IMG/VR virus record: IMGVR_UViG_651053001_000005
Span: 62,001-87,371 of that record
Length of the DNA stretch: 25,371 bases
Strand: one strand, 5' to 3'
Origin: an uncultured virus (IMG/VR IMGVR_UViG_651053001_000005)
Lineage: Duplodnaviria; Heunggongvirae; Uroviricota; Caudoviricetes
The notes under the pieces are model-generated. The model was not told the origin of the DNA. It worked only from the letters and a program-made list of their open reading frames with translations, and made no database searches. Within the stretch, counting starts at the first letter, position 1; every line of letters starts with the position of its first letter. A program made the translations under genes and the position numbers. Shown one piece after another: positions 1 to 25,371 of this stretch.

Positions 1-997
1 TATAATAAAAATAAAATCCTAATTCATTTTCATCTTGATCCCTATTTGATAAGCTTTCCAATAATTCGTTAGCCTTGTCGAGATTATTATTTTTTATGTA
101 ATAAAAAGCCCTAAGCTGCTGATATTTGATATCATCTGATTCATAGTTAACCCATGGATTTTCCTTGTTCCATACGTTAGCTAGGAAGCAAAGAGCGCCG
201 TTTAGCATTTCTTTATGGGTATCATTAAGAACATACTTCTTTGCCTCAATATACGCCAGCATAGCTTCTTCATAGTTTTCGAAAATTAGGGTATTTCCTA
301 TAGTCAGATGCGCAAAAAAACATATTCGGTTCACATTGGACTGCATTATTGCAATATTTGAATGTTTCCTCGCTTCGATTAAATTGTTTTCATTTAAGCT
401 TATATTCGCTTGTAACATTGACACTCTACTTTTGTACGAATCTTTTATAAATCCTTCTGGCAAGCTGCTAAAATCTAAAAGTGTTAAGGTGCTTTTCATC
501 AATCCAAACTCACCAATATTCAAGTATTTATACATCAGCATTGCATCTGAGAAAAATGACATTTCTGGGGCTTTGCATCTTCCGCACTCTCTTATTGCTT
601 CTGGTATTGAGATTTCGTTTTTATAAAGCTTTCTATGTATGCTGTAGATGTTGCCCCATTCTTGACTTGTGGTGTTTTTTGAGTTGCTTAAATTTAAAAT
701 AATCTTGTCTGTTAACGTATCCCATTGATTAATATCTGAGTATTCAACAGACTGTCTTGCGCTTTTTTTATTGGGATCCAGTGATAAGAAGTAATCACTT
801 AGAAGCTGCTCTTCATTATCAGGAAACAAGCTTTTAACAATATTAATTAAACCGCCTAAGTTGTCCATTTCTTTCTCTGGGGTGTTGATGAATTTGTAAA
901 AACCATTAACCTTTTCGTACCCTGCTATTTTTGAGAGTTTCGCTGCGAGCTGGTTGTCTTTTTCACATTCATTCTTAATCATCTGCTTAAGATTCAT
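1..997 (-). CDS. aimR: Arbitrium peptide receptor AimR (RRNPP/TPR family), phi3T-like; 3' end outside window
   Basis: Manual translation from ATG at 997 (RBS GGGGTGGAG): MNLKQMIKNECEKDNQLAAKLSKIAGYEKVNGFYKFINTPEKEMDNLGGL...SARQSVEYSDINQWDTLTDK...ENELGFYFYY, open to the window edge. Closely matches the recalled phi3T AimR. Absent from the ORF track because no stop lies in the window. Confidence 0.95.
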   Translation of the reverse strand, partial: MNLKQMIKNECEKDNQLAAKLSKIAGYEKVNGFYKFINTPEKEMDNLGGLINIVKSLFPDNEEQLLSDYFLSLDPNKKSARQSVEYSDINQWDTLTDKIILNLSNSKNTTSQEWGNIYSIHRKLYKNEISIPEAIRECGRCKAPEMSFFSDAMLMYKYLNIGEFGLMKSTLTLLDFSSLPEGFIKDSYKSRVSMLQANISLNENNLIEARKHSNIAIMQSNVNRICFFAHLTIGNTLIFENYEEAMLAYIEAKKYVLNDTHKEMLNGALCFLANVWNKENPWVNYESDDIKYQQLRAFYYIKNNNLDKANELLESLSNRDQDENELGFYFYY

Positions 998-1038
998 TGG
1001 TTACTCCACCCCTTCCCAACTAATGTTCTCTTGTTTAT

Positions 1039-1088
1039 AATATACATTAGAGTTGTCAGAATTACAAGTATTTATTTTATTTTTATTC
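1039..1088 (-). promoter_or_regulatory. sigmaA-like aimR promoter with upstream 16-bp operator-like motif
   Basis: Minus strand TTGTAA-17 nt-TATATT, preceded by GAATAAAAATAAAATA (1073-1088). Confidence 0.6.
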
Positions 1089-1137
1089 TAATTATTTTTT
1101 AAGGAATACTTATCTGTTTGAAATTCGTATTTTATTT

Positions 1138-1159
1138 AAAAAAAAGGGGGATCGCCCCC
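1138..1159 (-). terminator. Intrinsic terminator after the HEPN gene
   Basis: 5-bp G/C stem with 4-nt loop followed by a T8 run on the minus strand. Confidence 0.7.
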
Positions 1160-1164
1160 GACTT

Positions 1165-2562
1165 TTATTTGTCCAGAATAATTTTTGCTTGTGAAAATTT
1201 TCGGTTTAAATTCCTGTTTTCTTTCATACTATTTAAAATGATTTCTTCATCCAATCCTATCTTTTTCAGGATTAAAAATGTTAATAGTCCATTCATTCTT
1301 AAGGAGGCGTAATATTTCTCAACTGCTCGATGGAAAACCTTAGTTTTGTTTGTTAGATCATAGTGAGTAAGATAGTTTCTAGTCTCAACAAGTCCAAAAA
1401 TAAAACTGTCCCTTTTTTTATTATTACCCGAAAGGAAGTTTTTTGTATCTGTTGATTGTTGATTAAATAACTCCTTTAGTCGCTTCATAAGATTAACTTC
1501 ATTAATATGCTTTAACTTATTTAAGAAAAATTGCTTATGGTCAACTGAAACATTAGAATTAATAAACTCTCTTACTTTTTCAGTTTCAAATGTTAGTTCT
1601 TGGTTAAATTCTAAGCTGGAGCAATATCTTCTGTGAAATATCTCTAAACACTGAATATTTTTAATGAATTTGGTTTCCACGAACTCTTTCTGATCTTTAC
1701 TGTTCATAAATAAACTAACTATTGTACTCAGCTTTTCTCTTTCTTGAAACCAGTTATTTAACAAAGTTTCATAATTGTGTCTTACCTTATTATAATCAAA
1801 CAAGAAATTTGTATTCTTCTGTTTAAGGGCTTCTCTGTGATGTTGAAAGTATTTATATTTCAATTGTTTTTTATCTTCTGTCACGTTTAATGTGATATTT
1901 ATATCGTAGTTAATGTTGTTCATTAGAATGTTTATAAGTCTAACCTGATGATTTACATTCTCATGAAACCATTTCAAATCTTTCCTTTCTGATGGGATTA
2001 TATTAAATCCACTAACATGCTCCATAGATACACACTGTCCAGATTTTTGATTCTTAATCTTTACCCCACTAGTTTCTTGTACTACAAAATCTTTGACTGT
2101 AACCTTGTTTATGTTTATTCTCTCATAATGTATTTCATGTTTTTCACCATTAGAGTCAAATATTTGAGTGAAGGCGCTCAAACCCATCCATTCTGTTAAA
2201 TTCCCAGTTGAAAACTCAGCAGAGTCAAATTTTTCTGGAAATGCCTCTGTGTAATCTCCTACTAAAAAGCTCCTAATTTCATAAACTGAAGTGGGTATTC
2301 CAGGTGATCTAAAGTTTGATTTTCCTATTGCAAGAACATCAAGTTTATACAATTCGCCATCTACTGATATTCCATTGATAACTTTTGGAGTGTCACCAAT
2401 ATCAATAAAGTCATTAACTAATGTACCCATTATCTCTAATGTGATTTCTTCTGGTTTATATATTAACGTACCTGGAACTTGATTTTCTTTATCTTTATCA
2501 ATCCACCAATACCCTTGTACAGAAAAAACATCAAAAATATCTTTATTTACTATGTTTTTCAT
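1165..2562 (-). CDS. ApeA-like protein (ApeA N-terminal domain plus C-terminal HEPN RNase); probable anti-phage defence
   Basis: 465 aa. N-terminal GYWW...VPGTLIY...ITLEIMG pattern typical of ApeA_NTD1. C-terminal HEPN with IQCLEIFHR helix and RxxxxH motif (ETRNYLTHYD). Confidence 0.8.
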   Translation of the reverse strand: MKNIVNKDIFDVFSVQGYWWIDKDKENQVPGTLIYKPEEITLEIMGTLVNDFIDIGDTPKVINGISVDGELYKLDVLAIGKSNFRSPGIPTSVYEIRSFLVGDYTEAFPEKFDSAEFSTGNLTEWMGLSAFTQIFDSNGEKHEIHYERININKVTVKDFVVQETSGVKIKNQKSGQCVSMEHVSGFNIIPSERKDLKWFHENVNHQVRLINILMNNINYDINITLNVTEDKKQLKYKYFQHHREALKQKNTNFLFDYNKVRHNYETLLNNWFQEREKLSTIVSLFMNSKDQKEFVETKFIKNIQCLEIFHRRYCSSLEFNQELTFETEKVREFINSNVSVDHKQFFLNKLKHINEVNLMKRLKELFNQQSTDTKNFLSGNNKKRDSFIFGLVETRNYLTHYDLTNKTKVFHRAVEKYYASLRMNGLLTFLILKKIGLDEEIILNSMKENRNLNRKFSQAKIILDK

Positions 2563-2728
2563 AACTAAACTCCTTTTGCAATTAATGATTTTAATAAGGG
2601 TTAATACTCAGAAGGGAGCTTGTTTGTTCCTTTTAATCACTCACTTAAGTCGTAAATACAACTTTAATTGTTTCTCTCTTTCAATTTATTTCTCTTTAAC
2701 ATGATTATTTCATGGCCTTACTCTACAT

Positions 2729-2860
2729 TTAAAGCCGCTTCCATTCAACATACTCAAATCGCTGCTGATAAAGTTCTTCAAGGATTGCGGCCCATTCAAC
2801 CCAGCCGTCCGCAACAATGCTTTTCTTCTCTCCATCCTCAATCCATTCAATCCAGTACAC
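2729..2860 (-). CDS. yopG: Small SPbeta protein YopG-like, 43 aa
   Basis: GTG start with RBS AAGGGGTG; MYWIEWIEDGEKKSIVADGWVEWAAILEELYQQRFEYVEWKRL; synteny yopE-yopF-yopG; below the ORF-track cutoff. Confidence 0.8.
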   Translation of the reverse strand: MYWIEWIEDGEKKSIVADGWVEWAAILEELYQQRFEYVEWKRL

Positions 2861-2871
2861 CTGAACACCCC

Positions 2872-3087
2872 TTACCGAGTAATAACTTCAATCTGTCTTA
2901 TAGCAGAAGTGACTTTAAACTCTGTATGTAGCTCGTTTGAGATCACTAAAGCTTCTGACATTGTAGTAAACTTAGAAGCGCCATGAAGCCCCTTAGATGA
3001 CTTATAACCACTACCATCCAACTTAAATGACCTGAAGTAATCATTATTTTCAAATTGAATGACAAAAAAGTTATCGATTACCGGCAT
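2872..3087 (-). CDS. yopF: SPbeta YopF-like hypothetical protein, 71 aa
   Basis: RBS GAGGGG; size and position between yopE and yopG. Confidence 0.75.
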   Translation of the reverse strand: MPVIDNFFVIQFENNDYFRSFKLDGSGYKSSKGLHGASKFTTMSEALVISNELHTEFKVTSAIRQIEVITR

Positions 3088-3089
3088 GA

Positions 3090-3341
3090 TTATCCCCTCT
3101 TCAGCAGCCCAACAATTTTTATCCCTAATGGCAGAAATCCAATTAGTATATAAAACACCATGATATTTATTTTATTCTTAAAGAACAATTCAATCATGTT
3201 TTGCTCCATTCCTGGTGAAAAGGAATTAATAAGCTCCTGTTTAAAATCCTCATCGTAAACTTGATCAACGAATAAGGCTTTAAATCCCGTCAGGAAGCCA
3301 ACACCAAGCCAGAGTATTAAGAAATACGAAAATCCAATCAT
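3090..3341 (-). CDS. yopE: SPbeta YopE-like small membrane protein, 83 aa
   Basis: Start moved to ATG 3341 (RBS AAGGAGGAGG); two hydrophobic segments; synteny. Confidence 0.75.
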   Translation of the reverse strand: MIGFSYFLILWLGVGFLTGFKALFVDQVYDEDFKQELINSFSPGMEQNMIELFFKNKINIMVFYILIGFLPLGIKIVGLLKRG

Positions 3342-3411
3342 AAAACCCTCCTCCTTATATACATCGTCTGGTATTATAGTAGAGTTAAATATCCTATGTA
3401 GGTGAATTTGT

Positions 3412-3594
3412 ATGGAAGAGAAAAATTTTGAGACAAATGGGTATGATGTTTCTGTCATTTACGATTATAAGGAGTACCCTGATGTTAAGTATGGTCGCTG
3501 TGACAACTGTGATTACACTCTGTTTAAGAGTTCAGTGAAAAGTGGCGTGTTTTTACGCGAGTGTCGTAGATGTGGGATGAAGAAGAGTATCTAA
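3412..3594 (+). CDS. Small zinc-ribbon protein, 60 aa
   Basis: RBS AGGTGA; CDNC...CRRC; divergent from yopE. Confidence 0.75.
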   Translation: MEEKNFETNGYDVSVIYDYKEYPDVKYGRCDNCDYTLFKSSVKSGVFLRECRRCGMKKSI

Positions 3595-3604
3595 ACACTC
3601 TTCT

Positions 3605-3889
3605 TCATTTATTTTTAGGCTTGATTTCAATTTCAAGATCTAAGCCGTCTAGAATTTTGAGTAAAGTGTCCACATTGTAGTTCTTACCGTTAGTAACTCT
3701 AATAATTTGTGGATGTTTTAAATTAACCTTTTCAGCTAATTTCCTGACTGAAAGCTTATTTTTATCTAGTCCATCTTTAATTGCATTAATGATCTTAAGT
3801 TTAGGTACAGAGATAGAATAATATTCTTCAGGAACTTCCATAATGTCTTCAATATTCATTTCAATAATATCGTCTTTATTTGATACCAT
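3605..3889 (-). CDS. XRE-family HTH regulator, ~94 aa
   Basis: LSVRKLAEKVNLKHPQIIRVTNGKNYNVDTLLKILDGLDL HTH; likely start ATG 3889; own promoter just upstream. Confidence 0.8.
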   Translation of the reverse strand: MVSNKDDIIEMNIEDIMEVPEEYYSISVPKLKIINAIKDGLDKNKLSVRKLAEKVNLKHPQIIRVTNGKNYNVDTLLKILDGLDLEIEIKPKNK

Positions 3890-3915
3890 AAATCCATCAA
3901 TCCTTTCTAGATAGA

Positions 3916-3945
3916 ATGGTACCATATGAGTTACCACTTTGCAAT
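3916..3945 (-). promoter_or_regulatory. sigmaA promoter with overlapping imperfect palindrome (candidate operator)
   Basis: Minus strand TTGCAA-17 nt-TACCAT with extended -10 TG; contains GTGGTAACTCATATGGTACCAT. Confidence 0.55.
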
Positions 3946-3948
3946 CTT

Positions 3949-4107
3949 TTATTTCACTGGAATCATGTAGCTTACATATACTTCAATTCCATCTTCAGTT
4001 CTATATTTTGCAATCTTGTCTGGATCAGATTCAATCTTTTCAATAAGTCGCTTTGCGCCTTTATTTCCCTTTTCACTATTGGTTACAGCAATCCAAGACC
4101 AATAATA
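3949..4107 (-). pseudogene. Possible 3' remnant of a gene lacking a start codon
   Basis: Open frame YYWSWIAVTNSEKGNKGAKRLIEKIESDPDKIAKYRTEDGIEVYVSYMIPVK* bounded upstream by TAA at 4108-4110; protein-like composition, no RBS or start. Confidence 0.4.
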
Positions 4108-4166
4108 TTAAAAAATAGATGCAGCTTTTTAGTATTAAAGCAAGTTCCCTGTCTTAATTTTTTCCA

Positions 4167-4649
4167 TTAACTATGTCGTTGATCAATAAACTCGCTTGCA
4201 TATCGGTATAGCTCTTTATATTCCGTTTCATCAACTGGAGACTCTATTAATTCAACCCCGTTCTTTACGGCAGTGTAGGTTCTTCCATCATGGGGATACG
4301 TTTCCCAGACAACTGGGATTGTAATATTTTTGAAGTTTGAAAGTTTTTTAGATTTTTTAAATTCTTCTCTTTCAGTTATCCTAGAAGCTGCGATGTCTAT
4401 TATCTCGCCATGCAGTAATACCCACATATGAAATTCGAACGGAGGATTCCACTTGTATTGAACTGGTAATGATGGAAATATAACTGATCCTGCTTTTAAT
4501 TTTGCATTTTTATTGTATTTCTCTTTCAATAAATCTTTTGTTAGATAAGATGTATAAACACACGCGTCGCCTATTCTTATCCCAGATTTATCAAAAGCAA
4601 AGAAAATACTTTCCACAATATTTTTTTGAATAAGCTCTTTATTGTTCAT
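4167..4649 (-). CDS. Hypothetical protein with transglutaminase/papain-like Cys-His-Asp pattern, 160 aa
   Basis: GDACVYTS...FHMWV...EIIDIA; RBS GGAGGGG. Confidence 0.65.
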   Translation of the reverse strand: MNNKELIQKNIVESIFFAFDKSGIRIGDACVYTSYLTKDLLKEKYNKNAKLKAGSVIFPSLPVQYKWNPPFEFHMWVLLHGEIIDIAASRITEREEFKKSKKLSNFKNITIPVVWETYPHDGRTYTAVKNGVELIESPVDETEYKELYRYASEFIDQRHS

Positions 4650-4681
4650 TTTGCCCCTCCGTAGTCGTTAAAAGAATGATT

Positions 4682-5071
4682 TTATTCAGTAACACCATTT
4701 TCATATTCAAGGTTGTATGTTGATATTTCGTGTACTCCTATATCCCCTGCAAAGTTTCCATCCTCATGTTCCTGTTGTAAATAAACCTCTTTATCTTTTT
4801 CGAAGATTTCTCTTGCTTCATCTAATTCAGTTACAGCTTGCGATCCCATTCGATCTGTTACAGTAAAAACTAAGCACCGTTTTAACTCGGTACCATCTTT
4901 AAGGACTACGTCTGCCATGACGTACCCATTTGGCTTTAGTTCGCCAATTTCATTACGTCTTTTATCGATTGCCTCTTGAAGAACCACAGAAACAGTATTG
5001 TTATCAGACTCACTTAAAGCCATTTCTAATTCTTCAATTTCCTCAAGTAACACTTGAATTTCCTCTCTCAT
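4682..5071 (-). CDS. Acidic phage hypothetical protein, ~129 aa
   Basis: RBS AAGGGAG; N-terminal coiled coil; part of the operon downstream of yopB. Confidence 0.8.
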   Translation of the reverse strand: MREEIQVLLEEIEELEMALSESDNNTVSVVLQEAIDKRRNEIGELKPNGYVMADVVLKDGTELKRCLVFTVTDRMGSQAVTELDEAREIFEKDKEVYLQQEHEDGNFAGDIGVHEISTYNLEYENGVTE

Positions 5072-5113
5072 TTTCATCTCTCCCTTTGTTGTTAAATGAA
5101 TCATTATCTCTAT

Positions 5114-5350
5114 TTAAGCACCCTGAGTATAGCCTGATTTGTCAATAGTTACGAGATGTTCAATGTCATCATAGTACTCTGCGTTCATGACCTCATATAT
5201 ATCAATCCCAAGATTCTTTTCCAAATTTCTTTTGGCATGTAAAACAATCATATTATCTGCATTAATACCATTAGGCATTTGTGGTACACCCGCATCTGTT
5301 TTGATTTCTACACCGTTTACATTGAAAGTTACTTTTACTGTATTTTGCAT
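5114..5350 (-). CDS. Phage hypothetical protein, 78 aa
   Basis: RBS AGGAGAGG; co-oriented operon. Confidence 0.8.
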   Translation of the reverse strand: MQNTVKVTFNVNGVEIKTDAGVPQMPNGINADNMIVLHAKRNLEKNLGIDIYEVMNAEYYDDIEHLVTIDKSGYTQGA

Positions 5351-5388
5351 TGTAACCTCTCCTATTCCCTATGAAAGTACGATTTTAT

Positions 5389-5766
5389 TTAAACATTGCA
5401 TTTAATATATTCGTCAAAATCCGGAAAGATAAGCCAGTCATTTGTCATCAGCTCATCCACTTTTTGCAAAAATTCTTTTGATCTGCCTTTCAATTTAAAA
5501 TCGCCGTCTCCTCCATAAAATTCGCTCAAGCCTTCATAACCGCCTGATTTGTAGTCTGATATAAAACATCTCCCATCAAAATTCCTATTGTTTCCTGCCT
5601 TTTCTGAATCTATAATTGCACGAGTTTCTTCCTCTATTGCTTCAAAATTGTAACTCTTTGCAATCCGATTTACCTCTGTCAATCTGGAGATGATTTCATC
5701 TGACCAGTTACCCCTCACATCTCTTAGAAGTGCTTCCATTAAGATGATTTCTTCTTGCTTTATCAT
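5389..5766 (-). CDS. Phage hypothetical protein, ~125 aa
   Basis: Start moved to ATG 5766 (RBS GAGGAGG). Confidence 0.8.
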   Translation of the reverse strand: MIKQEEIILMEALLRDVRGNWSDEIISRLTEVNRIAKSYNFEAIEEETRAIIDSEKAGNNRNFDGRCFISDYKSGGYEGLSEFYGGDGDFKLKGRSKEFLQKVDELMTNDWLIFPDFDEYIKCNV

Positions 5767-5797
5767 GGCCTTTCCTCCTCTAATTAAGTTTGTATTC

Positions 5798-5989
5798 CTA
5801 CTCCATAACCTTCCCTTCAAGTACAACCTCACTTGCAGTCCAAGTGATCTCATTAACTCCATTCTCATCCATCAAGGTTTTCGCTTTACTATCCGCGCTC
5901 ACTTTTAGGTCTTCCAAACTTTCGGCTTTAATTATATCGGCTAATAGCATATAGTCCTGATCGTAAAATTTTACTGAATAATCCTTCAT
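5798..5989 (-). CDS. Phage hypothetical protein, 63 aa
   Basis: Start ATG 5989 (MKDYSVK), RBS AAGGAGAG. Confidence 0.75.
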   Translation of the reverse strand: MKDYSVKFYDQDYMLLADIIKAESLEDLKVSADSKAKTLMDENGVNEITWTASEVVLEGKVME

Positions 5990-6071
5990 ATATTCTCTCT
6001 CCTTTTGTTGTAATGTGCGCTTTAACTTAACCTTGAAAATTTTCATTCCCTTACTTTTTTTGTAACTTTAG

Positions 6072-6098
6072 TATACCATGATCACTTTAAGTGATCAA
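6072..6098 (-). promoter_or_regulatory. sigmaA promoter overlapped by the perfect 19-bp palindrome TGATCACTT-T-AAGTGATCA
   Basis: Minus strand TTGATC-17 nt-TATACT with TG; palindrome at 6079-6097; second copy with 2 mismatches at 6336-6354. Confidence 0.7.
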
Positions 6099-6105
6099 TA
6101 TCTTT

Positions 6106-6309
6106 TTAATCTTTTTTGTAAATCAACAGCTCATGCAACTCAATATCTAAATATGTACAAACTTTATCAAGCAGATCCCTTGGATACCGCTCCATTTCGT
6201 CATGATACAGCTTTCTAACTGTGTTGAAACCATGGTCAATATCATTGGACAGCTTTCGAATACTGATATTCCTTTCGTCTAATATCGGCTTTAAATTTGA
6301 TTTAATCAA
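6106..6309 (-). CDS. yopB: Cro/C1-type HTH regulator, YopB-like
   Basis: [53 protein letters not shown] resembles recalled SPbeta YopB; TTG start with RBS GAGGT. Confidence 0.8.
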
Positions 6310-6364
6310 TTTAACTACCTCGCATTCATTATGTATGATCACTTTAAATTATCATTATATCCAT

Positions 6365-6390
6365 AAAAAAGGTCAAGGATATACCTTGAC
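6365..6390 (-). terminator. Intrinsic terminator
   Basis: Minus strand GTCAAGG-TATAT-CCTTGAC followed by CTTTTTT. Confidence 0.7.
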
Positions 6391-6402
6391 TATGTATTAA
6401 GC

Positions 6403-6840
6403 TTACCAATCAAATGAATCTTCATGTTCAAATCCATAAATACCTTTAATCCACACGTCTCCGCAGCCTGGATTCTTTGTAATCTCTAACACATGATTAC
6501 GATTTGCATCTCCCTCTACTCGATCTGCAGCAGTATAGTCGGCATAGTTCCCTACAAACTGCTTTTCACTACGTGGGAATACCCAGCCAGAAAGAGTTAT
6601 CCTACTGATTTTCATATTTAGAGTACACCCTTCAGCATTGTTAATTGTGAATTTGTAGAAGAGCCAAGTGCGATCAAAATTCCGATCAAAATAATCTGCC
6701 ATTGAAAAACTCTCTGAATCCTCACTCATGTGAAAATCCACATTTTTGTAGTCTAATGTAAGCTTCGCCTCAGCACTTGGTGTCGTGAAACACGAGATGA
6801 AACCAATGCAAATTACAGCCAAAAAGATTAGCTTTTTCAT
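6403..6840 (-). CDS. Secreted hypothetical protein, 145 aa
   Basis: Sec signal peptide MKKLIFLAVICIGF...AEA; RBS GGGGGAG. Confidence 0.8.
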   Translation of the reverse strand: MKKLIFLAVICIGFISCFTTPSAEAKLTLDYKNVDFHMSEDSESFSMADYFDRNFDRTWLFYKFTINNAEGCTLNMKISRITLSGWVFPRSEKQFVGNYADYTAADRVEGDANRNHVLEITKNPGCGDVWIKGIYGFEHEDSFDW

Positions 6841-7145
6841 TTACTCTCCCCCTTTTCCAAATTATACTATATTTGAAATAAAGGCGAAAGAACAGGCAGA
6901 AGCTTCGTGATTCATCTGTATTCTTCATGATATAGCTAGATATACATGTATCTATGAATATCTACATGTATTTATAAGTATCTATACCTCCCTACACCAT
7001 ACAAATATACCTTATTGAGAACAAAAAATAAATATTTTTGTTCATTTTAAAGAACAATTCTTCCATTTTTATGATATAATCATCACTGCTTATAGGTAGC
7101 CTTACTGCTTATTCGCCATATGGTATAGGAAAGAGGTTCTTAAAA

Positions 7146-8237
7146 ATGAACGTAAAGCATTTTAATTGTTTCTTTGTTATCAGGCTGTTTGCTGCTCTGT
7201 GTGTGCTGGTTGGCCATGCTACAAGAGACTTAAACATTTCTGTCTTTGGTTATACCCCAGAGAGTAAAGCATTGTTTCACACCGGCATATCAATCTTCTT
7301 TTTTCTAAGCGCATTTTTTCTTTTCACTTCTTATGAAAGATCCAGGCTTAAAGGAAATAATGTAACCGATTTTTATTGGAGCCGTATTATCAGGATCGCG
7401 CCCGCAATTTACACCTATGCTATTGCCTCCACCATCCTGTTAATTGTTCTAGGAGCTCTTTCATTAACAGTATTCACTACTAAAGAGTACTGGACATGGC
7501 TTCTTAGCAATTTTGTGTTATACCCTCAATACTTCCCTGACATATTCCATCACATTGGCACAGGTCGCCTTAACGATTCACTTTGGACAATTCCTGTTCA
7601 GATTAGCTTTTACCTTGTTTTACCCGCAATTTATTGGTTTTATAAACGTTTCGGATTCCAAAAAATGATTCTTTGCTCTTTTGCTGCTGCCGCTTTCAGT
7701 GTGTTAGTCTCTTTCATAATTTTAAAGTTCGCCCCTGGCAGTGTTTTCGGCAACCTGTACTTACATTCTTTCCTGCCGCAGATGTTTTATTTCACTTTAG
7801 GTATCTTCTGGGCTAAGGCATGGAGTAAGTCACCGCAGCACCTTGTTTTATTTTTATCGTCTGTTACTTTATTTTTATTCTGTAAAATTGACCCTTTACA
7901 TCTGAGCTCAATAAACAGCACATTATGGAGCTTTTCATGGTTCGTGCCTTTGAGTTATGCAATTGTCTGGTTCGGTTACAATGGGCCGAAGATATTTTGG
8001 CAGCTGAACCGGTTAGATGATATCAGTATGGGGATTTTCATATGGCACATGGTGATTATCAACGTCTTCCTATACACCGGAATTAATAAAACACTGTCTG
8101 ATTACCCGTTGATCATAGTTCTAATTGCTGTCACTGCTGCAATCGCATTTCTTTCGTACAGAATAGTGGAAAAACCCGCTCTTAAATTGCGTAATATCAA
8201 GAAAAACAAACCAGTCAAAACAAGGATTGCGAGCTAA
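7146..8237 (+). CDS. Membrane acyltransferase-3 (OafA/YrhL-like O-acyltransferase)
   Basis: IRLFAALCVLVGH, FFFLSAF, FYWSRIIRIAP, SLWTIPVQISFY, DISMGIFIWH, SYRIVEKP motifs; about 10 TM helices. Confidence 0.9.
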   Translation: MNVKHFNCFFVIRLFAALCVLVGHATRDLNISVFGYTPESKALFHTGISIFFFLSAFFLFTSYERSRLKGNNVTDFYWSRIIRIAPAIYTYAIASTILLIVLGALSLTVFTTKEYWTWLLSNFVLYPQYFPDIFHHIGTGRLNDSLWTIPVQISFYLVLPAIYWFYKRFGFQKMILCSFAAAAFSVLVSFIILKFAPGSVFGNLYLHSFLPQMFYFTLGIFWAKAWSKSPQHLVLFLSSVTLFLFCKIDPLHLSSINSTLWSFSWFVPLSYAIVWFGYNGPKIFWQLNRLDDISMGIFIWHMVIINVFLYTGINKTLSDYPLIIVLIAVTAAIAFLSYRIVEKPALKLRNIKKNKPVKTRIAS

Positions 8238-8311
8238 TGGCCAAGGGCTGTTCATGTAGGCAGCCCGTATCCCATTTAGCATGAAATGGTGTTTTTATTT
8301 AGAGTGCTCAG

Positions 8312-8689
8312 TTACTTAACCGCAACTTTTTGTACAAGTATAGAGTCCCAAATCCAAAAGATCAGGGCAAAAAATACGCTGAATAAATATATCTCATAAC
8401 TCGCTAATATAGACCCTATGGGATTATAAGGTTCAAAGAGAACGACCATGATTAGCCATACAACAAATGAAGACACTGTGTATATAAAGAGATAATTAAT
8501 ATTGAACCTTCTAGGTTTTCGGTTTAAGATAAGCTGCAATGGCAATTCAAAAATTAAATAACATGTCAACATGATCCCACTAATTATAAGATAAGGGACA
8601 TATTCAGCTTGATTCAGGATGATCACATATACCAGTGTGGCACATATGACCGACAAAATAAGGACAGCTAGGTATCTTACTGCAATCAA
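8312..8689 (-). CDS. UPF0715-like four-TM membrane protein
   Basis: YLIFELPLQLILNRKPRRFNINYLFIY pattern; TTG start with RBS AAGGGGAG. Confidence 0.7.
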   Translation of the reverse strand: MIAVRYLAVLILSVICATLVYVIILNQAEYVPYLIISGIMLTCYLIFELPLQLILNRKPRRFNINYLFIYTVSSFVVWLIMVVLFEPYNPIGSILASYEIYLFSVFFALIFWIWDSILVQKVAVK

Positions 8690-8786
8690 ATCTATCTCCC
8701 CTTAAACGCTGTATTTCATTCAAAGAACGAATTATCAAATTTAAATTTTAAAATTTTCATTGAAATTGCGTCAATATGGACTAAAA

Positions 8787-9341
8787 TTATAAACCAATCT
8801 CAATCGCTTTTTCATATGCTGAATGGAAAATGATTTTGTTATCTTTCCATTCGGCATTACCTACCCCTAACACATCAAGGTCGTCTTCACCCTCAGTATT
8901 TCGTGTCATAATATATACGGTGTCCTTATTCACTTTTCTCATTAAACCAGGGTATAAACTAGGAACATGCACATAAAAATCGTAAAAGTGATTCGTTTCC
9001 CCTAAGGTGGCGTTTCTATGCTCTATTGTTACTATTACATTTTTAGTTGGCGAAGAAATGGTACCGTATGAATCACCAGTTGCCACCAACAATGCAACTA
9101 TAAGTACCACTGGAATTGTTATGCAAATTACAAATAATCGCCGTATTTTATACCACCGAGCTAACACAAAAAAACCGACTAAAGTAAGTAGTACAGGAAA
9201 AATACAATTTGTTTCCAGCACAAAGCTTAAGTAATAACCATCATGAGACATCAAGAAAACAGCTAAATCAAATGCTAAAATCAAGACAAAGAAGATTGTT
9301 GCTGCATTTATTTGGCGCAATACTTTGTTTACCATATTCAT
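8787..9341 (-). CDS. Membrane protein (3 TM plus soluble C-terminal domain)
   Basis: 184-aa ORF with three hydrophobic stretches. Confidence 0.75.
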   Translation of the reverse strand: MNMVNKVLRQINAATIFFVLILAFDLAVFLMSHDGYYLSFVLETNCIFPVLLTLVGFFVLARWYKIRRLFVICITIPVVLIVALLVATGDSYGTISSPTKNVIVTIEHRNATLGETNHFYDFYVHVPSLYPGLMRKVNKDTVYIMTRNTEGEDDLDVLGVGNAEWKDNKIIFHSAYEKAIEIGL

Positions 9342-9351
9342 TCCCCATGTT

Positions 9352-9522
9352 TTATTTAATCTTAGCTTCTATTTGTACAAACTCTCCCAGAGGCTCAACA
9401 CATGCTACTTCGTACATGCAGTCGTCATATGTATTGAGTAGAACCTGTGTTTCCTCTGTTATTTGACTTCTCTCTAACATGGTTTGTAATGAATTTATTA
9501 GCTGCTTTATGTTCATAGACAT
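9352..9522 (-). CDS. Small hypothetical protein, 56 aa
   Basis: MSMNIKQLINSLQTMLERSQITEETQVLLNTYDDCMYEVACVEPLGEFVQIEAKIK; RBS AGGGGAG; fills the gap between neighbours; below the track cutoff. Confidence 0.7.
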   Translation of the reverse strand: MSMNIKQLINSLQTMLERSQITEETQVLLNTYDDCMYEVACVEPLGEFVQIEAKIK

Positions 9523-9525
9523 TAA

Positions 9526-9948
9526 TTAATCTCCCCTTTCTACTGAATTTCTCTGTATATTTCTTAGCCTTTTAGACAATGCCTGTTGATACTTCTTCCC
9601 TTCAATAGTTGCTGAACAATCAATTAGGTTAAGCGTGTGGCATTCTTTTTCAACAGTAGACAATAATTGATCACCTACATCACGATTAACCCATTTTTTA
9701 TGCCTTCTTTCTGCCATGTATGAAAAACCAAAATTATTTTGTGTGTGTAAATTCACTATACAGCTGGTTGATAAACTTTCGATTGCAGTTTTAGCAGCAA
9801 GAATTATTGATCTGTTTTGCGTTCGCTCTAAACAGGTGAAATATGTTTCTTTCATAATTCCTTTGTATCTAAATATCGCGATAGCTACCCCAGTTTTTGC
9901 AGGTGCTTTTTGTAGCACTCTGATAAAAATATCAATTTCTTTAGACAT
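9526..9948 (-). CDS. RNase HI-fold protein, catalytic acids apparently lost
   Basis: GVAIAIFRY...RTQNRSIILAAKTAIESLSTSCIVNLHTQN...VNRDV aligns by eye with RNase HI TNNRMELxAxIxALExL...VxLxTDS...NxDL. Confidence 0.6.
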   Translation of the reverse strand: MSKEIDIFIRVLQKAPAKTGVAIAIFRYKGIMKETYFTCLERTQNRSIILAAKTAIESLSTSCIVNLHTQNNFGFSYMAERRHKKWVNRDVGDQLLSTVEKECHTLNLIDCSATIEGKKYQQALSKRLRNIQRNSVERGD

Positions 9949-10131
9949 AATATCCACCTTTTCAAGATTTTATATTATATCTAATTATCACACATTTAGA
10001 CTAAAGCTCAATATATTTTTCGTTTTAGTCGTAGCCAACTTTTCACTCATCTTTATAGCATATCCGCTCCCTTTAAAAAAAGTGAGCGAAAGTATTTTAG
10101 TTTAGAATAATAACATTTAGTTATACATCTG

Positions 10132-10884
10132 TTAAGCTGGCTTACGCTTACTAATTAAATCGGTTATGTAGTCTGCACCTTTAGCAGTTAGATACGTTTT
10201 TGAAACATATCCAATCTTAGATGTTGGCACACTTTTAACTTCAAATAAACCACGACCCATATATTTCTGGTATGGAAGGTTATTTGCCATCAGGATTTTC
10301 TGATCCTTAAGAAAAGTGAATAACTTATTACGTCCAAATCCTTTGATATTTAATTCCTTAGCAAGTGAACCAATGTCCATTAGCCCGTCAGCGTCCAAGA
10401 ACTGATGATACTTCTCCACTTTTGGTTGATACTCAGTTACCTGCTGTTCCAAAAGGAGTTTTTCAGATTCAATTCTCTCACGTTCCTTTTGTTCTTGAAT
10501 CCATCTCTCTGCCCGTTGGATTGAGTTATCAATCATATAGGAAGGAACTAATTGTTTTTTAAGCTGTGTTTCCATTTCTTCAAACCGAGTGACATAATGT
10601 GCCGTAAACAAAACGCCTTTTGTGCCATTCATTTTATTAGCCACCATGTCGCAACCTTTACGTGTTAGAAGATAATACTTGTAGGATTTATTGTTGCCCT
10701 CTGTTTTATAGTGATCTTTAATGTAAAAATCCTGAGAGCGCAATTCTGCGCTTTCTAAAATTTGGATATGATTATGAATTGTTCTAAGAAATTCTTTATG
10801 TTCTTTCCCTACCATATCAGCCACTTCACGACTATCCATTAAAAGTTGTCCATCCCGTTCAATTACAGTTAAATTTTTTTCCAA
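10132..10884 (-). CDS. Rha-family / KilAC (ANT) phage antirepressor
   Basis: N-terminal DSREVADMVGKEHKEFLRTI...LLTRKGCDMVANKMNGTKGVLFTAHYVTRFEEME (Rha); C-terminal QPKVEK...IGSLAKEL...GRNKLFTFLK...PYQKYM...TAKG (ANT). Confidence 0.9.
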   Translation of the reverse strand: MEKNLTVIERDGQLLMDSREVADMVGKEHKEFLRTIHNHIQILESAELRSQDFYIKDHYKTEGNNKSYKYYLLTRKGCDMVANKMNGTKGVLFTAHYVTRFEEMETQLKKQLVPSYMIDNSIQRAERWIQEQKERERIESEKLLLEQQVTEYQPKVEKYHQFLDADGLMDIGSLAKELNIKGFGRNKLFTFLKDQKILMANNLPYQKYMGRGLFEVKSVPTSKIGYVSKTYLTAKGADYITDLISKRKPA

Positions 10885-11106
10885 TAAAATCCCTCCAATT
10901 AATTTGATTTATGTATATTTAGATCTTTATCAAAAAGTTTACATTTCACATTCAAATCACCCCCCTTACGTCCATTATCTTCTTAATAAAACAGCAACAA
11001 GAACCCTTATGATAAAAAGCTTTTAGAGGTCTGTTGTATCCTAAAAAAGAAGAATAACCATTAGGATTTTTTCAATTCATATAAAATATGCATTTTATTT
11101 AGATTC

Positions 11107-12903
11107 TTAACAAACAAGATCATGTTGCCTATACTCATCAAAAAACATATTACAGTGACCAATTTGACTAAGATACAGGCTCTCCTTAGGTCTTGTTACG
11201 CCGACATAAAATAATCTTGCTTCGTCTAAAAGATCGCTTTTTCTATGAGGAAACTTACCATCTTCAACCCCAATTAAGAACACATGTTTAAATTCTAGAC
11301 CCTTGCTTGCGTGAATAGTCATTAATCGCACCGCATTTTCATTTTTCTTTTTACTTGGCTTGTTGCCGTATACAAAATTAATGAACTGCTCTAAGTTATT
11401 ATTCTTAACAAATTTCTTCATGGTATTGAGAGATTCTTTTCTGTCAGTTATCTCATCTTCATCGAGGTATTTCTCTTCTATGTAATCATTCATTCTGAAA
11501 GTTTTAACTACATTGTCGATCAATTCTTCCACGGCAATCCCTTTAAGCACTTGCATTTGGAGTTTATTAATCATACTTTGGAATTTCAAGACGTTATCGT
11601 TTTGAGTCGGACGATCAAATCTCATATTTAACATGGCCTCATATAAGGACATATTTGTTTGTCCGGCAAATGACTCAACATCTTTTAAATTCTTATTGCT
11701 AAAATAACGAAATGGATCATTCCTTAGTGTGAAAATATCTCGAAAGGCTGCATCATCATGTGGATCACGAATTAATCTTAAATAAGCTACAATCCCTTTT
11801 ACCTCTTTTCTCTTGAAAAAGCTCCCATTATTAGTAATATCATATTCAATTTCACGCCTTTTTAATTCATTCTCAACATAGCTAGAATGAGAGTTTAATC
11901 TATAAAGGACACAAATTTCTGATGGTTTTTCACCGGCTTTAAGCAATGTTTCAATTTTATCAGCTGTATTCAGACCTTCTACTTCTCTGTCCTGATACGT
12001 TAGTGTTTGAATTTCGCCATTGTTATGAATATTAGGGACGGAGTCTGCGTAATGTTCATAGTCACCATAGTATTCCTTGATAAAGCTGTTTGCGTTATCA
12101 ACTATGTTTTTATTTGATCTATAATTTGTATCCAGGTTAATCACAGTGGCGTTTTCCCAATCCTTTTCAAACTCCATACAATACTCAGTATTGCCGCCTC
12201 TAAATGTGTAAATAGCTTGTCTATAATCGAATAAGCAGAATATGTTACCAGAGGCGCAAAGTTCTTTTAAAATGAGATTTTGTACTAAGTTAGAATCTTG
12301 ATGCTCGTCTACAAGAATAAATTCATACGTATACTTATGTTTATTGTTTTTTAGCACCTTGTAACACTCCAATAAATAATCATCATAATCGTACAGTCCG
12401 TTTTTGGATTTAAAAGCCTCATACTCCTTATAGAAGAGACGTAATTGCTCCTCGGTATATTTACTCTCTTTAATTAAAAACTCGTCTGTGTAGCCCCTTA
12501 AAAAGTTCTTTTGGTAGCTGATGAAACCCGTAATGTCTTTAATGTCAGGTTTCTCTTCAAGTGATTTAAAACAGTTTTCTCGCTGCCATTCTTTAATCGT
12601 ATTTTTCTCGTTAATTTCAATTCCCTCTTTGAGAAGAATGTTGCGGCATACTGAATGAAATGTACCTACATTCACACTAGTTAATTTCTGCTTATGTAAT
12701 TTCTTCTTAAGCTCATTTGCAGTATTACGCGTAAAACTGATGGCTAAAATATCCTCTTGATCTTCACCGTAATCCCTCACCAATGTTTTAACACGGTTAA
12801 GGAGAACGGTGCTTTTACCGCTCCCTGCCCCTGCAATGACTGCACAAGCCCCTTTATAAAAATTAATCGCTTCTAATTGTTGTTTGTTAAACTTTAGAGT
12901 CAT
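11107..12903 (-). CDS. UvrD/PcrA/Rep SF1A DNA helicase, 598 aa
   Basis: AGAGSGKS, TFHS, LVDEHQD, DYRQAIYTFRG, NYRS, VLYRLN, MTIHASKGLEF, EARLFYVGVTR. Confidence 0.95.
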   Translation of the reverse strand: MTLKFNKQQLEAINFYKGACAVIAGAGSGKSTVLLNRVKTLVRDYGEDQEDILAISFTRNTANELKKKLHKQKLTSVNVGTFHSVCRNILLKEGIEINEKNTIKEWQRENCFKSLEEKPDIKDITGFISYQKNFLRGYTDEFLIKESKYTEEQLRLFYKEYEAFKSKNGLYDYDDYLLECYKVLKNNKHKYTYEFILVDEHQDSNLVQNLILKELCASGNIFCLFDYRQAIYTFRGGNTEYCMEFEKDWENATVINLDTNYRSNKNIVDNANSFIKEYYGDYEHYADSVPNIHNNGEIQTLTYQDREVEGLNTADKIETLLKAGEKPSEICVLYRLNSHSSYVENELKRREIEYDITNNGSFFKRKEVKGIVAYLRLIRDPHDDAAFRDIFTLRNDPFRYFSNKNLKDVESFAGQTNMSLYEAMLNMRFDRPTQNDNVLKFQSMINKLQMQVLKGIAVEELIDNVVKTFRMNDYIEEKYLDEDEITDRKESLNTMKKFVKNNNLEQFINFVYGNKPSKKKNENAVRLMTIHASKGLEFKHVFLIGVEDGKFPHRKSDLLDEARLFYVGVTRPKESLYLSQIGHCNMFFDEYRQHDLVC

Positions 12904-12904
12904 T

Positions 12905-13507
12905 CTAAATAATTCCCCCTTTTGTTCCTTCTTCTGTTTTTTCTAAATATGTAAATAAAGCATTGACTTTCTCTTGTTGAAGTGAATTATTTTCATGCAT
13001 AGCTATGTATTCGTTAATTTTCTTGTCAATATATTTTCTGCTCGGTGTCCATCTTTTAACAATTTTCAAAGCAGCTTCAAAGTCATTAATGTTAATGCTC
13101 GAAGTATTAGGTACATTTAGAGCTTCAGATACTTTTCCATAGCATTGCATCAACAACCCTCTATAAAATAAAAGGTGTTCTGGACTGCCAATTGGTTTTA
13201 CATAATCAAACACTCTGCTTTTAGCAGCATTTTTAAACTCTAGAAATTTTCCTGATTTATCATGTTGGAAGGTAAAGAATGTTTCATCGTATTCTTTAAA
13301 CTTGCCTTCCATCTTTGAAATTTCTTCTGCATTTTCACTTTCTTTTAAAGACAACTGCTCAACTTGAAGTTCCAGCTCTTTTTGTTTATCAGCCATTTTT
13401 ATAAAATCTTCACTTAATCTATTAACTTTTAAACTTAATACCTTGTCCATGAGCATATCAATTTCTCCATTTGACATCTTGTTCAATTCCAATTCATTAA
13501 TCGCCAT
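12905..13507 (-). CDS. Coiled-coil protein with ORF6C-like C-terminal domain
   Basis: Start ATG 13507 (RBS GAGGTGG); ALNVPNTSSININDFEAALKIVKRWTP resembles ORF6C (FxVxSYxxI...F..A...I..W.P). Confidence 0.65.
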   Translation of the reverse strand: MAINELELNKMSNGEIDMLMDKVLSLKVNRLSEDFIKMADKQKELELQVEQLSLKESENAEEISKMEGKFKEYDETFFTFQHDKSGKFLEFKNAAKSRVFDYVKPIGSPEHLLFYRGLLMQCYGKVSEALNVPNTSSININDFEAALKIVKRWTPSRKYIDKKINEYIAMHENNSLQQEKVNALFTYLEKTEEGTKGGII

Positions 13508-13508
13508 A

Positions 13509-14429
13509 TTAAACCACCTCAATAATATTATTTTTATTCGTAATTTTTCTCATTTCTTTGCACCAGGATTCCACATGCCCGATTACAGAATCAAGATTGT
13601 TCATTATAATTTGATTGTCACTCATATCCCTAATGGCCTTTGCATACTTTACAGGCGCTAAACTACCTTTTAATACTTTTTCAATCTCCCAAACCATTTC
13701 AGAAAGCTCAGAAGTGGCCTCAACCTGCCTACCTAAATCATCCTGTTCTCTTGTTACAGCCTTTAATTTATTTGTTAGCTCCTCGTATTCTTTTACTTTC
13801 ACATCACTCCTTTCAAGTTGTTGCTCTAAGATCAATTTTTGTTTAGATATATTTTCATATTTTTTATTTTGATACTCTAATTCTTTTTTTAATGCGTCTA
13901 TTTGTTTGTAGTCAGTGTTATCAATGACTTTTTCAACAACTGTCTTCTTCTCCTTTTCTCGTTTTAATTTAGTTTCCAACAAACAATTATCCTCTTCAGC
14001 TTTCCTCAGCTTAGCTTCAAGCTCTTTGTATTCCTTTAGTGTTTTGACTTCACCATTTAGGACTGCTTCCTTAGCTTGTTTCTTTGGTTCGGTTGATTCT
14101 GATGAAGGTTTAGCTATTTCATATGTTAGAGATACTGGCAGGTCTTCGATTATTTTTTGGTCTTCGCAATTTGCGATGAGCTTAAATCTGTTGATTAATC
14201 TATAAACCAAGTCCTTTTTCAATCCTATTGAATTGCACCATCTTTCAAACAGTCCATTATACTGATTGTTTCCAGCTAACTTTTCTTGTGCTTCCTTTAG
14301 CTCTCTCCCCAGCTCTGTATAGGCCTTGCCAACAATCTCACGCATGTTAAATTCTTTTTGTTTAAGGAAATCAGCAGTTGATTGATCAACTAAATCATAT
14401 TTGAACTCTTTTGATAATTCATTTGTCAT
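13509..14429 (-). CDS. DUF3102-like DNA-binding and coiled-coil protein
   Basis: AYTELGRELKEAQEKLA...GLFERWCNSIGL...VYRLI pattern; long coiled coil; start ATG 14429. Confidence 0.7.
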   Translation of the reverse strand: MTNELSKEFKYDLVDQSTADFLKQKEFNMREIVGKAYTELGRELKEAQEKLAGNNQYNGLFERWCNSIGLKKDLVYRLINRFKLIANCEDQKIIEDLPVSLTYEIAKPSSESTEPKKQAKEAVLNGEVKTLKEYKELEAKLRKAEEDNCLLETKLKREKEKKTVVEKVIDNTDYKQIDALKKELEYQNKKYENISKQKLILEQQLERSDVKVKEYEELTNKLKAVTREQDDLGRQVEATSELSEMVWEIEKVLKGSLAPVKYAKAIRDMSDNQIIMNNLDSVIGHVESWCKEMRKITNKNNIIEVV

Positions 14430-14433
14430 GTCT

Positions 14434-15222
14434 TTACATCCTTTCCAAGTTACCATTTCGATCCATTTTTAGCTTTATATTCTTCAAAGGGTTATCCTCT
14501 TTTTTCACTTTTGTTGATTTGGAACCATCTTCATCAAGATCAATCAACTCGCTTGCAATAAGCTCTTGAAGCTTGTCTATTCTTTTCTTCTGGCTTTTTA
14601 CTTTGTTACTAAGTTTATTGATCTTGTCATCTTTATCAGCTAATAGTTTGTTTGTTCCAGTCTTTTCATGTTTCAAAGACAAAATTTCGTTTTTAAGATC
14701 AAAGATTTCTTTTGTTGAGGTTTCTGTCATGTTTTGCACAGATTGCTGCATATTAAAAATCGGCGTTAACAATTTACTCATCTCATGTAGAATTTGTATA
14801 TTGTTCGACTTCATCATTTCCTTAATCACATTTGTATTTGAAGGAGGCACAACAACTTCTTTTCTTACCTTAATGGCTGTATCTGAATTTTTAAGGATCA
14901 TTGCCAATCTTAAAGCTGCTCTTTTAGGAACGATATATAGCTTAATGAATTTCCCAGGCATATTATATTTATGCTTAAATCCTTCAAGCTCTAATCCTTC
15001 TAGTTTCTTCAGTCCGTCTTCAACCAAAACCTCATTATTTCTGTGGATGTATGTAGTTAATGTAGGTACTTTCATTCCGAAATACTCTGACAAGAATTTT
15101 ATTGAAGTATGTTTTTTGTCACCTAGCATCTTTAACTTTTTCACTTTGTCCAAGGCATCAATTCGATCCATGTACTGCTCTCTTTCACTTTCTTTGATTA
15201 AATATAGATTGGTATTCTTCAT
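14434..15222 (-). CDS. Putative phage DNA-binding (antirepressor-like N-terminus) coiled-coil protein
   Basis: ALDKVKKL...LSEYF...IHRNNEVLVEDG...KRAALRLAMILKNSDTAIKVR; RBS GAGGAG. Confidence 0.7.
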   Translation of the reverse strand: MKNTNLYLIKESEREQYMDRIDALDKVKKLKMLGDKKHTSIKFLSEYFGMKVPTLTTYIHRNNEVLVEDGLKKLEGLELEGFKHKYNMPGKFIKLYIVPKRAALRLAMILKNSDTAIKVRKEVVVPPSNTNVIKEMMKSNNIQILHEMSKLLTPIFNMQQSVQNMTETSTKEIFDLKNEILSLKHEKTGTNKLLADKDDKINKLSNKVKSQKKRIDKLQELIASELIDLDEDGSKSTKVKKEDNPLKNIKLKMDRNGNLERM

Positions 15223-15331
15223 GTTATGTATTCTCCTCTTTAAATTTTTTAAGTTTAATGCGCCCTTAAAACATTATATTTTATTTTTATTCTTAAAGTA
15301 TATTCACTTCACTGTTGCTTTAACTTGATTA

Positions 15332-15381
15332 GAGTATAGCATGAGTATTTAAAATTAACAATAGTTATTTTATTTTTATTC
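15332..15381 (-). promoter_or_regulatory. sigmaA promoter of the helicase operon with 16-bp motif upstream of -35
   Basis: Minus strand TTGTTA-17 nt-TATACT with TG; motif at 15366-15381, second copy at 15277-15292. Confidence 0.65.
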
Positions 15382-15564
15382 TAAAAAAAGAAGAACATAT
15401 TATCGAGGTTCAGCTTGCTGAAACGAGACGGCCGTAAAGGCACTTTACGGACGAATTTATTATTTTTTTATTTAATTATTTTTCTGGTTCTCCTTAAGAC
15501 TTAGGCTCTAAAACCCTTGATATGACTGGCTTATTTTTTAAGTTTAAGAGGTTTGTCCTCTTTA

Positions 15565-16782
15565 TCAAGTATCGAGCCAGTTTGTGAGCAGCTTCCTCAT
15601 TCTCAAAGAAGGTATGTACAAAGTTATTTCTTCTCCATCCCTAATAGCAGACCTCCATACCCATTGCACTAACTCAGACAATGCAAATGCGTCCTGGTCT
15701 ATTGTAATACTGTACTTTTCTTTAAAATAATTATACAGAACAGTATTCGTATATCTGTTTATTGTATATGCTAAGTGTTTCTTATGCTTAAACTCGTTTG
15801 TAGCACGTGCATTACATGAGACAAACCCCTTTGTATACCCATTGCCCTTTATTCTGTTCTTATGGTCTGAATAAGTCGTCCACATAGCTTCATCACTTGA
15901 CGACTTAACAATATTATTAAAGTAATTGAATACATTGTTCTTCACCTTTTTGATTGTGTAAGGTGATTTATTTTTATACCAATTAGAAGACAGTGAAAAC
16001 TCCAGTTGTCCTATTGTATTTAGGTTGCCTTCATATATTTTTATTTTATTTCTTAACTCTTTTTTAAAGTTCCTTTCAAAATCAGTATCATGGTCAATGA
16101 ACCTATACTGTCCATCTATGTAAGCTGAAATATACTTCTGATACTCAATATTGTTCACATCGTAATAATATTTTTGTATTTGAGCATCAAACATATATGT
16201 AAGTATGTAAACCTCCTTGAATAACTGGAATACGTCGGCAGGAAAGTTCCAAATCAATATATTATCTTTAAAATACATTAGGTTGTTATTTAACGCCATA
16301 TCTCGAATATCATCGTATCGTGTTTCATAATCTTTTTTCTCTTCATTCCATTTGACAAAACCGTTTTCAACATAAATCAAATTGGAATCAAACAGTGTTG
16401 TTAGATCATGTTTCTTTACCTGTAATTGTTCCACTACTTCCATGACTTCATCTAATATTAGTGTGTAATTGCCTGCAAGTATAAGTTCCTTTGTCTCGTC
16501 GTTTGCGTTTTTAAAAAGGTTATGAGTTGCCACAATGTTTTTATTCTGTGATAAGAGTTCGTGAAAGGATTCAAACTTATATTGTGTTTTATCACCTTTC
16601 TTCTTTACTTTAGGTTCGAAAAATTGTTTGGACTTTATGCTTTTCTTTATGCGCTCAACTTCATTTAAATAAGGTGCGATGAATATAAAGGTTTCTTCTT
16701 TGCCAGCAGAATTCATTTTGTTAATCGCTGCAGATGTTTTACCGCTCCCCATAACCGAATCGACTATTTTAATTTTATTCAT
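15565..16782 (-). CDS. yonV: YonV-like P-loop NTPase (SF2 helicase-like), 405 aa
   Basis: CAT at 16780-16782 and TCA at 15565-15567 show the minus strand (track label + is wrong). Walker A MGSGKT, LILDEV, QWVWRSAIR; synteny with yonU/yonT. Confidence 0.85.
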   Translation of the reverse strand: MNKIKIVDSVMGSGKTSAAINKMNSAGKEETFIFIAPYLNEVERIKKSIKSKQFFEPKVKKKGDKTQYKFESFHELLSQNKNIVATHNLFKNANDETKELILAGNYTLILDEVMEVVEQLQVKKHDLTTLFDSNLIYVENGFVKWNEEKKDYETRYDDIRDMALNNNLMYFKDNILIWNFPADVFQLFKEVYILTYMFDAQIQKYYYDVNNIEYQKYISAYIDGQYRFIDHDTDFERNFKKELRNKIKIYEGNLNTIGQLEFSLSSNWYKNKSPYTIKKVKNNVFNYFNNIVKSSSDEAMWTTYSDHKNRIKGNGYTKGFVSCNARATNEFKHKKHLAYTINRYTNTVLYNYFKEKYSITIDQDAFALSELVQWVWRSAIRDGEEITLYIPSLRMRKLLTNWLDT

Positions 16783-16812
16783 AATATAAACAGACTTCCC
16801 CCTTTAATATTA

Positions 16813-16848
16813 AAAATAAAGGAACGGATAAATGTTTTACCGCTCCTT
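16813..16848 (-). terminator. Probable terminator of the yonT-yoyJ-yonU unit
   Basis: Imperfect AAGGA(A/G)CGG stem followed by a T-rich tract on the minus strand. Confidence 0.5.
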
Positions 16849-16862
16849 CTCATGTATGAAAT

Positions 16863-17102
16863 TCAATTGTTGATTCTTTCTTCAAGATCATGAATACGTC
16901 TTTCAAGTCCAGAGAATTTCTTATCATTGTATCGGTGGTCACTTTCAATATTCTTGTTAATAATCTTAAGCATGGATACAACCTCTTCAGGTTCATTTTC
17001 TTCGATTCGTTTAACCGTTTCTTTAATATCCTTAACGTCCTGCTTAATTGTGTTAATATCCTTGGAAAGTTGCTGTATCGCTTCAAGGATCTGATTTTCC
17101 AT
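16863..17102 (-). CDS. Coiled-coil protein at the yonU position, 79 aa
   Basis: MENQILEAIQQLSKDI...; RBS GAGGTG. Confidence 0.75.
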   Translation of the reverse strand: MENQILEAIQQLSKDINTIKQDVKDIKETVKRIEENEPEEVVSMLKIINKNIESDHRYNDKKFSGLERRIHDLEERINN

Positions 17103-17138
17103 TCCGCTCACCTCTAATAAGCTTAGTATAGCATGATG

Positions 17139-17357
17139 TCAGTTAGATTTGTTTACCTTCTTTTGGCGTATAACAAAGTAAGCGATCCATAACAAAATGA
17201 TAATGATACACGTTACTATGAAGATAGCCATAATAAGCGACTGTATTCCGCTGCTGAAGTAATCTTTGATGAAGAGGAACAATAAGAATAAAACAATAAA
17301 TGTTATGTTCGTAAACCATAATGAGAATCGTTTCATATTTACAATGTGCTTGTCCAT
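17139..17357 (-). CDS. yoyJ: YoyJ-like small membrane protein (start uncertain)
   Basis: Two TM segments with a basic tail; directly downstream of yonT as in SPbeta. Confidence 0.6.
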   Translation of the reverse strand: MDKHIVNMKRFSLWFTNITFIVLFLLFLFIKDYFSSGIQSLIMAIFIVTCIIIILLWIAYFVIRQKKVNKSN

Positions 17358-17371
17358 GTTATAATATGGGT

Positions 17372-17470
17372 AGTAACTAAAGGGGAATTAATCCCCTTTA
17401 GCGTGTTATCTGCGTATACGTTTGCGTTGTCTCTCTGGTCGGAGACGCTTGCGTGTACGCTTTTTCTTTT
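17372..17470 (+). ncRNA. SR6-like antisense antitoxin RNA (ends approximate)
   Basis: Plus-strand promoter TTTACA (17338) and TG-T-TATAAT (17357-17365); hairpin TAAAGGGGA-ATTAA-TCCCCTTTA; antisense to the yonT 3' end; ends in GCGTGTACGC plus T-run; about 100 nt. Confidence 0.7.
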
Positions 17471-17585
17471 TGCTTTCTTTATTCTTCATCAGGTTTTGAA
17501 TCTTCTCAGCTATCGTTAAACAGTTGATGATTAAAACCGTGATAGGAATAAGGAAAGCAATTGTTATACCCACTTTCTCAAGCAC
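17406..17585 (-). CDS. yonT: Type I toxin YonT, 59 aa
   Basis: GTG start with RBS GAAAGGAGGTG; MLEKVGITIAFLIPITVLIINCLTIAEKIQNL...KKKKRTRKRLRPERQRKRIRR (TM helix plus polybasic tail). Confidence 0.9.
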   Translation of the reverse strand: MLEKVGITIAFLIPITVLIINCLTIAEKIQNLMKNKESKKKKRTRKRLRPERQRKRIRR

Positions 17586-18497
17586 TATGTACACCTCCTT
17601 TCCTATAACTCTATTATAACACATTTTTCCTTCGAAGTCATTTTATTTTTACTCTTAAAATGGATTTTTTTAAATTATTTTGGCACTATTATTTATGGGT
17701 GTTTATAAGCTTTATGAGGCGTGTATGTGGATTGGATACCCAATGTACTATGATTCATTTAAAATTGATTCTAGGTGCATTAGAATGCTTCTGATGATGT
17801 GTGGTGAATGGAAACGGATAGAGATGATTAGGTAAGATTAAGGGTGGATGTAATGAGGGGATGAGAAGGAATATTATTAGAGTGAATATAAAATAGGTAT
17901 TCGGATTAAGATAAAAAATTGTATAGATAACACTTCGATTCATTCCCTTTCGTTATACACACGATTATTTTTAATGAATGGGTATTCACTTTTATATTGA
18001 CCACTTAATTATTTTTTCAAAAATAAATATTGTTTTTCATTTGAAATTGTGTTAGTTGTGCAAATTTATCAGCCAAATCATAAAAACCCTACATAACGTA
18101 TCTTATATAGGGAATTCAATACCAATATATAGGGGGTATATTAACATCTAAAGGCCAAAAAACAGGAACAAATGTACCCCTAGCACTTCCATTTCCACAC
18201 CCAACTTATTTTTTCACTTTCCCATTTTTCAGCCTATTTTCACATCGTAATCGCTATCGTAAAAGCCTATAATATCAATGTTTTTCCACCCCTCTTTCTC
18301 CCCTTTTTCATCAGACTTTCAACATATCGACCACTTTTCCTCTCTCCTGCCTACGTTTTACGATCACAAAACACCTATTACCCCTTTGACAGCTCTAAAA
18401 CATTGCTATATCAACTAGATAACCCTTTCCGATCTTCATTTACGATAAGCACTTTTTCAACTCACGATCACCAAGTAGGGTCATTAAAAATCAAAAT

Positions 18498-18523
18498 AAA
18501 AAAGCCACCTTAATAGGCAGCTT
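18498..18523 (-). terminator. Terminator after the tubulin-like gene
   Basis: Minus strand AAGCTGCCT-ATTA-AGGTGGCTT followed by T-run. Confidence 0.7.
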
Positions 18524-18533
18524 CCCTTTAAAA

Positions 18534-19646
18534 TTAGCGCTTTAGTCTCTTCAGTGCCTCCATATACGAGGTCTTTTTCGATTCCTTGTTCTCCAGTTTT
18601 TTCGGTTTAAATAAATCCTCTCTACGGCGATTCTTCGCTTTATAAACAGTTGTTTCTTTAACTTCAGTGTTTCCATTTTCAATTAGATCATCTAACTGCT
18701 TCATCCGTTCATTGATCCAGGTTAACCCGCTAAGAATCGTTATCGCCCTATTACCTTTATCATAATGTCCTTTAAATAAGTCTAGGGGCATCTTGTTCTC
18801 AAAGACATTAAACAGCTCATTATACGATATATGCTCCGTTAAGAACTCATGAACATCTAGGATAACTCCAGCTCTCATCACATTTGTAAACTCAACAGGA
18901 GTAAATATCGAATTGTTCCACGACTTCTGTATATCTTCCTGCAGCTTATCAAAATACTTGCCCTCATTTGTAAATTCATTGAGGTTTGTTTGGGCAATAA
19001 TCATGATTCCTGGTGTATCAAACAGCTGATTTAAATCCTTCCTGTCTAAGGTGCTGATCTTTGATCCTCTGTCCGTGTAATTGAGTAAGACTTCAATTAA
19101 ATTCAGGAACATTTTGTTTGTTTCCTTATATAGTCTGCTCTCAGAAATCTTCCCTTCATGTTTACTCAAAACCATTTGATTATCCAAAGGTAAAACACAT
19201 GTCTCTGGCATAGATAAGTCTTCAAGTAGCTCCAGTGAATTCATCTGGTTGACCAATACCTCATTGTTGTCAGGAAGGATTGGTACAGCAACTATTGTTT
19301 TATGTGTAAGACATTCGTTTAACAATTCTAATAATATAGGGGCTACCCCTGAACCGGTTCCACCAGCAGCAGAGAAAACTACGAAAATAACTTGTACTGA
19401 AGGCTTTTCCATTGTGTTCTTTATGAACTCAATAGAGGACTCCCAGTTATTTTTCATATGTTTCGCTGCTACGCTTCTGTCTTTACCCACTCCTTCTGTC
19501 CCAACCAAATGAAGCTTATCTTGAATATTGACCAATGAATTAAGGTCTGAAAGTGAATAATTTATTGCGACAGAATGAAATCCCCTCTTCATTGCTTCAT
19601 CTGCTATACTTCCACCGGCCTGACCTACTCCAATAAATCCAAACAT
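18534..19646 (-). CDS. Tubulin/FtsZ-family GTPase (TubZ/PhuZ-like), 370 aa
   Basis: GVGQAGGSI, GVGKDR, signature SAAGGTGSG, PLDN, T7-loop-like LDRKDL; basic C-terminal tail. Confidence 0.9.
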   Translation of the reverse strand: MFGFIGVGQAGGSIADEAMKRGFHSVAINYSLSDLNSLVNIQDKLHLVGTEGVGKDRSVAAKHMKNNWESSIEFIKNTMEKPSVQVIFVVFSAAGGTGSGVAPILLELLNECLTHKTIVAVPILPDNNEVLVNQMNSLELLEDLSMPETCVLPLDNQMVLSKHEGKISESRLYKETNKMFLNLIEVLLNYTDRGSKISTLDRKDLNQLFDTPGIMIIAQTNLNEFTNEGKYFDKLQEDIQKSWNNSIFTPVEFTNVMRAGVILDVHEFLTEHISYNELFNVFENKMPLDLFKGHYDKGNRAITILSGLTWINERMKQLDDLIENGNTEVKETTVYKAKNRRREDLFKPKKLENKESKKTSYMEALKRLKR

Positions 19647-19930
19647 TAAACCCTCTCCCCTTCTAACTGATATCTCAAAGCTTCTTGTCCAAATTGAGTA
19701 ATAAAAACTGTATGCTCTTTAGTGTTTTTAACTATATTAATAAACTGCAAGGCCTCTAGACGATCGATGCTCTTTCTAAAGGTAGCATCAGTCAACTGAG
19801 TTTTTTCTTGAATGGTTTTCTTTCTAATTGATTTAAACTTTAAATCTGCCCCTTCATCGCTCAATAAGCCTAGAATATACAAATCATTTCGAGTTAAATT
19901 ATCAATGACTGAATCAAAATAAGTATCCAT
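19646..19930 (-). CDS. Winged-helix DNA-binding protein (TubR-like adaptor), 94 aa
   Basis: Start ATG 19930 (RBS AAGGAGGGG); TQLTDATFRKSIDRLEALQFI...ITQFG wHTH; TAATG stop/start overlap with the tubulin gene. Confidence 0.75.
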   Translation of the reverse strand: MDTYFDSVIDNLTRNDLYILGLLSDEGADLKFKSIRKKTIQEKTQLTDATFRKSIDRLEALQFINIVKNTKEHTVFITQFGQEALRYQLEGERV

Positions 19931-19995
19931 GTAACCCCTCCTTAATATCTGATGATTTTGAAGTATCTTGGTTGATATACGATTATTATATTGTT

Positions 19996-20039
19996 TATTT
20001 GTATTTAAATGCAAATATTTTTGTATCTTAATGCAAATA
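19996..20039. repeat. Two 20-bp quasi-palindromic repeats at 22-bp period
   Basis: TTTGTATTTAAATGCAAATA (19998) and TTTGTATCTTAATGCAAATA (20020). Confidence 0.7.
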
Positions 20040-20108
20040 ATTACACTCTGCTTGTATGTAAACCAGTGATTTTATAAAATTTATTCAAACAGCAAAAGGA
20101 TGATTTAA

Positions 20109-20345
20109 ATGGAATATAGGGTTAAAAGTAAGTTGGATTCATTTCTAAGCAGCAAAGGTATCGAAAAAGGCTGGTTAGCAGAGCAAATAAAAGCTGAAAG
20201 AGCAAGTATATCTAGATGGTGTAAAAATGACAGCGAGGGATTTGCAACCGTCCTCCCTAGTACATACAATCTTTTATTAATGGCACATATTCTAAATTGT
20301 AAAGTTGACGATCTTTTTGAATTAATCGAAATTAAATCCAATTAA
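20109..20345 (+). CDS. XRE/Cro-type HTH regulator, 78 aa
   Basis: KGWLAEQIKAERASISRWC...PSTYNLLLMAHILNCKVDDLF; RBS AAAGGA. Confidence 0.85.
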   Translation: MEYRVKSKLDSFLSSKGIEKGWLAEQIKAERASISRWCKNDSEGFATVLPSTYNLLLMAHILNCKVDDLFELIEIKSN

Positions 20346-20360
20346 CTTTGGATTTTTATG

Positions 20361-20389
20361 TTTACAAGAGTAAAAATAAAATATATAAT
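20361..20389 (+). promoter_or_regulatory. sigmaA promoter of yonP-yonO with the 16-bp motif filling the spacer
   Basis: TTTACA-AGAGTAAAAATAAAATA-TATAAT. Confidence 0.8.
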
Positions 20390-20464
20390 AAAGACACAAC
20401 CACGTGAAGTGGTCTTTATTTTAATCATTTTAAGAGTAAAAATAAAATAGTATGGAGGTGTAAG

Positions 20465-20644
20465 ATGAAAAAGCAGTATTTATTTAGTCATTTAATGGGG
20501 TTTATTGAGGGAAAAGTAGTCGATGGGACAGCAACACCCGAAGAAGAATACCTTTATCAGGATTACAAATGGTACGGAAAGATTAATAAGCAAAGCTTTA
20601 CATATCGAAGTTTAGTAAATCAATATCTTAATAGCGAATATTAA
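20465..20644 (+). CDS. yonP: YonP-like small protein, 59 aa
   Basis: RBS GGAGGTG; MKKQYLFSHLMGFIEGKVVDGTATPEEEYLYQDYKWYGKINKQSFTYRSLVNQYLNSEY; directly upstream of yonO. Confidence 0.7.
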   Translation: MKKQYLFSHLMGFIEGKVVDGTATPEEEYLYQDYKWYGKINKQSFTYRSLVNQYLNSEY

Positions 20645-20684
20645 GCACTTTCAGAGTAAAAATAAAATAAACGGAGGGGATTGA

Positions 20685-23535
20685 TTGAAAAGAAAAAAAG
20701 ACGGATTGTCTAAGCAAGTTCACATTTACAGTGTGGATACATCAGCATTTTATAATGACAAAGAAAATTTATTACATAATAAGATTTTAAAGTCTTATAG
20801 ATACAGAGATTATCTTAAGACATTAGACAATGTACATAATAAACATAAGAAATACATTTCACAAAGAATTACATACCTTAAAGAATGTCTCTATTCTGCA
20901 TTCGAAGAACATAATGACATAAGAACACTTCGAACTGACAGCTTAAGGGACAATAAAGTGATTTCTTTATTTGATTCAGTGTTGACCCGAACATTAGGGA
21001 TTAAAGAAAATACCCTTTCAGAGGAAATCATGGTTGTCCAGACTTATCATTTTGAAGTATTGAAGGACATTATTGATCAAGGATTTTTACATAACAATGA
21101 AAAATACGTTTATTTCACAAGCAGCGCCGGTCAAATTCGTACAAAGAAGTCATGTTTCATTAAAAAAAGCACCTACGATAAGTATCAGGATGCTTTGACA
21201 TGCGGCTTAAGTATTGAAAAGATCAACTCCCTTGGTGGTAGCAGCATTAACAAATGGAATAGCTACATGGCCTTATCTAACAGCGCCAGTAGCCCTTGGG
21301 AGATTGATATTGATAAAGCTATTGTAGTCAACGACTTAGAAACCGATGTGTCGAGTCTCGTTGACTACATTGATCGAGAATACGAGATCACTCGAAAAAC
21401 AATGAACATTCCCATTGAGCATACAGATGGCTGCGGAATGATACTCCCCACTCTAAGTCATAAAAGCTTCATGGTAAGGCTCCCGTGGGTAAAGGGTTTA
21501 TTAGTCCCTTTTGATTTTCGTAAATTTGCTGAGGAAAACAAAGCTTTTAAAGTAACTGATATATACGGCAAGGAATGGGACATAGTGAAAGATGATGTTC
21601 AAATTATCTTCACTAAAAGTCAGTTTAAAATGTGGAAGTATTATTCATCGTGGGAAGAATATCAATTCAATTATAAAAAATATGGATGCTTAGGGGCAAA
21701 ACTCAACGAAGAAGATCCTTCTGTTGAAGGCAAGCTCACTTATCAAATGCTCCAGACACTTACAGATATCTCTGATGAAGAATTAATTCAAATGAGCTCA
21801 AAGACTGTAAAAGAAATAACCACATTGGGCACTGATAAAGAGACCATGTTAAGAGTTCTTGGAGCTACGGAGAAAAAGAAACATCGGACAGCTCTTCAGG
21901 ACGCTTTACTTCTATATCCAGAACTTCTTAACGATGATCACACGAAAGAAATTATTAAAAATAAAAAGAAAAGCATGATCAAAGATGCCAAATCAGGAAA
22001 ATTGCTTGTGGATGGAGCTCGTTATACATACTTATGCCCTGATCTATATGCTTTCTGCGAAAAATTATTTCTGAACATCCAGAATCCAAAAGGACTGCTT
22101 TCAGGAAGTGAAGTCCATTGTTCTTTATATGATGAAGGGTATATTGATATCCTCCGCTCCCCTCACTTATATAGAGAGCATGGTGTTAGGTGGAACAAAA
22201 AAGATGAGAAATATGAAAAGTGGTTCATTACCCCAGGTGTTTACACCAGCATTCATGATCCAATATCTAAACTGCTGCAGTTCGACAATGACGGGGATAA
22301 GGCCTTAATTATTCCTGATGAGTTAATCGTCAATATTGCCAAGCGTAATATGGAAAACATCGTTCCGTTGTATTATGAAATGTCTGTAGCCCAGAAACAA
22401 GAGATTAATAGCAAGAACATCTATGAAGCACTAACTCTTGCTTATGGGATCAATATCGGGGAGTACAGCAACAACATCACTAAGATATGGAACAGTGACA
22501 ACATAAACCTGGACGTGATCAAATGGTTATGTATGGAAAATAACTTTACTATCGATTAAATTTTTAGTCGCGTCGCATAGCGATATGCGGATGAAAAGTC
22601 AGTGAACCTAGAAATCTAGGGTGTGCATTCAGCGAAAAGTAGCGATAGGAAATGATCGTCAATGAGTGTGCTAACAGGGGAATTCTAAGTCCTTATCGAT
22701 ACGATAACCCTGTGCCAAGCGTTTACATCATGCTGGGAAGCACTTGTAAATGAAGGTGCAACGACCATCCTTTATGGAGTAATAATAAGGTGAAATTCCT
22801 TATTATGAAGCGCTGACTATCTGTCTAGCACAGATGATGATATGGTCTATTCCCTAATAAAATATCGGGAAACCGAGGGTATCAAAGTTCGCAAAAACCT
22901 TATTCATGCCTACCCGACCTGATCATGTCGATGAAAAAATCAAAGACTACATAAAAAATAAAGTACCCCACTTCTTCATCAATGCAAAGGATAAAGAAGA
23001 ACATAGCGTTGAGTTAATTAATGAAAGCACAGTAAACAAGTTAGACTCCATTATCCCCTCTGACCGAATTAATTTTGCAGCTGTTGCAGGGAAGTTCGAT
23101 TATCGCTTCCTGCTCAAGAACAAAGAGATTAAGTTGGACGAGGCAATTATTAGTGAGTACAAACGATTAGACCAAAACAAGAAATGGCTCATGAATGATG
23201 AAGACATTAAGCCTGGACAAAAACTTTATGTTTATAAGGTTATCAAAGACAGATTGCTGAAGATACATGAAGACGAACAATATGTTGCTGATGTTCTGAT
23301 TAAGTATCTGTATAAAAAGAAGAGTAAGTTCAAATCGACACTGTGGGAATGTTTCGGTGCTTGTATATTAAATAATCTAACACACAACCTGAAAACACTA
23401 AGAGTTTGCAGTGATTGTAAAACGCTATTTAGGGCTAAAACAAGCAAGAAACTTTTCTGTGGGAAATGTACAGTTAAGAGGAATAAACAAAAAACAAAGG
23501 AACGTGTCATTCGATTTAGAAATCAAAATGTGTAA
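20685..23535 (+). CDS. yonO: Single-subunit two-barrel DNA-dependent RNA polymerase YonO; join(20685..22556,22888..23535), 839 aa after splicing
   Basis: TDGCG, LRSPH and catalytic FDNDGD motifs; exons join in frame as [19 protein letters not shown]-terminal CxxC...CxxC. Confidence 0.93.
22557..22887 (+). ncRNA. Group I self-splicing intron (331 nt, no homing endonuclease) in yonO
   Basis: Exon ends in U, intron ends in G. P1 CGAU/UA pairs with UAGUCG, giving a U-G pair at the splice site. AGTCAGTG/CGCTGACT (P3), ACAGGG/CCCTGT, P7 GACCA/TGGTC within ATGATATGGTCT, P8 ATCTGT/ACAGAT, P9 CGG-GAAA-CCG. Confidence 0.93.
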
Positions 23536-23795
23536 CGGTAATAAAAGTACCATGAGCCTTACTCCCACAAGGGGTACAGCGATTTTACCGAAAAAAGTAT
23601 AACAAAAAAAGTGCCTTGAACCCTTGATACGACTGGTCTGAAAGCCCCTTTTGAGATAATCGCCATAAGGGAGAAAGAAAGCTAATTTCCACATATAAGG
23701 GTGAGTACGTCTCCCATTTTTCAAAAAAAGCACAAACGTTACCGTAATTATACTTTAACACAAAAATAAACAAAATCACTAGGAGGAATTAAAAC

Positions 23796-24071
23796 ATGAA
23801 CAAAATAGAATTTGTTGGAGCAGTTGCAAACGAATTAGGAGTTACTAAGAAAGAAGCCACGCCTAATGTAGAGGGAGTGTTTAAAGTGCTTTCAGAAACA
23901 TTGGCAAAAGGTGAATCAATCAAGATTCCTGGAGTTGGAACATTTGAAGTTCGTGAACGTGCAGCTCGTAAAGGGAGAAATATTCAAACTGGTGAGGAAA
24001 TCGAAATCCCTGCTTCAAAAGTAGTGAAATTTAAGCCTGCTAAAGCACTAAAAGACGCAGTAAAAGCTTAA
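23796..24071 (+). CDS. yonN: Histone-like DNA-binding protein HU (SPbeta YonN/HupN)
   Basis: GESIKIPGVGTFEVRERAARKGRNIQTGEEIEIPASKVVKFKPAKALKDAV; RBS AGGAGG. Confidence 0.95.
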   Translation: MNKIEFVGAVANELGVTKKEATPNVEGVFKVLSETLAKGESIKIPGVGTFEVRERAARKGRNIQTGEEIEIPASKVVKFKPAKALKDAVKA

Positions 24072-24079
24072 TAAAATTA

Positions 24080-25292
24080 ATGAGGACGACAGGAAAGGCT
24101 TCCTGCACGCTTTGTCATGTCACATAGAGCTTATGCTCCTAAAAGTGGCAGAGTTAGATGTTATGGAGGAAATTGTCGCCCTCCCCTCTTTTTACATGTG
24201 TTCATCTCCTGGTTTATTAATTAGAGTTCTTTTATTGATGGCATGGGGGTGTCGTCGATAATAAGCTGTTTACTGATATGTGGGATATCAGTTCTCCGCT
24301 AATACTCATTTGTTTGAGGACTTGGAATGCCAGGGTTTCGGATAAGTGGATATTAACGGGGTATTGCCCTTGCGTGGAAGAAGCTTTTTCTAAACATGTC
24401 TATTCTCACTTTCAAACGAACAAAAGCATTAAGTTCGACTTCAAAACTACAACTGGTCATTGTGGTTAGTCGGATAATGGTCATTTATGAGGGTGCGAGG
24501 TTAACTCGGATGTCTGTATCTTAAGGAGATAGGTAAATGGCTATTATCGGGCTAAACATGTCGGTAAGACCTTTGCTACTCAAGCTGTTTATGTAGGGTG
24601 AATCCCATCACAGTCTTACTATGGGTGACATGTAGCCTGAATAATAATTGCGGTGCACTGCTTCGGCTTGCACTTAGGGAAGGGTAGATGCGTCTCCCTT
24701 CCCTTTAAATAATGCCCTTGTAAGCTTTGATGCTTATTATGCGGTCAACAAAATTTTTCCGGGTTAGCGAGGCTTTGTAATTACATACCCTCGTAAAATA
24801 AGTGATATGGTTTTGGGCGCTTGATCACCGCTCTCATTTCACAGAAAAGGATTATTTTCGGTCTTGCCTTTTCATTTTCACTTAGGAACATATTCACTAT
24901 TTATTCGCTACTTCTCCTTCAATGTTCTGAATGGAGACTTACCTTTCCCATGCACATACCTCCTTACACGGGTCAGAGAAAACTGTGCAAAATAAATGGC
25001 GAGCGTTTGAGACGCTTTGTTTCTCAATAAGGCGTGTAACCTGACAAGAGAGACTGAAAATGCCATTGAGAAGGCTTATAATGGGTCTTTCCTTCTCGTA
25101 ATTTGTTTTAGAATTCATTAAACGAGAGTAGCTGTTTAATCCCGCGTGGGTGACATAAAAGATACCTCGATACGTCAAGCTTTGGGATTCCATCCAAAGT
25201 CAGTTTACTATAATAATTATTTCAACTCATAAGTTTATTGAAAAGCGCAAAAAAGGTTTTCCTGGTCGCGACTCCAGAAAAACCTTTTTTGT
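24080..25292 (+). ncRNA. Putative long structured non-coding RNA region (one or several RNAs)
   Basis: No credible ORFs; successive stems that need G-U pairs on the plus strand (e.g. 24232-24261, 24466-24555); C(UUCG)G loop; ends at a terminator-like hairpin. Confidence 0.55.
25247..25292. terminator. Long, possibly bidirectional terminator hairpin
   Basis: CAAAAAAGGTTTTCCTGG...CCAGAAAAACCTTTTTTG. Confidence 0.7.
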
Positions 25293-25371
25293 TACAGCAT
25301 GCTGTTTTCTATCCTTGTTAATTTCACTATACAATTTTGTTGTCTAAATGTCAACCACGAAGGAATTTGGC

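Follow-up and report, generated by a model that had tools for sequence, protein, structure and literature searches.

The attC sites of integrons are long imperfect palindromes that fold as single strands. Heterospecific lox and FRT sites, engineered for the known enzymes Cre and Flp with arms of 13 bp and spacers of 8 bp, serve recombinase-mediated cassette exchange; only sites with the same spacer pair, so that the block between two differently labelled sites is swapped and the order stays unscrambled. In the pdif modules of Acinetobacter plasmids, the sites alternate in orientation and carry no individual labels kept in a fixed order. For T4-type phages, the accessible part of one report (Arbiol et al. 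2010, PMC2839356) describes promoter-early stem-loops (PeSLs), each made of a sigma-70-like promoter and a terminator stem-loop, that recombine with each other to yield mini-circles.

Here, we analysed a window of 25,371 nucleotides, the whole stretch of DNA under study, from an uncultured virus (IMGVR_UViG_651053001_000005:62001-87371), an SPbeta-like Bacillus phage, and the 87-kb contig that holds it, together with SPbeta-like phages and their relatives. The short gaps separating co-directional early genes of these phages contain a short palindrome that probably marks joints of gene exchange, a reading for which our literature search found no descriptive paper.

A strictly spaced palindrome at gene junctions

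The first-pass annotation of the window had proposed an 18-bp T(A/G)AAA-N5 motif at seven sites. The motif is real, although drawn slightly wrong: its strict core is a 16-mer on the gene (minus) strand, TAAAA-N6-TTT(T/C)A, whose two arms are invariant by search definition. The 16-mer is in turn the core of a looser 28-bp imperfect palindrome, TCTAAATAAAA-N6-TTTTAnnnAGA, the outer TCT/AGA letters of which are dyad-symmetric around the 6-bp centre in 27, 25 and 32 of 58 distinct slots; within the centre itself no dyad or complementarity was found (19, 14 and 15 of 58). Five of the seven sites carry the core (1119, 4669, 5372, 8282 and 11082), whereas those at 2652 and 8703 miss it at two or more positions.

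The exact string TRAAANNNNNATTTTATT gave four matches (1119, 4669, 5372 and 11082), on the plus strand only, against 0.05 expected, and 0 of 100 dinucleotide shuffles reached four; with one mismatch allowed there were six matches against 1.38 expected, site 8282 being gained. In the 87-kb contig, TAAAA-N(k)-TTTTA occurs 23 times at k=6 and 0-4 times at each other k from 0 to 15, and AATAAAA-N6-TTTYA lies 17 times on the gene strand versus once on the opposite strand. The early arms of the contig, SPBc2, phi3T, BUCT083 and SPbetaL3 hold 18-27 copies of TAAAA-N6-TTTTA each, compared with 0-5 at other spacings; across these five arms and five more distant phages, the N6 spacing exceeds all other spacings 5- to 30-fold. 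Counts at N6/N5/N7 in the more distant phages were:

Geobacillus E3: 30/4/1
Staphylococcus SPbeta-like: 17/1/4
Perkons: 17/1/1
Goe11: 34/0/1
Chewbecca: 13/3/2

In four unrelated phages of the same hosts N6 was not enriched (N6, with N7 in brackets: SPP1 0 (0), phi105 0 (0), SPO1 0 (2), Staphylococcus K 4 (3)). The 16-mer is a real, strictly spaced motif restricted to the SPbeta-like phage group and its relatives, and the excess over AT-rich background on which its earlier reading depended is seen both against the shuffles and in the spacing controls.

The sites are spread along the whole 87-kb early arm; within the window, a search with the core pattern found none at 11100-25371. Of 17 sites, 9 have the upstream stop codon inside TAAATAAAA, and at 13 the next start codon comes within 8-38 nt. 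The sites and the exchanged blocks of the window are as follows:

1119..1134, minus strand: junction palindrome core TAAAA-TACGAA-TTTCA, centre TACGAA, between the ApeA/HEPN-gene terminator and the aimR promoter
4669..4684, minus strand: junction palindrome core, centre TCATTC, containing the stop codon of ORF 4682-5104 and followed by the RBS of ORF 4167-4649
5372..5387, minus strand: junction palindrome core, centre TCGTAC, immediately downstream of the ORF 5389-5868 stop codon
8282..8297, minus strand: junction palindrome core, centre ACACCA, with a TTTCA arm
11082..11097, minus strand: junction palindrome core, centre TGCATA, 10 nt past the stop codon of the UvrD-like helicase gene (11107-12903)
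8304..11081, minus strand: five-ORF block between two joints, replaced whole by 526 other letters in a relative's contig from X15 (joint 8303->11082, 2778 skipped)
1136..2728, minus strand: swapped HEPN block with the ApeA-like HEPN gene 1165-2562, bounded by the 1119 joint and a plain stop codon at 2729-2731

Two look-alikes and one core match were set aside. The sequence at 8703..8720 (minus strand, TGAAA-TACAGC-GTTTA) is a weak resemblance that fails the strict core and occurs in none of nine relatives; that at 2652..2669 (minus strand, TTAAA-GTTGTA-TTTAC), already called the weaker one in the first-pass annotation, likewise fails the strict core and is shared by no relative. A core match at 3749..3764 (minus strand, centre ATAAGC) lies inside the HTH-protein ORF 3605-3937, and its centre is found in none of the nine other genomes; this match is probably due to chance.

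Homology ends at the edges of the 16-mer

Ends of homology between genomes concentrate at the motif, as the first-pass annotation had foreseen for gene-exchange breakpoints: the zone -20..+35 around the sites, only 2.0% of the sequence, takes in 70 of the 383 right ends and 53 of the 379 left ends. Right ends peak on the last core base (18 at +15) and left ends lie at -13..0, whereas the spacer holds 2 of 383 right and 0 of 379 left ends, contrary to the proposal of a crossover within the core. Where flanks are non-homologous, identity ends 0-2 nt from the core in 37 of the 53 upstream pairs and in 61 of the 80 downstream pairs; breakpoints lie at the edges of the 16-mer and almost never inside it. 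Junctions with the motif contain a breakpoint more often than motif-less junctions (57/84 versus 138/371), also when matched for gap size (49/72 versus 55/123), in statistics that pool related genomes and are to that extent pseudo-replicated. Because genes are tightly packed and a replaced gene must bring its own RBS and stop codon, boundaries are forced near the 16-mer under any mechanism.

In contigs from three other studies, 6 of 10 replaced-segment ends lie 0-6 nt outside a 16-mer of the window; such contigs are blind to circles and rare joints, and hence to ongoing exchange. Replaced segments end at 4669 (X17) and 4671 (X18), the segment replaced in X15 begins after 8303 and ends at 11082, and megablast homology to BUCT083 and SPbetaL3 begins exactly at 11082. 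Beside site 1119, the block is replaced from 1135 in X18 (joint 1135->2731, with 1151 letters between) and from 1140 in X17 (1140->2729, with 1620 letters between). This block, which encodes the ApeA-like HEPN protein (Pfam PF18862, PF18739) and has its own terminator-like hairpin (1146-1159), had been thought to be bracketed by 1119 and 2652; it is indeed swapped, but its far boundary at 2729/2731 is the stop codon of the upstream small ORF. The suggested bracketing of a single gene by 8282 and 8703 did not hold up, since 8703 is neither a site nor a swap boundary, the X18 contig running straight through it. Many swaps occur without the motif, as in the 138 motif-less junctions with breakpoints and at the plain stop codon that ends the HEPN block. 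Among 44 simple gene insertions or deletions, 11 abut one retained site and none has sites at both ends. In laboratory hybrids of phi3Ts and SPbeta, 15 of 16 recombination sites lie in long homologous regions, according to the accessible part of a preprint; the Hyb2 crossover adjoining a joint sits in a 1.4-kb identical stretch.

Centres are slot-specific and kept in order

The 131 instances of the 16-mer comprise 53 distinct centres, with no centre occurring twice within one genome; across genomes, the same centre is found only at the same slot, a pattern seen in the genomes themselves. Among 150 cross-genome pairs that share a centre, homologous flanks were found on neither side in 64, upstream only in 36, downstream only in 18 and on both sides in 32. 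The order of centres in 10 genomes was violated in 0 of 168 address-pair comparisons, and therefore the sites do not move with genes, while, in 82 comparisons of what lies from one shared address to the next, 45 showed different content, 23 partly shared content and 14 the same content. What is replaced is the content in between; the addresses, and the order in which they stand, are conserved.

For three slots of the window, a protein-level check showed unrelated downstream genes in all three. The 4669 16-mer is also present in BUCT083 and SPbetaL3, where the proteins encoded on either side of it are unrelated; at 11082, the helicase end and the 16-mer are common to the window, phi3T, BUCT083 and SPbetaL3, and four unrelated downstream genes follow. 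In IMG/VR, at the 26 loci linked to the window, the TCGTAC 16-mer of site 5372 has upstream flanks of 4 kinds and downstream flanks of 11 kinds, which combine in 14 ways; these give 21 two-by-two tables with three of the four possible combinations and none with all four. The centres of 1119 (loci L013 and L014) and 8282 (L013, L014 and L015) recur in IMG/VR with their order kept.

Where orthologous flanks are less than 85% identical (13 pairs at about 8 slots, both flanks orthologous), the arms are still 98.5% identical and the centre 93.6%, compared with 69% for the outer 6+6 nt and 74.8% for the flanks. The 6-bp centre is under constraint; the core that had been called variable is specific to its slot and conserved.

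The sites lack promoters, terminators and RNA hairpins

In the interval 900-11300, none of 36 promoter-like matches overlaps a 16-mer on the gene strand, and their total lies below the shuffle mean of 42.6; none of 15 terminator-like matches overlaps a 16-mer. Only site 1119 adjoins a terminator (1146-1159), which belongs to the HEPN block. All five window sites fold as single strands at 0 to -1.4 kcal/mol (z -0.63 to +1.0). The sites are without promoter, terminator or RNA hairpin.

The SPBRE/SroF (MrpR, YopR) operators (PMC10516654; bioRxiv 10.1101/2025.11.27.690993) are likewise AT-rich repeated intergenic elements of the same phages, but they are bound by a repressor at regulated promoters, whereas the junction palindrome lies at gene gaps; identity with them was rejected on both sequence and place. 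The SPBc2 SPBRE, derived as ACAAAWAATATGTATA at ten published peak genes, is absent from the window when up to two mismatches are allowed and gives one weak match at three. The phi3T-type box, TTAAGAATAAAAATAAAAT, occurs at other places in the window; the left arm of some joints resembles the box, as at 11092-11110, where TTAAGAATCTAAATAAAAT agrees with it in 17 of 19 positions. Both SPBRE and the phi3T box sit at promoters and differ between phage types, whereas the junction palindrome is identical in both types. In the accessible part of the MrpR ChAP-seq work on SPbeta, there are ten peaks, all at SPBRE promoters, and none of SPbeta's 34 palindromes is among them.

Candidate recombinases

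Two inverted arms around a strict 6-bp spacer are the geometry expected of a simple tyrosine-recombinase core site of the lox/FRT/dif type, so that the resemblance noted in the first-pass annotation stands. Every motif-bearing phage tested encodes a YopP-like and a YomM-like tyrosine recombinase, which are candidate enzymes for the junction sites; both carry, at the N terminus, the SAM-like domain that is typically seen in simple Xer-like recombinases. Each has a weak point as a candidate. The YopP-like protein (P0001, PF00589, 53.7 bits) is encoded in the sro operon, some 1.4 kb to the left of the window, and its catalytic set (R..HxxR..H..Y) is canonical and, judged by eye, intact-looking; the contig and SPBc2 versions, however, are only 32% identical, though both genomes share 16-mers including their centres. 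YomM is well conserved, but 5 of 6 aligned members have HxxK where HxxR is canonical, and SPBc2 YomM has no match to the Pfam catalytic domain.

Discussion

The explanation that we favour, and judge to be rather likely, is that the sites are fixed, individually labelled crossover joints at which SPbeta-like phages trade genes. Two related genomes in one cell would exchange the block between two joints, with crossing over taking place inside 16-mers of the same address; a dimeric phage protein would recognise the common arms on double-stranded DNA, and identity of the centre between partners would restrict exchange to the same slot, as for tyrosine recombinases acting on lox/FRT variants. Annealing of short homology at the protein-bound palindrome is a possible alternative route. 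More tentatively, the joints may be a natural counterpart of recombinase-mediated cassette exchange in SPbeta-like phages and their relatives in Geobacillus, Staphylococcus, Psychrobacillus and the B. anthracis group, where a conserved YomM- or YopP-like recombinase would read the TAAAA/TTTTA arms and the 6-bp centre would be the address limiting recombination to the same slot of co-resident genomes. If so, defence and counter-defence genes would be traded slot by slot with gene order undisturbed.

The palindrome might instead be the binding site of a regulatory or architectural phage protein (dimeric HTH or ParB/DndB-like, for example YopQ), kept by purifying selection, with swaps ending there as the sole conserved non-coding island through ordinary or illegitimate recombination and selection. 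We regard this as unlikely, although several observations fit it: strict arms and spacing with a dyad-less centre suit a dimer on double-stranded DNA, tight gene packing pushes boundaries to the edges, insertions abut one site without duplicating it (11/44, with 0/44 at both ends), breakpoints also fall in 138 of 371 motif-less junctions, and the laboratory hybrids, in the part of the preprint that is accessible, recombine in long homology. A protein reading the arms leaves unexplained why the slot centre is 93.6% identical against 74.8% in the flanks, and why identity between unrelated flanks is trimmed to exactly the 16-mer; the accessible MrpR ChAP-seq peaks, all at SPBRE promoters and none at the 34 palindromes, also argue against it for MrpR, the sole phage protein profiled.

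An integron-like mechanism, as the first-pass annotation had envisaged, would mean that single genes, each with its own site, form cassettes that leave as circles and are put in place by an integrase, the crossover falling in a variable core. The arm-spacer-arm geometry, the position at junctions of small accessory genes and the nearby YopP-like recombinase with its intact-looking catalytic set are in keeping with it; the sites are, however, fixed and ordered slots (0/168 order violations) with no centre twice in a genome, none of the 44 simple insertions or deletions is flanked by sites on both sides, the spacer takes in only 2 of 762 homology ends, and a 16-28-bp site is shorter than the folded attC, which makes this mechanism very improbable. 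Equally improbable is an action at the RNA level, with a hairpin serving to terminate, process or stabilise polycistronic early transcripts. It would account for the position right after stop codons, the strand bias (17 gene versus 1 other) and the annotation of one copy (2622-2651) as a stem_loop in Lazarevic's SPBc2 record, but it is at odds with the near-zero folding energies of all five window sites, the non-complementary centres and the absence of overlap with the 15 terminator-like matches, and leaves the slot-specific conservation of the loop unexplained.

Comparison with known systems

As with PeSLs, as far as the accessible text on them goes, the joints are short repeated intergenic elements of hyperplastic regions rich in small non-essential genes, and bound insertions, deletions and replacements between related phages; unlike PeSLs as described there, they are strict palindromes of 16-28 bp with their own centres and without promoter or terminator, and our comparisons gave no sign of exchange between different slots. 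Integron attC/attI sites are also imperfect palindromes that border small, mostly promoter-less accessory genes in elements encoding a tyrosine recombinase, but attC travels with its cassette and each insertion adds a site, whereas the junction sites are fixed slots to which insertions add none; nor do they fold in the manner of attC, the conserved unit being 16 bp, or 28 bp at most, with the low single-strand energies given above. Xer/dif sites and the dif modules of pdif plasmids share with the joints, in geometry, an 11-6-11 layout in a 28-bp site that flanks exchangeable gene modules, and are set apart by the individual labels and conserved order of the joints. The joints differ from heterospecific lox and FRT sites in having only 5 invariant bp per arm and a 6-bp spacer; they resemble them in their common inverted arms around a short spacer, and their ordered, never-duplicated addresses match the picture of a block swapped between differently labelled sites.

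An N6-spaced palindrome lies at gene junctions

The 18-bp motif that the first-pass annotation had proposed at gene boundaries reads on the gene (minus) strand as TAAAA-N6-TTT(T/C)A, a 16-mer forming the core of a looser 28-bp palindrome. Its enrichment over shuffled background was confirmed, with four exact matches to the 18-mer in the window relative to 0.05 expected, and six relative to 1.38 when up to one mismatch was allowed. A scan of arm spacing provided the cleanest control because local composition is held constant: TAAAA-N(k)-TTTTA occurred 23 times in the contig at k=6 relative to 0-4 times at each other k (k 0-15), and 34 times in SPBc2 (0-4 at other k). Each of the five early arms compared (the contig, SPBc2, phi3T, BUCT083 and SPbetaL3) carried 18-27 matches at N6 relative to 0-5 at other spacings. 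The observation stands for five of the seven sites originally listed, which match the strict motif; those at 2652 and 8703 do not match it and have no other support.

Sites in the window matching the strict motif, with their 6-bp centre
1119, TACGAA
4669, TCATTC
5372, TCGTAC
8282, ACACCA
11082, TGCATA

The extended form AATAAAA-N6-TTTYA has 17 matches on the gene strand and a single one on the opposite strand. The sites fall between genes, with the upstream stop codon contained in TAAATAAAA at 9 of 17 and the next start codon within 8-38 nt downstream at 13 of 17. Across 58 distinct slots (fixed site positions) the consensus was TCTAAA/TAAAA/N6/TTT(T/C)A/nnn/AGA, the outer TCT and AGA showing dyad symmetry in 27, 25 and 32 slots; no internal dyad was detected in the centre (19, 14 and 15 of the 58 slots).

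Gene content of the window

The window is the final 25 kb of one 87,371-bp virus contig, collinear with the SPBc2 early arm from yonN to yotM in reverse orientation. A Pfam scan further identified a Rha/KilAC antirepressor, a TubZ-like tubulin, a YonO-like RNA polymerase, an HU protein and several small ORFs of no known function, besides the following genes:

2-997, minus strand, AimR
1165-2562, minus strand, ApeA-like HEPN protein
11107-12903, UvrD-like helicase

A YopP-like tyrosine recombinase, a YopQ-like (DndB) protein and an MrpR/SroF-like repressor are encoded just past the left end of the window. The defence-type HEPN gene has its own GC-rich bidirectional terminator (hairpin at 1146-1159) and forms a swappable block directly upstream of the aimR promoter, where relatives carry a different sequence of 1151 or 1620 letters. 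An acyltransferase-3 family membrane protein gene (7146-8237, plus strand), which looks like cargo of the lysogenic-conversion type, lies on the opposite strand amid the minus-strand early operon. The TubZ/FtsZ-like tubulin gene (PF00091; 18534-20014, minus strand) is followed by that of a small winged-helix protein, and the two resemble a phage tubulin partition/positioning pair in an SPbeta-like phage. The YonO-like RNA polymerase is encoded by two plus-strand ORFs, 20685-22559 (624 aa) and 22906-23535 (209 aa), separated by about 350 nt; the split is annotated likewise in phi3T (phi3T_60 and phi3T_59), SPBc2 yonO being a single 2520-nt gene, and an intron or insertion is a possible cause. 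An HU gene 81% identical to that of the window was found on a 133,358-base contig (L029) filed under a Streptomyces sp. assembly, which may be a Bacillus phage contig contaminating that assembly.

Sites keep their centre and order as neighbouring genes change

The 131 instances in the five early arms represented 53 distinct centres, and no centre occurred twice in any one genome. Among 150 cross-genome pairs of sites sharing a centre, 64 had homology in neither flank, 36 only upstream, 18 only downstream and 32 on both sides. At the protein level, the TGCATA site (11082) is followed by five unrelated genes in the five phages, and the window neighbours of TCGTAC (5372) and TCATTC (4669) are unrelated to those of phi3T, BUCT083 and SPbetaL3. 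With six helicase-bearing IMG/VR contigs added, the order of centres downstream of the helicase in all ten genomes was TGCATA, CAACAA, CAGCAG, CATGGA, ACACCA, TCGTAC, TCATTC and so on, with no order violation in 168 comparisons; of 82 comparisons of the interval between neighbouring shared centres, 45 showed different content, 23 partial sharing and 14 the same content.

Searched against IMG/VR, the TCGTAC site matched 109 stretches, of which flanks were retrieved for 80, leaving 77 loci, including the window, with 350 nt on both sides. Twenty-six of these had no flank in common with the rest and probably represent chance or unrelated matches. The 26 loci linked to the window combined 4 upstream with 11 downstream flank kinds in 14 combinations; 21 two-by-two tables of these flanks held three of the four possible combinations and none held all four.

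The centre is not free to vary. Where orthologous flanks were less than 85% identical (13 pairs, about 8 slots), identity was 98.5% in the arms and 93.6% in the centre, relative to 69% in the six bases outside each arm and 74.8% in the flanks. A factor reading the arms alone, or a hairpin loop, would not conserve the centre.

Homology ends at the edges of the palindrome

In all-against-all blastn comparisons of the five early arms, 70 of 383 distinct right ends and 53 of 379 distinct left ends of homology fell within -20 to +35 of a site, a zone comprising 2.0% of the sequence, in agreement with the proposal that breakpoints gather at the motif. Right ends were most numerous at the final core base (18 at +15), and left ends clustered at -13 to 0. 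Gene junctions are breakpoint-prone in any case, and junctions were therefore compared with junctions: a breakpoint was present at 57 of 84 junctions with the motif versus 138 of 371 without it (odds ratio 3.6), and, among junctions with a gap of 25-120 nt, at 49 of 72 versus 55 of 123 (odds ratio 2.6), related genomes being pooled in both comparisons so that independence is overstated. Among non-homologous flanks, the upstream pairs lost identity within 0-2 nt of the core in 37 of 53 cases and the downstream pairs in 61 of 80. The spacer itself contained only two right ends and no left end; this, together with the conservation of the centre, lends no support to the earlier view of a variable core as the crossover point.

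Contigs from three RNA-library runs (three studies) and from one metagenome that probably represents the source, read as sequence rather than expression, were aligned to window positions 1-13000; those from the RNA libraries span sites 1119-8282. The alignments revealed segments replaced in relatives between the following joints:

1135 to 2731
1140 to 2729
3587 to 4669
4106 to 4671
8303 to 11082

Six of the ten ends fall just outside a window 16-mer, at a distance of 0-6 nt, and the segment from 8303 to 11082 has a 16-mer at both ends. The ends without a motif (2729/2731, at the stop codon of a small ORF, 3587 and 4106) show that swaps also occur without it.

Insertions, laboratory hybrids and the mode of exchange

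The 44 simple insertion or deletion events among the five early arms, many of them redundant and some of them introns or homing-endonuclease genes, included none with a site at both ends; 11 abutted one retained site and 33 had none. At the junctions, an extra RBS-ORF unit is inserted directly after or before the site, and the site is not duplicated. The integron-like mechanism suggested in the first-pass annotation is not supported by these events, while its broader claim of gene-shuffling sites agrees with the comparative data, in which the sites mark the places of gene swaps. Taken together, the sequence comparisons provide good support for the palindromes as sites of gene shuffling.

The exchange could be site-specific and limited by the centre, sites with the same centre serving as the crossover points; alternatively, short-homology exchange could take place at a palindrome that is putatively protein-bound. 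Laboratory hybrids of phi3Ts and SPbeta proved uninformative as a direct test of the joints. A preprint (Dragos et al.) places 15 of their 16 recombination sites in regions of homology and describes the sole 'non-homologous' one as 'following yosA', which may correspond to the TATTCC joint (SPBc2 116415-116430). When Hyb2 was painted on both parents, its crossover lay beside the GATCAA joint, somewhere in 1.4 kb identical in both; at the same locus Hyb3 is Hyb2-like and Hyb1 phi3T-like.

Distribution among phages and candidate recombinases

The same spacing preference was observed in whole records of five distant phages.

Matches at N6, N5 and N7 in whole phage records
Geobacillus virus E3: 30, 4, 1
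Staphylococcus phage SPbeta-like: 17, 1, 4
Psychrobacillus phage Perkons: 17, 1, 1
Goe11: 34, 0, 1
B. anthracis phage Chewbecca: 13, 3, 2

N6 enrichment was absent in SPP1, phi105, SPO1 and Staphylococcus phage K (N6 counts of 0, 0, 0 and 4; N7 counts of 0, 0, 2 and 3). Occurring in phages that infect four additional groups of hosts, the motif is more than a one-phage curiosity. Many centres of Goe11 are common to the contig and in the same order, and no centre of E3 was exactly common to the contig among the matches listed; the arms are therefore general and the centres lineage-bound.

In each of the five distant phages a YopP-like tyrosine recombinase is encoded alongside a YomM-like one, so presence or absence was of no use in separating the two as candidates. 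By eye, the YopP-like protein carries the canonical residues (ARTGGRKSE, HSLRNT and GH...Y). Its versions in the contig and SPBc2 share only 32% identity, yet the two genomes have 16-mers, centres included, in common. YomM identity is 97.6-100% across SPBc2, phi3T and BUCT083 and 56-82% in other genera. Alignment of this tail-operon tyrosine recombinase-like protein (L001:40301-41302) with five homologues revealed HxxK in place of the expected HxxR of box II in five of the six members (SPBc2, Geobacillus E3, Goe11, Staphylococcus SPbeta-like and Perkons), HLLR occurring only in Chewbecca; the Pfam catalytic-domain model did not recognize SPBc2 YomM.

Ordered, individually labelled joints would, if true, constitute a concrete, testable rule for phage mosaicism: they would foretell which blocks move and where, suggest a role for one of two conserved tyrosine recombinases without assigned function, and could supply ready orthogonal sites with which to engineer large Bacillus phages. 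The early arm of SPbetaL3 carries an annotated Gad1 counter-defence gene and the window the ApeA-like HEPN defence gene; to our knowledge, nobody has explained the clean exchange of such early-arm genes at gene borders.

Comparison with known elements

No account of the palindrome was found in the literature searched. In PMC10516654, SPBRE is described as a repeat to which MrpR, a repressor with a recombinase fold, binds. We derived the SPBc2 element de novo from ten published peak genes as ACAAAWAATATGTATA, which in SPBc2 is found at exactly those ten genes. A second repeat, TTAAGA(A/G)TAAAAATAAAAT, corresponds, when reverse-complemented, to the SroF box of phi3T as given in a 2025 preprint (bioRxiv 10.1101/2025.11.27.690993). 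The palindrome differs in sequence from both boxes, and its identity with SPBRE was rejected. The phi3T-type box has nine matches in the window at up to two mismatches, one being the 11082 joint itself. Boxes of this type lie at the following positions.

Matches to the SroF (MrpR-type) operator
1074-1092, minus strand
15278-15296, minus strand
15367-15385, minus strand
17640-17658, minus strand
20430-20448, plus strand
20650-20668, plus strand
13525-13543, minus strand, weaker
16766-16784, minus strand, weaker

These boxes are placed upstream of aimR, a yonP-like ORF and yonO, and the 22-nt box core at up to four mismatches matched 18-27 times per phi3T-type early arm versus 6 times in SPBc2. 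The repressor boxes of this phage are therefore of the phi3T type and not the SPBRE of SPBc2. The boxes are distinct from the junction palindrome, which is equally frequent in phages of the phi3T and SPBc2 types.

Other readings of the palindrome were also considered. An RNA hairpin was rejected, the five window sites folding at 0 to -1.4 kcal/mol, not better than shuffles, as was a promoter or terminator, no promoter-like or terminator-like match overlapping any 16-mer. The ComK-box has a spacing of N5, whereas the spacing enriched in the palindrome described here is N6.

Follow-up and report, generated by a model that had tools for sequence, protein, structure and literature searches.

A tubRZ cassette in SPbeta-like phages and its likely role in moving extrachromosomal phage DNA

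The closest characterised relatives of the locus analysed here are two maintenance systems of elements in the plasmid state: TubZRC of the Priestia megaterium plasmid pBM400 (53.9 kb), whose TubR is PDB entry 4ASN, and the type III system of the Clostridium phage c-st, which is phage borne but has the lifestyle of a plasmid. More distant systems, on pBtoxis- and pXO1-like plasmids of the Bacillus cereus group, share the order of a winged-helix adaptor gene followed by a tubulin-family GTPase gene, with a helix-turn-helix (HTH) regulator gene close by. The DNA element of these systems, tubC, is bound by TubR and typically consists of several repeats upstream of tubR, often split into separate blocks. 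Its length is reported as about 130 bp for pBtoxis, about 250 bp for pBsph, and more than 350 bp for c-st, the last with two kinds of iteron (PMC6009700). Cytomotive filaments with a DNA-binding adaptor also act on phage DNA: in the integrated Corynebacterium prophage CGP3, AlpA and AlpC are described as a partition-like pair for viral DNA replication and transport (PMC4446434, PMC5539076). The lytic giant phage G carries a TubR-TubZ pair of its own (gp137 and gp138). In the nucleus-forming jumbo phages, phage DNA is positioned by the tubulin PhuZ (phiKZ gp39).

SPbeta-like phages are a model for arbitrium signalling and for prophages as developmental switches and, to our knowledge, they are treated as strictly integrative. 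Literature searches for a published description of tubRZ in SPbeta-like phages returned none. Here we describe such a cassette in a 25,371-nt stretch of DNA (referred to as the window; all coordinates are window positions) from an 87-kb IMG/VR virus record.

A TubR-TubZ pair in an SPbeta-like phage

The tubZ gene (18534-19646, minus strand) encodes a 370-aa protein of the tubulin/FtsZ family (Pfam Tubulin PF00091, E 2.9e-20), as a first-pass annotation made from the sequence had proposed, and among solved structures c-st TubZ is the closest. A profile of the TubZ family matched c-st TubZ (4xcq) over its full length (E 7.6e-46) and scored 159.9 bits against it, compared with 108.7 for CetZ, 75.8 for RepX, and at most 71 for FtsZ. 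The same structure was the best Foldseek match (TMt 0.83) of an AF2 model of the window protein (pLDDT 86.2), in which a structured core (residues 1 to 328) is followed by a disordered linker (residues 336 to 360) and a short, conserved C-terminal helix or tail. In alignments, the nucleotide-binding motifs GVGQAGG and AGGTGSG (the G-box) line up with the T1 and T4 (GGGTGS/TG) motifs of FtsZ and TubZ. The T7 loop supplies acidic residues that GTP hydrolysis coupled to polymerisation requires; its D201 and D204 are invariant in 23 TubZ family members, and they align with TYDPSDL of pBtoxis TubZ and with the T7 residues of Escherichia coli FtsZ that we take to be D209 and D212. The C-terminal peptide, beyond the low-confidence linker, is kept across the family with the consensus ..S..DIL.KYKR. 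The first-pass annotation had named phylogeny against TubZ, PhuZ, and FtsZ as a check; in a quick tree, whose outgroups were a single FtsZ and a single PhuZ and no CetZ, window and pBM400 TubZ fell into one 27-row clade (SH-aLRT 100), while the PhuZ branch was very long and unreliable. Taken together, these comparisons identify the predicted GTPase as a TubZ, nearer to characterised TubZ proteins than to FtsZ, CetZ, or PhuZ. A terminator-like hairpin (18498-18527, minus strand), found by pattern scan at consensus level, consists of 13 pairs followed by TTTT and lies 7 nt past the tubZ stop codon.

Directly upstream of tubZ lies tubR (19646-19930, minus strand), which encodes a predicted 94-aa winged-helix adaptor homologous to PDB 4ASN. 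The program-called open reading frame (ORF) runs from TTG 20014 to 19646; the true start is almost certainly ATG 19930, since a ribosome-binding site (AAGGAGGGG) lies directly upstream of it, the alignment with 4ASN begins at residue 1, and the same 285-nt coding sequence is annotated in the circular record plaBV1. The window protein alone matched 4asn_A over residues 1 to 89 (phmmer, E 3.3e-17), and the family profile matched 4asn at E 4.9e-27 and c-st TubR (6tey) at E 5.7e-18; against pBtoxis TubR, 4aso, and 3m8e, the profile reached about 2e-3. By these matches, the protein is a clear TubR homologue. The tubZ start codon overlaps the tubR stop codon (TAATG), in keeping with the coupling of a winged-helix gene to a tubulin-family gene noted in the first-pass annotation.

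The pairing recurs. Of 79 related loci, 72 have a small ORF that abuts tubZ, its end falling between -20 and +30 nt from the start of tubZ, and in 49 of those 72 this ORF matches window TubR. The pairing is not due to chance. Both genes occur together in 27 of 79 yonO-bearing loci, in which YonO identity ranges from 54 to 98%, and every yonO locus with either gene has both (27/27). The cassette stands beside yonO in several SPbeta-like lineages and is kept in lineages whose YonO is just 54 to 72% identical. Purifying selection on both genes is strong, with dN/dS values of 0.039 to 0.084 for tubZ and 0.056 to 0.113 for tubR at dS of 0.19 to 0.42; tubZ frameshifts were seen in 2 of the 28 closest loci. 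Relatives also occur on true plasmids, 18 of them from Priestia with pBM400 among their number, and on c-st, a prophage in the plasmid state, which ties the cassette to elements that live as plasmids. A scan of a genome collection gave, among the matches listed, mostly distant Lachnospiraceae relatives and was not used for counts.

The host element is, by its sequence, an SPbeta-like phage. It encodes YonO (PHROG E 1.8e-281), the arbitrium receptor AimR (E 6.3e-100), and MrpR domains (E 6.3e-25 and 4.1e-16), together with a replication module of its own (Pol III alpha, a DnaB-like helicase, a RecJ-like protein, and others), and it shares synteny with SPbeta and phi3T. Megablast retrieved 25 SPbeta-like phage records, which matched as much as 45% of the window at 80 to 95% identity. 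We take the element to be a Bacillus prophage of roughly 125 kb under arbitrium control, whose relatives carry a serine recombinase-type integrase. Homology to phi3T stops at 18365 and resumes from 20326 (blastn), which delimits a cassette of about 2 kb (18366-20325) comprising the XRE gene, putative operator, tubR, tubZ, and putative terminator. The slot, flanked by yonT/SR6 on one side and by yonP/yonO on the other, is variable among SPbeta-like phages; it holds genes 62 to 64 in phi3T and yonR and yonS in SPbeta, where yonR is co-directional with yonS rather than divergent. The first-pass annotation had placed the module at the yonS-yonR position of an arbitrium-controlled, integrating phage, and each part of that description stood: 30 of the 41 IMG/VR records with this tubZ family are classed as provirus.

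The intergenic region and its transcripts

The region between tubR and the divergent XRE gene is 178 bp long and holds no iteron array. Reading of the sequence suggests a putative sigma-A-type tubRZ promoter (19985-20014, minus strand), with a -35 box TTGCAT (20014-20009), an 18-nt spacer, and a -10 box TATAAT (19990-19985); a consensus promoter scan gave only a weaker, overlapping variant (TTTAAA-16-AATAAT). The transcript is predicted to start near 19978-19983. Of the phased upstream repeats announced by the first-pass annotation, a 22-bp tandem repeat is present (19998-20041; TRF period 22, 1.9 copies, score 70), but it has just two units and is not a long phased array. The two units form a candidate operator or minimal tubC. 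Each contains an 18-bp near-palindrome, TTTGCATnnAnATRCAAA (20020-20037 and 19998-20015), and both near-palindromes overlie the likely tubR promoter; no further copy was found anywhere in the 87-kb record. The TTTGCAT stretch may resemble the -35 boxes of forespore sigma factors, a likeness on which we base no claim. Both sites are kept in 22 near relatives, among which 2 of 36 columns vary within the sites, compared with 22 of 142 in their surroundings, a difference that is not significant (Fisher p 0.17). A possible third, compressed site, TTTACATACAAG (20051-20062, minus strand), is a weak candidate seen by eye in the sequence. Across 22 sequences (the window and 21 close loci), all but one of its 12 columns are invariant, and one locus (L067) has TTAACATACAAG.

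The XRE gene (20109-20345, plus strand) encodes a 78-aa Cro/C1-type HTH protein (Pfam HTH_26, E 6.1e-6) and is divergent from tubR, as the first-pass annotation had it. Homologues occupy the same divergent place in pumilus-type loci (43 to 45% identity) and in loci with a variant allele (41%), and comparison of these loci shows the gene to be a member of the cassette that co-varies with the rest. In the variant allele group (L066, L079, and L080), TubR, the XRE gene, and the palindrome are all exchanged together; since the three change jointly, allele covariation is uninformative on the binder of the site, and the palindromic candidate sites would suit the XRE protein equally well as TubR. A 16-nt motif present in 32 copies, before many other phage genes, is absent from the tubR-XRE intergenic region, which fits autonomous regulation of the cassette.

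Two contigs from RNA libraries cover the operon. One spans 18185-19983 and ends a few bases downstream of the putative -10 box, which we regard as a hint only; the other spans 18537-19766, with one end near the terminator-like hairpin after tubZ. These are assembled contigs, possibly with DNA carry-over, and their depths and ends are uninformative on gene ranking, transcript ends, expression level, strand, and lysogenic versus lytic origin. One run (X9) contained long contigs of 16 to 23 kb, suggesting DNA or a fully active phage.

Possible roles of the cassette

The most likely role of the cassette is to move or partition the phage's own DNA while that DNA is extrachromosomal. The first-pass annotation had put forward, as possibilities, an episomal or carrier state, DNA delivery during sporulation, positioning of lytic DNA, and interference with host FtsZ. 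Our leading reading, held tentatively and short of an even chance, is that the cassette is a working type III DNA-positioning module that gives the phage a plasmid-like, heritable extrachromosomal state, in which the circle is partitioned to daughter cells or to the pole. TubR dimers would bind the near-palindromes over the tubRZ promoter, both repressing the operon and marking the phage DNA; with GTP, TubZ would form dynamic filaments, and its conserved C-terminal tail would link that filament to DNA-bound TubR. Only the free circle could be a substrate, as it exists once the phage has infected or excised and for as long as the serine recombinase has not integrated it, a life-cycle stage that we infer. 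The integrated state of 30 of the 41 carriers weakens the plasmid-state reading, because a partition system would be idle in an integrated phage. It is weakened further by the small number of candidate sites next to known tubC elements, by the conservation of those sites, which does not significantly exceed that of their surroundings, by the lack of any TubY match, and by the frameshifted tubZ copies.

Circular records lend the episomal idea some support, which is only suggestive. Among SPbeta-like genomes with tubRZ, two near relatives are filed as plasmids of circular form: plaBV1, of 122,487 bp, and a record from Bacillus pumilus, of 124,561 bp. In plaBV1, an unrecombined attP lies inside a 695-aa recombinase ORF, and three integrated relatives part from plaBV1 exactly at the attP point. 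A third SPbeta-like plasmid record in PLSDB, from Bacillus subtilis SH1, lacks tubRZ, which makes plasmid deposition independent of the cassette; these three records, two with and one without tubRZ, are all that PLSDB holds and are too few for an association. The "plasmid" records may be excised or replicating phage DNA in culture.

A broader version of the leading reading, possible though doubtful in our judgment, is that the SPbeta-like phages of the Bacillus velezensis/amyloliquefaciens and B. pumilus groups are facultative phage-plasmids. Once arbitrium had decided for lysogeny, the genome would either integrate, using a serine recombinase in whose gene attP lies, or stay on as a low-copy circle partitioned by TubR and TubZ, and the circle might even be taken to the cell pole and hence into the forespore. 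The block shared with c-st (tubRZ, a ParB-like gene, UvrD, and YonO) would then have been inherited and later lost in SPbeta and phi3T, in a lineage that moves between both lifestyles.

The strongest rival, somewhat less probable in our view than the leading reading, is that TubRZ works in the lytic cycle only, positioning or transporting replicating phage DNA in the manner of AlpC/AlpA or PhuZ, without a heritable plasmid state. Integrated prophages equipped with a full arbitrium/MrpR lysogeny system make up most of the carriers, and the CGP3 AlpAC pair (PMC4446434, PMC5539076) is a precedent in an integrated prophage. Moreover, a distance of about 400 bp separates the cassette from the yonR-yonP interval, to which Kohm et al. 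assign pac, the site of genome opening of SPbeta-like phages (bioRxiv 10.1101/2021.11.22.469490). The pair in lytic phage G and the circular SH1 record without tubRZ also fit a purely lytic role. However, the operon has a putative sigma-A-like promoter and a candidate operator of its own, without the 16-nt motif of the phage; pBM400 and c-st, the closest characterised relatives, use their systems for maintenance in the plasmid state; and SPbeta and phi3T grow lytically without tubRZ.

That TubZ instead disturbs or hijacks host cell division, for example through an FtsZ-like C-terminal tail, with TubR and the XRE protein as mere regulators, is improbable. The family tail does align with the C-terminal peptide of E. 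coli FtsZ (MAFFT), the palindromic sites resemble ordinary operators, and some Clostridia have chromosomal TubZ and TubY without TubR, a combination reported as probably not serving DNA segregation (PMC7762940). The likeness of the tails is nevertheless a short, low-information alignment, the protein falls in the TubZ clade and not in the FtsZ clade, and the strict co-inheritance of TubR and TubZ (27/27 yonO loci, with an abutting ORF at 72/79) speaks for an adaptor-motor pair.

We regard as very improbable the proposal that the region supplies autonomous theta replication, like the tubZ/repX regions of pBtoxis and pBsph type, rather than partition. For p1593, a plasmid of the pBsph-like kind, tubZ has been called "the replicon gene" (PMC13239906), and PDB entry 4ei7 calls its TubZ "plasmid replication protein RepX"; this phage, however, has a full replication module of its own, and the cassette measures just about 2 kb, its 178-bp intergenic region being devoid of an iteron array. 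Finally, we give hardly any credence to an inert, plasmid-derived remnant in a recombination hot spot: the slot is variable and frameshifts interrupt 2 of the 28 closest copies, but dN/dS is 0.04 to 0.11 for both genes, conservation extends to the catalytic residues and the tail, and the cassette is retained where YonO has diverged to 54 to 72% identity.

Returning to a role in moving the phage's own DNA, a conserved and selected tubulin partition system implies a stage at which free phage DNA is moved or inherited. SPbeta and phi3T cannot show such a stage, because both are without the cassette. The cassette would be a compact, TubY-less type III form that has just two sites and, in divergent orientation, a small HTH gene, and would therefore be a convenient minimal system for asking how TubZ filaments engage DNA.

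Comparison with known systems

PhuZ was considered as the identity of the tubulin and rejected: unlike PhuZ, which has no TubR partner, the window tubulin has an adaptor gene and belongs to a temperate phage of about 125 kb, and its match to PhuZ is weaker than that to TubZ. Its PHROG match to PhuZ (9.4e-10) was also weaker than that to an unnamed PHROG (9.5e-16), and PhuZ gave no tblastn match at E 1e-3. The CGP3 pair offers an analogy only, since AlpC is actin-like rather than tubulin-like and has no homology to TubRZ. Phage G, in contrast, shares the TubR-TubZ pair itself.

The pBtoxis system shares the gene order but is distant in sequence: its TubZ, at 484 aa with N- and C-terminal extensions, matched the profile at only 3e-16 and falls outside the window clade, and the adaptors match at the margin given above. 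Where pBtoxis has a MerR-type TubY, the neighbour in the window is the small Cro/C1-type HTH gene. TubY, the third component of type III systems, is a MerR-like HTH protein that has a coiled coil and an amphipathic tail rich in lysine and whose gene lies near tubRZ. No tblastn match to c-st TubY or pBtoxis TubY was found at E 1e-3 in the 87-kb record, 80 IMG/VR loci, or the plaBV1, B. pumilus, pBM400, and phage G loci.

By sequence, pBM400 is nearer, with a TubZ that is 42% identical (tblastn) and in the same clade. As in the window, tubR lies directly upstream of tubZ with reading frames that overlap or abut, and neither locus has a TubY of c-st or pBtoxis type nearby (tblastn). The elements differ in kind, a 53.9-kb plasmid versus a prophage of roughly 125 kb, and so do the regions upstream of tubR: in pBM400 it measures about 640 bp and the HTH gene, of 326 aa, is co-directional, compared with 178 bp in the window, where the 78-aa XRE gene is divergent. 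A repeat search upstream of pBM400 tubR gave no clear array for comparison.

With c-st, the window shares a phage-borne type III system. The TubZ proteins are only about 25% identical, even though c-st TubZ is the best solved-structure match. TubY is encoded directly downstream in c-st, whereas none was found at the window locus, and the c-st tubC of more than 350 bp contrasts with two, perhaps three, candidate sites here. The lifestyles differ as well: c-st is a plasmid, and most carriers of the window's tubZ family are integrated. Nevertheless, the block of tubR-tubZ, a ParB-like gene, and a UvrD helicase is collinear with that of c-st, which also has a YonO homologue, and this synteny connects two groups of phages that tend to be treated separately.

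Identity and pairing of TubR and TubZ

The window is the final 25.4 kb of its source record, an 87,371-bp IMG/VR provirus. On the minus strand lies tubZ (18534-19646), encoding a 370-aa protein with a Pfam tubulin/FtsZ GTPase domain (E 2.9e-20), and directly upstream is tubR (19646-19930, minus strand). The tubR stop codon TAA overlaps the tubZ ATG (TAATG), bearing out the coupling of a winged-helix gene to a tubulin-family GTPase gene that the first-pass annotation had proposed. The mechanical ORF call for tubR begins at TTG 20014; ATG 19930 is almost certainly the true start and yields 94 aa, because a AAGGAGGGG ribosome-binding site precedes that ATG, the alignment with the crystallized TubR 4ASN begins at residue 1, and a 97.6%-related record has the same 285-nt CDS annotated.

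A profile of the TubZ family matched TubZ of the Clostridium plasmid prophage c-st over its whole length (4xcq, E 7.6e-46), ahead of CetZ (2.7e-30), RepX (2.6e-20), FtsZ (1e-16 to 1e-19), and pBtoxis TubZ (3e-16). A structure search with an AlphaFold model of the window TubZ (pLDDT 86.2) likewise ranked c-st TubZ first (TM 0.83 on the target), followed by CetZ and then by TubZ structures from B. cereus and B. thuringiensis. In a 54-row tree (quick search, E. coli FtsZ as outgroup, CetZ not among the rows), the window TubZ and that of the Priestia megaterium plasmid pBM400 fell in one 27-row clade (SH-aLRT 100), with c-st TubZ in an adjoining 16-row clade and pBtoxis TubZ outside; phiKZ PhuZ, FtsZ, pBtoxis TubZ, and c-st TubZ form long branches in this tree. 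The earlier suggestion of a TubZ-like protein thus held up in the phylogeny. The nucleotide-binding motifs and both T7-loop aspartates (D201 and D204) are kept in the family, and the modeled chain finishes with a disordered linker (336-360) followed by a short helix, which corresponds to the conserved terminal peptide of the family alignment and would fit a partner-engaging tail. Judged by these similarities, the 370-aa tubulin is a TubZ.

The window TubR alone matched the TubR structure 4asn_A in the PDB at E 3.3e-17 (residues 1-89), and a profile of 24 family members gave E-values of 4.9e-27 for 4asn, 5.7e-18 for another TubR (6tey), and ~2e-3 for the pBtoxis TubR entries. We take 4ASN to be the pBM400 protein, in support of which the pBM400 tubR translation scores 1.4e-31 against the same profile. 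By homology, the 94-aa protein is a TubR. The pairing recurs: a tubulin ORF was recovered at 79/80 related IMG/VR loci, 72 of which have a 70- to 155-aa ORF whose end lies -20 to +30 nt from the tubulin start, and 49 of these 72 small ORFs match the window TubR (E below 1e-4). The lytic giant Bacillus phage G (locus L148, 2689-4116) has a TubR homologue, gp137 (5.5e-22 on the TubR profile), whose gene is directly upstream of that for the FtsZ-like gp138.

Regulatory region and phage setting of the cassette

The 178-bp region upstream of tubR holds a tandem repeat (19998-20041) of two 22-bp units (TRF score 70), each with an internal 18-bp near-palindrome, TTTGCATnnAnATRCAAA, of which a pattern search found no further copy anywhere in the 87-kb record. 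The repeats anticipated upstream of the operon are therefore present but number only two; the candidate sites are two, perhaps three, and in conservation they do not stand out from the remaining intergenic region, itself well conserved. Read by eye, TTGCAT-18 nt-TATAAT is a plausible tubR promoter overlapped by the promoter-proximal unit; a consensus promoter scan gave a weaker overlapping variant only. The expected divergent XRE gene was also found (20109-20345, plus strand; 78-aa Cro/C1-type HTH, HTH_26 E 6.1e-6), and a terminator-like hairpin (18527-18498, minus strand) lies 3' of tubZ. RNA contigs assembled from four libraries cover the operon, including one of 1,798 nt (run X1, 18185-19983) ending a few nucleotides 3' of the proposed -10 and one of 1,230 nt (run X2, 18537-19766); being assemblies, they are no measure of transcript ends, strand, level, or cell state and may include carried-over DNA.

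Allowing up to 2 mismatches, the 87-kb record contains 32 copies of a 16-nt motif, AGAGTAAAAATAAAAT; with two exceptions these follow the strand of neighboring genes, and many lie just ahead of a ribosome-binding site or promoter-like sequence. The motif probably serves as a promoter or leader element specific to the phage; no name for it was found in the passages searched of the SPbeta paper of Kohm et al. (bioRxiv 10.1101/2021.11.22.469490). Copies in the window lie at 20367-20382, 20433-20448, and 20653-20668 (plus strand) and at 17640-17655 (minus strand); the record-wide scan found none in the tubR-XRE intergenic region, which would fit a self-contained regulatory unit.

By gene content, the host element is SPbeta-like. 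The window matched 25 named SPbeta-like phages by megablast, and the record elsewhere encodes AimR (6.3e-100) and MrpR along with a YopP-like tyrosine recombinase and an extensive replication module, in line with the arbitrium-bearing phage inferred at first pass. Beyond the cassette lies yonO (from 20685, plus strand; PHROG E 1.8e-281), and on the other side are a yonT-like type I toxin ORF (17406-17624, minus strand, ORF call) and the SR6 antitoxin RNA (17374-17471, plus strand; Rfam RF02892, 91.7 bits). Homology to phi3T breaks off at 18365 and picks up again at 20326, therefore delimiting a ~2-kb unit of XRE gene, operator, tubR, and tubZ; its slot is taken by three small genes in phi3T and by yonR-yonS in SPbeta, the position originally assigned. 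The tubulin gene is absent from all named SPbeta-like phages, tblastn matches being to phage G and c-st-type phages only.

We count the XRE gene as part of the cassette because its homologues keep the divergent position both in loci of the B. pumilus type (43-45% identity) and in those of a variant allele group (L066, L079, and L080; 41%). In the variant group, TubZ is still 94-95% identical, while TubR has strongly diverged (84 vs 183 bits), the XRE gene has diverged too, and another palindrome, TGTAATCATTAATGATTACA, replaces the window sites. Since these three change while TubZ stays, the comparison shows a putative DNA-recognition half exchanged as a module. The palindromes are candidate sites for either TubR or the XRE protein, between which the variant group does not discriminate.

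The ~900 bp between tubZ and yonT (17625-18533) has no convincing ORF and shares 79% identity with phi3T up to 18365. On the other flank, the interval from the XRE gene to a yonP-like gene (20346-20464), which contains a bidirectional hairpin (20398-20414), is the counterpart of the yonR-yonP interval, where Kohm et al. (bioRxiv 10.1101/2021.11.22.469490) locate the pac point, at which SPbeta-like phage genomes are opened; the cassette thus borders the probable packaging start. A group I intron (22547-22869; Rfam RF00028, full model, 38.4 bits, E 3.9e-8, gathering score of 50 not reached) splits yonO between ORFs 20685-22559 and 22906-23535; RNA contigs of two runs link 22557 to 22891, skipping 333 nt, and could alternatively stem from an intron-less relative. 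The record also encodes an ApeA-like HEPN protein (1165-2559, minus strand; PF18862 2.4e-33, PF18739 1.8e-19) and, outside the window, a Gad1 anti-Gabija protein (44903-45793 of the whole record G000, minus strand; 7.7e-150).

Distribution and circular forms

We found 74 homologues, in Bacillus, Metabacillus, Cytobacillus, Priestia, Brevibacillus, and others. Among the best 79 of 235 yonO-bearing IMG/VR loci, 27 had tubR and tubZ, never one alone, and in these the pair lies just upstream of yonO and divergent from it. Within the same 79, tubRZ was present at every locus with YonO 94-98% identical to that of the window, at none with 83-88% identity (SPbeta/phi3T type), at 5/5 with 72%, and at three of those with 54-61%. 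The c-st prophage is alike in having a YonO homologue near tubRZ and in the gene order tubR, tubZ, ParB-like gene, one gene, UvrD helicase (54%). The window's counterpart of the ParB-like gene encodes a 315-aa protein (13509-14456, minus strand) that shares 42% identity with c-st CST185 (annotated putative ParB) across 139 aa and had no Pfam match at 1e-5. From this distribution we read tubRZ as an old partner of an SPbeta-like/c-st phage supergroup; the B. subtilis models would have lost or replaced it. A possible alternative is that the pair was exchanged repeatedly at a hot spot.

The 41 IMG/VR records with this tubZ family comprise 30 proviruses, 10 linear records, and 1 with terminal repeats, and a large serine recombinase lies <3 kb from a record end in seven. 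Two SPbeta-like genomes with tubRZ are nevertheless listed as circular plasmids by complete-genome projects: plaBV1 of B. velezensis HMB26553 (122,487 bp, TubZ 97.6% identical), which its genome paper (PMC10177454) simply calls a plasmid, and one of B. pumilus FUA2116 (124,561 bp, TubZ 52%). Sequence comparison indicates that plaBV1 is the circular, attP-bearing form of a phage type integrated elsewhere, because its 695-aa recombinase frame (63625-65709) is continuous through 65308, exactly where three integrated relatives (G004, G014, and G017) cease to match. The serine recombinase gene contains attP in its 3' portion (695 aa in the circle, 565-574 aa when integrated), a layout resembling the one that Kohm et al. 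(bioRxiv 10.1101/2021.11.22.469490) describe for phage Goe14. The yonO position of plaBV1 (locus L134, 6664-10961) holds a CoiA-family gene and a 923-aa hypothetical gene, and a YonO tblastn against plaBV1 gave no match at E 1e-20.

A tubRZ-less B. subtilis SPbeta-like genome is likewise deposited as a circular plasmid (three SPbeta-like plasmid records in all after a second-marker search), so plasmid deposits alone should not be over-read as tubRZ dependent. Passages of Dragos et al. describe SPbeta-like DNA outside the chromosome in several genomes and bring up the possibility of a carrier state; tubulin is not mentioned in those passages (bioRxiv 10.1101/2020.05.06.055103).

Possible function and relation to known type III systems

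In characterized type III systems, according to passages of two papers (PMC6009700, PMC7762940), TubR binds DNA upstream of tubR, which represses the operon and builds a complex carried by TubZ filaments. By homology, TubR would here bind its upstream DNA, repressing the operon and forming a complex, TubZ filaments would carry this complex of the phage genome, and the pair would act while that genome is a free circle. We tentatively favor, at somewhat less than even confidence, a heritable plasmid-like state. Doubtful in itself and nearly as likely as that state is a positioning of DNA in the lytic cycle only, which would be analogous to AlpAC of CGP3. Interference with host division is improbable, and a replicon role slightly more so. 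In comparisons of the window with ten close relatives, dN/dS was 0.039-0.084 for tubZ (ten pairs) and 0.056-0.113 for tubR (eight pairs), at dS of 0.19-0.42; both genes are therefore under strong purifying selection. Frameshifts occurred in 2/28 of the closest copies, and an inert remnant is the least credible reading of all.

A literature search found no paper describing such a tubRZ cassette in SPbeta-like phages, and the main text of the two comparative SPbeta papers, supplements aside, contained neither "tubulin," "FtsZ," nor "partition." We regard tubRZ of SPbeta-like phages as a variant of the known type III system for which we found no published description. In contrast to the canonical system, no TubY homologue was found by homology search and a small divergent HTH gene adjoins the operon instead, there are only two, perhaps three, candidate sites, and the host element is integrative.

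What the first reader, a model, noticed from the sequence alone, without database searches (positions are those of the whole stretch)
22557..22887. Group I intron interrupting the phage RNA polymerase gene yonO
Removing 331 nt restores ID|FAKT and gives 839 aa, the length I recall for SPbeta YonO. The intron core is intact, with a compensated P7 (GACCA/TGGTC instead of the usual GACTA/TAGTC) and no endonuclease ORF. The SPbeta introns I know of are in ribonucleotide reductase genes. An in-frame TAA starts the intron, so late transcription would depend on GTP-dependent splicing, a possible metabolic checkpoint. Automated annotation would call this a split pseudogene.
Basis: partly seen in the sequence, partly recalled or inferred. 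Interest (0 to 1): 0.8.

Follow-up and report, generated by a model that had tools for sequence, protein, structure and literature searches.

The report
Self-splicing intron in phage yonO gene
A 331-base self-splicing (group I) intron interrupts the RNA polymerase gene yonO of an SPbeta-like Bacillus prophage, so the enzyme can be made only after RNA splicing; it is real but an ordinary selfish phage intron.

Summary
Window 22557-22887 (331 nt) lies between two yonO reading frames, 20685-22556 and 22888-23535. Removing it gives 839 aa, 82.5% identical to the 839-aa SPbeta YonO. Intron-less SPBc2 reads ATCGAT|TTTGCAAAA at this point.

The insert matches Rfam group I (38.4 bits, below the cut-off of 50, E 3e-8). 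Its helices P2-P8, P7 included, are supported by covariation in 13 related phage introns.

One RNA-seq run holds a contig joining 22556 to 22888 exactly, next to the unspliced form.

Among 45 related loci, 24 lack the intron. Seven carry this 331/330-nt form, 3 a 400-nt form, and 11 a form of about 1290 nt with a GIY-YIG homing endonuclease gene. All 21 intron-bearing alleles read TTC at the first codon of exon 2. All 24 intron-less alleles read TTT, a co-conversion mark of homing.

The "metabolic checkpoint" idea has no support. Public records annotate two split ORFs, and no paper I searched mentions the intron. This scan has already reported yonO introns on other DNA.

Verdict: a new member of a known kind, of modest interest.

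The parts
20685..22556 (+). yonO exon 1 (624 codons, TTG start after a GGAGGGG ribosome-binding site). It holds the DNDGD catalytic motif at residues 534-538.
   Evidence: Pfam RdRP PF05183 scores 32.8 bits against a cut-off of 23.8.
22557..22887 (+). Group I intron, 331 nt, with no endonuclease ORF. Its first three bases are an in-frame TAA and its last base is G (omega-G).
22553..22570 (+). P1. Exon CGAU plus intron UAA pair with UUAGUCG at 22564-22570. The splice-site U (22556) pairs with G 22567 as a U.G wobble.
   Evidence: Read from the sequence. The Rfam alignment places P1 here. Coordinates.
22574..22589 (+). P2 hairpin CGCAUA-GCGA-UAUGCG with a GNRA-type loop.
   Evidence: Helix 1 has 6 of 7 pairs with compensatory changes. 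Coordinates.
22598..22604 (+). P3 5' strand GUCAGUG, pairing with 22811-22817.
   Evidence: 13 of 13 distinct strand combinations fully paired. Helix 2 is 100% paired.
22607..22620 (+). Extra hairpin A (CCUAG-AAAU-CUAGG) between P3 and P4. It is part of a 21-nt motif that is invariant in this intron subfamily.
   Evidence: It never varies, so covariation says nothing about it.
22623..22671 (+). Extra hairpin B between P3 and P4, with the conserved loop AGGAAAUG.
   Evidence: Helix 4 has 7 of 9 pairs with compensatory changes. Alignment.
22674..22713 (+). P4 (ACAGGG/CCCUGU) enclosing P5/P5a. The endonuclease gene of the 1290-nt relatives sits in this P5a loop.
22714..22757 (+). P6, P6a and P6b (GCC...GGU; UUUACA/UGUAAA; UGCU-GGGA-AGCA).
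   Evidence: Helices 7 and 8. Whole-intron MFE.
22763..22767 (+). P7 5' strand GACCA, pairing with UGGUC at 22843-22847 (a pseudoknot with P3).
   Evidence: Helix 9 is 100% paired, with 3 of 5 pairs showing compensatory changes.
22768..22806 (+). P7.1 (UCC-UUUAU-GGA) and P7.2 (AAUAAUAAGG-UGAAAUU-CCUUAUUAU).
   Evidence: P7.2 is helix 10 (5 of 7 pairs compensatory). P7.1 is read from the sequence only.
22811..22817 (+). P3 3' strand CGCUGAC.
22819..22835 (+). P8 hairpin AUCUGU-CUAGC-ACAGAU.
   Evidence: Helix 11 is only 70.7% paired, because the sequence-only alignment is poor here. Whole-intron MFE.
22843..22847 (+). P7 3' strand UGGUC.
22852..22879 (+). P9: CCCU...AGGG enclosing UCGG-GAAA-CCGA (a GAAA tetraloop).
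   Evidence: Read from the sequence. Moonbeam has UCUC-GAAA-GAGA at the same place. No formal count was made.
22888..23535 (+). yonO exon 2 (215 codons plus stop). Its first codon is TTC, which is strictly linked to presence of the intron.

Best explanation
Window 22557-22887 is a working group I (IA-type) self-splicing intron that has lost, or never had, a homing endonuclease gene. It sits in yonO, the gene for the single-chain late-gene RNA polymerase of an SPbeta-like Bacillus prophage. Translation of the pre-mRNA stops at the TAA that opens the intron. The intron RNA folds into the standard core: P1 with a U.G pair at the 5' splice site, P3-P8 with the P3/P7 pseudoknot, and a terminal G. 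The two transesterifications started by guanosine join 22556 to 22888 and restore an 839-aa YonO. That chemistry is inferred from membership in the family and was not tested. The element is a selfish homing intron. Its full form carries a GIY-YIG/NUMOD3 endonuclease gene in the P5a loop and spreads by cutting intron-less yonO alleles, then copying itself in together with a few flanking exon bases. The 331-nt form is an immobile relative that persists because it splices. Shown here: the boundaries, the restored frame, the fold by covariation, a spliced junction in RNA, presence/absence polymorphism, and the linked exon marker. Inferred: self-splicing without protein help, endonuclease activity and its target, and the cost or benefit to the phage.
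For: 1. Precise insertion. Intron-less SPBc2 reads ATCGAT|TTTGC with a gap of 0, phi3T has 400 nt and BUCT083 and Goe11 have 1290 nt at the same point. The joined exons give 839 aa, 82.5% identical to SPBc2 YonO.
2. Rfam RF00028 matches full length, model positions 1-253, with E 3.1e-8 and 1.1e-9.
3. Structure. RNAalifold on 13 related introns predicts 51 pairs, 33 of them with compensatory changes. With P7 and P8 added there are 62 pairs and 94.8% of cells are paired, against 75.6% in shuffles (0 of 500 reach it) and 33-44% when partners are slid. For outer P3, 13 of 13 distinct strand combinations pair fully, against a shuffle mean of 1.06.
4. RNA. Run X15 holds a 59-nt contig (depth 90.3, 0 mismatches) joining 22556|22888 and skipping 331 nt (TA..AG), beside a contig that runs through the intron. 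The joined contig carries TTC. All 24 surveyed intron-less DNA alleles and SPBc2 carry TTT, so an intron-less DNA copy is an unlikely source.
5. Mobility. Of 45 related loci, 24 have no intron, 7 have 331/330 nt, 3 have 400 nt and 11 have 1275-1296 nt. Ten of those 11 have a 308-codon open frame with GIY-YIG and NUMOD3 domains. The intron is 96-99% identical between loci whose exon 2 is 75-99% identical over its first 300 nt. TTC versus TTT at exon position +3 is linked to the intron in 21 of 21 and 24 of 24 alleles.
Against: The Rfam score (38.4 bits) is below the curated gathering score of 50.

The spliced junction was seen in only 1 of 4 RNA runs laid. X16 (same study, depth about 7) and X19 (depth about 7) show only the unspliced form, and nothing from X17 was laid.

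That evidence is one short assembled contig with 29 and 30 letters on its two sides. It comes from a near-identical allele in another strain, not from the window's own sample. Contigs cannot show amounts, and DNA can be present in RNA libraries.

I found no convincing P10 pairing between the 3' exon and the guide sequence.

The P5 base pair is weakened in this form (UUC/GAU here against UUC/GAA in the long form). A competing hairpin, UUAUCG-AUA-CGAUAA, can be drawn, although the MFE of the P4-P5 segment gives the family-like fold.

Self-splicing in vitro was not tested.
Confidence: 0.9

Rival explanations
1. Regulatory checkpoint. The intron has been kept because the need for splicing ties YonO synthesis, and so late transcription, to GTP level or to the growth state of the host.
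For: The in-frame TAA at the intron start means no full-length YonO is made without splicing. YonO transcribes the late genes of SPbeta (PMC5467207, passages read). A paper on T4 introns links splicing to translation and growth state; I saw only its title, in the reference list of PMC2504315.
Against: Twenty-four of 45 close relatives, and 8 of 24 SPbeta-like phage records including SPbeta itself, have no intron. It is therefore dispensable. The pattern is that of a homing element: endonuclease-bearing forms, a linked exon marker, and an intron more conserved than its host gene. No data here relate splicing to GTP or growth.
Confidence: 0.08
2. Protective or competitive role. The intron, even without its endonuclease gene, splits the target site and so makes this phage's yonO immune to the GIY-YIG endonuclease of related SPbeta-like phages. 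The endonuclease-bearing forms would act as a weapon against intron-less relatives, resident prophages included, as shown for PhiPA3 against PhiKZ.
For: Endonuclease-bearing, endonuclease-less and intron-less alleles coexist in one phage group. SPbeta-like phages meet in one cell and recombine: phi3T-SPbeta hybrid phages are on record, some with the intron and some without. There is a precedent in an RNA polymerase gene (PMC11620839, passages read).
Against: Nothing here shows that the endonuclease is active, where it cuts, or that it lowers a rival's yield. This would be an added benefit on top of the selfish-intron reading, not a replacement for it.
Confidence: 0.25
3. A dead insertion. The 331 nt are a decayed intron remnant that no longer splices, leaving yonO a split pseudogene in a defective prophage.
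For: The Rfam score is below the cut-off. There is no endonuclease gene. Two of three RNA runs with cover showed only the unspliced form.
Against: A spliced junction is present in RNA run X15. All core helices are intact and pair. Both exons stay open and in register for 839 aa. The same 331-nt form, 99% identical, sits in 7 of 45 loci on differing exon backgrounds, with the frames that I checked intact.
Confidence: 0.03

Closest known systems
Intervening sequence at the same yonO site in public SPbeta-like phage genomes (phi3T, SPR, SPbetaL3-L7, vB_BsuS-Goe11/Goe14, BUCT083)
   Same: The insertion point and junctions are the same. The cores are 96-99% identical.
   Different: Those records have a 400-nt form or a 1290-nt form with a GIY-YIG ORF in the P5a loop. 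The window has a 331-nt form with a short, different P5a. That form is in none of the 24 phage records but is in 7 of 45 IMG/VR and genome loci. In the four records I opened, no intron is annotated in the three that carry it; they show split ORFs.
Group I introns of SPbeta ribonucleotide reductase genes bnrdE and bnrdF (Lazarevic et al. 1998 and 2001; neither paper is held, and I saw them only as cited in the review PMC8270828)
   Same: Group I introns in essential genes of the same phage group. The window's own record has further RF00028 hits, three (65.4, 52 and 38.2 bits) and one weaker, in its ribonucleotide reductase region.
   Different: The host gene differs (RNA polymerase), and so does the intron lineage: BLAST with the yonO intron finds only itself in the record.
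PhiPA3 gp210 intron in the virion RNA polymerase gene (Birkholz et al. 2024, PMC11620839; passages read)
   Same: A group I intron interrupting a phage RNA polymerase gene at a conserved site, with related phages that lack it.
   Different: PhiPA3 is a jumbo Pseudomonas phage, its polymerase has several subunits, and its endonuclease is an HNH nickase. A competitive function was shown there by experiment; none is shown here. The window's copy has no endonuclease gene.
Introns of Bastillevirinae and other Gram-positive phages (PMC11878797, passages read), such as the Moonbeam DNA polymerase intron
   Same: They share the 5' domain with the 21-nt motif GTGAACCTAGAAAWCTAGGGT, as well as P2, P3, P7.2 and P9. 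They are IA-type.
   Different: The host genes differ, and so do the endonuclease position and type. In Moonbeam the ORF lies after P4', not in P5a.
T4 td intron with I-TevI (recalled, not checked here)
   Same: A phage group I intron with a GIY-YIG endonuclease, an in-frame stop soon after the 5' splice site, and co-conversion of flanking exon markers on homing.
   Different: The phage, the gene and the loop that holds the ORF all differ. The comparison rests on memory.

Membership tests
Group I intron (Rfam RF00028) | Score at or above the family's curated gathering score | tested here: not met
   38.4 and 38.2 bits against a cut-off of 50. The E-values of 3.1e-8 and 1.1e-9 are significant and the match covers model positions 1-253. 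The NAR 2025 paper says the Rfam model represents phage introns poorly.
Group I intron (Rfam RF00028) | Conserved core helices P3-P8, including the P3/P7 pseudoknot, supported by covariation | tested here: met
   62 pairs with 94.8% of cells paired, 42 pairs with compensatory changes, 0 of 500 shuffles as high, and 33-44% when partners are slid. P3 pairs fully in 13 of 13 combinations.
Group I intron (Rfam RF00028) | 5' splice site after a U that pairs with G in P1, and a 3'-terminal G | tested here: met
   Exon CGAU pairs with GUCG at 22567-22570, with the splice-site U opposite G. The intron ends in G at 22887.
Group I intron (Rfam RF00028) | Precise excision from RNA that restores the host reading frame | tested here: met
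   An RNA contig joins 22556|22888 in X15 (1 of 4 runs laid). The 839-aa frame is restored. The intron-less allele has the same junction.
Group I intron (Rfam RF00028) | Guanosine-initiated self-splicing in vitro | not testable with these tools
   This needs an in vitro transcription and splicing assay.
Mobile (homing) group I intron | An intron-encoded homing endonuclease gene | tested here: not met
   There is no ORF of 40 aa or more in 22557-22887, and the longest open frame is 34 codons. Relatives do have one: a 300-aa GIY-YIG + NUMOD3 ORF, open in 10 of 11 long forms.
Mobile (homing) group I intron | Presence/absence polymorphism at one site, with co-converted flanking markers | tested here: met
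   Of 45 loci, 21 carry the intron and 24 do not. TTC is found in 21 of 21 intron-bearing alleles and TTT in 24 of 24 intron-less alleles.
YonO-type single-chain two-barrel RNA polymerase | Sequence similarity to SPbeta YonO and the catalytic aspartate motif | tested here: met
   82.5% identity over 839 aa, with DNDGD at residues 534-538. Pfam RdRP PF05183 scores 32.8 bits against a cut-off of 23.8. Forrest 2017 showed that the aspartate triad is needed for catalysis.

The most novel reading that the evidence does not exclude
The yonO intron is more than a passenger. It may be part of a contest between SPbeta-like phages that meet in one Bacillus cell. Forms carrying the GIY-YIG endonuclease would cut the late-transcription polymerase gene of intron-less rivals, resident prophages included. 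The endonuclease-less 331-nt form seen here would be a cheap immunity allele that protects yonO from that attack. This would be a temperate-phage counterpart of the PhiPA3/PhiKZ case.
Probability: 0.22. Interest if true: 0.55.

Novelty: new member of a known kind. Interest (0 to 1): 0.3.

Why it matters
1. Annotation. In the model phages phi3T, Goe11 and BUCT083, whose records I opened, yonO is filed as two broken genes. Anyone studying YonO-dependent late transcription in these phages needs to know that the protein is made from a spliced mRNA.

2. A natural series for homing studies. The group offers endonuclease-bearing, deleted, endonuclease-less and intron-less alleles of one gene in a tractable Bacillus phage system. 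A one-base exon marker (TTC/TTT) tracks the intron. This suits tests of homing, co-conversion and phage-against-phage interference.

3. Intron classification. The intron belongs to a large phage subfamily with two extra hairpins between P3 and P4, which the Rfam model scores poorly. This bears on how phage introns are found and classified.

None of this changes what is known about how group I introns work.

Tried and rejected
- The Rfam gathering-threshold scan of the whole window found only the SR6 antitoxin RNA. The intron appeared only at the E-value threshold.
- Rfam on related introns gave nothing for Perkons, CB457P1 and EFP01, and only a weak hit downstream in Moonbeam. I therefore used my own anchors and RNAalifold.
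- I first drew a split P3: an outer GUCAG/CUGAC and an inner UGCU/AGCG around the two extra hairpins. RNAalifold instead gives a continuous 7-bp P3, with GU/GC closing hairpin B. The pairs that decide between the two never vary, so I cannot tell and I report the RNAalifold version.
- No P10 pairing was found by eye.
- A full-intron covariance model was not built, because the tool's time limit rules out a model of about 330 positions.
- The PDB sequence search with SPBc2 YonO gave 0 hits.
- RNA runs: X17 had nothing laid, and X16 and X19 showed only unspliced contigs at depth about 7. This says nothing against splicing.
- Literature: searches found no paper that mentions a yonO intron. Word searches of the text of Kohm 2021 (preprint), Kohm and Hertel 2021 and Forrest 2017 found no mention either.
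- The Lazarevic 1998 and 2001 papers are not held. I could not check whether they mention other SPbeta-group introns.
- I considered a chance split, a pseudogene, and an IS or group II element, and rejected them on the evidence above.
Full report
**The observation**

The window's + strand has an ORF from 20685 (TTG, after GGAGGGG) to a TAA at 22557-22559. A second frame starts at 22888 and runs to a stop at 23533-23535. Between them lie 331 nt that begin TAAATTT and end TATCAAAG.

In phage SPBc2 (SPbeta) the same gene, yonO, is uninterrupted and reads ACTATCGAT|TTTGCAAAAACC at this point. When the 60-nt flanks are mapped, the distance between them is 0 in SPBc2, 400 in phi3T, and 1290 in BUCT083 and Goe11. 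Joining the window's two exons in a script gives 839 aa plus stop. That is the same length as SPBc2 YonO, with 693 of 840 aligned columns identical. The catalytic DNDGD motif is at residues 534-538, about 90 residues before the insertion point.

**It is a group I intron**

A gathering-threshold Rfam scan of the window did not report it. At the E-value threshold, RF00028 matches 22547-22869 over the whole model with 38.4 bits, against a cut-off of 50, and E 3.1e-8. A search of the whole 87-kb record gives 38.2 bits and E 1.1e-9. The score is low because this intron belongs to a phage subfamily that the model fits badly. A 2025 paper on Bastillevirinae introns makes the same point about Rfam and phage introns (PMC11878797, passages read).

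I tested the fold by comparison. BLAST with the intron finds partial matches in introns of unrelated phage genes. These include Perkons, the Moonbeam DNA polymerase, the EFP01 ribonucleotide reductase and the Enterocloster phages.

- Of 86 motif instances, 19 also had my 3' anchor within reach. In 19 of 19 the five bases before the motif pair fully with the five after the anchor. That is 13 distinct combinations, against a mean of 1.06 (maximum 5) of 13 when partners are shuffled.
- For the alignment I used 13 of the 15 distinct compact sequences. L075 and L100 were left out as near-copies of the window. RNAalifold predicts 51 pairs, 33 of them with compensatory changes.
- With P7 (a pseudoknot) and P8 added there are 62 pairs in 11 helices, and 94.8% of cells are paired. 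Shuffles give 75.6% (0 of 500 as high) and slid partners give 33-44%.
- P8 scores only 70.7%, because the sequence-only alignment is poor there.
- P7 is GACCA/UGGUC in the window and the phi3T-type intron, GACUA/UAGUC in 9 of 13, and GGUCA/UGACC in 2.

The splice-site U pairs with G in P1 (CGAU with GUCG), and the last intron base is G. The whole-intron MFE, which cannot draw the pseudoknot, recovers P3, both extra hairpins, P4, P5, P6a/b, P7.2 and P8.

One feature is not in the textbook scheme. Two hairpins sit between P3 and P4. One is invariant (CCUAG-AAAU-CUAGG). The other covaries in 7 of 9 pairs and usually has the loop AGGAAAUG.

**Evidence of splicing in RNA**

Six RNA runs hold much of the stretch. 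I laid four of them.

- X15 has four contigs with the shape of an assembly bubble. One exon-1 contig ends at 22557. One contig runs 22528-22917 through the intron (depth 184). One 59-nt contig covers 22528-22556 joined directly to 22888-22917 (depth 90.3, no mismatch; "skips 331, TA..AG"). One exon-2 contig starts at 22888.
- X16 (same study) and X19, both at depth about 7, have only the unspliced form.
- Nothing from X17 was laid.

So the junction is seen in 1 of 4 runs. It rests on one short contig, from a strain whose prophage differs from the window at a few sites.

Could the joined form be DNA of an intron-less allele? The joined contig reads GAT|TTC. All 24 intron-less alleles surveyed, and SPBc2, read GAT|TTT. 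That makes the DNA explanation unlikely.

**What kind of element it is**

Among the 24 SPbeta-like phage records that span the site, the record spans indicate three classes:

| Form | Records | Which |
|---|---|---|
| Insert of about 1290 nt | 7 | SPbetaL4-L7, BUCT083, Goe11, Goe14 |
| Insert of about 400 nt | 9 | SPR, SPbetaL3, phi3T twice, phi3Ts, three hybrids, Hybphi3Ts |
| No insert | 8 | SPBc2 twice, SPbetaL1, L2, L8, Goe12, Goe13, Hyb3 |

I verified the exact sizes for only four of these records.

The long form carries a 300-aa ORF with GIY-YIG (E 1e-6) and NUMOD3 (E 9e-8) domains and a weak HTH match. This ORF lies in the loop closed by P5a. The 400-nt form is an internal deletion of that ORF. 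The window's form has a short, different P5a there.

In 45 loci found with the exon-2 protein (3 genome contigs and 42 IMG/VR contigs), the counts are as follows:

| Form | Loci |
|---|---|
| No intron | 24 |
| 331/330 nt | 7 |
| 400 nt | 3 |
| 1275-1296 nt | 11 |

Ten of the 11 long forms keep a 308-codon open frame, and L016 does not. All 21 intron-bearing loci share identical junctions. The intron is 96-99% identical between loci whose exon 2 is only 75-99% identical over its first 300 nt.

The third base of exon 2 is C in 21 of 21 intron-bearing alleles, and in the window, on six different flanking haplotypes. It is T in 24 of 24 intron-less alleles. Both codons encode Phe. A synonymous marker 3 nt from the insertion point that always travels with the intron is what homing with co-conversion predicts.

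**How it most likely works**

Shown:
- The intron is inserted precisely in a conserved patch of yonO.
- The RNA can fold into a group I core.
- A spliced junction exists in RNA.
- The element is polymorphic and carries marks of homing.

Inferred from what is established for group I introns and GIY-YIG homing endonucleases:
- Guanosine attacks after U22556, and the freed exon 1 attacks after G22887.
- The endonuclease of the long forms cuts intron-less yonO, and repair copies the intron in.
- The 331-nt form cannot home by itself, but it persists because splicing makes it nearly harmless.

More than half of the close relatives do without the intron. A competitive or protective role, as shown for the PhiPA3 intron in an RNA polymerase gene (PMC11620839), is possible but untested.

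**Comparison and novelty**

The closest thing is the same intron in public SPbeta-like phage genomes. There it is annotated as split ORFs: yonO_1, a hypothetical protein and yonO_2 in Goe11; two hypothetical proteins "similar to yonO" in phi3T; and a "GIY-YIG nuclease family protein" in BUCT083.

Full-text searches for yonO with intron terms, phi3T with group I intron, and SPbeta with intron and endonuclease terms found no paper describing it. Word searches of the text of the three SPbeta and YonO papers found no mention of it either. The two Lazarevic papers on SPbeta introns are not held.

This scan's earlier notes report yonO-type polymerase introns in at least seven other genomes. They name the same occupied site in phi3T, SPR, Goe and BUCT083. 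I re-tested that claim here. The finding is therefore a sound, apparently unpublished, but ordinary case: a new member of a known kind.

Noticed in passing
window 17374-17471 (+): Rfam SR6 antitoxin RNA (RF02892) at 91.7 bits, E 1e-15. It is an antisense RNA of a Bacillus type I toxin-antitoxin pair, as expected in an SPbeta-like prophage.
   Followed up: no
own record G000:C1 15477-17290 (- strand), outside the window; loci L006, L007, L009: Three further RF00028 hits (65.4, 52 and 38.2 bits) and a weaker fourth (31.7 bits, L007 2105-2407). They lie in a region that matches the ribonucleotide reductase genes of SPbeta-like phages. The provirus therefore carries at least four or five group I introns.
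   Followed up: partly
window 22603-22623; loci L059-L138: The 21-nt motif GTGAACCTAGAAAWCTAGGGT (end of P3 plus an invariant hairpin) marks a large phage intron subfamily. It has two hairpins between P3 and P4 that the Rfam model does not represent. I do not know whether this module has been described.
   Followed up: partly
L133:294-671 (-): This intron has the same 5' exon/P1 (GATCGAT|TAAATTTTAGTCGC) and the same P9/3' end as the yonO intron, but different P2, P5, P6, P7.1 and P8. It may be a recombinant, or a relative at a similar target. Its host gene was not identified.
   Followed up: no
L014 and L015 (genome contigs): Assemblies titled Streptomyces sp. and Paenibacillus sp. hold a yonO locus with the 331-nt intron, 99% identical to the window. 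One of them is a 1065-nt contig. These look like Bacillus contamination or mislabelling rather than true hosts.
   Followed up: no
window 22694-22700: The P5a loop of the 331-nt form contains TATCGAT, identical to the last 7 nt of exon 1 (22550-22556). This is probably chance, since ATCGAT is a palindrome. It could in principle compete for the guide sequence.
   Followed up: no
L026 (IMGVR_UViG_2799112227_000002); same contig as L100: One copy of the short form is 330 nt, with one T fewer in the T-run of the P1 loop (TAAATTTTA against TAAATTTTT). The junctions are unchanged.
   Followed up: no
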